From positions 1 to 43,409 of the forward strand of contig JBFHQA010000001.1 of NCBI GenBank assembly GCA_041592455.1: 43,409 nt of DNA, given 5' to 3'. This document shows, piece after piece, positions 1 through 43,409 of the stretch. Under the pieces are notes generated by a model. The model worked only from the letters and a program-made list of their open reading frames with translations. It did not search any database and was not told where the DNA came from. The position numbers and the translations under genes are program-made. The DNA comes from Thiobacillus sp. (GTDB lineage: Bacteria > Pseudomonadota > Gammaproteobacteria > Burkholderiales > Thiobacillaceae). The first letter of the stretch is position 1; each line of letters starts with the position of its first letter.

Positions 1-387
1 GCTCATCAGCGCCTTGACGCGGTCGCCGGGGTAGGTGTCCAGCCACAGCTCGCGCAGGGTGGCTTGCCAGTCGAGGGCCTTGTGCGTGGAGAGGTGCCAG
101 AGCGGAACCTGCCTGAACAGATCGGCCGTCGCGTCGTCGGCGCTGGCGTAGCCGGACTTGCGCCACTCGTTGGGGTTGCGTCGATAGAGCTTGAGCGTCA
201 GCGTCCGGAGGATGGCGATGACTTCCTTCTGGTGGATTTCGATGACGTCGTCGACGTCGCCCTTGGCCAGGTCCCTGACGCTGAAATTGCGAACGCTGCT
301 GGTGCCGTCCTTGCGCTGGATGGGGCCGCTGCAGGCGGGAAGGAGCGCGAGGCTCAGGCTGGCAAGGAGGGCGGCTCGTCGATTCAC
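1..387 (-). CDS. Putative lipoprotein, 3' end outside the window
   Basis: Not in the ORF track (no stop in window). Manual translation from GTG 387: [28 protein letters not shown]...; basic N-terminus, hydrophobic stretch and lipobox-like LPAC. The GTG overlaps the selO TGA (GTGA), implying translational coupling. Confidence 0.75.
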
Positions 388-1730
388 GACGAACAGCTTA
401 CCTCAATCTGCTTCGCCCAGTCAGGGGGCTCGGCGGCGTAGGCTTCGTGTTCGGGCTGCTCGTCGAACGGGCGCAGCAGCAGGGTGTGCAGGCGCTGGAT
501 CTCGCTGTAGTCGCGATGGTCGGCGGCACGGCGGATGGCGGTTTCGGCGAGGTGATTGCGCAGGATGTACTTGGGATTGACCGCGCGCATGGCGCCCTGG
601 CGCGAGGCATCGTCCGAGCCCGCGGCGCGCAGCGCGTCGCCGTAGCGTGCGGCCCAGGCGTCGAACGCGGCGCGGTCGAGGAAGAGGTCGCGCAGCGGTG
701 CGTTCACTGCACCTGCCGCGCTGTCGAAATCACACAGCCGGCGCAGGAAGATCGTGTAGTCGACGCGGTTCTGCGCCAGCAGTTGCAGGGCGTCCATCAA
801 CAGCGGCACGAAGGTCTGCGCCAGCCTGGTGAGGTTCCAGGCGGCGACGTCGGGCTGCTGGTCGAAGGCGTAGCGCCCGCCGGTGTCGGAGTGGTTGCAG
901 ATGAAGCCGGGGTCGAAGGCGTCGAGGAAGCCGAAGGGGCCGTAGTCGAGCGTGAGGCCGAGGATCGACATGTTGTCGGTGTTCATCACGCCGTGCGAGA
1001 AACCGACGGCCTGCCACTGCGCCATCAACTCGGCGGTGCGGCGCGTGACCTCGCGCAGCAGGTCGGCGTAGGGCTCGGCACGTGCGGCCAGTTCCGGGTA
1101 ATAGCGCGCGATGACGTAGTCGGCCAGATGGCGGATCGAGTCGATCTGGTTGCGGTAGTAGAACACCTCGAACGAGCCGAAGCGGACGAAGCTCGGCGCC
1201 AGACGGGTGACCAGCGCGGCGGTTTCTTCGTCTTCGCGATACACGGGATGATCGCTGCCGACGATGCAGAGCGCGCGCGTGGTGGGGATGCCGAGCGCGT
1301 GCATGGCCTCGGAACACAAAAACTCGCGGATGCTCGATCGCAGCACGGCTCGGCCGTCGCCGCCGCGCGAGTAGGGCGTGCGGCCGGCGCCCTTCAACTG
1401 CACCTCCCAGCCTTCGCCTGCGGCGTTCTTCACTTCACCCAGCAGGATCGCGCGGCCGTCGCCCAGCTGCGGCACGTAGTTGCCGAACTGGTGGCCCGCA
1501 TACAGCGCGGCAAGGGCGTCCATGCCGGGCAGCAGCCGGTTGCCGGCCAGGGTCTCGATCAGGTCGGGACGTGTGATCTCGTTGTCGTCGAGGTCGAGCA
1601 GCTTGAGTGCCTCGGGGCTGTGGCAGACCAGGTAGGGGTCGGGCACCGGGGTGGGGCAGACGCGCGAATAATAGGATTCGGGCAGGCGGGCAAAGCCGTT
1701 GTCGAAGGTGAGCGATTCAAGTTTGGGCAT
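384..1730 (-). CDS. selO: Protein adenylyltransferase SelO (YdiU/UPF0061), probably with an internal in-frame deletion
   Basis: Motifs [52 protein letters not shown] and C-terminal SCSS. Confidence 0.95.
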
Positions 1731-1918
1731 GCCGAAATTTTAAATCCTGTGCGGAACAGGGCGACCCGGTGACGATTATGGGTATCGCTTGAGTGCGGGG
1801 TGTCTTCAAAACCATGATGCTCTTATGGTTCAGGTGGGAGGGAGCCTGCCGATAGAACCTATATCAGTGTCCCCAGGTGGGCTTGTTACATACTCCAGCG
1901 CAAGGAGACCTTCTCTTC

Positions 1919-3292
1919 ATGAGTCCGCTCGATTGCCAACCCTCCCCGGAGGTCCGGGAGCTTACGCTTTCTTCCATCATCGGTTCGCTGAGTTATGCGC
2001 TGGACCTGACCGAGGGCTTGCCGGCTGGGCACAGCCTGCGCTGCTGCTGGGTGGGCATGCATGTGGGACAGCAGATGGGAATGGATAACGAAGCCTTGTC
2101 CCATCTCTATTACACGCTGCTGCTCAAGGATGCGGGCTGCAGCAGTAACGCGGCCCGGCTGTTCGAACTGTATGGCACCGACGATCGGGAAGTGAAGCGC
2201 GATTTCAAACTGGTGGATACCGATAGCGTCATACGACTGAGCCGGTTTGTACTGTCGCACACGGGAGTTGGAAAGTCCTTGCACGAGCGTGTCAGTCGCA
2301 TTCTCAATCTGGCCCAGAACGGAGAGCAATTTGCCACCGAACTGATCACGACGCGCTGCGAACGTGGTGCAAATATTGCCTTGCAACTCGGCTTCGACGA
2401 AGAGGTGGCCTCCGGCATACGCTGTCTCGACGAACACTGGAACGGACGCGGCAAGCCTGCACGCCTGAGCGGGATGGCCATTCCCGTATCTTCTCGCATC
2501 GCGCTATTGTCGCAGGTGGTGGATGTGTTCCATGCGGCTGAAGGCCGGGAGCACGTTATGGATGAGGTGGCCAATCGATCAGGCAGCTGGTTCGACCCCA
2601 GGGTGGTCGAAGCGTTCCTGGAGGCACAGAGGCAGCCAGGCTTCTGGGAAGGTCTGAGCGATTGCGACCTGCAGCAGCGTATCGAGCGGATCGAGCCGGC
2701 TTCCAAGGTTGTGCACATCGATGAGCAACGGCTGGACACCATCGCCGAGGCCTTTGCCCAGGTGGTCGACGCGAAGAGCCACTACACCTATGGCCACAGC
2801 GCCCGGGTGGCAACCTATACGGAAGCTGTTGCAACCACGCTCGGCCTTCCGCAGGAACGGGTGCGCTGGCTGCGGCGGGGGGCATTGCTGCACGACATAG
2901 GCAAGCTCGGCGTCAGCAACGGCGTGCTGGACAAGCCGGGAAGACTCGACGAGTCGGAATGGGAACAGGTCAAGGCGCATGCTGCTTTTTCGGAACAGAT
3001 CCTGTCGCGGCTCAGCATCTTCACCGAACTGGCCTTCGTCTCTGCCGCGCATCACGAGCGGCTCGACGGCAAAGGTTATCCGCGAGGTCTGGCTGCGGAG
3101 CAGATTCCTCTTGAAACCCGCATCATCACGGTGGCCGATATTTTCGATGCCATTACGGCCGAACGACCCTACCGTGGGGCGATACCGGTCAACGATGCCA
3201 TCGGCATGATGGAGAAAGAACGTGGTGCAGCCATCGACAGCGACTGCCTGGATGCCCTTAAGCAGGCGTTGCCGCAGCTTGGATTCGAATGA
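1919..3292 (+). CDS. Tandem HD-GYP domain cyclic-dinucleotide phosphodiesterase
   Basis: C-terminal LLHDIGK and HHERLDGKGYP; N-terminal copy degenerate (LLKDAG, EHWNGRGKP). ATG 1919 follows an AAGGAG ribosome-binding site. Confidence 0.9.
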   Translation: MSPLDCQPSPEVRELTLSSIIGSLSYALDLTEGLPAGHSLRCCWVGMHVGQQMGMDNEALSHLYYTLLLKDAGCSSNAARLFELYGTDDREVKRDFKLVDTDSVIRLSRFVLSHTGVGKSLHERVSRILNLAQNGEQFATELITTRCERGANIALQLGFDEEVASGIRCLDEHWNGRGKPARLSGMAIPVSSRIALLSQVVDVFHAAEGREHVMDEVANRSGSWFDPRVVEAFLEAQRQPGFWEGLSDCDLQQRIERIEPASKVVHIDEQRLDTIAEAFAQVVDAKSHYTYGHSARVATYTEAVATTLGLPQERVRWLRRGALLHDIGKLGVSNGVLDKPGRLDESEWEQVKAHAAFSEQILSRLSIFTELAFVSAAHHERLDGKGYPRGLAAEQIPLETRIITVADIFDAITAERPYRGAIPVNDAIGMMEKERGAAIDSDCLDALKQALPQLGFE

Positions 3293-3886
3293 TCACTCGC
3301 CAGACAGCGGCTTGCGGATGCGTTCAGGCGCGGGTGCCTGGCAGTGTCCGAGTGCGATGACGAGTGCCGGGGTTTCGCCAGGCGGCAGGTCGAGCGCATG
3401 CGCGAGCGCGGCCGGATCGAAGCCGCCGATCGGGCAGCTGGAGAGGCCCATCGAGGCAGCCTGCAGCAGGATGTGCGCCGCCGCAAAATTGCATTGGCCT
3501 TGCGACCAGGCGGCAATCGTTTCCGGGTCGTACATGCCGCGATAGGCTTCGTAGATAGGCGCAGTATCGCCGCCGCGTGCCTCGGCCGCAAAGCGCGCGC
3601 GGACATAGTCCGAATCCGGATCGAGAGCGTCGACCAGCGCGACGATGGCGATGAAGGCGGCGGCCGTATGGGCCACGGGCTGGTCGAAGCAGGCGCGGGC
3701 GAGGGCGGCTTTCCTGGCCGGGTCGGTCACGACCACGAAGCGCCAGGGTTCGAGCCCGAAGGCCGAGGGTGCCAGACGGCCGGCTTCCAGCAGTACGTCG
3801 ATTTCTTCCCGTGTGACGGGCTGGCCTGCCGCAAAGTCGCGGCAGGCGTAGCGTTGAACGATGGCGTCGAGCAGGGGGTCGGGCAT
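3293..3886 (-). CDS. Nitroreductase family flavoprotein
   Basis: RYACRDF, APSAFGLEPWRF and GLSSCPIGGFD motifs; AGGAG upstream of ATG 3886. Confidence 0.9.
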   Translation of the reverse strand: MPDPLLDAIVQRYACRDFAAGQPVTREEIDVLLEAGRLAPSAFGLEPWRFVVVTDPARKAALARACFDQPVAHTAAAFIAIVALVDALDPDSDYVRARFAAEARGGDTAPIYEAYRGMYDPETIAAWSQGQCNFAAAHILLQAASMGLSSCPIGGFDPAALAHALDLPPGETPALVIALGHCQAPAPERIRKPLSGE

Positions 3887-3950
3887 AGGGCATCTCCTGG
3901 TAGTAGGGGAATTCAACACCTTTCCACCATAGCGCATGGCGCCTGCCGGT

Positions 3951-4808
3951 TCAGCGTCCGCTCATCGCGGCACGGGTGCGCACCAGCGTGCCGTCGCGGT
4001 AGTCGGCCATGGCCTGCTCGATCTCTTCGCGGGTGTTCATGACGAAGGGACCGTACTGCACCACGGGCTCGCCTATCGGCTTGCCGGCCACGAGGATGAA
4101 GCGGGCACCGTCCGGTCCGGCCTCGACTTCCACCGCGTCGCCCGGGCGCAGCACCGCCAGCGTGTGTTTGGCCAGCGGCTCGCCTGCGAGGGTGGCGCCG
4201 CCCTCGAAGACATAGACAAAGGCATTATGCGTAGCCCCCACGGGAAGGCCGATCCGGCCGTGGGCGGGCAGGGCGACGTCGAGATACAGCACGTCGGTGG
4301 ACGGGTCGTTGATCACGCCGCGCGTGCCCTGGTATTCGCCGGCCAGCACGCGCACCCGTGTGCCGTCATTCTTCACCTCGGGTATCGCCGTGCTGGAAAA
4401 CTCCTGGTAGGCGGGGTCGGACATCTTCTCGCTCGCGGGCAGGTTGATCCAGAGCTGGAAGCCGCGCATCAGTCCGTTGTCCTGGCGCGGCATCTCGGAA
4501 TGGATCACGCCGCTGGCCGCCTTCATCCATTGCACGCCGCCGGGGTTCAATTCGCCGCGGTTGCCCATGCTGTCGCGGTGCTCCATGTGGCCGTCGAGCA
4601 TGTAGGTGAAGGTGATGAAGCCGCGGTGCGGATGGTCGGGAAACCCGGCGATGTACTCGTCCGGGTTGTCGCTGCCGAAGTGGTCCAGCATCAGGAACGG
4701 GTCGAGGTTGCGCAAGGCCGGCGTGCCGATGCTGCGATGGACGGTGACGCCCGCGCCTTCGGTCACCTCGTAGGCGGGAACGCGTTGCTGGATGGTGCGT
4801 GGGGTCAT
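3951..4808 (-). CDS. Pirin family bicupin protein
   Basis: DPFLMLDHF, FPDHPHRG, HSEMP, QLWINLP and GPFVMNT. The real start is ATG 4808 (AAGGAG upstream); the N-terminal half of the 608-aa track ORF is an off-frame overlap with azoR. Confidence 0.92.
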   Translation of the reverse strand: MTPRTIQQRVPAYEVTEGAGVTVHRSIGTPALRNLDPFLMLDHFGSDNPDEYIAGFPDHPHRGFITFTYMLDGHMEHRDSMGNRGELNPGGVQWMKAASGVIHSEMPRQDNGLMRGFQLWINLPASEKMSDPAYQEFSSTAIPEVKNDGTRVRVLAGEYQGTRGVINDPSTDVLYLDVALPAHGRIGLPVGATHNAFVYVFEGGATLAGEPLAKHTLAVLRPGDAVEVEAGPDGARFILVAGKPIGEPVVQYGPFVMNTREEIEQAMADYRDGTLVRTRAAMSGR

Positions 4809-4849
4809 GTCAGGCTCCTTTCTGTGTATAAGGGCATTCGCGAACGGGT

Positions 4850-5494
4850 TCATGCAACTTCGAGCGCCGGCCAGTCGCGTGCCAGGATGTCGTCGATGCG
4901 GGCTTCCGCATGGCGTCGGGCATCGTCTCCGCGCATCATGCCGCGGTCGGCAGCGATAACCTCGACGTCGGTGATGCCGAGAAAACCCAGCACGAACCTG
5001 AGCCACGGCGTGGCGAAGTCGATGGCGCTGCCGACTTCGGTGCCGCCGCTGGCCGTCAGAATATAGACCTTCTTGCCGTTCAATAATCCCTGCGGACCCC
5101 GCTCGGTGTAGCGGAAGGTGAGGCGGGCGCGCGCGACCTGGTCGATCCAGGCCTTGAGGCTGGCCGGCACGCCGAAGTTGTAGATGGGGGTGGCGATCAC
5201 CCACACGTCGGCCGCCATCACCTCGGCGACCAGCGCGTCCGATCCGGCCAGTGCCTGGCGCTGTGCCGCGCTGCGCGCATCGGGGTCGGTCAGGTTGGCG
5301 TCGACCCAGGCGGCGTCCACATAGGGCAGGCCTTGCGCGACGTCGCGCTGGATGACGGACACGTTGTCCTGGCTGGCAGCCAGGCCGTCGACCAGGCGGT
5401 CGGCGAGTTGTCGGGTCATCGAACCCTCGACTCGGGCGCTTGCGTCGACGCGCAGGATGCGCAGGGGCTTGAGGGGGGTGGTGGGCGTTTGCAT
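4850..5494 (-). CDS. azoR: FMN-dependent NADH-azoreductase / quinone reductase (flavodoxin-like fold)
   Basis: ILRVDASAR..S, PIYNFGVPASLKAWID, TFRYTERGPQGLL, TASGG. Confidence 0.88.
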   Translation of the reverse strand: MQTPTTPLKPLRILRVDASARVEGSMTRQLADRLVDGLAASQDNVSVIQRDVAQGLPYVDAAWVDANLTDPDARSAAQRQALAGSDALVAEVMAADVWVIATPIYNFGVPASLKAWIDQVARARLTFRYTERGPQGLLNGKKVYILTASGGTEVGSAIDFATPWLRFVLGFLGITDVEVIAADRGMMRGDDARRHAEARIDDILARDWPALEVA

Positions 5495-5588
5495 CACGGA
5501 TTCTCCTGGGTGAATGGGGCCGGTCTGGCACCGTGATGCTATTGTTGTTGTTGCAATAAAATGGATAAAGATAAACTGAAGGAATTAA

Positions 5589-5609
5589 TTGTTCTTGAAT
5601 GGAGAACAA
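5589..5609. promoter_or_regulatory. Putative LysR operator (inverted repeat TTGTTC-N9-GAACAA)
   Basis: Perfect 6-bp dyad in the AT-rich divergent azoR/lysR spacer, immediately before the lysR ATG. Confidence 0.55.
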
Positions 5610-6527
5610 ATGGACACGCTTGCCCAGATGCAGATCTTTTCGGCCATCGTCGAGGCGGGCAGCATCAGCGGCGCCGCCGACCGGCTGGGGCTGGCCAAAT
5701 CCGCCGTCAGCCGGCGCCTGGCCGAACTCGAGGCGCGGCTCGGCGCCACGCTGATCCAGCGCACCACGCGCCGCCACAGCCTGACCGACAGCGGCCGCAG
5801 CTACTACGAACGCTGCGTCGCCATCCTCGCCGATGTGGAAGAGGCCGAGGCGTCCGTGTCGCAGGAACAGGGCGCGCTCAAGGGCCGGATCAAGCTCGCG
5901 CTGCCGTTGTCATTCGGCCTGCTGCACCTGGCCCCGCTGATCCAGGCTTTCATGACGCGCAATCCCGAGGTTACGTTCGAACTCGACTTCAACGACCGCC
6001 AGATCGACCTGATGCAGGAAGGCTTCGACCTCGCGATCCGCATCGCCAAGCTGGAAGACTCGAGCCTGATCGCACGGCGCCTGGTGCCGATCCGACATCT
6101 GGTGTGCGCGAGTCCGGGCTATCTGAAAAAGCATGGCACGCCCCGGACCGCAACAGAGCTCAAGAACCATGTCTGTCTGGCCTACAGCAACGTGCGGGAC
6201 CCGGGCGTGTGGGACTACCGTGGACCGGACGGCCAGCCGGGGCGCGAGCGCGTGCCCGTGCGCCTGGCCTCAAGCAGCGGCGAATTCAACCTGCGCGCGG
6301 CCATCGCGGATGAAGGTCTGGTGCTCATCCCCAGCTTCTTTTGTCATGAGGCCCTGAGAACAGGGCAGTTGCAAACTGTGCTCGACGATCATACGTGGCC
6401 TGAACTGTCAGCCTACGCGGTCTATCCACCCACCCGGCATCTGACGCACCGGGTGCGGACGCTGATTGATTTTCTGGCGGATGCGCTGTCGGGAGAACCG
6501 TATTGGGAGAGAACGGAATCGCGATAG
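5610..6527 (+). CDS. LysR family transcriptional regulator (CrgA/DmlR-like)
   Basis: N-terminal HTH (GSISGAADRLGLAKSAVSRRLAELEARLG..LIQRTTR) and DLMQEGFDLAIR; divergent from azoR. Confidence 0.95.
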   Translation: MDTLAQMQIFSAIVEAGSISGAADRLGLAKSAVSRRLAELEARLGATLIQRTTRRHSLTDSGRSYYERCVAILADVEEAEASVSQEQGALKGRIKLALPLSFGLLHLAPLIQAFMTRNPEVTFELDFNDRQIDLMQEGFDLAIRIAKLEDSSLIARRLVPIRHLVCASPGYLKKHGTPRTATELKNHVCLAYSNVRDPGVWDYRGPDGQPGRERVPVRLASSSGEFNLRAAIADEGLVLIPSFFCHEALRTGQLQTVLDDHTWPELSAYAVYPPTRHLTHRVRTLIDFLADALSGEPYWERTESR

Positions 6528-6676
6528 AAAAAACGATTCTGCTGGGCGTGTCACACTTCGATGCGGACTTCCAGGCCGATCAATCAACATGGTCAACCCT
6601 TCGACGATGTGGGCTTACAAATATATATCGCTGAGTTGTTGATTAGACTGGAAGTGACTCATGCCGAATGCACCCA

Positions 6677-7549
6677 ATGCTAAGACTCAAATTCTCGATT
6701 GAACTGAATTACGATATCGACCCGCCCGGCTGTGACTTTGTGTTCAGCATCCATGCTGCGCAAACCCAACATCAGGCCGTGGTGACCGAATCGCTGAATG
6801 TCAGCCAGAGTCTGCCGTCCAACGTGTACACAGACCCGATGACGCACACGCGCTTCCTGCGATTGAAGGCGTTTGCGGGGCCACTATCGCTGCGTTACCT
6901 TGCCACGGTGGACCTGGACCACCATATCGCGCAGCCGCAGCAGCTGGAAGAGGTGGCGGTGGCCAACCTGCCTGGGGCCGTGCTGCCCTACATCTATCCC
7001 AGCCGGTATTGTCAGTCTGATCGGCTGCAACGGCTCGCGGTCAAGGAGTTTGGCCATTTGTGGCAAGGCTACAGCCGCGTGCAGGCGATTCGCGACTGGG
7101 TGATGAATCGCGTGACTTTTCTCTCGAACTCCTCCAGCGGCAACACGAGCGCTGTTGATACTCTGGTGGAAGAAGTCGGCGTCTGCCGCGACTTTGCTCA
7201 TCTGATGATCGCTTTGTGCCGCGCGGTCAACATCCCGGCCCGATTTGTTGCCGGCATCGACTATGGTTCAGACCCGGCTCTCGGGCCGACCGATTTTCAT
7301 GCCTATGTCGAGGTGTATCTGGGGGACCGCTGGTATATCTTCGATCCTTCGGGCGTTGCCGTTCCGATGGGATTTGTGCGCTTTGGCACCGGACGTGATG
7401 CGGCCGACACGGCGATTGCCACCATTTTTGGGGGAGTGCGCGGCTCAGCCCCGATCATGCAAATCGAAGCAATACCCAATGCACAGGGGATATTGATCAT
7501 GCCCCGGCATGTGCCGTATGCGTTGTCAACCGACCAGCCAATTGAGTGA
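6677..7549 (+). CDS. Transglutaminase-like cysteine protease family protein
   Basis: PSRYCQSD and the Cys-His-Asp triad motifs GVCRDFAH / FHAYVEV / FDP; GRDAAD. Alternative start at 6668. Confidence 0.88.
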   Translation: MLRLKFSIELNYDIDPPGCDFVFSIHAAQTQHQAVVTESLNVSQSLPSNVYTDPMTHTRFLRLKAFAGPLSLRYLATVDLDHHIAQPQQLEEVAVANLPGAVLPYIYPSRYCQSDRLQRLAVKEFGHLWQGYSRVQAIRDWVMNRVTFLSNSSSGNTSAVDTLVEEVGVCRDFAHLMIALCRAVNIPARFVAGIDYGSDPALGPTDFHAYVEVYLGDRWYIFDPSGVAVPMGFVRFGTGRDAADTAIATIFGGVRGSAPIMQIEAIPNAQGILIMPRHVPYALSTDQPIE

Positions 7550-7561
7550 AATTCCTGTCGC

Positions 7562-7577
7562 CCCCCGCAAGCGGGGG
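7562..7577. terminator. GC-rich hairpin CCCCCG-CAAG-CGGGGG, possible terminator
   Basis: Perfect 6-bp stem 13 nt after the transglutaminase stop, between convergent genes; no clear U-tract. Confidence 0.4.
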
Positions 7578-7797
7578 CCATTGATTGACCACGCTTCATG
7601 AGCAGAACCCTGGGGCAGCCGTCGTTGAGCAATCATTGCGGAACGCCAGGTGTCGACACGAGATATTTGGCTGAAATGGCCGTATTCAGCATTCCCTGAC
7701 TCCCTGGCTGGCCCGCTCCAGGCCGACAGCAGGCGATCTGCGATGCTGCCAGCGAGTATCGATCGGAATTGCAACAGCCTTGGCTGCGGGACAGGCT

Positions 7798-8769
7798 CTA
7801 CAACCAGCGCTGCCGCCTGAACACGATCAGCAGGATGGTCGCGATGAAACCCATCACGCCCAGCAGAACGAAGTAGCCGGAACGCGACTTGAGCTCGGGC
7901 ATGTTCTCGAAATTCATGCCGTAGATGCCCGCGAGAAAGCCCAGCGGCACGAAGATCGCCGTCACGATGGTGAGAATCTTCATGATGTTGTTGAGGCGGT
8001 GCGAGGCGAGCGACAGATAGCCCTCGATCAGGTCCGACGACACTTCGTAGTACAGGGTGGCGAGCGAGCTTGCCCGCTCCTGGTGCTCGTACACGTCCTT
8101 GATTTCGTGAACACGCTCGGGCCGGACCTGCGGCGGCGGATTGTTCATGAGTTCGAGGAAGACCTGCTGGTGGTAGGCCAGCACGCGGCGGAATTTGCGC
8201 AGGTCGGTCTTGTAGCCCATCAGTTCGGTGAGGATTTCATCCTTGGGGCGGGCGACGATGTCCTGTTCGAGGTCTTCCAGCCGCGGCTCCAGCGACATCA
8301 GCCGCGCGAGCAGTCGGTCGATCGAGGTCCGTGCAATTTTCAGCGCCAGCGAGTCGGGGCCGGCGGCCAACTGCGCGTGATTGTGGAGCGCGCTTTGCCA
8401 CAGCGTTTCGATGCTGTGCGAGGGCGCGGAATGGCGCGTGACCAGGAAGCGGGCGCCGACGAACATCGCGATCTGGATGGTCTCGAATTCGAAGTCCTCG
8501 CGTTCGGGGCCGAGGCCTTTCAGCAGCAGAAAGACGTGGTCGCCGAAGCTCTCGATCTTGGGCTGGTGGCGGTCGCGCTGGGCGTCGTGGATCGCCAGCG
8601 GGTGCAGGCCGAAATATTCGACCATGGTCCGCAGCTCGGTTTCGGGGTCGTTGTCGGAAAAATCGGTCCACAGAATCGTATCGGGTTGCTGTCGCCAGAC
8701 GGTCAACAGATCTTCGTTCCCCGTCGTGACGTCTCCCGTGGCGGGGTGATACAGCATTGTGCGAATCAT
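7798..8769 (-). CDS. corA: Magnesium/cobalt transporter CorA
   Basis: GLHPLAIHD, QPKIE, LNNIMKILT, GIYGMNF signature, MPEL loop and two C-terminal TM helices. Confidence 0.93.
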   Translation of the reverse strand: MIRTMLYHPATGDVTTGNEDLLTVWRQQPDTILWTDFSDNDPETELRTMVEYFGLHPLAIHDAQRDRHQPKIESFGDHVFLLLKGLGPEREDFEFETIQIAMFVGARFLVTRHSAPSHSIETLWQSALHNHAQLAAGPDSLALKIARTSIDRLLARLMSLEPRLEDLEQDIVARPKDEILTELMGYKTDLRKFRRVLAYHQQVFLELMNNPPPQVRPERVHEIKDVYEHQERASSLATLYYEVSSDLIEGYLSLASHRLNNIMKILTIVTAIFVPLGFLAGIYGMNFENMPELKSRSGYFVLLGVMGFIATILLIVFRRQRWL

Positions 8770-9119
8770 GCAGTTCCCTGTGGGTAGGTATGGGGATGAA
8801 GTGGGGCCTTGTTTTGTATCCATATTACAGCTGCCAGACACCCTGGGGCACCGACCCTGGGCATCTGTAGCCTGAGCCCCGACGGCTGTTGCCGGTATCG
8901 CAGTGGATCAAATACCGGGGTGATGCAGCCTGGGTTGAAACGATTGTTGGTCAAGGTATCAGGCCAGCCTTGCTCGTTTGTTGCACTGAGTTCCGCGCGT
9001 CCGAAAAGACTCGTATTTCTCAGAATGGTCATTAACAAAATTATGGACACAATTTTGGATGGAAAAACTGTACTTATTAAAGATGGTAATATCCAACCAA
9101 TCCATGATCTTAATAAGGT

Positions 9120-9147
9120 TTTATCGGATTTTAATTTATCGGATTTT
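9120..9147 (+). repeat. Tandem direct repeat TTTATCGGATTTT x2 (15-bp period) in an AT-rich upstream region
   Basis: Exact 13-bp copies at 9120-9132 and 9135-9147. Confidence 0.8.
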
Positions 9148-9176
9148 GATTGAATTCTGTATTTTTCCTGATCAGC

Positions 9177-12101
9177 ATGCTCGATTTTGTATCACCACCA
9201 CCCGATGAAAGCCTTTTATATGCCAGTTCATACGATCTGGTATGGGTGGTCATTTCCGTACTGCTTGCCATTCTCGCGTCCTATGCTGCCCTGTATGCCT
9301 CGAAAAGAGTCGGGCATCAACAGAACACTGTATCCAGGCTGACTTGGGCTTTTATCGGCGCATTCACTTTGGGAGTCGGTATTTGGGCGATGCATTTTGT
9401 TGGCATGCTGGCTTTGAGCCTGCCGTGTGGCGTTAGATACGATCCTTTTCTCACGATTGTTTCGATTGTTCCAGGCATCCTGGCCGGTGGGGCGGCACTG
9501 GGCATCGCGTGGCATGAGGAGAAGCGCTTGCCATTGTTGGCGCGAAGCGTTTTGCTGGGCGCGGGGATAGGAACCATGCATTACACGGGCATGGCCGCGA
9601 TGCACCTGGAAGGATTTGTGCGTTATGACCCATTCCTGTTCGGACTGTCGATTCTCGTGGCTGTTGCACTGGCTTACCTTGCTTTGCGTGTTAAATGTAG
9701 TGTGGCCCGTTCAAAACGCGGCCACGACGCACTGGTCGCTCTCATCATGGGCGGCGCTGTATCAGGCATGCACTACACAGCCATGTCTGCTTCCTATTTC
9801 GTACGGGGTGACGTGGCGGCCTTGCCCGCAACGGTCTTCACCACAACCAGCCTTGCCATCACCGTCGCGCTTACCACGGTCTTCCTGGCACTGGGGGCGC
9901 TGGCTCTCGCCGCGATTTCGCGTAACCGCGAGATAACCGACCAACTTCGCGATAGTGAAGAGCGCTGGAAATTCGCGCTGGAAGGTACCGGAGATGGAAT
10001 GTGGGAGTGGAACCCTCAAACCGATGCCGCGATATACTCCAGGCGCTGGAAAGAAATGCTCGGCTACGCCGAGGATGAATTTCCGGATACCGGAACAGCC
10101 TGGGTAGAGCATCTCCATCCCGATGACCAGGGCCGCGTGTTTACCACTTTGCAGGATTATCTGGCAAGTGATCAAGCCGTCTATGTTGTTGAGTTCCGTA
10201 TGCGATGCAAGGATGGTTCGTGGAAATGGATGATGGCCAGAGGCAAATTGGTCAAGAGAGATGCCGAAGGCAATCCCACGCGCATGATCGGTACGCATAC
10301 CGAGATCACCGAGCGCAAACAGGCCGAGGAACAACTGCAAATCACTGCAACAGCCTTCGATTCACAGGAAGGAGTGATGGTGACCGATGCCAACAGCGTG
10401 ATCCTGCGCGTCAACCGGGCCTTCACCGAAATAACCGGATACACCGCAGAGGAGGCCGTGGGGCAGACACCGCGCATTCTCAAATCAGGCCGCCACGATG
10501 CGGATTTCTATCGAGGTATGTGGGAGACCATCAACCGCACGGGAGGTTGGCAAGGTGAGGTATGGGATCGGCGCAAGAACGGCGAAGAATATCCGAAATG
10601 GCTCACCATCTCGGCAGTGAAGAATGACAAAGGCACCGTGACCCATTACGTCGGTACGCATTACGACATTACCGAGCGCAAGAAGGCAGATGAGCGAATC
10701 AACGAACTGGCCTTCTTTGATCAACTCACCGGACTGCCTAATCGGACCCTTCTGCTGGACCGCATGAAACAGGCGATGACGGCCAGTTCGCGTAACGACA
10801 GTCATGGCGCGCTGTTGTTTATCGACCTCGATCATTTCAAGGTTCTCAACGATACACGCGGCCATGATATGGGCGATCTGCTGCTGAAGCAGGTCGCCCA
10901 GCGCCTGCTCACGAGTGTACGGGAAAGTGACAGCGTGGCCCGGCTGGGGGGCGACGAGTTCGTGGTGATGCTGGTTGGGTTGAGTGCAAACGAGGAAGAG
11001 GCTGCGGCCGCGACAGAATTGGTTGCAGAAAAGATACTTGCGAGGCTTGGCCAGGTATTCCAGCTGGGTTCTTTCCCTTACCAAAGCACGGTTAGTATCG
11101 GAGCTTCCCTGTTCAAAGGAAAACTGGTCAGCATTGAAAATTTGATGAAGCAGGCCGATCTTGCCATGTACAAATCAAAGGAGGGGGGGCGCAATACATC
11201 GCGTTTCTTCGATCCTGACATGGAAACGGCCCTGGTAAACCGCGCAGAGCTGGAAAAGGATCTGCGCGACGCAATTCATGCGACGCAATTCCAGCTTCAC
11301 TATCAGGCGCAGGTTGTAGACGGAGGCAGATTGATCGGGGCCGAGGTCTTGCTGCGCTGGCCTCATCCCGTTCGCGGCATGGTTTCGCCGGCCGAATTCA
11401 TTCCTGTTGCAGAAGATACCGGGCTGATCGTTCCGTTGGGCCAGTGGGTGCTGGAAACGGCCTGCACTCAACTGGCCGCATGGGCAGCCCAGCCCGAGAT
11501 GGCTCATCTCACGATTGCGGTGAATGTCAGTGTTCATCAATTCAGCCAGAACGACTTCGTTGATCAGGTTGTGCAGGTGCTCAATCGCACTGGCGCGAAT
11601 CCGCAGTTGCTGAAACTGGAGATGACCGAAAGCCTGCTGGCAGGCAATGTGCAAAGCATTATCGAGAAAATGGCGGCACTGAAAGAAAAGGGGGTCAGCT
11701 TTTCATTGGATGATTTCGGCACCGGTTATTCATCGCTGACTTATCTGAAACGGCTGCCACTTGACCAGTTGAAGATTGACCAGTCTTTTGTGCGTGATGT
11801 GCTCAATGATCCAAACGATGCGGCAATTGCCAGAACAATCGTGGCACTTGCGCAGAGCCTTGGGTTGGGTGTGATTGCCGAGGGCGTAGAAACGGCCGCG
11901 CAAAGAGATTTCCTGGCCAGTTCAGGGTGTTACGCCTATCAGGGGTATTTTTTCAGCCGCCCTCTTCCGCTGGAAGGTTTCGAGGCATTTGCGAGGCAAG
12001 CCCATTTATCTCACCAGGTTTCGGACAACCATGCGGACAGTCAAACAGAGCGAACGGCTTCGGCCCAAGCCTTGCCAAACGGCCTCGTCATGGGCTCATG
12101 A
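9177..12101 (+). CDS. MHYT-PAS-PAS-GGDEF-EAL c-di-GMP signalling protein
   Basis: Three MHYT-type motifs (MHFVGM, MHYTGM, MHYTAM) in TM helices, two PAS/PAC domains, RLGGDEF with RESD I-site, EVLLRW and DDFGTGYSS. Start could be TTG 9150. Confidence 0.93.
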   Translation: MLDFVSPPPDESLLYASSYDLVWVVISVLLAILASYAALYASKRVGHQQNTVSRLTWAFIGAFTLGVGIWAMHFVGMLALSLPCGVRYDPFLTIVSIVPGILAGGAALGIAWHEEKRLPLLARSVLLGAGIGTMHYTGMAAMHLEGFVRYDPFLFGLSILVAVALAYLALRVKCSVARSKRGHDALVALIMGGAVSGMHYTAMSASYFVRGDVAALPATVFTTTSLAITVALTTVFLALGALALAAISRNREITDQLRDSEERWKFALEGTGDGMWEWNPQTDAAIYSRRWKEMLGYAEDEFPDTGTAWVEHLHPDDQGRVFTTLQDYLASDQAVYVVEFRMRCKDGSWKWMMARGKLVKRDAEGNPTRMIGTHTEITERKQAEEQLQITATAFDSQEGVMVTDANSVILRVNRAFTEITGYTAEEAVGQTPRILKSGRHDADFYRGMWETINRTGGWQGEVWDRRKNGEEYPKWLTISAVKNDKGTVTHYVGTHYDITERKKADERINELAFFDQLTGLPNRTLLLDRMKQAMTASSRNDSHGALLFIDLDHFKVLNDTRGHDMGDLLLKQVAQRLLTSVRESDSVARLGGDEFVVMLVGLSANEEEAAAATELVAEKILARLGQVFQLGSFPYQSTVSIGASLFKGKLVSIENLMKQADLAMYKSKEGGRNTSRFFDPDMETALVNRAELEKDLRDAIHATQFQLHYQAQVVDGGRLIGAEVLLRWPHPVRGMVSPAEFIPVAEDTGLIVPLGQWVLETACTQLAAWAAQPEMAHLTIAVNVSVHQFSQNDFVDQVVQVLNRTGANPQLLKLEMTESLLAGNVQSIIEKMAALKEKGVSFSLDDFGTGYSSLTYLKRLPLDQLKIDQSFVRDVLNDPNDAAIARTIVALAQSLGLGVIAEGVETAAQRDFLASSGCYAYQGYFFSRPLPLEGFEAFARQAHLSHQVSDNHADSQTERTASAQALPNGLVMGS

Positions 12102-12165
12102 AACAACAAGGCCGGGGGCGTGCCTTTTCTGCTGGTTGATGCATCGGCTAAAAAAAACGGAATTC

Positions 12166-13149
12166 TCAGCCACCCGTCATCGACATGAAGCGCAGGATTT
12201 TGTGCGGTGCTTCCTTGAATTCGTGACGCTCGGGCTTCAGGTTGATGGCCTGGAGGATGGCCGCTTCCAGTTCGGCGTCGCTGCAGCCGTTTCGGAGCAG
12301 GGGACGGAACTCGAATTTCTCTTCCTGCCCCAGGCACATGTAGGCGGTGCCGTCGACGGCGATGCGCACGCGGTTGCAGGTCTCGCAGAAGTGCTGCGAG
12401 ATCGGGGTGATGAAGCCGACGTTGAAACGGCCGTCCTTGGAACCGAGGTAGCGCGCGGGGCCGGCGCCAGGGAGCGCGGTCTCGATCAGGTCGAACTGGC
12501 GGCGCAGGCGTTCCTTGACCGGCTGCAGGTCGAGGTATTCGGCGTTGCGGCCGGTGTCGCCCATTGGCATCGACTCGATCAGGCGCAGCACGAAGCCACG
12601 TTCCATGCAGAACGCGACCATCTCGTCGATCTCGTCGTCGTTGGGGCCGGCGAGCGCCACCATGTTGAGCTTGATCGGCGCGAAGCCGGCGTCCTGCGCC
12701 GCGGCAAGGCCGGTCATGACCTTGGCCAGCACGTCGCGGCCGTTGATCTTTTCCACGCGCGCCTGCTGCAGCGAGTCGAGGCTGACGTTGAGCCGCGTGA
12801 CGCCGGCCGCCTTCAGCGCGTGGGCGTGGCGGTCGAGCTGGGTCGCGTTGGTCGACATCGACAGGTCCTCGATGCCGGGCAGGGACGCGATGCGGCGGGA
12901 GAGTCCGGCGATGTCGCGCCGCAGCAGCGGCTCGCCGCCGGTCATGCGGATACGACTGACGCCGAGTCGGGCGAAGGCGCCGATCAGCCGCTCGATCTCG
13001 TCGAAGGCGAGCCAGTGCTCGGGTTCCTCGAAGCCCTTGAAGCCTTCCGGCATGCAGTAGCTGCAGCGCAGGTCGCAGCGGTCCGTGACCGACAGTCGCA
13101 CGTAGTCGATGCGGCGGTTGAACTGGTCGGTGAGGGCGGGCGCGGACAT
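12166..13149 (-). CDS. moaA: GTP 3',8-cyclase (Moco biosynthesis radical SAM enzyme)
   Basis: RLSVTDRCDLRCSYCMP (CxxxCxxC), TGGEPLLR, FCETCNRVR..C and C-terminal GG. Confidence 0.97.
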   Translation of the reverse strand: MSAPALTDQFNRRIDYVRLSVTDRCDLRCSYCMPEGFKGFEEPEHWLAFDEIERLIGAFARLGVSRIRMTGGEPLLRRDIAGLSRRIASLPGIEDLSMSTNATQLDRHAHALKAAGVTRLNVSLDSLQQARVEKINGRDVLAKVMTGLAAAQDAGFAPIKLNMVALAGPNDDEIDEMVAFCMERGFVLRLIESMPMGDTGRNAEYLDLQPVKERLRRQFDLIETALPGAGPARYLGSKDGRFNVGFITPISQHFCETCNRVRIAVDGTAYMCLGQEEKFEFRPLLRNGCSDAELEAAILQAINLKPERHEFKEAPHKILRFMSMTGG

Positions 13150-13173
13150 GACGTCGGGAGTCTGGCGGGAATG

Positions 13174-13197
13174 GGTTATATATGAAAAAATATAACC
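13174..13197. promoter_or_regulatory. ModE-type binding site between divergent moaA and mobB
   Basis: Perfect dyad GGTTATAT-N8-ATATAACC, matching the ModE consensus half-sites (CGTTATATA...TATATAACG), located between Moco genes. Confidence 0.8.
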
Positions 13198-13253
13198 TTA
13201 TTCGGCCGGGCTGGCAATGAAATTCGCCCGGAAACACCACGTCCAGGGATGTC

Positions 13254-13766
13254 ATGAAGGTATTCGGAATCGCAGGCTTCAGCGGCAGCGGCAAGACCAC
13301 GCTGATCGAGCGCGTGCTGCCGCTGCTGGCGGCGCGCGGCCTGCGCGTGGCCGTGATCAAGCACACCCATCACGACTTCGACATCGACCGGCCCGGCAAG
13401 GACAGTTGGCGCGCGCGCGAGGCCGGCGCGGCGGCGGTGCTGCTGTCATCCGACCACCGCACGGCGCTGCTGACCGAGCATCGCGACACGCCGCCGCGGC
13501 TGGACGATCTGTTGTCCCGATTGCCGCCGTGCGACCTGGTGCTGGTGGAGGGCTACAAGCGCGAGGCCATTCCCAAGCTGGAAGTGCATCGCGCGGAGAC
13601 CGGCAAGCCCTGGCTGTTTCCGGAAGATCCCCATATCCTGGCGGTGGCGTCCGACGTCGAGCCCCCCGGCAACCTCACCCGCATCGACATCGATGCCGTT
13701 CAACCCATCACGGACTTCATACTGAATCATGCTCTCAGCTGCCCAACTGCTCGACAACCTGCTTGA
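13254..13766 (+). CDS. mobB: Molybdopterin-guanine dinucleotide biosynthesis protein B
   Basis: GFSGSGKTTL P-loop, IKHTHHDFDID.PGKDS and LVEGYK. Confidence 0.95.
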   Translation: MKVFGIAGFSGSGKTTLIERVLPLLAARGLRVAVIKHTHHDFDIDRPGKDSWRAREAGAAAVLLSSDHRTALLTEHRDTPPRLDDLLSRLPPCDLVLVEGYKREAIPKLEVHRAETGKPWLFPEDPHILAVASDVEPPGNLTRIDIDAVQPITDFILNHALSCPTARQPA

Positions 13767-14922
13767 GCGCGCCCAGCGCGTGACCGAAACCGGGATCGTC
13801 CCGGTTTCCGCTTCGCTGGGGCGCGTGCTGGCCGTGCCGCAAACCTCGACGATCACCGTGCCGCCGGCGGACAACAGCGCGATGGACGGCTACGCCGTGC
13901 GCGTGGCCGACGTGGCGACGGCGGGCGTCCGGCTGCCGGTGTCGCAGCGCATCATGGCCGGCGCCGTGGGCCAGCCGCTGCAGCCCGGCACGGCCGCGCG
14001 CATCTTCACCGGCGCGCCCGTTCCGCCGGGGGCCGACGCGGTGCTGATGCAGGAGTTCTGCTCGGCCGAGGGCGACCAGGTGGTCGTCAATTCGGTGCCC
14101 CATCCGGGCGAGAACATCCGCCGCGCCGGCGAGGACGTCGAGGCCGGGGCAGAAATCCTCGCCGCCGGCACGCGCATCGGCGCGGCGGAAATGGGGCTCG
14201 CCGCTTCGGTGGGCCTGGCCGAACTGCCGGTGTATCGCCGCCTGAAGGTCGCCTGCTTCTTTACCGGCGACGAACTGGTGACGCCGGGCGTGCCGCTGGC
14301 CCCCGGCCAGATCTACAACTCCAACCGCTATACGCTGACGGGTCTTATAAACGACCTGGGCTGCGAACTGATCGACCTCGGCATCGTGCCCGACACGCTG
14401 GAAGACACCGAGGCCGTGCTGGCGCGGGCCGCCCGCGAAGCCGACGTGGTGGTGACCAGCGGCGGGGTGTCGGTCGGCGAGGCAGACTATGTGAAAACGG
14501 CCGTCGAAAAGCTCGGCCAGGTCGAGATGTGGAAAGTGGCGATGAAGCCCGGCAAGCCGGTGGTATACGGACGCGTCGGCGGCGCCGATTTCATCGGCCT
14601 GCCCGGCAACCCGGTGTCGGCCTTCGTGACCTTCTGTCTGTTCGTGCGGCCGTTTCTGCTCACGCGCATGGGCGCGTCCGACGTGCTGTATCGCGCCTAT
14701 GCGATCCAGGCGGATTTTGCCTGGCCGCGTCCCGGCACCCGCCGCGAGTTCCTGCGCGCGAGCCTGCAGCCCAGCGGCAAGCTGGCGCTGTTTCCCAACC
14801 AGAGCTCGGGCGTGCTGACCTCGTGCGCGTGGGCCGACGGCCTGGTCGACCTCGAAGTCGGCCATACGGTGCGACCGGGTGACTGGGTGCGCTTCATTCC
14901 CTTCTCGGAGTTGCTGAAATGA
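13729..14922 (+). CDS. moeA: Molybdopterin molybdotransferase
   Basis: SAMDGYA, IFTGAPVP.GAD, TGDEL, TSGGVSVGEAD, KPGKP and LPGNPVS. Confidence 0.96.
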   Translation: MLSAAQLLDNLLERAQRVTETGIVPVSASLGRVLAVPQTSTITVPPADNSAMDGYAVRVADVATAGVRLPVSQRIMAGAVGQPLQPGTAARIFTGAPVPPGADAVLMQEFCSAEGDQVVVNSVPHPGENIRRAGEDVEAGAEILAAGTRIGAAEMGLAASVGLAELPVYRRLKVACFFTGDELVTPGVPLAPGQIYNSNRYTLTGLINDLGCELIDLGIVPDTLEDTEAVLARAAREADVVVTSGGVSVGEADYVKTAVEKLGQVEMWKVAMKPGKPVVYGRVGGADFIGLPGNPVSAFVTFCLFVRPFLLTRMGASDVLYRAYAIQADFAWPRPGTRREFLRASLQPSGKLALFPNQSSGVLTSCAWADGLVDLEVGHTVRPGDWVRFIPFSELLK

Positions 14923-15170
14923 ACGTGCGCGTGCTGTATTTCGCCCGTTTGCGCGAACGCTTCGGCTGCGCAGAAGAACAGGTCGTACTGGACGGCGCGA
15001 CGGTGCGTGACCTGGTCGCGCTGCTGCAGGCGCGCGGCGGCGTGTGGGCCGAGGAGCTGGCAGCGGGCCGCGCGTTCCGCGTGGCCGTCAACCAGGACAT
15101 CGTGACGCCCGACGCGACCGTGCCGGACGGCGCCGAGGTCGCGATCTTTCCGCCGGTGACCGGAGGCTGA
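14919..15170 (+). CDS. moaD: Molybdopterin synthase sulfur carrier subunit
   Basis: VLYFARLRE, VAVNQ and C-terminal FPPVTGG. Confidence 0.96.
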   Translation: MNVRVLYFARLRERFGCAEEQVVLDGATVRDLVALLQARGGVWAEELAAGRAFRVAVNQDIVTPDATVPDGAEVAIFPPVTGG

Positions 15171-15174
15171 TCCC

Positions 15175-15630
15175 ATGAAAATCGTCGTCCAGACCGAGGC
15201 GTTCGACCTCGGCACCGAAGTCGATGCCCTGCGCGCAAGCCGCACCGACATCGGCGCCATCGCCAGTTTCGTCGGCCTGGCGCGCGACATGAACGAAGGC
15301 AGCGGGGTTTCGGCGATGACGCTGGAGCACTATCCCGGCATGACCGAAAAGGCGCTCGCCGCGCTGGTCGACGATGCGCGCGCGCGCTGGTCCCTGCTCG
15401 ACGTGACCGTGGTCCATCGGGTGGGACGCCTGCTGCCGGGCGATCCTATCGTGCTCGTCGCCGTGGCCAGCAGCCATCGCGGCGAGGCCTTCGCCGCCTG
15501 CGAATTCATCATGGATGCCCTCAAGACCCGCGCGCCGTTCTGGAAGAAGGAAGAGACGCCAGAAGGCGAGCGCTGGGTCGAGGCACGCGCCAGCGACGAC
15601 GCGGCGGCGGCGCGCTGGTCCGAGTCCTGA
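15175..15630 (+). CDS. moaE: Molybdopterin synthase catalytic subunit
   Basis: LEHYPGM, HRVG.L, HRGEAF and LKTRAPFWKKE. Confidence 0.96.
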   Translation: MKIVVQTEAFDLGTEVDALRASRTDIGAIASFVGLARDMNEGSGVSAMTLEHYPGMTEKALAALVDDARARWSLLDVTVVHRVGRLLPGDPIVLVAVASSHRGEAFAACEFIMDALKTRAPFWKKEETPEGERWVEARASDDAAAARWSES

Positions 15631-15706
15631 TCGTCCCTCAAGCCCAACCTCGGGGCGTGCTCGCACGTTCGCCCCGGCACTGATTTCTCGCAGTTTTCCG
15701 ATTCCC

Positions 15707-15723
15707 TGCACTAAGCCAGTGCT
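15707..15723. promoter_or_regulatory. Candidate enhancer-binding-protein site (NtrC-like GCAC-N7-GTGC)
   Basis: TGCACTAAGCCAGTGCT about 105-120 bp upstream of a sigma-54 -24 box, the usual enhancer distance. Confidence 0.4.
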
Positions 15724-15825
15724 GCCCATGCAGCGCTGAGCATCCCTGTTTCGTCCGCACCTGATCACGCTCAAAGCCAGTATTCATCGGGCTTTCCGAT
15801 GAATCTTCATGCTTGTCGATAAAGT

Positions 15826-15841
15826 TGGCACGTGTGTTGCT
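15826..15841 (+). promoter_or_regulatory. Sigma-54 (-24/-12) promoter of the gntR operon
   Basis: TGGCACG-TGTG-TTGCT is a perfect match to TGGCACG-N4-TTGCW (GG 15827-28, GC 15839-40). Confidence 0.85.
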
Positions 15842-15842
15842 G

Positions 15843-15864
15843 TGTCATTACACGTCATGACAAG
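15843..15864. promoter_or_regulatory. Putative GntR operator (two tandem 10-bp dyads TGTCATTACA / CGTCATGACA)
   Basis: Immediately downstream of the -12 box, spanning the expected transcription start; overall dyad TGTCAT-N8-ATGACA; recurs at 23422-23443. Confidence 0.7.
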
Positions 15865-15883
15865 TTATGGAGCGTGCACTGAA

Positions 15884-16645
15884 ATGACCACACCCCGGAA
15901 AAAGCATCCTGCCGCGTTGCAGGTATCGCCGGTCCCGCTGTACACGCAGATCAAGGAGATTCTGCGAGACCGCATCCTCGACGGCACCTACCAGGCGCAC
16001 GAACAGATGCCGTCGGAAAGCGAGCTGATGAGCACCTTCGGCGTGTCGCGCATCACCGTGCGGCAGGCCCTGGGCGACCTGCAGAAGGAAGGCCTGATCT
16101 TCAAGATCCACGGCAAGGGCACCTACGTCTCCAAGCCGAAGGCGTTCCAGAACGTGGCGACGCTGCAGGGCTTTGGCGAGGCGATGTCTAGCATGGGCTA
16201 CGAGACCTTCTCGCGCGTGGTCGGCGTCAAGAACCTGCCGGCGAAAGCGGCAGTCGCGGCGAGGCTGGGCGTTCAGGAGGGCGAGGAGATCGTCGAACTG
16301 CGCCGCGTGCGCTACCTCAACCGCGCCCCGATCTCGCTCGACGTGACGTATGTGCCCAAGAGCATCGGCGAGCGCCTCGCCAAGGAAGACCTCGCGCACC
16401 GCGACGTGTTCCTGATCCTGGAAAACGACTACGGCATTGCGCTCGGCGCAGCCGAACTGCAGATCGAATCGATGCTGGCGGACGACTATCTCGCCCGCCA
16501 GTTGCAGATCGAGGAGGGCGCCCCGGTGTTGCGGATCGAGCGCCTGACCCTCACGGCCGATGGCCGACCGATTGATTTCGAATACCTGTATTACCGCGGA
16601 GATGCCTTCCAGTACCGGATGCGCATCGAGCGGTCCCACGTCTAG
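15884..16645 (+). CDS. GntR family (HutC/UTRA subfamily) transcriptional regulator
   Basis: PLYTQIKE, PSESEL..FGVSRITVRQAL, GKGTYV and a UTRA-like C-terminus (YYRGD.F). Confidence 0.93.
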   Translation: MTTPRKKHPAALQVSPVPLYTQIKEILRDRILDGTYQAHEQMPSESELMSTFGVSRITVRQALGDLQKEGLIFKIHGKGTYVSKPKAFQNVATLQGFGEAMSSMGYETFSRVVGVKNLPAKAAVAARLGVQEGEEIVELRRVRYLNRAPISLDVTYVPKSIGERLAKEDLAHRDVFLILENDYGIALGAAELQIESMLADDYLARQLQIEEGAPVLRIERLTLTADGRPIDFEYLYYRGDAFQYRMRIERSHV

Positions 16646-16654
16646 GAGACCTGT

Positions 16655-18385
16655 ATGAACGAAGTGATTGCGGAAGTGGATGTGCTGGTGATCGGCGGCG
16701 GCACGGCGGGCCCGATGGCCGCCGTCAAGGCCAAGGAAAAGAACCCGGCGCTCAAGGTGATGCTGCTGGAGAAGGCGAACGTGAAGCGCAGCGGCGCCAT
16801 CTCGATGGGCATGGACGGACTCAACAACGCGGTGATACCCGGCCATGCCACTCCCGAGCAGTACGTCAAGGAAATCACCGTGGCCAACGACGGCATCGTC
16901 AACCAGAAGACGGTGATGGCCTACGCGCAGGAAAGCTTCAACATGATCAACCAGCTCGACCGCTGGGGCGTCAAGTTCGAGAAGGACGAGACCGGCGACT
17001 ACGCGGTGAAGAAGGTCCATCACATCGGCACCTACGTGCTGCCGATGCCGGAGGGCCACCACATGAAGAAGGTGCTCTACCGCCAGCTCAAGAAGGCGCG
17101 CGTCGAGATCACCAATCGCTACATGGCGACGCGCCTGCTGCTCGACGCGAACGGCGCGATTGCCGGTGCGATGGTGCTCGATACGCGCGAGGGCACGTTC
17201 GGCGTGATCCGCGCCAAGTCGGTGATCCTCTGCACGGGCGCGGCCGGCCGGCTTGGCCTGCCGTCCTCGGGCTACCTTTTCGGCACCTACGAGAACCCGA
17301 CCAACGCGGGCGACGGCTACTCGCTGGCCTACCACGCAGGCGCGGAGCTCTCGGGCATCGAGTGCTACCAGATCAACCCGCTGATCAAGGACTACAACGG
17401 CCCGTCGTGCGCATACGTCACCGGCCCGTTCGGCGGCTACACCGCCAACTCGAAGGGTGAGCGTTTCATCGAGTGCGACTACTGGAGCGGCCAGATGATG
17501 ATGGAGTTCTACAAGGAACTCGAAGGCGGTAACGGCCCGGTCTTCCTCAAGATGAATCACCTGGCCGAGGAAACGATCGGCACCATCGAGCACATCCTGC
17601 ATACCAACGAGCGTCCCAGCCGCGGTCGCTTCCACGAAGGCCGGCATCTCGATTACCGCAACGGCATGGTCGAGATGCATATCTCGGAAATCGGCCTGTG
17701 CAGCGGCCACTCGGCGTCGGGCGTGTGGGTCGACGAAACCGCGGCGACTACGGTGCCGGGTCTCTACGCGGCTGGCGACCTCGCCTGCGTGCCCCACAAC
17801 TACATGCTCGGTGCGTTCGTGTACGGCAAGTTCGCCGGTGAAAGCGCGGCCGACTATGCGATGACGCATGCGCTGCCTGCGGTCGACGCCGTGCAGGTCG
17901 AGGCCGAGCGCAAGCGCGTGCTGGGTCCGCTGTCGAATCCCGAAGGCCTGCCGCCCAGCCAGGTCGAGTACAAGCTGCGCCGCTTCGTGAACGACTACCT
18001 GCAGCCGCCCAAGGTGACGAAGAAGATGGAGATCGGCCTCGACCGCTTCGCTGAAATCGGCGCCGATCTGCCGGCGATGTCGGCCACGAACCCGCACGAA
18101 CTCATGCGCGCCATGGAAGTGCATTTCATCCGCGACTGCGCGGAAATGGCGGCGCGTGCGTCGCTCTATCGCACCGAGTCACGCTGGGGGCTCTACCACT
18201 ACCGCGTCGAGCATCCCGACAAGAACGACGCCGACTGGTTCTGCCACGCCCAGCTGAAGAAGTCCGATGCAGGCGAGATGACCTGCTTCAAGCGACCCAT
18301 CGATCCCTACATCGTCGAGCTCGATGACGAGGAAAAGGACGCCTACAACCGCCTGCGCGTCGTCAAGCAGGCAGAAGCCGCCTAA
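16655..18385 (+). CDS. FAD-dependent reductase, Sdh/Frd/AprA flavoprotein superfamily (AsfA-like)
   Basis: DVLVIGGGTAG FAD motif; KRSGAISMGMDGLN resembles the AprA RSGAVAQGLSAIN segment; GLYAAGD; RTESRWG. No SHT..AQGG covalent-His motif of SdhA/FrdA. Confidence 0.85.
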   Translation: MNEVIAEVDVLVIGGGTAGPMAAVKAKEKNPALKVMLLEKANVKRSGAISMGMDGLNNAVIPGHATPEQYVKEITVANDGIVNQKTVMAYAQESFNMINQLDRWGVKFEKDETGDYAVKKVHHIGTYVLPMPEGHHMKKVLYRQLKKARVEITNRYMATRLLLDANGAIAGAMVLDTREGTFGVIRAKSVILCTGAAGRLGLPSSGYLFGTYENPTNAGDGYSLAYHAGAELSGIECYQINPLIKDYNGPSCAYVTGPFGGYTANSKGERFIECDYWSGQMMMEFYKELEGGNGPVFLKMNHLAEETIGTIEHILHTNERPSRGRFHEGRHLDYRNGMVEMHISEIGLCSGHSASGVWVDETAATTVPGLYAAGDLACVPHNYMLGAFVYGKFAGESAADYAMTHALPAVDAVQVEAERKRVLGPLSNPEGLPPSQVEYKLRRFVNDYLQPPKVTKKMEIGLDRFAEIGADLPAMSATNPHELMRAMEVHFIRDCAEMAARASLYRTESRWGLYHYRVEHPDKNDADWFCHAQLKKSDAGEMTCFKRPIDPYIVELDDEEKDAYNRLRVVKQAEAA

Positions 18386-18395
18386 GGAGAACACC

Positions 18396-18629
18396 ATGCC
18401 CATGACTTTGAACCGGGTGGCTGTGCCCGTGACCGTGAACGAGGAAGCGTGCATCGCCGACAAGGGCTGCACGGTGTGCGTCGAATCCTGCCCGCTCGAT
18501 CTGCTGGCGATCGATCCCGCGAAGCAGAAGGCGTACATGCGATTCGACGAATGCTGGTACTGCCTGCCGTGCGAGAAGGATTGCCCGACCCAGGCAATCC
18601 GCGTCGACATCCCTTACCTGTTGCGTTGA
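18396..18629 (+). CDS. 2x[4Fe-4S] ferredoxin (AprB/AsfB-like)
   Basis: CIADKGCTVCVESCP and CWYCLPCEKDCP; AAGGAG before ATG 18396. Confidence 0.9.
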   Translation: MPMTLNRVAVPVTVNEEACIADKGCTVCVESCPLDLLAIDPAKQKAYMRFDECWYCLPCEKDCPTQAIRVDIPYLLR

Positions 18630-18639
18630 GGAGATTTGC

Positions 18640-19590
18640 ATGATTCCAGCCACCCAATCTCTCGATTTGCGCAACCGCCTGTCGAACAGCGATCCCGAGG
18701 TGCGGCGCATCGCGGTCATGGACCTGCTCGACAGCGACGAGGACGACATCGAACTCTGCCTGCTCGACGCACTGAAGGATGAGGACGCCATGGTGCGGGC
18801 CGAGGCCGCGCGCCTGCTGGAAGGCTACGAAAGTTCCGAGGTCGTCGAAGGGCTGATCGGCGCGCTGGGCGACGCCAGCGAGGAGGTACGCGCTGCCGCA
18901 GCGGTCTCGCTGTCCGAGCTCAAGGAGGCCTCGATGGGCGACGGCCTGCTCGACGCGCTGCCGCGGTCGTCCTCGCCTTTCATGCTGGCCGCGCTGTTTC
19001 GCGCCTTGCGCGAGCTGCGCCGGCCCGAAGCATTCTCGCCAGCACTCGCTGCACTGGCCGCACCGGAGGCGGACGTGCGTTGCGCCGCACTCGGGGTGCT
19101 GGGCTACCTGAAGAACCCGGCTGCGCTTCCCGCAATCGCCCAAGTCGCGGGCAGCGACGCCGACGTCGAGGCCAGGCGCATTGCCATCGGCGCGCTCGGC
19201 TTTGCGACCGAGCTCGACGCGGTCGTGCCGGCCATGAAGCGCGCGCTGACCGACGCGTCGTGGCAGGTGCGCGAGGAAGCCGCCGCCACGCTCGGCAAGC
19301 TGCTGGCCGCGGAGGCGGTCGACGACCTGATGGCCGCGATGGCCGATCCCTACTGGCAGGTTCGGCTCAAGGCCGCCCGCAGTCTGGGGCGAATCAAGGC
19401 GAAACCTGCCTTGCCGGTGCTCATCGAGGCCCTGGGACACGAGATGAGCAACCTGCGCAAGGAGGCGGCGGTCGCGCTCGGCGAAGTCGGAGACGTCGCC
19501 GCGATTCCCGCGCTCGAGCATGCCCTGTCCGACAGCGATCCCGACGTGCGCAAGCTGGCGCGCCTGGCGCTGACTCAACTCACCCAATGA
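18640..19590 (+). CDS. HEAT-repeat (PBS lyase-like) protein
   Basis: Repeated ~31-aa units of the form L.D.d.eVR.eAA.aLG along the whole protein. Confidence 0.9.
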   Translation: MIPATQSLDLRNRLSNSDPEVRRIAVMDLLDSDEDDIELCLLDALKDEDAMVRAEAARLLEGYESSEVVEGLIGALGDASEEVRAAAAVSLSELKEASMGDGLLDALPRSSSPFMLAALFRALRELRRPEAFSPALAALAAPEADVRCAALGVLGYLKNPAALPAIAQVAGSDADVEARRIAIGALGFATELDAVVPAMKRALTDASWQVREEAAATLGKLLAAEAVDDLMAAMADPYWQVRLKAARSLGRIKAKPALPVLIEALGHEMSNLRKEAAVALGEVGDVAAIPALEHALSDSDPDVRKLARLALTQLTQ

Positions 19591-19600
19591 GGAGCATGAA

Positions 19601-19936
19601 ATGGCTTATGTCGTAGCGGAACCCTGCATCAAGTGCAAATACGGCGATTGCGTGCCGGTGTGCCCGGTGGACGCATTCCACGAAGGTCCGAATTTCATGG
19701 TGATCGATCCAGGTGAGTGCATCGACTGCTCGCTGTGCGTCGACGAATGCCCGGCCGGCGCGATCTTCGACGAGGCCAAGCTGCCCGAGGCGTACTCGCA
19801 CTACGTCCAGCTCAACGCCGAGCTGACCCAGGTCTGGCCGCTGGTCAAGGACAAGCCGGAGCCGCTTCCGGACGCCGACGACTGGGTCGATGCGACGGAC
19901 AAGTTTCAGTTTCTCGAAAGGATGGAGGCGGCCTAA
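19601..19936 (+). CDS. fdxA: FdxA / Azotobacter FdI-type low-potential ferredoxin with C-terminal extension
   Basis: CIKCKYGDCVPVCPVD, CIDCSLCVDECP and LNAEL..WP......PLPDADDW tail. Confidence 0.88.
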   Translation: MAYVVAEPCIKCKYGDCVPVCPVDAFHEGPNFMVIDPGECIDCSLCVDECPAGAIFDEAKLPEAYSHYVQLNAELTQVWPLVKDKPEPLPDADDWVDATDKFQFLERMEAA

Positions 19937-20036
19937 CGCCCATGCGCGGTGCGGCCGTCCGGCGTGATGCACCAGGCCGATCCGGTCCGGGCGTTGCGGA
20001 GGGCGGAAACCCCAGACAAAAGCGCAGGGCAGTGCA

Positions 20037-20052
20037 TGGCACAAAGGTTGCA
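20037..20052 (+). promoter_or_regulatory. Second sigma-54 promoter, upstream of the ABC transporter genes
   Basis: TGGCAC-AAAGG-TTGCA with correct GG/GC spacing (GG 20038-39, GC 20050-51), 48 bp before the ATG. Confidence 0.8.
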
Positions 20053-20099
20053 AAGCAAGTGAACGTGGTCCCTTAGTCAAACAGGAAGGAAAGCACAAC

Positions 20100-21560
20100 A
20101 TGAGCAAGATCCCGCAATTCAATCCTCGCAAGTCAGTATTCAGGCAGATGGCAACGGTCCTGGCCTTCATCGGTGCGGCAGGCAGCGCAGGCGCCTTTGC
20201 CGAAACCGTGACGGTCGGCATCGGTACGCAGAACACGACGACCAATACCGTGACCGGCGGCATCGTCATCGAAAAGCTCGGACTGATGAACAAGTATCTC
20301 GCCGAACTCAAGAAGACGCCCAAGTACAAGGACATCGACTTCAAGCTCGACTGGCAGAACTTCACGTCCGGACCGCCCGTGACCAACGGCATGGTCGCGA
20401 ACAAGCTGCAGATCGGGATGATGGGCGACTACCCGCTGCTCGTGAACGGCGCGACCTTCCAGGCCGGGAGCGAGACCAAGAGCGAGCTGATCGCGCTGAT
20501 CGCCTACAACCTCAACGGCGCGGGAAATGGCATGGTCGTGCACAAGGATTCGCCGTACTACGAGCTTTCCGACCTAAAAGGCAAGAAGGTCTCGGTCCCG
20601 TTCGGCTCCGCCGCTCACGGCATGCTCTTGAAGGCGATGGAAGACCGAGGCTGGAAGGACGACTTCTGGGACCTGGCGAGCCAGAGTCCGGAGGTGGGAA
20701 CGACCAACCTGCAGGAACGCAAGATCGACGGCCACGCCGACTTCGTGCCCTTTGCCGAGCTGCTGCCCTACCGCGGATTCGCCCGCAAGATCTTCGACGG
20801 CGTCGAAACCAGGGTGCCGACCTTCCACGGCATCGTCGCGCGCAAGGACTTTTCCGACAAGTATCCCGAGTTCGTGGTGGCCTACCTGAAGGCGCTTCTC
20901 GACGCGAACGACTGGGTGCGCAAGAACCCGGCGCTCGCGGCGACCAAGATCGAGGAATGGACCAAGATCGAGAAGGAAGTCGCCTACATGTTCCTCGGCC
21001 CCAGCGGTGTGCACACGCTCGACCCGACCATCAAGCCGAAGTGGATCGAGACGGTGAAGTACGACCATGGCGTGCTGCAGCGCATGGGTCGCGTGAAGGA
21101 CTTCAATGCCGATATCTGGGGCAACGAGACCTTCATCCGCCAGGCTTTCAAGGAAAAGGGCCTCGACTACGACAAGCAGAAGGCGAGCTACGCCAGCTAC
21201 GAGATCAGCGGTACCGACACGCTGTGCAAGAAGCCGATCAAGACGCCGCGTGAAGGCGGTGAAGTCTGGATCGAGGGCGGCGGCATCACGGCCTACAGCT
21301 CGACCTCGTGCACGCTGGCTGGCGTCAAGAAGGCGCTGTCCGAGGGCAAGAAGATCGGTGTCGCGTTCGTGTTCGACAAGACCACCGGCATCAAGCTGTT
21401 CGCCGACAAGGCCTTCTACGCGCTGAATGCGAAGAACCCGAAACAGATCGAGATCGTGCCCTTCCTGCTGAAGAAGGACGCCGAATCCTGGGCAGCCAAG
21501 CGGGGCGGGCGTCTGGCTTCGTACACCGACGTGCTGGCCGTCGCCAAGGTAGGAGGGTAA
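20100..21560 (+). CDS. ABC transporter substrate-binding protein (SsuA/TauA/NrtA-like, AsfC-like) with extra C-terminal domain
   Basis: Signal peptide ending in AFA; WQNFTSGPP, GMMGDYP and LKGKKVSVPFGSAAH; about 115 extra C-terminal residues. Confidence 0.88.
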   Translation: MSKIPQFNPRKSVFRQMATVLAFIGAAGSAGAFAETVTVGIGTQNTTTNTVTGGIVIEKLGLMNKYLAELKKTPKYKDIDFKLDWQNFTSGPPVTNGMVANKLQIGMMGDYPLLVNGATFQAGSETKSELIALIAYNLNGAGNGMVVHKDSPYYELSDLKGKKVSVPFGSAAHGMLLKAMEDRGWKDDFWDLASQSPEVGTTNLQERKIDGHADFVPFAELLPYRGFARKIFDGVETRVPTFHGIVARKDFSDKYPEFVVAYLKALLDANDWVRKNPALAATKIEEWTKIEKEVAYMFLGPSGVHTLDPTIKPKWIETVKYDHGVLQRMGRVKDFNADIWGNETFIRQAFKEKGLDYDKQKASYASYEISGTDTLCKKPIKTPREGGEVWIEGGGITAYSSTSCTLAGVKKALSEGKKIGVAFVFDKTTGIKLFADKAFYALNAKNPKQIEIVPFLLKKDAESWAAKRGGRLASYTDVLAVAKVGG

Positions 21561-21563
21561 ATC

Positions 21564-22508
21564 ATGCGATCCGCAACCAATCTGAGTATCGTCGCCGGCG
21601 CTGAGGCCGGCGAAGCGGAAGAGCCGAACCTGGCGCTTGCCCCGAGGCCGGCAGCGGAGAAGCCCGCCCCCGAGCCCGCCCGGTCGGTCGAGGTTCCGGC
21701 CCGGCGTGTTGCAGGCTGGTTGCGGAGCGCGCTTCCGAAGGTGCTGATGACGACGATCTCGCTCGGCCTGTTCGTCGCCTTCTGGTACTTCGCCACGCTG
21801 TACAAGCTCGACTTCTATGTCCGCTTCACCAACATCCCGAGCCCTGTCGAGGTGTGGGACAACGCGACCCGGCTCGCGCAGAGCGACAAGTTCTACGAGA
21901 ACATGTACGTGAGCCTGCGCCGGATCCTGATCGGCTTCGGCGTGGCGACCGTGCTGGGCGTCGCGCTGGGGCTGCTGATCGGGCAGTACCGGGCCGCCAG
22001 GGCGCTGTTGTTCCCGTTGTTCGAGACGCTGCGCCCGATTCCGGCGATCGCCTGGGTACCGATGGCGATCATGCTCTGGCCGACCAACGAGACCAGCATC
22101 GTGTTCATCACCTTCCTCGGGTCGTTCTTCCCGATCCTGCTCAACACCATCCACGGCGTGAACAGCGTCGATCCGGTGCTGCTGCGCGCCGCGCGCTGCC
22201 TCGGCACGACGGAGTTCGGGTTGCTGCGGCAGGTCGTCCTGCCGGCGTCGCTGCCACACATCTTCACCGGCCTTGCGATCGGGATGGGCGTGGCATGGGT
22301 GTCGCTGATCGCGGCCGAGATGATTTCGGGTCAGTTCGGCATCGGCTACTTCACCTGGGAAGCGTATTCGCTGATCGAGTACGCCGACATCGCCATCGGC
22401 ATGATCGTGATTGGCGTGCTCGGATTGCTTTGCAGCGGCGGCATCCGCGTGCTCGGCAACGTGCTGATGCCGTGGACCGCAGGTTCGACGCATGGAGGAC
22501 AGAAATGA
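21564..22508 (+). CDS. ABC transporter permease (SsuC/TauC-like)
   Basis: SLRRI..GF, LRPIPAIAWVP, EAA-like loop (LRAARCLG), LPASLPHIFTG and AAEM. Confidence 0.92.
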   Translation: MRSATNLSIVAGAEAGEAEEPNLALAPRPAAEKPAPEPARSVEVPARRVAGWLRSALPKVLMTTISLGLFVAFWYFATLYKLDFYVRFTNIPSPVEVWDNATRLAQSDKFYENMYVSLRRILIGFGVATVLGVALGLLIGQYRAARALLFPLFETLRPIPAIAWVPMAIMLWPTNETSIVFITFLGSFFPILLNTIHGVNSVDPVLLRAARCLGTTEFGLLRQVVLPASLPHIFTGLAIGMGVAWVSLIAAEMISGQFGIGYFTWEAYSLIEYADIAIGMIVIGVLGLLCSGGIRVLGNVLMPWTAGSTHGGQK

Positions 22509-23383
22509 AGACGCAAGACGACAAGCCAGCCGGGGCGACCGGTCATATCAAGGTGGATCACCTGCGCGTGCGCTTCGGCCGCAACGCCGAGGCCGTCGAG
22601 GCCGTCAGCGACGTGTCGATGGAGGTGAAGCCGGGTGAGTTCGTTTCCATCATCGGCCCCTCGGGATGCGGCAAGTCGACGCTGCTCAACGTGGTGGCAG
22701 GCTTCGTCCTGCCGAGCGAGGGGTTGGTGACCATGGACGGCAAGGCAACCGACAAGCCCGGTGCCGACCGCGGCATGGTGTTCCAGCAGTACTCGCTTTT
22801 TCCCTGGCTCACGGTGCGCAAGAACGTGGAGTTCGGGCTCAAGCAGAAGGGGCTGGACGCCAACCGGCGCGAGGAGGCCGCCCGTACGCTGCTTGGGCTG
22901 GCGGGGCTTCTCGCCTTCGAGAACCACTATCCCGAGCAGCTTTCGGGCGGCATGAAGCAGCGCGTGGGCATCGTTCGTGCGCTGGCGACAAGTCCGCAGG
23001 TGCTGTTGATGGACGAGCCGTTCGGCGCGCTCGACGCGCAGACGCGCGTGGTGATGCAGCAGATTCTCACCAACATGTGGCAACGCTTCCGCATCTCGGT
23101 GCTCTTCATCACCCACGACATCGACGAGAGCATCTTCCTGTCGGACCGCGTCTATGTGATGACCGCCCGGCCAGGCCGCATCAAGGCGGAAGTCGAGATT
23201 CCGCTGCCGCGCCCGCGCACCCCTGACATGGCGCTGAGCCCGGAGTACCTGCAGATCAAGCAGCAACTGCGCGACCTGATCGCCGAAGAGAGTCTCAAGG
23301 CGATGGGCGGCGAGCTCAAGGACAGCGGGCTGGCCGGTTTCGACGTCGAGGTCGGTCCCAAGGGCGTCGCAGAACTCGTCTGA
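22505..23383 (+). CDS. ABC transporter ATP-binding protein (SsuB/TauB-like)
   Basis: GPSGCGKST, LSGGMKQR, LLMDEPFGALD and ITHD. True start ATG 22505 overlaps the permease stop (ATGA). Confidence 0.94.
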   Translation: MKTQDDKPAGATGHIKVDHLRVRFGRNAEAVEAVSDVSMEVKPGEFVSIIGPSGCGKSTLLNVVAGFVLPSEGLVTMDGKATDKPGADRGMVFQQYSLFPWLTVRKNVEFGLKQKGLDANRREEAARTLLGLAGLLAFENHYPEQLSGGMKQRVGIVRALATSPQVLLMDEPFGALDAQTRVVMQQILTNMWQRFRISVLFITHDIDESIFLSDRVYVMTARPGRIKAEVEIPLPRPRTPDMALSPEYLQIKQQLRDLIAEESLKAMGGELKDSGLAGFDVEVGPKGVAELV

Positions 23384-23387
23384 CCAC

Positions 23388-23413
23388 TCAGCCGGGAAAC
23401 CGGCCTGATTTTT
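23388..23413 (+). terminator. Probable intrinsic terminator after the ABC ATPase
   Basis: GCCGG-GAAA-CCGGC stem with GNRA loop followed by CTGATTTTT. Confidence 0.55.
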
Positions 23414-23421
23414 CGGCACCA

Positions 23422-23443
23422 CTTGTAATGACATGTCCTGTCA
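23422..23443. promoter_or_regulatory. Second putative GntR operator
   Basis: CTTGTAATGACATGTCCTGTCA matches the reverse complement of 15843-15864 at 17/22 positions and includes an exact TGTAATGACA 10-mer. Confidence 0.65.
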
Positions 23444-23461
23444 AATCGGAAAGGAAACACC

Positions 23462-26400
23462 ATGACGCCGACCCTGGAACTGAATCTTGAAGGCTTCGAT
23501 CACGCCGATTTCTTCCGACCGGAGCGGCTGCCCGATCTCGATCGGCAGTTCGATGCCTGGCTCGTGCGCCGCGACGCCGAACTGCGTGCCCGCTACCAGG
23601 ATTACCGCGGCGGCGCCTCGCTTGCGCGGCCCGAGGAGTCGGAGCTGCTGATCTCGGTTGCCCGCGAACTCGAAGACTTCCTGGTCGCGATGTTCGGCGT
23701 CGCCGCCTCGCGCGACGCGTTGCGGGCTGCGCAGGAACGCGAGGCCGTCGTGCATGCGTTCAAGCGTGAATTCGTCAAGCGCCGCATCCGCAAGAAGCGG
23801 TCCGAGCCGACGCATGGTTTCGACGAACTCGACCGCCAGATCCCTTCATGGCCTGACGCCGACCGCGAGTTGAGCGTGGCACGGTTCTGGGCTGAGGCCG
23901 AGCGCGCGGGCGATGCGTCGCAACTGGCGCTGCTGGAAGCGTGGCTGCATGCCGCGTGCGACAGCGAAGCGGGCAGGGCGGCGACGTCATCCTGGGTCAG
24001 CCTCACGCTGCCGACGGCGACCGATTTCTTCAAGCTGGTGCCGATCGTGCCGGTGGCCGTCGACTCCGCGGGCCGGGTCGAGGGAGCGACAGCCGCGCGC
24101 CGGCGTGACGGATTCGCCCTGACCGACCCGCGGCGCGGCTTGCGCGAAACGATGGACCAGGTCCATTACTGCGTCTACTGTCACGACCACGCGGGCGACG
24201 TCTGCTCGCACGGCTTCCCGGCGAAGGAAGGCGAGGGGTTCCGTGCCAACCCGCTCGACGTCACGCTGTCGGGCTGCCCGCTTGAGGAGCGCATCTCCGA
24301 AGCGCACACGCTCAAGCGTGACGCCTACACGCTAGGCGCGCTGGCCATGATCATGCTCGACAACCCCTTGCTGCCCGCCACCGGGCATCGCATCTGCAAC
24401 GACTGCATGAAGAGCTGCATCTACCAGAAGCAGGATCCGGTCAACATTCCCGAGATCGAGACGCGCATTCTCACCGATGTGCTGGCGTGGCGCTGGGGTT
24501 TCGAACTGTACTTCCTGCTCACGCAGTGGAATCCGCTCAATCGCACGCGTCCCTATCGGCTGCCGTATAACGGTCGCAACACGCTGTGCGTGGGCGCCGG
24601 TCCCGCAGGCTTCAATCTCTCGCATCACCTGCTGCAGGAGGGGTTCGGCGTGGTCATCGCCGACGGACTCAAGATCGAGCCGCTGCCGCCCGAATGGTGC
24701 GATGCCAGTGGGCGCCCGACGTTGCCGGTGGAGAGCGTCGAGACGCTCTGCCAGTCGCTCGACGAACGTGCGTCGTCGGGCTTTGGCGGCGTCGCGGAGT
24801 ACGGGATCACGGTACGCTGGGACAAGAACTTCCTGACCTTGATTCGCCTGGTGCTCGAACGCCAGTCCACGTTCCGCATGTACGGCGGCATCCGCCTGGG
24901 CGGCACCATCACGCTCGAGGACGTGCCGGCGCTCGGCTTCGATCATGTCACGCTCGCAACGGGCGCCGGTCGTCCCACGGTGCTGAAGATGCGCAACAAC
25001 ATGGCACGCGGCATGCGCCAGGCGAGCGATTTCCTGATGGCGCTGCAGCTCACCGGCGCGGCGCGGCGCGACAGCCTCGCCAACCTGCAGGTGCGCCTTC
25101 CGGCGGTCGTGGTCGGCGGAGGGCTCACCGCGATCGATACGGCGACCGAGGTCCAGGCCTACTACGTGCGCCAGGTGGAGAAGGTGCTGTCCCGCTGGGA
25201 GGCGGTCGGCGAAACGGCCGGTGGCGCATTCGACGCGTACGAACGCGACGTGCTGGAAGAGTTTCTTGCGCACGGACGCGCGGTACGCGCGGAACGCGAA
25301 CGCGCGCAGCAAATGGGAGAGGCGCCCGATTTCTCGCGGCTGATTCGCGCCTGGGGCGGCGTGACCGTCGTCTATCGCCGCGCCATGTCCGATTCGCCGG
25401 CCTATCTGCGCAATCACGAAGAGATCGCGAAAGCGCTGGAAGAGGGCATCTACTATGCCGAACGCCTGGAGCCGACCGAAGCCGTGCTCGACCCCAACGG
25501 ACATGTGCAGGCGCTGCGCTGCACGCACGGCGGAAGCGGCGAAACCGTCACCCTGCCAGCACGTGCCGTACTGGTGGCAGCCGGCAGCATTCCCAATACC
25601 GTATACGAGCGCGAGCATCCCGGCACCTTCGAGATGGACGGCAAGTTCTTCGCGGCCTATCGCATCGACGCGCAGACCGGGGAGATGGTCCGCGTGCCGA
25701 CAGCAGGCCACAACAAGGCTGCGCAGCCAGGGTTCTTCACGTCCTATCGTGCCGGCGACCTGCGGGTCTCGTTCGTCGGAGACAACCACCCATGGTACCA
25801 CGGCAGCGTCGTCAAGGCGATGGCGTCGGCCAAGCACGCCGCGCGCGACATTTCGGCGTGGCTGCTGCGGCGCACCGGCAGTCGCGCGCCTGAATCCTTC
25901 GCCCCCTTCGCGGCCGCGCTCGACGATGCGCTGTGCCCCCAGGTAGTGGCCGTCGAGCGCATGGCGCCGCACCTCACAAGCCTGACCGTGCGTGCGCCGC
26001 AGGCCACGCGGCACTGGCTGCCGGGCCAGGTGTACCGGCTGCAGAACTTCGAGCGCCACGCGCAAAGACTGGGCGGACAGACGCTCGCCATGGAGGGCAT
26101 GGCGATCGATGGGGTGCACGTCGACCCGGCGCGCGGCGAGGTGCAGGTGCTCATCAACAGCGTGGGCGTGTCGAGCCGCATTGCAGCGTCGCTCAAGCCG
26201 GGGGCAAGGGTGATCCTGATGGGCCCCACGGGCACCGGATTGCCGGTCCCGGACAACTCGACCGTGACCGTGGCCGGCGGCCATTCAGCTGTGACCAGTA
26301 CCGTCGACGGTGCCGCCATGTGGCGCGCGGCCGGCAACCGCATCGTCTTCATCGGCCACTTTCGCGACGCCGCGCGGGCACGCGCCGTGCAGCGCGCGAT

Positions 26401-26971
26401 CGAGATCCTGACCGATCAGGCGATCTGGGTGCTCGACGAGGGTCCCGCGCTCGTTACACGCCGTCAACAGGATGCCTGCTTCGTTCACGGACTCGATGAT
26501 TTCCTGCTGTCTTGCGCCGAGATGGACGCGCCATTCTCGGAATGGGTGCGGCGTACCGACGAACTGATCCTGTCGGATCACCCGGCCGCGATGGAGACCT
26601 TCCGCGGCATGCTGCGCGGCAAACTCAAACCTCTGCTGAAGCCGGCTTTCAAGGCCACGGCGGCCGTGAATAGCCCGATGCAATGCATGATGAAGGAGGT
26701 CTGCGCCCAGTGCCTGTGCCGGCATGTCGACAGCGCGACCGGCGAGCCGTCGCGGTTCGTGTTCTCGTGCTTCAACCAGCATCAGCCGCTGTTCGATCTC
26801 GATTTCGAAAACCTGCAGGCGCGCCAGGGGCAGAACAGCGTGCAGGAAAAGCTCGCAAACGCCTGGCTCGGCCGCCTGATGGAGCAGGACGCGGTCTCGG
26901 GTGCCGATGCGGTCGCGACGAGCAATGCGGCCGAGCCACTGCAGCGGCTCGACCCGCCCTCAGTCCGTTGA
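23462..26971 (+). CDS. Fused GltD/NfnB-like + FNR/NfnA-like Fe-S flavoprotein oxidoreductase
   Basis: N-part: CVYCH....C, GCP, RICNDCMKSC (GltD-type [4Fe-4S] sites), VGAGPAG, GGGLTAID and YRR. C-part: PGQVYRLQ, MGPTG and PMQCMMKEVCAQC...FSC ([2Fe-2S] motif of PyrK/NfnA). Confidence 0.85.
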   Translation: MTPTLELNLEGFDHADFFRPERLPDLDRQFDAWLVRRDAELRARYQDYRGGASLARPEESELLISVARELEDFLVAMFGVAASRDALRAAQEREAVVHAFKREFVKRRIRKKRSEPTHGFDELDRQIPSWPDADRELSVARFWAEAERAGDASQLALLEAWLHAACDSEAGRAATSSWVSLTLPTATDFFKLVPIVPVAVDSAGRVEGATAARRRDGFALTDPRRGLRETMDQVHYCVYCHDHAGDVCSHGFPAKEGEGFRANPLDVTLSGCPLEERISEAHTLKRDAYTLGALAMIMLDNPLLPATGHRICNDCMKSCIYQKQDPVNIPEIETRILTDVLAWRWGFELYFLLTQWNPLNRTRPYRLPYNGRNTLCVGAGPAGFNLSHHLLQEGFGVVIADGLKIEPLPPEWCDASGRPTLPVESVETLCQSLDERASSGFGGVAEYGITVRWDKNFLTLIRLVLERQSTFRMYGGIRLGGTITLEDVPALGFDHVTLATGAGRPTVLKMRNNMARGMRQASDFLMALQLTGAARRDSLANLQVRLPAVVVGGGLTAIDTATEVQAYYVRQVEKVLSRWEAVGETAGGAFDAYERDVLEEFLAHGRAVRAERERAQQMGEAPDFSRLIRAWGGVTVVYRRAMSDSPAYLRNHEEIAKALEEGIYYAERLEPTEAVLDPNGHVQALRCTHGGSGETVTLPARAVLVAAGSIPNTVYEREHPGTFEMDGKFFAAYRIDAQTGEMVRVPTAGHNKAAQPGFFTSYRAGDLRVSFVGDNHPWYHGSVVKAMASAKHAARDISAWLLRRTGSRAPESFAPFAAALDDALCPQVVAVERMAPHLTSLTVRAPQATRHWLPGQVYRLQNFERHAQRLGGQTLAMEGMAIDGVHVDPARGEVQVLINSVGVSSRIAASLKPGARVILMGPTGTGLPVPDNSTVTVAGGHSAVTSTVDGAAMWRAAGNRIVFIGHFRDAARARAVQRAIEILTDQAIWVLDEGPALVTRRQQDACFVHGLDDFLLSCAEMDAPFSEWVRRTDELILSDHPAAMETFRGMLRGKLKPLLKPAFKATAAVNSPMQCMMKEVCAQCLCRHVDSATGEPSRFVFSCFNQHQPLFDLDFENLQARQGQNSVQEKLANAWLGRLMEQDAVSGADAVATSNAAEPLQRLDPPSVR

Positions 26972-27376
26972 GCGCGACTCGCTGGCGCGTTCCGGCAGGG
27001 GGCAGGCCGCCGGCTTGCCCTGCCACAGCGGCCGGACCTTGAGGAAGAACCGATAGCCCCACTCCAGTGTGTGCACCATGCCCGGCAGCGCGGCGAGCCG
27101 TCCCGCGGCGCGAAACGCCGGCAAGGCCTGCCAAAGCGCGGCGAACGCCGCGGCCCCTGAAATCAATTCGCCTTCAGGGCGCCGGGCATGCAGTCGGGCA
27201 TAGGCTGCCTCGCGGCTCAATCCCTCGCCCAACTCCTGATCCTCGCAATGTGCGAGGTTCACCCATTGAATCCTTTCGGCTCCACGCCGACGCCGGTAGA
27301 AGCCGATCTCGCGCGTGCAGACGGGGCAGCCGCCGTCGTAGTACACGGTCAACAGGGGCAGGGTGTGAGCGTTCAT
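26960..27376 (-). CDS. DUF393 / DCC family thiol-disulfide oxidoreductase-like protein
   Basis: VYYDGGCPVC, LHA and SGAAAF..LW; overlaps the end of the convergent oxidoreductase by 12 bp. Confidence 0.88.
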   Translation of the reverse strand: MNAHTLPLLTVYYDGGCPVCTREIGFYRRRRGAERIQWVNLAHCEDQELGEGLSREAAYARLHARRPEGELISGAAAFAALWQALPAFRAAGRLAALPGMVHTLEWGYRFFLKVRPLWQGKPAACPLPERASESRSTD

Positions 27377-27450
27377 GAGGTCAGTCTATCTCGGCAAGCG
27401 GGTTCAAGGAATGGAGCGCCAGGCGCGGCGAAGGTTCCTCAGGGCCATGC

Positions 27451-27497
27451 TTGACATTGGTTCTAACTAGAATTAAAGTTGTTCGTGTTAGAACCAA
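27451..27497 (+). promoter_or_regulatory. Sigma-70 promoter overlapped by a MarR-type operator
   Basis: TTGACA-17bp-TAAAGT; perfect 11-bp inverted repeat TTGGTTCTAAC (27457-27467) / GTTAGAACCAA (27487-27497), readable as two GTTC-N6-GAAY boxes. Confidence 0.75.
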
Positions 27498-27507
27498 ATA
27501 TGACACC

Positions 27508-27951
27508 ATGAAAGCGCGCCCGACCCCCTTCCTGCCGACCCTGCAAGCCCTGGCCCAGTGCTATCAGGCTTTCGAGGCTTTTTCGGGCGCGCACATTCGC
27601 GAACTGGGACTGACGCCGCCGCAGTTCGACATCGTGGCCACGCTCGGCAACACCGCCGGCATGACGGCGACCGAACTCGGCGAGAAGACGCTGATCACCA
27701 AGGGCACGCTCACCGGCGTGGTCGACCGCCTGGCGGCGCGCGGACTGGTCGAGCGCATCGCGCACGAGCGCGATGGCCGTTGCCAGATCGTCCGGTTGAC
27801 GCCCGAGGGAGAGGCGCTGTTTGAGCAGGTGTTTCCCGCCCACCTTGCACAGGTCGCGCGGCAATTCGCCGGCGCGGACAAGGGCGACTACGCGCGCTGG
27901 GAGTCCGCCCTGCGCTCGCTCGAGCAGGTATTCAGAAAGGAGATCGCATGA
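27508..27951 (+). CDS. MarR family transcriptional regulator
   Basis: GLTPPQFDI, ITKGTLTGVVDRL..RGLVER and D.R...V.LT.EG. Confidence 0.93.
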   Translation: MKARPTPFLPTLQALAQCYQAFEAFSGAHIRELGLTPPQFDIVATLGNTAGMTATELGEKTLITKGTLTGVVDRLAARGLVERIAHERDGRCQIVRLTPEGEALFEQVFPAHLAQVARQFAGADKGDYARWESALRSLEQVFRKEIA

Positions 27952-28496
27952 ATCCGATGGGTCGTTACACCCGGCCTGCCATCGTGCTGCACTGGCTGGT
28001 CGCGCTGCTGATCTTCGTGGCGTTTCCGCTTGGCGTGTACATGCACGAGTTGCCCCTGTCGCCCGGCAAGCTCCAGCTCTACAGCTATCACAAGTGGATC
28101 GGCATCACGATCCTGATGCTGGCGTCGCTGCGCGTGGTGTGGCGGCTGACGCACACGCCGCCTGCGCTGCCGGACTCCATTTCCGGCTGGCAGCGCCGCG
28201 CGAGCCAGGTCGTCCATGGCCTCCTGTACCTGCTGATTCTTGCGATCCCGCTGTCGGGCTGGCTGATGAGCTCGGCCAAGGGCTTCCAGACGGTGTGGTT
28301 CGGCGTGCTGCCGCTGCCCGACCTGGTCGGCAAGGACAAGGCGCTGGGTGAACAGCTGGCAGAGCTGCACCAGATTCTGAACTTCATCCTGCTGTTCCTG
28401 GTCATCCTGCACGTCGGGGCGGCGCTCAAGCACCAGTTCATGGAACGCCTGCCTTTCATGCAGCGCATGGGGTGGGGCGGAAAGGAGTCATCATGA
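27948..28496 (+). CDS. Cytochrome b561 (YceJ/CybB-like)
   Basis: Four TM helices with heme-ligand His (LHW, YHKWIG, LHQ, LHVGAALKHQF); followed by yceI genes. Confidence 0.92.
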   Translation: MNPMGRYTRPAIVLHWLVALLIFVAFPLGVYMHELPLSPGKLQLYSYHKWIGITILMLASLRVVWRLTHTPPALPDSISGWQRRASQVVHGLLYLLILAIPLSGWLMSSAKGFQTVWFGVLPLPDLVGKDKALGEQLAELHQILNFILLFLVILHVGAALKHQFMERLPFMQRMGWGGKESS

Positions 28497-29053
28497 AACA
28501 TGCAATTCATGCCTTGGCCATGCTCGCGTGGCTGGCCTCACCGGCCGCGAGTGCGGTCGAATACCGCACGGTCGTGCCCGCACAAAGCGCGGTGCAGTTC
28601 GAGTTCCGCCAGATGGGCGTACCGATCCAGGGCGGCTTCAAGCGCTTTGTCGCGCAGATGGCGTTCGATCCGGCCAGGCCCGAGGCGGCCCGCGCACGGA
28701 TCGACATCGACCTGGCCAGCATCGACGCTGGCTCACCCGAGGCCGACGAGGAATCCGCAGGCCGGCTGTGGTTCAACAGCAAGGCCTACCCGAAGGCGAC
28801 GTTTGCTTCCAGCGCGATCCGTGCGCTTGGCAACAACCGCTACGAGATGCATGGCACGCTGACGATCAAGGGCAGGAGCCGCGAACTGGTCGTCCCGGTG
28901 AGCTACAGCCCCGGCAGGACCGCCGCCGTCTTCGAGGGGGCATTCACCCTGCAGCGGCTGGATTTCGGTATCGGCGAAGGCATGTGGGCCGATGTCGATA
29001 CGGTCGCCAACGCCGTCAAGGTCAAGTTTCGCATTGCCGCCACTGGCAAATAA
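28493..29053 (+). CDS. YceI family polyisoprenoid-binding periplasmic protein
   Basis: Signal peptide, G.F, WFN...YPKATF, GTLTIKG and RLDFGIGEG.W. Confidence 0.9.
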   Translation: MKHAIHALAMLAWLASPAASAVEYRTVVPAQSAVQFEFRQMGVPIQGGFKRFVAQMAFDPARPEAARARIDIDLASIDAGSPEADEESAGRLWFNSKAYPKATFASSAIRALGNNRYEMHGTLTIKGRSRELVVPVSYSPGRTAAVFEGAFTLQRLDFGIGEGMWADVDTVANAVKVKFRIAATGK

Positions 29054-29086
29054 CCCGTTGTTCGAATTCACGTCATGGAGATCTCA

Positions 29087-29668
29087 ATGAATCGTCTGCT
29101 TACCCTGTCCGTGCTGGCTGCGCTGTCTGTCCCGGCGCATGCTGCGCCCGAAACCTATGTCATCGACAACAGCCACACCTACCCGTATTTCACCTACAAC
29201 CACCTCGGGTTTTCCAACCAGACTCACCGGTTCGATAAAACCAGCGGCAAGGTAGTGCTCGATCGCGCAGCCCAGACCGGCTCGGTCGACGTGACCATCG
29301 ATGCCACGTCGGTCAACACCGGCTTTGCGTTGTTCAACCAGCACATCCAGGCGGCGGATTATTTCGATACGGCCCGCTTCCCCACGATCACCTTCAAGTC
29401 CAGCCAGGTAACGTTCAAGGACAAGCATCCGGCGAGCCTGACGGGCGACCTGACCATCAAGGGGGTGACACAGCCGGTGACGCTGGCGATCTCGCACTTC
29501 AAGTGCATGCCGCACCCGATGAAAAAAGTGGAAACCTGTGGCGCCAACGCCAGCACCCAGATCAAGCGCTCGGCGTTCAACATGGGCAAGAACGCGCCGT
29601 ACGTGAGCGACGAGGTGACGCTGACGCTGGCGATCGAGGCCTTCAAGGAACCCGCCGCGGCGCAATAA
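29087..29668 (+). CDS. YceI family periplasmic protein (second paralog)
   Basis: Signal peptide (AHA), YVID..H, HLGFS, DYFD...FPTITFKS, GDLTIKGVT and IKRSAF. Confidence 0.92.
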   Translation: MNRLLTLSVLAALSVPAHAAPETYVIDNSHTYPYFTYNHLGFSNQTHRFDKTSGKVVLDRAAQTGSVDVTIDATSVNTGFALFNQHIQAADYFDTARFPTITFKSSQVTFKDKHPASLTGDLTIKGVTQPVTLAISHFKCMPHPMKKVETCGANASTQIKRSAFNMGKNAPYVSDEVTLTLAIEAFKEPAAAQ

Positions 29669-29727
29669 CACACGGCGCATCCGGCAGTCCGGGCGCGCTG
29701 GCGTAAAATAGCGTTTTGCTGTCCGGA

Positions 29728-31701
29728 ATGCCTGCCGTGGAACCCCATCAACTCGAACTGCTCGCGCCCGCGCGCGACGCCGACATCGGCATCGAAGCCG
29801 TCAACCACGGCGCCGATGCGGTTTACATCGGCGGGCCGTCGTTCGGCGCGCGCGTGGCGGCGTCCAACGAGATCAGCGACATTGCGCGCGTCGTCGCGCA
29901 CGCGCACCGCTTCAACGCGCGCGTGTTCGTCACGCTCAACACCATCCTGCGCGACGACGAGCTCGAACCCGCGCGCCGGCAGATCTGGCAATTGTACGAC
30001 GCGGGCGTCGACGCGCTGATCATCCAGGACATGGGCCTTCTGGAGCTCGACCTGCCGCCGATCCAGCTGCACGCCAGCACCCAGACCGACATCCGCACGC
30101 CCGAAAAAGCCCGTTTCCTGCAGGACGTGGGCCTTTCGCAGATCGTGCTCGCGCGCGAACTCGACCTCAGGCAGATCGCCGCGATCCGAGCCGCAACGGA
30201 TTGCACGCTGGAGTTCTTCGTCCACGGCGCGCTGTGCGTGGCCTACAGCGGCCAGTGCTACATCAGCCATGCTCACACCGGGCGTAGCGCCAACCGTGGC
30301 GACTGCTCGCAGGCCTGCCGCCTGCCGTACCAGGTCACCGACATGGAAGGGCGCATCGTCGCGCACGACAAGCACGTGCTGTCGATGAAGGACAACAACC
30401 AGAGCGGCAACCTCGAGGCGCTGATCGACGCGGGCATCCGCAGCTTCAAGATCGAGGGGCGCTACAAGGACATGGGCTACGTGAAGAACATCACCGCCCA
30501 CTACCGCACGCTACTCGACGAGATCATCGAGCGCCGCCCGGACTTTGCGCGCGCCTCCAGCGGACGCACCACCTTTGCCTTCACGCCCGACCCCGACCAG
30601 AACTTCAACCGCGAGTTCACCGACTACTTCGTCGGCGGCCGCCAGGCGGACATCGGCGCCTTCGACACGCCCAAGAACCCCGGCCTGCCGGTAGGGCATG
30701 TCACCAAAGTCGGCGACAAGTGGGTCGAGCTCGAGACCGACTCGCCCGACACCCGGCTGAACAACGGCGACGGTCTCTGCTATTACACGTTGAAAAAGGA
30801 GCTCGCGGGCCTCGCGATCAACCGAGCCGAGCAGGTGGGCGAGAGCAGGTGGCGCGTTTATCCCAAGGATCCGATGGCCAGCTTCAAGGATTTGCGCGCC
30901 GGCACGGCTGTCAACCGCAACCGCGACATGAACTGGATGCGCATGCTGGACAAGGCCTCCAGCGAGCGGCGCATCGGCGTCTGGCTGCGGTTCGCCGAAA
31001 CGGCCGACGGCTTTGCGCTGACGCTGACCGACGAGGACGGCTTCCGTGCCGAGGTCGCCGCCGCCCATGCCAGGGAAGGCGCCAAGGACGCGGCGAGGGC
31101 CGAGGCCACCGTGCGCGAGAACCTCGGCAAGCTCGGCGCCACACCCTTCGCTTCGATGGGGGTCACGCTGGAATGGTCGCAGCCGTGGTTCGTGCCGGCA
31201 TCTTTCATCAACGGCCTGCGCCGCGATGCGGTTTCGGCGCTGGAAGCGGAACGTGCGGGTGGTTACGTTCGGCCTGCGCGCGCGCCCGCTGTCGAGCCGA
31301 CGGCCATTTATCCGGAAGACACGCTGACTTATCTGGCCAATGTCTACAACCAGAAGGCGCGGGACTTTTACGCGAAGCACGGCGTGAAGGTGATTGCTGC
31401 CGCCTACGAGAGCCACGAAGAAACGGGCGAAGTTTCGCTGATGATCACCAAGCACTGCGTGCGCTATTCGCTGAGCCTGTGCCCCAAGCAGGCCAAGGGC
31501 GTGACCGGGGTGCAGGGCACGGTGCGCGCCGCGCCGCTGACGCTGATCAACGGCAGCGAGAAACTGACCTTGAAATTCGACTGCAAGCCGTGCGAGATGC
31601 ACGTGGTGGGGCGAATCAAGAAGCACGTCCTCAATGCGGCTTCTTCATCAGGTAATCCGTTGACCTTCCATCCTCGGCGGCCGGCCAGCGGTGACGCGTG
31701 A
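29728..31701 (+). CDS. rlhA: U32 family protein, RlhA/YdcP-like 23S rRNA ho5C2501 synthase
   Basis: LELLAPA, GADAVYIG, HASTQ, HGALCVAYSGQCY, SANRGDCSQACR, KIEGR and a long DUF3656-type C-terminal region. Confidence 0.85.
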   Translation: MPAVEPHQLELLAPARDADIGIEAVNHGADAVYIGGPSFGARVAASNEISDIARVVAHAHRFNARVFVTLNTILRDDELEPARRQIWQLYDAGVDALIIQDMGLLELDLPPIQLHASTQTDIRTPEKARFLQDVGLSQIVLARELDLRQIAAIRAATDCTLEFFVHGALCVAYSGQCYISHAHTGRSANRGDCSQACRLPYQVTDMEGRIVAHDKHVLSMKDNNQSGNLEALIDAGIRSFKIEGRYKDMGYVKNITAHYRTLLDEIIERRPDFARASSGRTTFAFTPDPDQNFNREFTDYFVGGRQADIGAFDTPKNPGLPVGHVTKVGDKWVELETDSPDTRLNNGDGLCYYTLKKELAGLAINRAEQVGESRWRVYPKDPMASFKDLRAGTAVNRNRDMNWMRMLDKASSERRIGVWLRFAETADGFALTLTDEDGFRAEVAAAHAREGAKDAARAEATVRENLGKLGATPFASMGVTLEWSQPWFVPASFINGLRRDAVSALEAERAGGYVRPARAPAVEPTAIYPEDTLTYLANVYNQKARDFYAKHGVKVIAAAYESHEETGEVSLMITKHCVRYSLSLCPKQAKGVTGVQGTVRAAPLTLINGSEKLTLKFDCKPCEMHVVGRIKKHVLNAASSSGNPLTFHPRRPASGDA

Positions 31702-32019
31702 ATCCGCGAAATGATTCGTTCGATTAAGGAAGCAACCTTAAACTGACTGTCCTGACGTGCAATCAATGAGGTTTGGTGAATTACCAGGTCGTGGCGGTGG
31801 TCCGGGATTCGATTGATCCCCCCTCCGGAGAGATGGGCGGCGACTGCGAGGGTATGGATTCACCCTGTCACAGCGTCTGAGGCATGACATGTTGTACAAG
31901 GTGCCGCATCGAAGTTGTGTGAATGATGTGGTTCTGAAGCCGCCATGCTGCCAATGGCGGTACGTTGATCTTGGATACAATCCCCCTTCACCCTCCACCG
32001 ATCCTATTCATTGCCAGAG

Positions 32020-35000
32020 ATGAACCCGAACCACAAACCTTTTGTGGCCGCCTTGTCCGGTGCCGCGATCGTCCTGTTGGGGCTCGCTGTTCTTGTCGGT
32101 GCCTGGCTTGATCCTCTCATCCTGAAGCGTCTCGTGTGGGGCGCCAGGGGAATGGGGCTGAATACGGCGATCTGTTTCGTCATGGTGGGGCTGGCCCTGC
32201 TGTCCGAAGGCCAGCGGCCCGCAATCCGGCTACGGATCCAGACGGCATTAGGTGGCGCGATCATGCTGATTGCCGCCATCGTGCTGCTTCAGACGATCAT
32301 GGGCTGGACCGCTTCAGGTCCCTGGCGGCTGATAATGAACGGCATCGGCCAGGAAAGTGGCCTGTTATGGCAATGGCCTGGCAACATGACGCTCTATACC
32401 GCTGCCGCTTTTCTGGCTGGCGGGTTCGTCATCGTGGCGCTTGACCGGCTCCATCAAGCCTGGGGCACCCTGATCGTCCTCGTCCTGATCGTCGCCATTG
32501 CTGCGCTCGGCATGATGGGTTTCGTGGCCTACATGCTCCAGTTGTCATTGTTTCGAATGCCTGCCCCCTTCGTCGGCATCATGAGCGCACCGACATCGAT
32601 GGGCTTTCTGGTGCTTGCGTTCGGGCTCTTCGGTGCAGCATCCGGGCGTGCGTTCATTCAGCGCTATTACGCAGGACGGGAAGACCGGCGCATCATTCTC
32701 CCGACCTTTGTCGGATTCGGCCTGCTTCTCGTCCTGTCCGGAACAGTTGCAACGGGAGTCATGCTGCGCCAAAACATGGGCATATTCGAGCAAGCCCAGC
32801 AGGACTCCCTGGCCACCAATGCATTGCTGATGCAGCGCGAAATCCAGGTCGCGGTCAAACGCATCGAGGATGCGGCCTGGCTCAGTGAACTGGACCAGGT
32901 GCTGTTGACGGACAACCGGAACGCTGCCGCTGACAAGATGGAGCGAATCACGCAGGCGCTCGATGCACAGACGGTGGCAGGGCTCAGTCTTCGCAATCTC
33001 AATGGGCAGGTATTGATTGCCCAGGGCAATGTCGGGCAGATAGCTGAGATGAGCGCCCCCTTGCGGATCACCGGCGCACGACTGGAATGGGATCAAGGCT
33101 GGCTGCTGGCCGTGACGCTGCCGATCAGGCGTGGGGCAGGGGAGGCGGGAGAGCTATTCGTCCGCCTGCGCCTGCCTACCCTGGAAGAGCAATTCAGAAC
33201 CGGAACAGGCCGGAGCGGGGAAGTCGTGGTTTGTGCAGACAAGGGCGCGGCCATGTTGTGCTTTCCTTCACGCCTCGGTCCAGGCAACGCCAGGCTGCCC
33301 CGCATGAGTAACGGCATTTCGCTCCCCATGCACTTTGCACTGAACGGCGAGTCGGGCGTGACGATTCGCACAGACTATCGCAATCAGGAGGTCGTGGCCG
33401 CCTATCAGCCTCTTCAAGAACTGGGCCTGGGCATGGTGCTGAAGATCGACACCCAGGAACTGCATGCGCCTATCCGGACAGACTATTGGCAGGCCACACT
33501 GGTTTTTGCTTTTTTCGCTGCTGCAGGAACCGTTGCGCTGTATCTATGGCTGCGACCGATTGTCCGGCGTCTCGCACATGCGGAATCCAGCATGCGGGCA
33601 GTTCTGGACAACGTGCCGGCCGCCGTTGCCACAATCGATGAACAGGGCATTGTTCAGAGCATCAATGCCGAAGGCGTTCGCATGTTCGGTTACAGCAGGG
33701 AGGAACTGGTCGGACATCCTCTCGGCACACTCATGCTGGAGCCTGATCGCAGCAACCACAACCGCCATCTTTCCCGCTATTTGGCAAGCCGCGAGTCGAA
33801 CGTTCTGGGCAAAGGGCCACGGGAACTGACCGGTCTTCACAAGGAGGGCCGGCCGATTTCACTCGACGTGGCCATCGGGGAGTATCGGGTCGGTAGTGCG
33901 CAGCGTTTTGTGGGCATCATGCTGGACATCAGCGAGCGCAAGGCTGCGGAACAGTCCCTCAGGCGGAGCGAGGAACTGCTGTCCAGGGTGCTTGATACGC
34001 TTCCGGTCGGGGTCTGGATCGCGGATGCAAACGGCAACCTGATTCGCGGCAACCCGACTGGCAAGCGCATTTGGGAGGGGGCGGCGTGGGTCGGGATAGA
34101 CGGCTATCAGGAATACAAAGGGTGGTGGGCCGAGACGGGAAAGAGAATCGAGGCCGAGGAATGGGCGCTTGCCCGTGCCATCCAGAAAGGCGAAACATCG
34201 ATCAATGAAATTGTGGATATTCAATGCTTTGATGGCTCGCGCAAGACCATATTGAATTCCGCCGTTCCATTGAGGGGAGCCCAGGGAGAAATTGCGGGAG
34301 CTATCGTGGTCAACCAGGACATCACGGAAGCGCGCCATGCCGAACTGGAACTGCGGCGCAGCGAATCGGCGCTTGCGAATGCCCAGCGTGTCGCGCACCT
34401 GGGCGACTGGGAATGGGATGTCGAGACCGGCTCATTGTATTGGTCTGACGAGATCTACCGCATCTTTGGGCTAGATCCCGGCCAGGTCACACCCACGTTC
34501 GAGCGCTTTATCGATCAGGTTCTTGCAGAGGATAGGGCGCCTGTTCAAGATGCAATAGATCGTGCCATGCGGGGGGAGGCTCCCTACGACATCACTCACC
34601 GGATCATCAGGCCTGATGGCACGATACGCCATGTGCATGAAACCGGCGAGGTGCTTTGCGATACCAAGGGCAGAGCCCTGCGTATGACCGGTGTGGTGCA
34701 GGATGTGACCGAGCAATGGATCGCGGCAGACGAATTGCGCGAACGGGAAGCCACTTTCAGTGCAATTGCGGAAAACCTTCCAGGCATGGTGTTCCAGCTT
34801 CGCAAGTCGATGGATCATCCAGCGGGCATGCTTTCCTATGTGAGCACAGGGGTGCTCGATGTGCTGGGCGTGGCAGACGAAACGTTGAATCAGGATTTCA
34901 CGATCCTGCAAGACATGATCCATACCGAGGACTTGCCTGGTTTCAGAAAGTCGCTTGAGCGTTCAGAGCGCAACCTGCAATCCTGGAACTGGGAAGGGCG

Positions 35001-35787
35001 TGTCCAGACAGCGCATGGCGAAGAGAAATGGGTCAATCTGCGGGCCATGCCGCGTGACGCGAAGGGCGATGGCGTCGTATGGGATGGCATCATTTTCAAT
35101 ATAACCGAGCACAAGCAGAACCAGTTGCAACTCGAGCGTTCCAGGATACGGTTGCGGGAACTGTCTGCGCATGATGCAAGCATCCGGGAACAGGAACGCA
35201 AGCACATTGCGCGCGAGGTCCATGACGAGCTGGGGCAGTTGCTGACCGCGCTTAAGATGGACACTACCCTGCTTGAGATTGAACTGCAGGGCGCATCGGG
35301 GCCACCCCAGGCGCGGTTGCACGCCATGCGGACTCTGATCAACCAGACACTCCGGGTGGTGCGCCAGGTCACGACGTCCTTGCGTCCCCTGGCGCTGGAC
35401 CTTGGTCTGGTTTCGGCCATGGAATGGCTGGCCAACGACGTGACGCAACGCACGGGCATCCGATGCCACCTGAATCTGACCCACGATGATATTCACCTGA
35501 GCGACGCCCAGGCCACCGGGGTATTCAGAATACTGCAGGAGTCGCTGACCAACGTTGTCAGGCATGCAGAGGCAAACCGGGTGGATATCTCGCTGGAGCA
35601 TGCAAATGGCCTGCTCAGCCTCGAGGTGCGCGACAATGGCATCGGATTCGAGCCTGCCGCCCTGACGGGAACCACCTTTGGTTTGCTGGGAATGCAGGAG
35701 AGGGCGGCCATGCTGGGCGGAGAACTGGCCGTCTCGAGCCATCCGGGTACCGGCACCTCGGTCAGGTTGACCATGGTTGCCCCTTGA
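32020..35787 (+). CDS. Membrane multi-PAS sensor histidine kinase (HisKA_3, NarX/UhpB type)
   Basis: Multi-TM N-terminus, Cache-like periplasmic region (DYRNQEVVAAY), four PAS domains, IAREVHDELGQ H-box, QESLTNVVRHA, DNGIGF and GLLGMQER. Confidence 0.92.
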   Translation: MNPNHKPFVAALSGAAIVLLGLAVLVGAWLDPLILKRLVWGARGMGLNTAICFVMVGLALLSEGQRPAIRLRIQTALGGAIMLIAAIVLLQTIMGWTASGPWRLIMNGIGQESGLLWQWPGNMTLYTAAAFLAGGFVIVALDRLHQAWGTLIVLVLIVAIAALGMMGFVAYMLQLSLFRMPAPFVGIMSAPTSMGFLVLAFGLFGAASGRAFIQRYYAGREDRRIILPTFVGFGLLLVLSGTVATGVMLRQNMGIFEQAQQDSLATNALLMQREIQVAVKRIEDAAWLSELDQVLLTDNRNAAADKMERITQALDAQTVAGLSLRNLNGQVLIAQGNVGQIAEMSAPLRITGARLEWDQGWLLAVTLPIRRGAGEAGELFVRLRLPTLEEQFRTGTGRSGEVVVCADKGAAMLCFPSRLGPGNARLPRMSNGISLPMHFALNGESGVTIRTDYRNQEVVAAYQPLQELGLGMVLKIDTQELHAPIRTDYWQATLVFAFFAAAGTVALYLWLRPIVRRLAHAESSMRAVLDNVPAAVATIDEQGIVQSINAEGVRMFGYSREELVGHPLGTLMLEPDRSNHNRHLSRYLASRESNVLGKGPRELTGLHKEGRPISLDVAIGEYRVGSAQRFVGIMLDISERKAAEQSLRRSEELLSRVLDTLPVGVWIADANGNLIRGNPTGKRIWEGAAWVGIDGYQEYKGWWAETGKRIEAEEWALARAIQKGETSINEIVDIQCFDGSRKTILNSAVPLRGAQGEIAGAIVVNQDITEARHAELELRRSESALANAQRVAHLGDWEWDVETGSLYWSDEIYRIFGLDPGQVTPTFERFIDQVLAEDRAPVQDAIDRAMRGEAPYDITHRIIRPDGTIRHVHETGEVLCDTKGRALRMTGVVQDVTEQWIAADELREREATFSAIAENLPGMVFQLRKSMDHPAGMLSYVSTGVLDVLGVADETLNQDFTILQDMIHTEDLPGFRKSLERSERNLQSWNWEGRVQTAHGEEKWVNLRAMPRDAKGDGVVWDGIIFNITEHKQNQLQLERSRIRLRELSAHDASIREQERKHIAREVHDELGQLLTALKMDTTLLEIELQGASGPPQARLHAMRTLINQTLRVVRQVTTSLRPLALDLGLVSAMEWLANDVTQRTGIRCHLNLTHDDIHLSDAQATGVFRILQESLTNVVRHAEANRVDISLEHANGLLSLEVRDNGIGFEPAALTGTTFGLLGMQERAAMLGGELAVSSHPGTGTSVRLTMVAP

Positions 35788-35851
35788 ATGACAGATTTTC
35801 CATCAACAGGCGCGGTTCAATCCTGAAATTCATGAAAGTAATAAGCATCCC

Positions 35852-36484
35852 ATGATCCGTATCCAGATTGCTGATGACCATGCCATAGTCAGGCATGGTC
35901 TGAAACAAATCCTCGCGTTATCGCCCGAGATCGCTCTTGTCGGAGAAGCCAGCCATGGCGAAGCGCTGCTGGATTCCCTCAGGCAGACGCCCTGTGATCT
36001 GGTGCTGCTGGACATGAGCATGCCGGGTTTGTCCGGCGTCGAATTGATTGAGCGCCTACACGCCGAGCATCCCGGTCTTCCGATACTGATATTGAGCATG
36101 CACATCGAGGCCCAGATCGCCAGTCGGGCGCTCAAGGCGGGCGCTTCAGGCTACCTCACCAAGGATAGTGAGGCTCCGGTCCTGATGGAGGCCATCCGGA
36201 AAGTCGCCTCGGGCGGAAAATTTGTCGACCCGGTGCTGGTTGAATCATTCGTTTTCTCGCCAGAAAGCGTGGAACCCCCGCTTCACGAAACCCTGTCGGA
36301 CCGGGAACTCCAGGTTTTCAGCATGCTTGCCAGCGGCAAAACAGTGAGTGAAATCGCTGACGAGCTCTATCTGAGCGTTAAAACCGTCAGCACACACAAA
36401 TCCCGCCTGATGGACAAAATGGGACTCCACAGCCATACCGACCTGATTCGCTACGCTATCCGCCAGCGCCTGATCGAAGGCTGA
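35852..36484 (+). CDS. NarL/FixJ (LuxR-HTH) family response regulator
   Basis: ADDHAIVR, LLDMSMPG, GYLTK and LSDRELQV...LSVKTVSTHK. Confidence 0.95.
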   Translation: MIRIQIADDHAIVRHGLKQILALSPEIALVGEASHGEALLDSLRQTPCDLVLLDMSMPGLSGVELIERLHAEHPGLPILILSMHIEAQIASRALKAGASGYLTKDSEAPVLMEAIRKVASGGKFVDPVLVESFVFSPESVEPPLHETLSDRELQVFSMLASGKTVSEIADELYLSVKTVSTHKSRLMDKMGLHSHTDLIRYAIRQRLIEG

Positions 36485-36603
36485 TTCCTGCTTCGGTTTC
36501 GTCCCGTTCTCATCTGTCAGATAACCTTATCGGTCGATTGCGGTAGCCAGCGTGCTGCCGCTCATCAAGCCGGTCCAATGCGCATGGCGCCTGCCACGGA
36601 TGT

Positions 36604-36632
36604 TAGGAAAATTCCTACGCCGCTGTAGGAAT
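36604..36632. promoter_or_regulatory. Candidate NarL/RcsB-type operator
   Basis: Dyad TAGGAA-AA-TTCCTA (36604-36617) plus a third half-site GTAGGAAT (36625-36632), upstream of the receiver/MASE3 operon. Confidence 0.6.
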
Positions 36633-36721
36633 GCGGGACATCAAGAATCCGATTAGTCCGACTTATTTATCCGTTATTCGGTTCCGATAATGAATACATG
36701 TCAGGACATGGAGCCGGGTGA

Positions 36722-37156
36722 GTGAACATTCTGCTGGTGGAAAGCTCCGTGATCGTGAGCGAAAGGCTGGCCGCCGTGCTGTCCTGCCTGGATGGCGTCG
36801 TGTCCGTCAAAGCCGCGACTACTCATGACGAGGCAGTGAGCCTGATGCAGGCCATGTCGCCGGACGTTGTCTTGATAGATGCCCACCTGCCGGACGGGCA
36901 GGCTATCCAGGTGCTTGCCTGGGTACAGGAGCACCTCCCTTCGATGCGCAGGATTGTCTTGAGTCGCGACTTGTCAGGCGTATTCAGGAAACGCTGGCTG
37001 ATCGCAGGGGCTGAGCATGTCATTGATATGACGATGCAAACCGATGAACTGACGAACGTGATCAAAATGCTTGCAGAACGATGCGGTTCCGGCAGGCTCG
37101 ATCCTGACAGGTATCTATCGTCCGTCACGGACGCAGAAAAAGGCAACAAGCCATGA
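36722..37156 (+). CDS. Single-domain response regulator (atypical receiver)
   Basis: ILLVESS..V, PDVVLIDAHLPDG and IVLS; GTG start; stop overlaps the next ATG. Confidence 0.8.
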   Translation: MNILLVESSVIVSERLAAVLSCLDGVVSVKAATTHDEAVSLMQAMSPDVVLIDAHLPDGQAIQVLAWVQEHLPSMRRIVLSRDLSGVFRKRWLIAGAEHVIDMTMQTDELTNVIKMLAERCGSGRLDPDRYLSSVTDAEKGNKP

Positions 37157-40100
37157 TGTCGGTCCACAGCGGACAGGCAGCCGTCCCGCAACCACTATTA
37201 ACCCGTGAGATGCTGATCACCGGCGGAGTGGTCGGGTTTTCGGCCATCCTGTTTTGCCTTCTCGTCATCATGATGAAAGCAGGCACGGTCGCGCCCATGG
37301 AAAACTACCTGTCCTTCCACACGGTCGTTGAAATACTGGCCGTGGTGGTGGCGGGCATGATCTTCGGCGTCGGCTGGCATGCATCGGACAGGCAACGGTC
37401 TGTTTCCCTGATTCTGCTGTCTGCCTCGTTCATGGCCGTGGGCTTGCTGGATGTGGCGCATCTGCTGTCGTTTGCGGGCATGCCTGATTTCGTGACGCCA
37501 TCCGGGCCGGAAAAGGCCATCAACTTCTGGCTGGCCGCCCGGATCACGGCAGCAGTCGCGCTGCTCCTGGCCGTATCCCTGCCGCGTCTGGCTGTCTTTC
37601 GGGGGGGGCGTTACCTTGCGCTGGCTGCGGCGCTGGCGTGGACAGGCATGGTGTACTGGACCGTTCTGTACCGTCCGGAATCGATTCCTGCGACGTTCGT
37701 CGAGGGTCGGGGGCTGACGCAGTTCAAGATTGCAGCGGAGTACCTCGTTATTGCGCTGCTGGCATTGACCGCGGCCGTCCTCCTTACCCGCAGCAGCAAG
37801 GGGCTTCCCTATGCGGCGCCGTCCATTTTTGCCGCTGTATGCTTCATGATCCTGAGCGAGCTGGCTTTTACGCTCTACTTCCAGGTAAGCGACTGGTTCA
37901 ATCTGGTAGGGCATCTCTTCAAGCTTGCGGCGTATGCATATCTGTATCACGGTGTGGTCGTGGTGGCAGTGCGACAGCCTTATCAAGCCATGATGGAGGC
38001 CGAACGGACCGCGAAAGAAAGCGAGACACGCTTCCGCCTCATGTTCGATGCGACGCCTGACGCCGTATTTCTGATCGATGCCGATGGCCGCATCGTTCTG
38101 TCAAACGTCACGGCCGAAACGATGCTGGGTTATGACCCACTCGAGTTGGTCGGCCAGCAGGTGGAAGTCTTGCTGCCGGAATCCATGCGGGCGGCTCATG
38201 CGATGTATCGGGAGCGCTATCGGTCGAACCCCGAGTCCCGCCCGATGGGCGCGCTCATGAACCTTGTGGCTCGCCACAAGAATGGCAGGATTCTCCAGGT
38301 TGCTGTCAGCCTGTCACCGATCAAGCACGGCATGGATATCCACCACAACATTGTGGTGGTGCGCGATATCAGTGCGGCCCGGGAAATGGAAAGCATGGTG
38401 CATCGCCACTCCCAGGAATTCAAGGCTCTGGTCGAAAACGCCCCGGACGTGATCGCCCGTTTCGATGCGGGCATGCATTTTACCTACGCAAACCCGGCGA
38501 TCCAGGTTGTTGTCGGCCGCTGCAACACAGAATGTCTGGGAAAGACCTGGAGCGAACTGGGGCTTCCCCAGGAGGAAGCCGAAGCCTGGCAGTCCGGTGC
38601 GCGAACGGTATTCGAAAGCGGAAAGTCGAAAATACTTGAGTGCCGAATCAATGTTCCCCGGTCGGGGGAGCGCTACTTTCATGTGCGCATGAGCCCGGAA
38701 AAAGACGAGAATGGCAGGGTCGTTTCCGTGCTGGTGATCGCACGGGACATGTCTGAACGCAAGCAATACGAGGAACAATTGCGCTATCAGGCCACCCACG
38801 ACGCGCTGACCGCTCTGCCCAACCGGGCATTGGTCCTGGACCGCCTGCAGCAGGCCATACCCCGGGCGCATAGAGCAGGGCGATTGCTCGCGGTAGCGTA
38901 TCTCGACATCGATCATTTCAAGCGTGTCAACGACACCCTCGGTCACGCCATCGGAGACGAACTGCTGAAACAGGTGGCCAATCGGATAAACGGTGTGCTG
39001 CGTTCAGGAGACACCATAGGCCGGCAGAGCGGCGACGAGTTCATCCTGTTGCTGACGGACATCGCCCAGGTACCCGATGTGGTGATCGTCGCCGAGAAGG
39101 TGATGGGTGTGTTTACACGACCCTTTACCATAAATGGGCGGGAGATCCATATCAGCGCGAGCATCGGACTATCGGTGTATCCGCAGGACAGCGAGGATGC
39201 TGAATCGCTATTGCGCAATGCCGATGTTGCGATGTATCGCGCCAAGGAAGATGGTCGCAATGGATTTCGCTTCTATATCGCCGAGATGGATGCGCGCCTG
39301 CGCGCCAGGGTGGATACCGAGCAAGACCTGAGACTGGCCATCGCTAACAAAGAACTGGTGCTGCACTACCAGCCACGTGTGAGTCTGAAAACTGGCCAGG
39401 TTCTCGGATTCGAGGCCCTGGTAAGATGGAATCACCCGCGCGAAGGGCTCGTGGGGCCCGACCGTTTCATCTGCGTGGCAGAAGACACCGGATTGATCGT
39501 GGCGCTAGGCGATTGGGTGCTGAAAGAGGCCTGTAGTCGTGCCCGGGCATGGCAGGACGCAGGGCTGCCTGAACTGAAAATGGCCGTCAACCTCTCGGCA
39601 AGGCAGTTTCGGGACCCCCGGCTGATCGAAAGCGTGAAACACGCGCTTTCTGAAACGCGACTTCCCGCGCACTGCCTGGAACTGGAAATTACCGAGAGCA
39701 CGGTCATGCACGACACGCAAAAGGCCATCTCGACCCTCCACACGCTGAAGAAGCTGGGCATCACCCTGTCTGTGGACGATTTTGGCACGGGATATTCTTC
39801 GCTGTCCTACCTCAAGCTGTTCCCCATCGACGTTCTGAAGGTAGACCGCTCGTTCGTCAACGACATCACGACAGATGCTGACGATGCGGCTATCGTTCGG
39901 GCGACGGTCAACCTGGCGCATAGCCTGGAACTGGAAGTCGTGGCTGAGGGCGTAGAGGATCTGGCGCAACTCGCCTTTCTGAAATATATCGGCTGCGACG
40001 AGCTTCAGGGCTACTACTTCAGCCGGCCCTTGCCGCAAGAAGAGGCCGAAATGCTCCTTCGCAGTGGCCGCAGGCTGGAGTTCGGAAAGCTGGCTCGTGA

Positions 40101-40563
40101 CCAGGTCGGGCAAACGCTATTGATTGTCGATTGTGATCCAACGGTGCGGAACGCGCTTGCGCGCTCGCTTCAGAAAAAGGGTCGACGCATCATGTGTGCA
40201 GCAAGCACGGGCGAGGCATTGACCATGCTGGGAACTCAGGGGGCGCAGGTTGTCTTGTGCGAGCAGGAGATGATTGAAACCAAGGGCAGCGAATTCTTTG
40301 CCCGCATCAAGCATGTTTTTCCCGATACGATACGCATTCTTTATTCCAAGCGTTTCAGTGAAATGTCGATAGACCAGCTTGGAAAAGAGGGAGTCGCACA
40401 TGAAATCCTTAAATCACCATGGGACGAAAGTCTGCAGGGAATCGTTCGCGATGCGTTTGATTCCTATGCTTCAGGCGCAGTAATCCGGGAAGGCAGCGGA
40501 CGTGTCAATTCCCATAGGCCTATAACCTGTAAAGATCTGGCGTGTGAGATGCGCTTGAACTGA
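37153..40563 (+). CDS. MASE3-PAS-PAS-GGDEF-EAL-REC c-di-GMP enzyme
   Basis: MASE3 motifs (FHTVVE, LDVAH.LS..GMP, FWLAAR, SELAFTLY, GHLFK), two PAS domains, SGDEF, EALVRW, DDFGTGYSS and a degenerate C-terminal receiver. Confidence 0.92.
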   Translation: MMSVHSGQAAVPQPLLTREMLITGGVVGFSAILFCLLVIMMKAGTVAPMENYLSFHTVVEILAVVVAGMIFGVGWHASDRQRSVSLILLSASFMAVGLLDVAHLLSFAGMPDFVTPSGPEKAINFWLAARITAAVALLLAVSLPRLAVFRGGRYLALAAALAWTGMVYWTVLYRPESIPATFVEGRGLTQFKIAAEYLVIALLALTAAVLLTRSSKGLPYAAPSIFAAVCFMILSELAFTLYFQVSDWFNLVGHLFKLAAYAYLYHGVVVVAVRQPYQAMMEAERTAKESETRFRLMFDATPDAVFLIDADGRIVLSNVTAETMLGYDPLELVGQQVEVLLPESMRAAHAMYRERYRSNPESRPMGALMNLVARHKNGRILQVAVSLSPIKHGMDIHHNIVVVRDISAAREMESMVHRHSQEFKALVENAPDVIARFDAGMHFTYANPAIQVVVGRCNTECLGKTWSELGLPQEEAEAWQSGARTVFESGKSKILECRINVPRSGERYFHVRMSPEKDENGRVVSVLVIARDMSERKQYEEQLRYQATHDALTALPNRALVLDRLQQAIPRAHRAGRLLAVAYLDIDHFKRVNDTLGHAIGDELLKQVANRINGVLRSGDTIGRQSGDEFILLLTDIAQVPDVVIVAEKVMGVFTRPFTINGREIHISASIGLSVYPQDSEDAESLLRNADVAMYRAKEDGRNGFRFYIAEMDARLRARVDTEQDLRLAIANKELVLHYQPRVSLKTGQVLGFEALVRWNHPREGLVGPDRFICVAEDTGLIVALGDWVLKEACSRARAWQDAGLPELKMAVNLSARQFRDPRLIESVKHALSETRLPAHCLELEITESTVMHDTQKAISTLHTLKKLGITLSVDDFGTGYSSLSYLKLFPIDVLKVDRSFVNDITTDADDAAIVRATVNLAHSLELEVVAEGVEDLAQLAFLKYIGCDELQGYYFSRPLPQEEAEMLLRSGRRLEFGKLARDQVGQTLLIVDCDPTVRNALARSLQKKGRRIMCAASTGEALTMLGTQGAQVVLCEQEMIETKGSEFFARIKHVFPDTIRILYSKRFSEMSIDQLGKEGVAHEILKSPWDESLQGIVRDAFDSYASGAVIREGSGRVNSHRPITCKDLACEMRLN

Positions 40564-40691
40564 AATGAGGCAATCTGCCCAGGTGTTTATGATCACAGCG
40601 CCGTCCTGTGGCCGGCTTGCAGGAAACACGGTGTAACCGCGCTTGGCGCTGAACAAGGGTGGCAACAAGCAGCCCGGAGAATCGATCAGGT

Positions 40692-41027
40692 CTACAGTGA
40701 ATTGCCCAGCGTGTTCATGAACGCGGTATGCTGGGCTTCGGCCCGCTGAAATGCCGTGATCAGCCATTCGGCGTCCTCGGTCAGCCGGCTGCCCGAGGGA
40801 TCGCTCTCGACAAGCGGCGACTGCCAGGCGAGATTCATCGAATCGACCGCGTCCCACGCCGCCTTGTAGCTCATCTTCATGGCCTTGGCTGCTTTCGAGA
40901 TCGAGCCGGTTTCGCGGATGCGCTGCAGCAGCTCGATGCGGCCGCGACCCAGGAAGTTCTTGCCGTCCAGGGTCAGCCAGAACCGGCCGTCTGCCTTGAG
41001 TTGCACCGCTTGTCGTTGATCTACCAT
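40692..41027 (-). CDS. modE: ModE-family regulator, N-terminal wHTH only (no TOBE/Mop domains)
   Basis: LGRGRIELL..I.ETGSISKAAK.M.MSYKAAWDAVDSMN and GSRLT; ends after 111 aa. Confidence 0.85.
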   Translation of the reverse strand: MVDQRQAVQLKADGRFWLTLDGKNFLGRGRIELLQRIRETGSISKAAKAMKMSYKAAWDAVDSMNLAWQSPLVESDPSGSRLTEDAEWLITAFQRAEAQHTAFMNTLGNSL

Positions 41028-41107
41028 GCGGCGAGTGTAACAAACGACCATTGCCCATCACATCAAAGCATTGGAAAATCAAGCAAATAAGTTATCAGGA
41101 GGCTGTC

Positions 41108-41566
41108 ATGAAAAAATTCATCGTACTGTGCGCCATGCTGTTCCTGCCGATGGTCGCAGCGGCAGGCGAGCATTTCGCCGTTGTGTACAAGAGCCAGAGC
41201 GATTTCGCGTTCGTGAACGACCTGGTCAAGGCCGGGATCGAGGGCAAGGGGCTCAAGATCAACCACAAGAATTTCATTGCCGACATGCTCGACCGCACCG
41301 GCAAGGATCTGGGTTTCACCAAACAGGTCTACGTGAACGGCGAACAATACGAGTTCTGCAGCGCCACCCTGTCTCGCCAGATGATGGAGGCAGACCCGCA
41401 TGCGATCAGCCTGTGTCCCTTCATCATCAACGTGTACACGCTGCCCAACGACAGCAATGTGTACGTCAGCTACCGCAAGCCGCCGGCCACCAAGAATCAG
41501 GCCCTGAAGAAAACGCTGGCTGAAATCGAAAAACTGATGGTATCGATCATCAAGGAAGCCTTGTAA
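41108..41566 (+). CDS. DUF302 family exported protein
   Basis: Signal peptide, I..ML.RTG.DLG, EFCSA and LCPF.I.VY; CAGGAGG upstream. Confidence 0.8.
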
Positions 41567-41627
41567 GCCCGGTCTGCCCGACGGTCGGCTAGAATGCCGG
41601 CATGAAACCATCGTTCAACTGTCGGGC

Positions 41628-42002
41628 ATGACGGCCTTTCTGGCCATCGGCGTGGGCGCCGCCATCGGCGCCTGGCTGCGTTGGGGCCTGGGGCTCTGGC
41701 TCAACCCCGTTTTTCCATCCGTGCCGCTCGGCACGCTGGCCGCCAACCTGGTCGGCGGATACTCGATTGGCCTTGCCATCGCCTGGTTCTCCGAGCATCC
41801 GGGCATGCCGCCCGAGGCGCGCCTGTTCCTGATCACCGGCCTGCTGGGCGGACTCACCACCTTTTCCACGTTCTCCGCCGAGGTCGTCACATCGCTGATG
41901 CGCGGCCTGTGGCTGACTGGAGGATTGATTGCGCTTGCCCACATGGCCGGTTCCTTCCTGGCGACCGGGCTGGGCTTCTATTCGATGAGGTTGCTGAAAT
42001 GA
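41628..42002 (+). CDS. crcB: Fluoride channel Fluc/CrcB
   Basis: GAWLRW, GTLAANL.G and [14 protein letters not shown]. Confidence 0.95.
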
Positions 42003-42307
42003 ACGGAGTTTGCCTGCAGGTGTTCATGTCCGAAACCAGCCACCATCACAACCGGCCCGCCTACGAATGGCTGCTCGATGCCGCGCAGGCCATGGGGGTC
42101 GGCGGCGGTTCCGCGTTTCGCGCGATTGCCGGGTTCGGACGCCATGGACGCCACGATGCGGGATTCTTCGAACTGGCAGGTGAACTGCCCGTCGTGGTGG
42201 AATTCTTCGTCGAGGCAGCCGAGGCCGATCAAATCCTGCAAGCCATTTCGGAAGCGGGACTGAAGCTCGTCTATGTCCGGTTTCCTGCCGAGCTCGGCTT
42301 GACCTGA
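41999..42307 (+). CDS. DUF190 (PII-like) protein
   Basis: [12 protein letters not shown] and LPVVVEF; ATG 41999 overlaps the crcB stop; DUF190 commonly follows crcB. Confidence 0.88.
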
Positions 42308-42316
42308 CAGGCCGGC

Positions 42317-43072
42317 GTGCTCGATCAACTGATCCTGTTTGTCGCCTCGCTCGCGGCCAATTTCTTTTCGGCGCTGTCGGGAGGCGGAGCCGGGCTGATC
42401 CAGTTTCCCATGCTGATTTTCCTGGGCCTGCCTTTCGGCATTGCGCTGGCCACGCACAAGGTCGCCAGCGTGGCCCTTGGGCTGGGCGCCACGCTGCGGC
42501 ACATCAGGGAGTCGCATCTCGAACGGCGCTTTTCGCTGATCATCCTGGGCGCAGGCCTGCCCGGCGTGGTGCTGGGGGCGGTCACGATCCTGCAGGTTCC
42601 CGAGCGCGCCGCGACGCTGGCGCTGGGCGTGCTCACTCTTGGACTGGGACTGTACTCGGTGTTCAAGCCCAGGCTTGGAATCGAGCATGCACCCAGGAAC
42701 CAGCAGGGTTGGCCCCTGCTCGGCGGCATGGCCGGACTGTTTGCCGTGGGGTTTCTCAATGGCTCGATCACCAGCGGCACGGGGCTGTTCCTGACCATCT
42801 GGCTGATCCGCTATTTCGGGCTCGATTACACGCGCGCGGTTGCCTACACGCTGATCCTGTGCGGCCTGGTCTGGAACGGAACCGGCGCACTGGTGCTCGG
42901 CGTCATCGGCACCGTGGCATGGCACTGGATGCCCGCGCTGCTGGCCGGCGCCATCATCGGCGGGTATCTGGGAAGCCACCTGGCGATCAAAAAGGGCAAT
43001 CTCTGGATCAAGCGTTCGTTCGAGGTCGTCACGATCCTGATCGGCCTGAAGCTGATCGTGGGACAGCTCTAG
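42317..43072 (+). CDS. TauE/SafE (TSUP) family transporter, putative sulfite/organosulfur exporter
   Basis: SGGGAGLI.FP.L, ALAT and GFLNG..SGTG; about 8 TM helices with internal repeat. Confidence 0.85.
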   Translation: MLDQLILFVASLAANFFSALSGGGAGLIQFPMLIFLGLPFGIALATHKVASVALGLGATLRHIRESHLERRFSLIILGAGLPGVVLGAVTILQVPERAATLALGVLTLGLGLYSVFKPRLGIEHAPRNQQGWPLLGGMAGLFAVGFLNGSITSGTGLFLTIWLIRYFGLDYTRAVAYTLILCGLVWNGTGALVLGVIGTVAWHWMPALLAGAIIGGYLGSHLAIKKGNLWIKRSFEVVTILIGLKLIVGQL

Positions 43073-43079
43073 ACCCGCA

Positions 43080-43409
43080 TCAGTTGTCGCCGGTCTGGAT
43101 GCGGTTCCTGCCGTTGCGCTTGGCCTGGTAGAGCGCCTCGTCTGCGGCCTTGATGAGGCTGTCGCCCGTCTGGTAGAGCGGATAGGTGGCAACGCCTCCG
43201 CTGATGGTGGAGAGGAAATAGCTGTCGCGATACGGGTGGCGGATCTGCGCGAAGTCCTGGCGGATGCGGTCCAGCAGGGCGAAAGCCTGCTCTGCATCGG
43301 TATGCGGCAGGCCGATCAGGAACTCCTCGCCGCCGTAGCGGCACAGCACATCCTGCTTGCGCAGGCGCTGCTTGAGCAGCCAGGAGAGGCTGCGGATGAC
43401 CTGGTCACC
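43080..43409 (-). CDS. Diguanylate cyclase, C-terminal GGDEF part (5' end outside the window)
   Basis: GDQVIR, RKQD I-site, RYGGEEF, TISGGVA and ADEALYQAKRNGRN. Confidence 0.92.
   Translation of the reverse strand, partial: GDQVIRSLSWLLKQRLRKQDVLCRYGGEEFLIGLPHTDAEQAFALLDRIRQDFAQIRHPYRDSYFLSTISGGVATYPLYQTGDSLIKAADEALYQAKRNGRNRIQTGDN

Follow-up and report, generated by a model that had tools for sequence, protein, structure and literature searches.

An APS-reductase-like flavoprotein cluster with nitrogen-regulon promoter motifs in Thiobacillus: a possible route for reductive sulfamate scavenging

Introduction

AprAB (1jnr/2fja, 3gyx) and the AprA-type PAPS reductase of Methanothermococcus thermolithotrophicus (8a8o; PMC10322725) have an FAD subunit and a sulfite site with an Asn and a His; PMC10322725 describes attack of flavin N5 on sulfur in the PAPS reductase and lists A. 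fulgidus Gln145 among the APS-binding residues. The asfRABC set of Pseudomonas putida S-313 combines a regulator, a flavoprotein reductase, a ferredoxin and a sulfonate-type binding protein; AsfR is a LysR regulator, and asf serves as a supplement to the ssu monooxygenase when sulfate is limiting (PMC4267179). Two other loci hold the core genes described below. The A. baumannii A1S_1717-1722 operon is, in the available sections of its report, polycistronic, GntR-bound and among the peroxide-induced genes, its gntR and permease knockouts are sensitive to H2O2, and its transporter is read by the authors as an efflux pump (PMC13104710); a cargo module of A. caldus pTcM1 has organosulfonate assimilation as its predicted role in the available text (PMC12375680). 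Neither text, in those portions, names a substrate or a reaction.

For the electron-supplying side, the closest comparison is NfnAB/Xfn (5jca, 5vj7, 4ylf; PMC6405883, pattern C), whose NfnAB small module is marked by the motifs DGTGMCGxCR and ERxPxT. Rickettsiales carry PRK06567, a fusion of the same architecture as ours from a family that is uncharacterised in the literature we found. In Azotobacter, Fpr is an NADPH:ferredoxin reductase and the partner of FdI.

We analysed a 43,409-nt stretch of a Thiobacillus sp. genome (hereafter, the window), for which an earlier note had proposed that an AprAB/AsfAB-like pair, supplied by a putatively electron-bifurcating Nfn-like enzyme, releases sulfite from an imported X-SO3 compound.

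Results

Locus layout

The nine co-oriented genes, two sigma-54 boxes and repeated operator that had been described are all real; the nine ORFs run from gntR to a 1169-aa fusion (15884-26971).

15707..15723, +, NtrC-type enhancer (TGCAC-N7-GTGCT) with the sigma-54 box 119 nt downstream
15826..15840, +, sigma-54 -24/-12 box of the gntR operon, kept in relatives
15843..15862, strand unassigned, tandem operator TGTCATTACA + CGTCATGACA, likely GntR site (motif recurrence)
15884..16645, +, GntR/HutC-type regulator (GntR + UTRA by domain families), 253 aa
16655..18385, +, PRK08275-family FAD protein, AprA/PAPS-reductase-like, 576 aa (NF006131; PDB 8a8o)
18396..18629, +, 2x[4Fe-4S] ferredoxin, 77 aa, AprB-like core with CWYC motif, without the C-terminal tail
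18640..19590, +, HEAT-repeat protein, predicted flavoprotein partner (PRK13800 match; strong complex score)
19601..19936, +, FdxA, 7Fe ferredoxin of Azotobacter FdI type (NF045490; PDB 2fd2)
20037..20051, +, second sigma-54 box, before the importer (motif; relatives)
20100..21560, +, periplasmic binding protein, 486 aa, TauA/SsuA-related N-terminal part and long C-terminal extension
21564..22508, +, ABC permease, nitrate/sulfonate type (family matches)
22505..23383, +, ABC ATPase, nitrate/sulfonate type (family matches)
23424..23433, strand unassigned, second operator copy TGTAATGACA, directly 3' of a weak hairpin (23391-23404)
23462..26971, +, 1169-aa fusion, PRK06567-like: helical N-domain, NfnL/GltD-like and NfnS/PyrK-like modules

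The gntR start was set after a GGAG ribosome site; a longer ORF from 15809 would overlap the promoter. The reported absence of an SsuD/TauD oxygenase also holds, as a scan of 35 ORFs in the window gave no TauD/luciferase-like family; genome-wide (genome 89.5% complete), the TauD family gave one match, on contig C180, and PF00296 none. By sequence the importer appears to be of the taurine/sulfonate class, and its binding protein, only distantly TauA/SsuA-like (102.8 against SsuA_fam, under the 163.5 cut-off; E 1.8e-16 against the TauA structure 6ssy), points to no ligand.

The core, namely GntR, the PRK08275 flavoprotein, the small ferredoxin, the HEAT protein and the importer, is widespread. 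The A. baumannii operon has the same core genes (flavoprotein 72% identical in a homologous record) but lacks FdxA and the reductase, whereas the pTcM1 module has the same core (flavoprotein 67% identical in a homologous record) together with FdxA, a 1150-aa fusion, and sigma-54 and NtrC-type motifs. Compared with asfRABC, which it resembles in its gene kinds, our cluster has a GntR/UTRA regulator and sigma-54/NtrC-type motifs, and no SsuD-type gene was found. On the C. metallidurans CH34 megaplasmid, which is said to carry asfRAB, there was no close flavoprotein homologue (best E 2.5e-17); a flavoprotein and ferredoxin pair there, presumably AsfA and its partner although the record is unannotated, showed 25% identity over 244 aa. 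Together with a GntR rather than LysR regulator, this lends no support to the 'AsfAB-like' membership claimed before.

Promoters and operators

Perfect copies of TGGCAC-N5-TTGC occur at 15826 and 20037, both intergenic; these are the window's only two, out of 15 in the 2.6-Mb genome. When one mismatch was allowed the window held 5 boxes vs. 4.55 by chance, and since this relaxed count is at chance level the boxes are meaningful by position and conservation only. A sigma-54 box was present in 24/30 loci that carry a ferredoxin reductase gene vs. 3/31 that do not.

The earlier note had overlooked the NtrC-type site at 15707-15723. By itself the site is not above chance in the window; it is significant by position and conservation, as GCAC-N7-GTGC, which we take to be the NtrC-type consensus, recurred (≤1 mismatch) at -80 to -170 in 55 of the 63 distinct sigma-54 promoters from homologous clusters, against a mean of 2.9 and a maximum of 7 over 200 mononucleotide shuffles. 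In the host genome, 12 of 862 relaxed sigma-54 boxes have an NtrC-type site, including those of the cluster promoter, glnA, a NirB-like gene and nitrate ABC genes, and ntrC itself was found on the glnA contig. The gntR promoter carries both motifs by which we assign membership of an NtrC/sigma-54 regulon, the -24/-12 box and the upstream GCAC-N7-GTGC; upstream of the second promoter (20037) we found no clear NtrC-type enhancer. These motifs predict NtrC binding and an architecture matching that of a nitrogen regulon, rather than the sulfur scavenging emphasised previously.

The 10-mer TGTCATTACA has two copies in the genome, at 15843 (+) before gntR and at 23424-23433 (-) before the fusion gene. 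The motif precedes gntR in 55/96 cluster loci, and an A. baumannii locus has a perfect match 12 nt before gntR. Before the fusion gene it was present in 17/28 cluster-linked copies vs. 2/20 other copies, in agreement with the proposal that the Nfn-like gene shares the operator.

Flavoprotein, small ferredoxin and HEAT protein

The flavoprotein scored well above the cut-off of its own family in a profile search (NF006131, PRK08275; 1080.4 vs. 587), and its best PDB match, aligned over the full length, was the PAPS reductase 8a8o (E 6.9e-62). It fell under the cut-offs for aprA (TIGR02061, 176.8 vs. 641.75; NF005331, 275 vs. 557), Sdh/Frd (163.7 vs. 567.3) and nadB (112.5 vs. 452.75), and is by scores and structure match nearer to PAPS/APS reductase than to Sdh/Frd/NadB, as had been claimed. 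SdhA, FrdA or NadB identity was considered and rejected on these scores, on the residues and on the operon: Sdh/Frd carry a covalent-FAD His where the flavoprotein reads RSGAISMG, and no membrane-anchor genes of the SdhA/FrdA kind were found in the operon.

Residue roles were read off a sequence alignment against the assignments for A. fulgidus, whose numbering was counted from the printed alignment; we take AprA Asn74 and the His to be the flavin-sulfite site and Arg265 and Tyr95 to bind APS. Asn57 corresponds to Asn74, and His352 lines up with the His in the GGH motif of 8a8o; both are invariant in 41 homologues. In contrast to AprAB, Arg265 (the FxxR-motif Arg), Tyr95 and Gln145 align to Leu243, Glu73 and Val128, so that the flavoprotein lacks, by alignment, the APS-binding Arg; it also has a five-residue KVHH insertion relative to AprA-type enzymes. 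Invariant acids (Asp54, Glu73, Glu319) are present, and His122, His123, His316, Cys252 and Cys349 are likewise invariant. As in AprAB, an adjacent 2x[4Fe-4S] subunit has a CW motif: the ferredoxin has eight Cys, its CWYC aligns with AprB CWEC and the bridging Trp is kept, but it is only 77 aa long. Further differences from AprAB are the HEAT partner and an importer in place of sat/APS kinase.

The HEAT protein aligns with the fused family PRK13800 at positions 612-896 and is predicted to bind the flavoprotein: the modelled complex scored high, passing a mark attained by 116/157 solved pairs and 2/215 mismatched pairs, while the best of three controls scored nil. Prediction runs had at least 64% of contacts in common, with partner pLDDT of at least 89.

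The reductase slot

FdxA is close to FdI (NF045490, 141.9, above the cut-off of 135; PDB 2fd2, E 1.9e-42), and where Azotobacter pairs FdI with Fpr the cluster has a multi-cluster Nfn-like fusion. The best family of the fusion was PRK06567 (NF005128, E 6e-161; 537.5 bits, under the cut-off of 1072), and it probably forms a non-rickettsial branch with that architecture. Its large (about 180-805) and small (about 825-1140) modules follow in one chain in the order of NfnAB/Xfn; the model (pLDDT 89.8) matched NfnI/Xfn/GltD in Foldseek and VIA, both modules fold like NfnI, and the fold is equally near glutamate synthase beta (Z 26.1 vs. 26.4). Ligands for two [4Fe-4S] clusters (C237, C240, C248, C272, C312, C315, C319, E333), the flavin Arg R452, which lines up with Arg201 of NfnI, and the NADPH motif YRR are kept, although these appear also in non-bifurcating GltD-type proteins and are not diagnostic. 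Unlike NfnAB/Xfn, the fusion has a helical N-domain of about 180-210 residues, a four-Cys [2Fe-2S] motif (SPMQCMMKEVCAQC...C) instead of the Asp-ligated DGTGMCGxCR, and MEGMAID instead of the ERxPxT strand. Its NAD loop reads GGHSA rather than GGGxG in the cluster's clade; the sequence is GGGLG in the cluster-linked copies of Burkholderiales and in several copies that stand alone, and other variants occur elsewhere.

The flavoprotein was found in 16/113 genomes of the genus and the Nfn-like gene in all 16, in line with the claimed co-conservation, and a draw across the class gave an adjacent fusion in 4/7 other flavoprotein genomes and rnf directly after fdxA in 3. The neighbourhood survey that had been suggested showed the Nfn-like gene to be co-conserved with the cluster, yet interchangeable with Fpr or Rnf. 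Among the 61 of 80 loci with at least 8 kb downstream, we found FdxA with Fpr (15), with the Nfn-like fusion (12) or with Rnf (2), an Nfn-like gene with a divergent ferredoxin (1), or neither (31); Fpr filled the slot in 17/80 loci and no locus had two reductases (0/80). FdxA with exactly one reductase (Fpr, Nfn-like or Rnf) is an optional module, seen in 30/61 long loci, which the Nfn-like gene joined about three times. The claimed ferredoxin supply line to the AprAB-like pair remains the best reading of this slot. Bifurcation as a part of the pathway is not supported: it is not required, because the Nfn-like gene is interchangeable and lacks the Asp-ligated [2Fe-2S] motif of Nfn, and 31/61 long loci carry none of the reductases.

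Discussion

New here are the single-reductase module, the NtrC-type enhancer, the exporter/TauD split and the predicted HEAT-flavoprotein pairing. We favour, without considering it quite probable, a nitrogen-starvation pathway in which an imported N-SO3 compound, most simply sulfamate, is cleaved reductively to ammonium and sulfite. NtrC and sigma-54 would turn the operon on under nitrogen limitation, with GntR at the shared operator adding substrate control; the ABC importer, judged from its binding protein, would take up the anion. Electrons would pass from NAD(P)H through the fused Nfn-like protein, in the slot equivalent to Fpr/Rnf and with bifurcation possible but not needed, to FdxA, the AprB-like ferredoxin and FAD; the reductive direction is inferred from the partner genes only. 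As APS reductase does, the enzyme would then use reduced flavin N5 to attack sulfur, the leaving amine would be protonated by a pocket that has been rebuilt and made more acidic, the HEAT protein would serve as bound subunit or assembly factor, and ammonium would enter GS-GOGAT. No deaminase or transaminase recurred in the ORF clusters of the 80 loci (top clusters inspected by eye), and the product should therefore be directly assimilable. Two reports count against the proposal: a yeast uses sulfamate via sulfate, not sulfite (PMC5534208), and degraders of acesulfame make no use of sulfamate (PMC10413263). The fuller assignment of the PRK08275 protein, ferredoxin and HEAT protein as a three-subunit sulfamate (N-sulfonate) reductase, scavenging nitrogen under NtrC in some lineages and sulfur in others, and drawing its power in sulfur oxidisers from an Nfn-like enzyme in one chain, with possible bifurcation to a non-NAD+ acceptor, is possible but doubtful. 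If true, breakage of an N-S bond to ammonium and sulfite would constitute a scavenging pathway.

The same machine under nitrogen control could instead strip sulfite from an amine-bearing O-/S-sulfonate (S-sulfocysteine, choline-O-sulfate, hydroxylamine-O-sulfonate or a thiosulfonate) and leave the amine part to general metabolism. Established chemistry makes O- and S-leaving groups good candidates for flavin-N5 attack, whereas sulfonate (C-S) substrates would suit it poorly; Cys252, Cys349 and the acids lie near the predicted pocket, the operon of G055, G075, G003 and L017 includes sulfotransferase-family genes and a second importer, and that of G501 contains a TauA-like importer, a deacylase and an amidase. 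We nevertheless judge such a substrate unlikely, as no downstream catabolic gene recurs among the 80 loci and a sulfotransferase lies near the flavoprotein in just 1 of its 80 closest metagenome loci. The missing sulfate-binding Arg could just as well point to a sulfur-free nitrogen compound, reduced at an N-O, N-N, N-P or C=C/C=N bond in a pocket that gave up sulfite binding; nitrogen control is the strongest signal, the Tyr and Gln equivalents are replaced as well, and the invariant His and Cys residues could support other chemistry. The retained Asn/His, the PAPS reductase as nearest structure, the taurine/sulfonate class of importer and the YeiH/TauE and TauD neighbours make this quite unlikely.

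The version built on the earlier note, in which a sulfonate, ester or polythionate is scavenged for its sulfur and Nfn-like bifurcation is an essential step, draws on the cofactor residues and NfnI-like folds of the fusion, on TauD near reductase-negative loci and on the role predicted for the pTcM1 module in the available text (PMC12375680). We consider it improbable given NtrC-type control in a sulfur-oxidising host, substitution of the fusion by Fpr/Rnf, the half of loci that have no reductase, and the four-Cys motif, missing ERxPxT and GGHSA loop. The chance is slimmer still that the cluster acts mainly in redox stress or detoxification (removal of a sulfite/N-S adduct or similar) with nutrient gain secondary: the A. 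baumannii peroxide phenotypes that suggest it come, in the available sections, from gntR and permease knockouts, not the flavoprotein (PMC13104710), and a periplasmic binding protein, a mark of import, and the NtrC/sigma-54 architecture argue against it.

As for the sulfur, a sulfite/sulfate exporter (YeiH/TauE) accompanied 14/30 reductase-positive vs. 0/31 reductase-negative loci, and TauD 0/30 vs. 12/31, counts that are not independent events, as reductase-negative loci are mostly Pseudomonas and exporter-positive ones mostly Marinobacter/Halomonas/Stutzerimonas. This split suggests that sulfur is a by-product. Under the sulfamate proposal, sulfite would be exported where YeiH/TauE is present, assimilated in sulfur-scavenging lineages, or oxidised by the host Apr route in Thiobacillus, whose locus is among the 16/30 reductase-positive ones without an exporter. 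Outside this locus the host genome has a genuine aprA (contig C5), and a cyanobacterial cluster has both YeiH and TauE at its end.

Content and setting of the cluster

We found the nine co-oriented open reading frames of the earlier note where it had placed them (15884-26971). By NCBIfam and Pfam, they include a GntR/UTRA regulator, a 77-aa dicluster ferredoxin, a HEAT protein, a nitrate/sulfonate-type ABC importer and an FdxA that scores over its NCBIfam cut-off. The flavoprotein clears the PRK08275 family threshold (1080 bits, cut-off 587), and the 1169-aa fusion of NfnL/GltD-like and NfnS/PyrK-like modules has PRK06567 as its best family, at 537.5 bits and under the cut-off of 1072.

Features of the cluster and its flanks
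within 13254-15630, upstream flank: mobB-moeA-moaD-moaE (window ORF annotation)
16655-18385 (+), flavoprotein, 576 aa
23462-26971 (+), Nfn-like fusion
26960-31701, downstream flank: DCC1-like gene (minus strand), MarR, cytochrome b561, two YceI, U32 peptidase

In several Thiobacillus loci these genes border the cluster, and they appear to mark its insertion site, outside the system. The window also has lower GC (0.51-0.60) at 9001-12000 and 31001-42000, with GGDEF/EAL, PAS histidine kinase and response-regulator genes.

The PRK08275 family is common (at least 587 matching stretches), is carried by Pseudomonas, rhizobia, Acinetobacter, cyanobacteria and actinobacteria, and is usually labeled fumarate reductase. 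Among the matches listed, the nearest flavoproteins are Thiobacillus records (94-95%), and a genuine aprA lies elsewhere in the window's genome. Plasmid pTcM1 of A. caldus carries the whole nine-gene set, which is mentioned in a passage of PMC12375680 as a putative organosulfonate module. A literature search, covering mostly papers and main texts free of subscription (expression data may exist in subscription papers and supplements), turned up neither a reductive sulfamate enzyme nor any substrate or reaction assigned to PRK08275 or PRK06567. We conclude that the cluster is a real, uncharacterized AprAB-type variant, for which a nitrogen hypothesis can now be tested. DUF971 (57/80), Mrp/ApbC (8/80) and EtfB (5/80) genes recur beside the cluster among the best 80 of at least 587 matches, and are missing from the window's copy.

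The flavoprotein and its partners

Among solved structures, the flavoprotein matches 8a8o, an AprA-type PAPS reductase, best (E 6.9e-62); APS reductases (E 9e-44) and Sdh/Frd proteins (E >= 2e-22) follow. For the 8a8o enzyme, attack of flavin N5 on the sulfur is described in part of PMC10322725. In the pocket, assessed purely by sequence alignment with PAPS and APS reductases, Asn57 and His352 are retained, Leu243 replaces the FxxR Arg, and Glu73 occupies the position of A. fulgidus Tyr95; Asp54, Lys120-His123, Cys252, Glu319 and Cys349 are invariant across 41 homologues. The flavoprotein is not an APS reductase, though its mode of action may resemble that of one.

The 'AsfAB-like' identity proposed earlier found no support: the CH34 megaplasmid, reported as a carrier of asfRAB (in a passage of PMC2864759), gave a best match of only E 2.5e-17, and its flavoprotein-ferredoxin pair shares 25% over 244 aa with the window's flavoprotein. 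Moreover, asf has a LysR regulator and is described as a supplement to ssu (in part of PMC4267179), whereas the window's cluster has a GntR/UTRA regulator.

In sequence, the HEAT protein corresponds to the C-terminal third of PRK13800, a fused family. Its predicted binding site on the flavoprotein is hairpin 102-115 (complex score 0.78, against 0.00 for the best of three controls; at least 64% of contacts shared between runs; partner pLDDT at least 89). The mark used for this score was attained by 116 of 157 solved pairs and 2 of 215 mismatched pairs, counts that are only rough for the alignments used here.

A predicted, interchangeable electron supply

The alignment-based model of the fusion (pLDDT 89.8) matches the large subunits of NfnI and Xfn and the small subunit of NfnI; glutamate synthase beta (Z 26.1) scores level with NfnI (Z 26.4, rmsd 2.6, 437 aligned). 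Compared with reference Nfn motifs (as given in part of PMC6405883), the large module retains seven Cys plus Glu, Arg452 and YRR, and the small module has a four-Cys [2Fe-2S] motif, is without ERxPxT and reads GGHSA at the loop. The PRK06567-type family is termed nearly universal in Rickettsiales in a passage of PMC3641634.

Among 113 genomes of the genus, 20 have the fusion and 16 the flavoprotein; all 16 flavoprotein genomes carry both, so the proposed co-conservation of the Nfn-like gene with the cluster held, and the four genomes with the fusion alone are accounted for by contig ends or a deletion remnant. Across 80 homologous loci, which are the best 80 of at least 587 matches and biased to close relatives, the reductase was the fusion in 15, Fpr in 17 and Rnf in 4, with two together in none. 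Of the 61 loci with 8 kb or more of downstream sequence (19 shorter loci were left out), 30 have one reductase (29 of them with FdxA); the other 31 lack both FdxA and a reductase. A class-wide draw placed the fusion family in 92 of 400 genomes (one flagged unpublished) and the flavoprotein in just 8; in the seven flavoprotein genomes other than the window's, the fusion adjoins in four (three also keep a stand-alone copy) and rnf follows fdxA in three.

The Nfn-like fusion is thus interchangeable with other reductases in the cluster, and it was probably recruited repeatedly, since the cluster label changes three times in a quick tree of 38 proteins. Electron bifurcation, put forward earlier as an essential part, drew no support as such, because Fpr or Rnf fills the same slot and 31 of the 61 long loci lack a reductase; given this interchange and the small module's departures from Nfn motifs, bifurcation is possible but unneeded, and the sound inference is an NAD(P)H:ferredoxin reductase. 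The slot swap is the first functional handle found here for the PRK06567-type fusion.

Stand-alone fusion copies, in 16 regions viewed by eye, had no conserved neighbors apart from one fdxA. The fusion (92/400) and Fpr (78/401; one query, E <= 1e-40) occurred together in 4 genomes of the class draw vs. 17.9 expected, an overlap counted by eye among kin genomes that are not independent; the stand-alone fusion may be a housekeeping ferredoxin-NADP reductase in genomes without Fpr. Among individual loci, a frameshift near residue 740 splits the cluster fusion of genome G288 (L104:5197-8644), where a stand-alone copy is kept; genome G004 (L134:2631-3729) has lost the cluster, leaving gntR and fusion remnants; and protein P0087 (912 aa) joins FdxA straight to a fusion minus its N-terminal third, as either a natural fusion or an assembly artefact. 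Rnf-type clusters L127, L128, L038, L062 and L071 also hold a SCO1/SenC gene between importer and gntR, accompanied in L127 and L128 by a c-type cytochrome and an unknown membrane protein.

Promoters and probable nitrogen control

The regulatory elements described in the earlier note are present. Both sigma-54 promoters have perfect boxes, at 15826 and 20037 (2 of 15 in the genome), and the repeated operator TGTCATTACA has just two copies in 2.6 Mb, ahead of gntR and ahead of the fusion. Co-regulation of the Nfn-like gene was likewise backed by this shared operator, which precedes 17 of 28 cluster-linked fusion copies vs. 2 of 20 others (one of these a cluster fragment; some loci are duplicates of each other). 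An A. baumannii locus has a perfect degenerate operator 12 nt before gntR; in a different strain, GntR bound this kind of intergenic region and was a two- to fourfold activator (in part of PMC13104710).

An NtrC-type site (TGCAC-N7-GTGCT) is found 119 nt upstream of the first sigma-54 box, and such motifs (at most one mismatch, at -80 to -170) occur in 55 of 63 distinct homologous-cluster promoters vs. 2.9 (maximum 7) in 200 shuffles. Within the window's genome, 12 of 862 relaxed sigma-54 boxes have an NtrC-type site, including those of glnA (recognized from its translation, with ntrC on the same contig), a NirB-like gene and nitrate ABC genes; several of the 12 are probably chance. We consider nitrogen control of the window's copy highly probable. 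The same architecture precedes a pgi-like gene (C121:3637, minus) and a transglutaminase-like gene (C11:7955, minus) of this genome, both named from translations.

Two possible uses and a proposed chemistry

Loci with a reductase (Fpr, fusion or Rnf) differ from those without in sigma-54 boxes (24/30 vs. 3/31), YeiH/TauE-type exporter genes (14/30 vs. 0/31) and TauD (0/30 vs. 12/31), with the groups tracking lineage and representing few events, not 61. This suggests that one enzyme is put to two uses: scavenging nitrogen while the sulfur is discarded, and scavenging sulfur.

The substrate would be a source of both nitrogen and sulfur, needing no extra catabolic gene and brought in by a taurine-class importer; with attack on SO3, these features would point to cleavage of an imported N-sulfonate, most simply sulfamate. 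On thermodynamic grounds, cleaving an unactivated N-SO3 bond is expected to take a stronger reductant than APS requires, and this demand would account for the ferredoxin line. Ferredoxin-driven reduction by the cluster is likely, and we hold the N-sulfonate as a tentative reading, somewhat short of even. The loss of the sulfate-binding-type Arg weighs against it and allows a non-sulfur chemistry of the flavoprotein; also counting against it are yeast sulfamate use, which goes through sulfate (per a passage of PMC5534208), and the peroxide sensitivity of A. baumannii mutants (noted in part of PMC13104710). A reverse-sulfotransferase route (sulfate of the substrate transferred to PAP, then PAPS reduced) was rejected as the core route: among the 80 closest sulfotransferase loci, just one is near the flavoprotein, and the loss of the nucleotide Arg also opposes it.

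If the N-sulfonate reading is true, the APS-reductase fold would gain a new reaction, N-S cleavage driven by ferredoxin, which would join the nitrogen and sulfur cycles and provide a fate for the sulfamate released and left unused by acesulfame degraders (PMC10413263). Should the substrate be a different one, the nitrogen-regulon result would still trim the screen to a short list of nitrogen sources.

Some operons contain extra genes. Four genomes have a Sulfotransfer_3 gene and a second ABC importer inserted within the operon, at three different points overall:

Sulfotransfer_3 and importer inserts in homologous loci
L118:9449-13353
L119:11914-15764
L120:9778-13630
L017:5109-8884

In locus L148, another Sulfotransfer_3 copy adjoins the flavoprotein. 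In another locus (L105:5687-10540, genome G501), the ATPase and fusion genes are separated by a TauA-like importer, an ArgE/DapE-like deacylase and an allophanate-hydrolase-like amidase, which could feed in N-acylated substrates.
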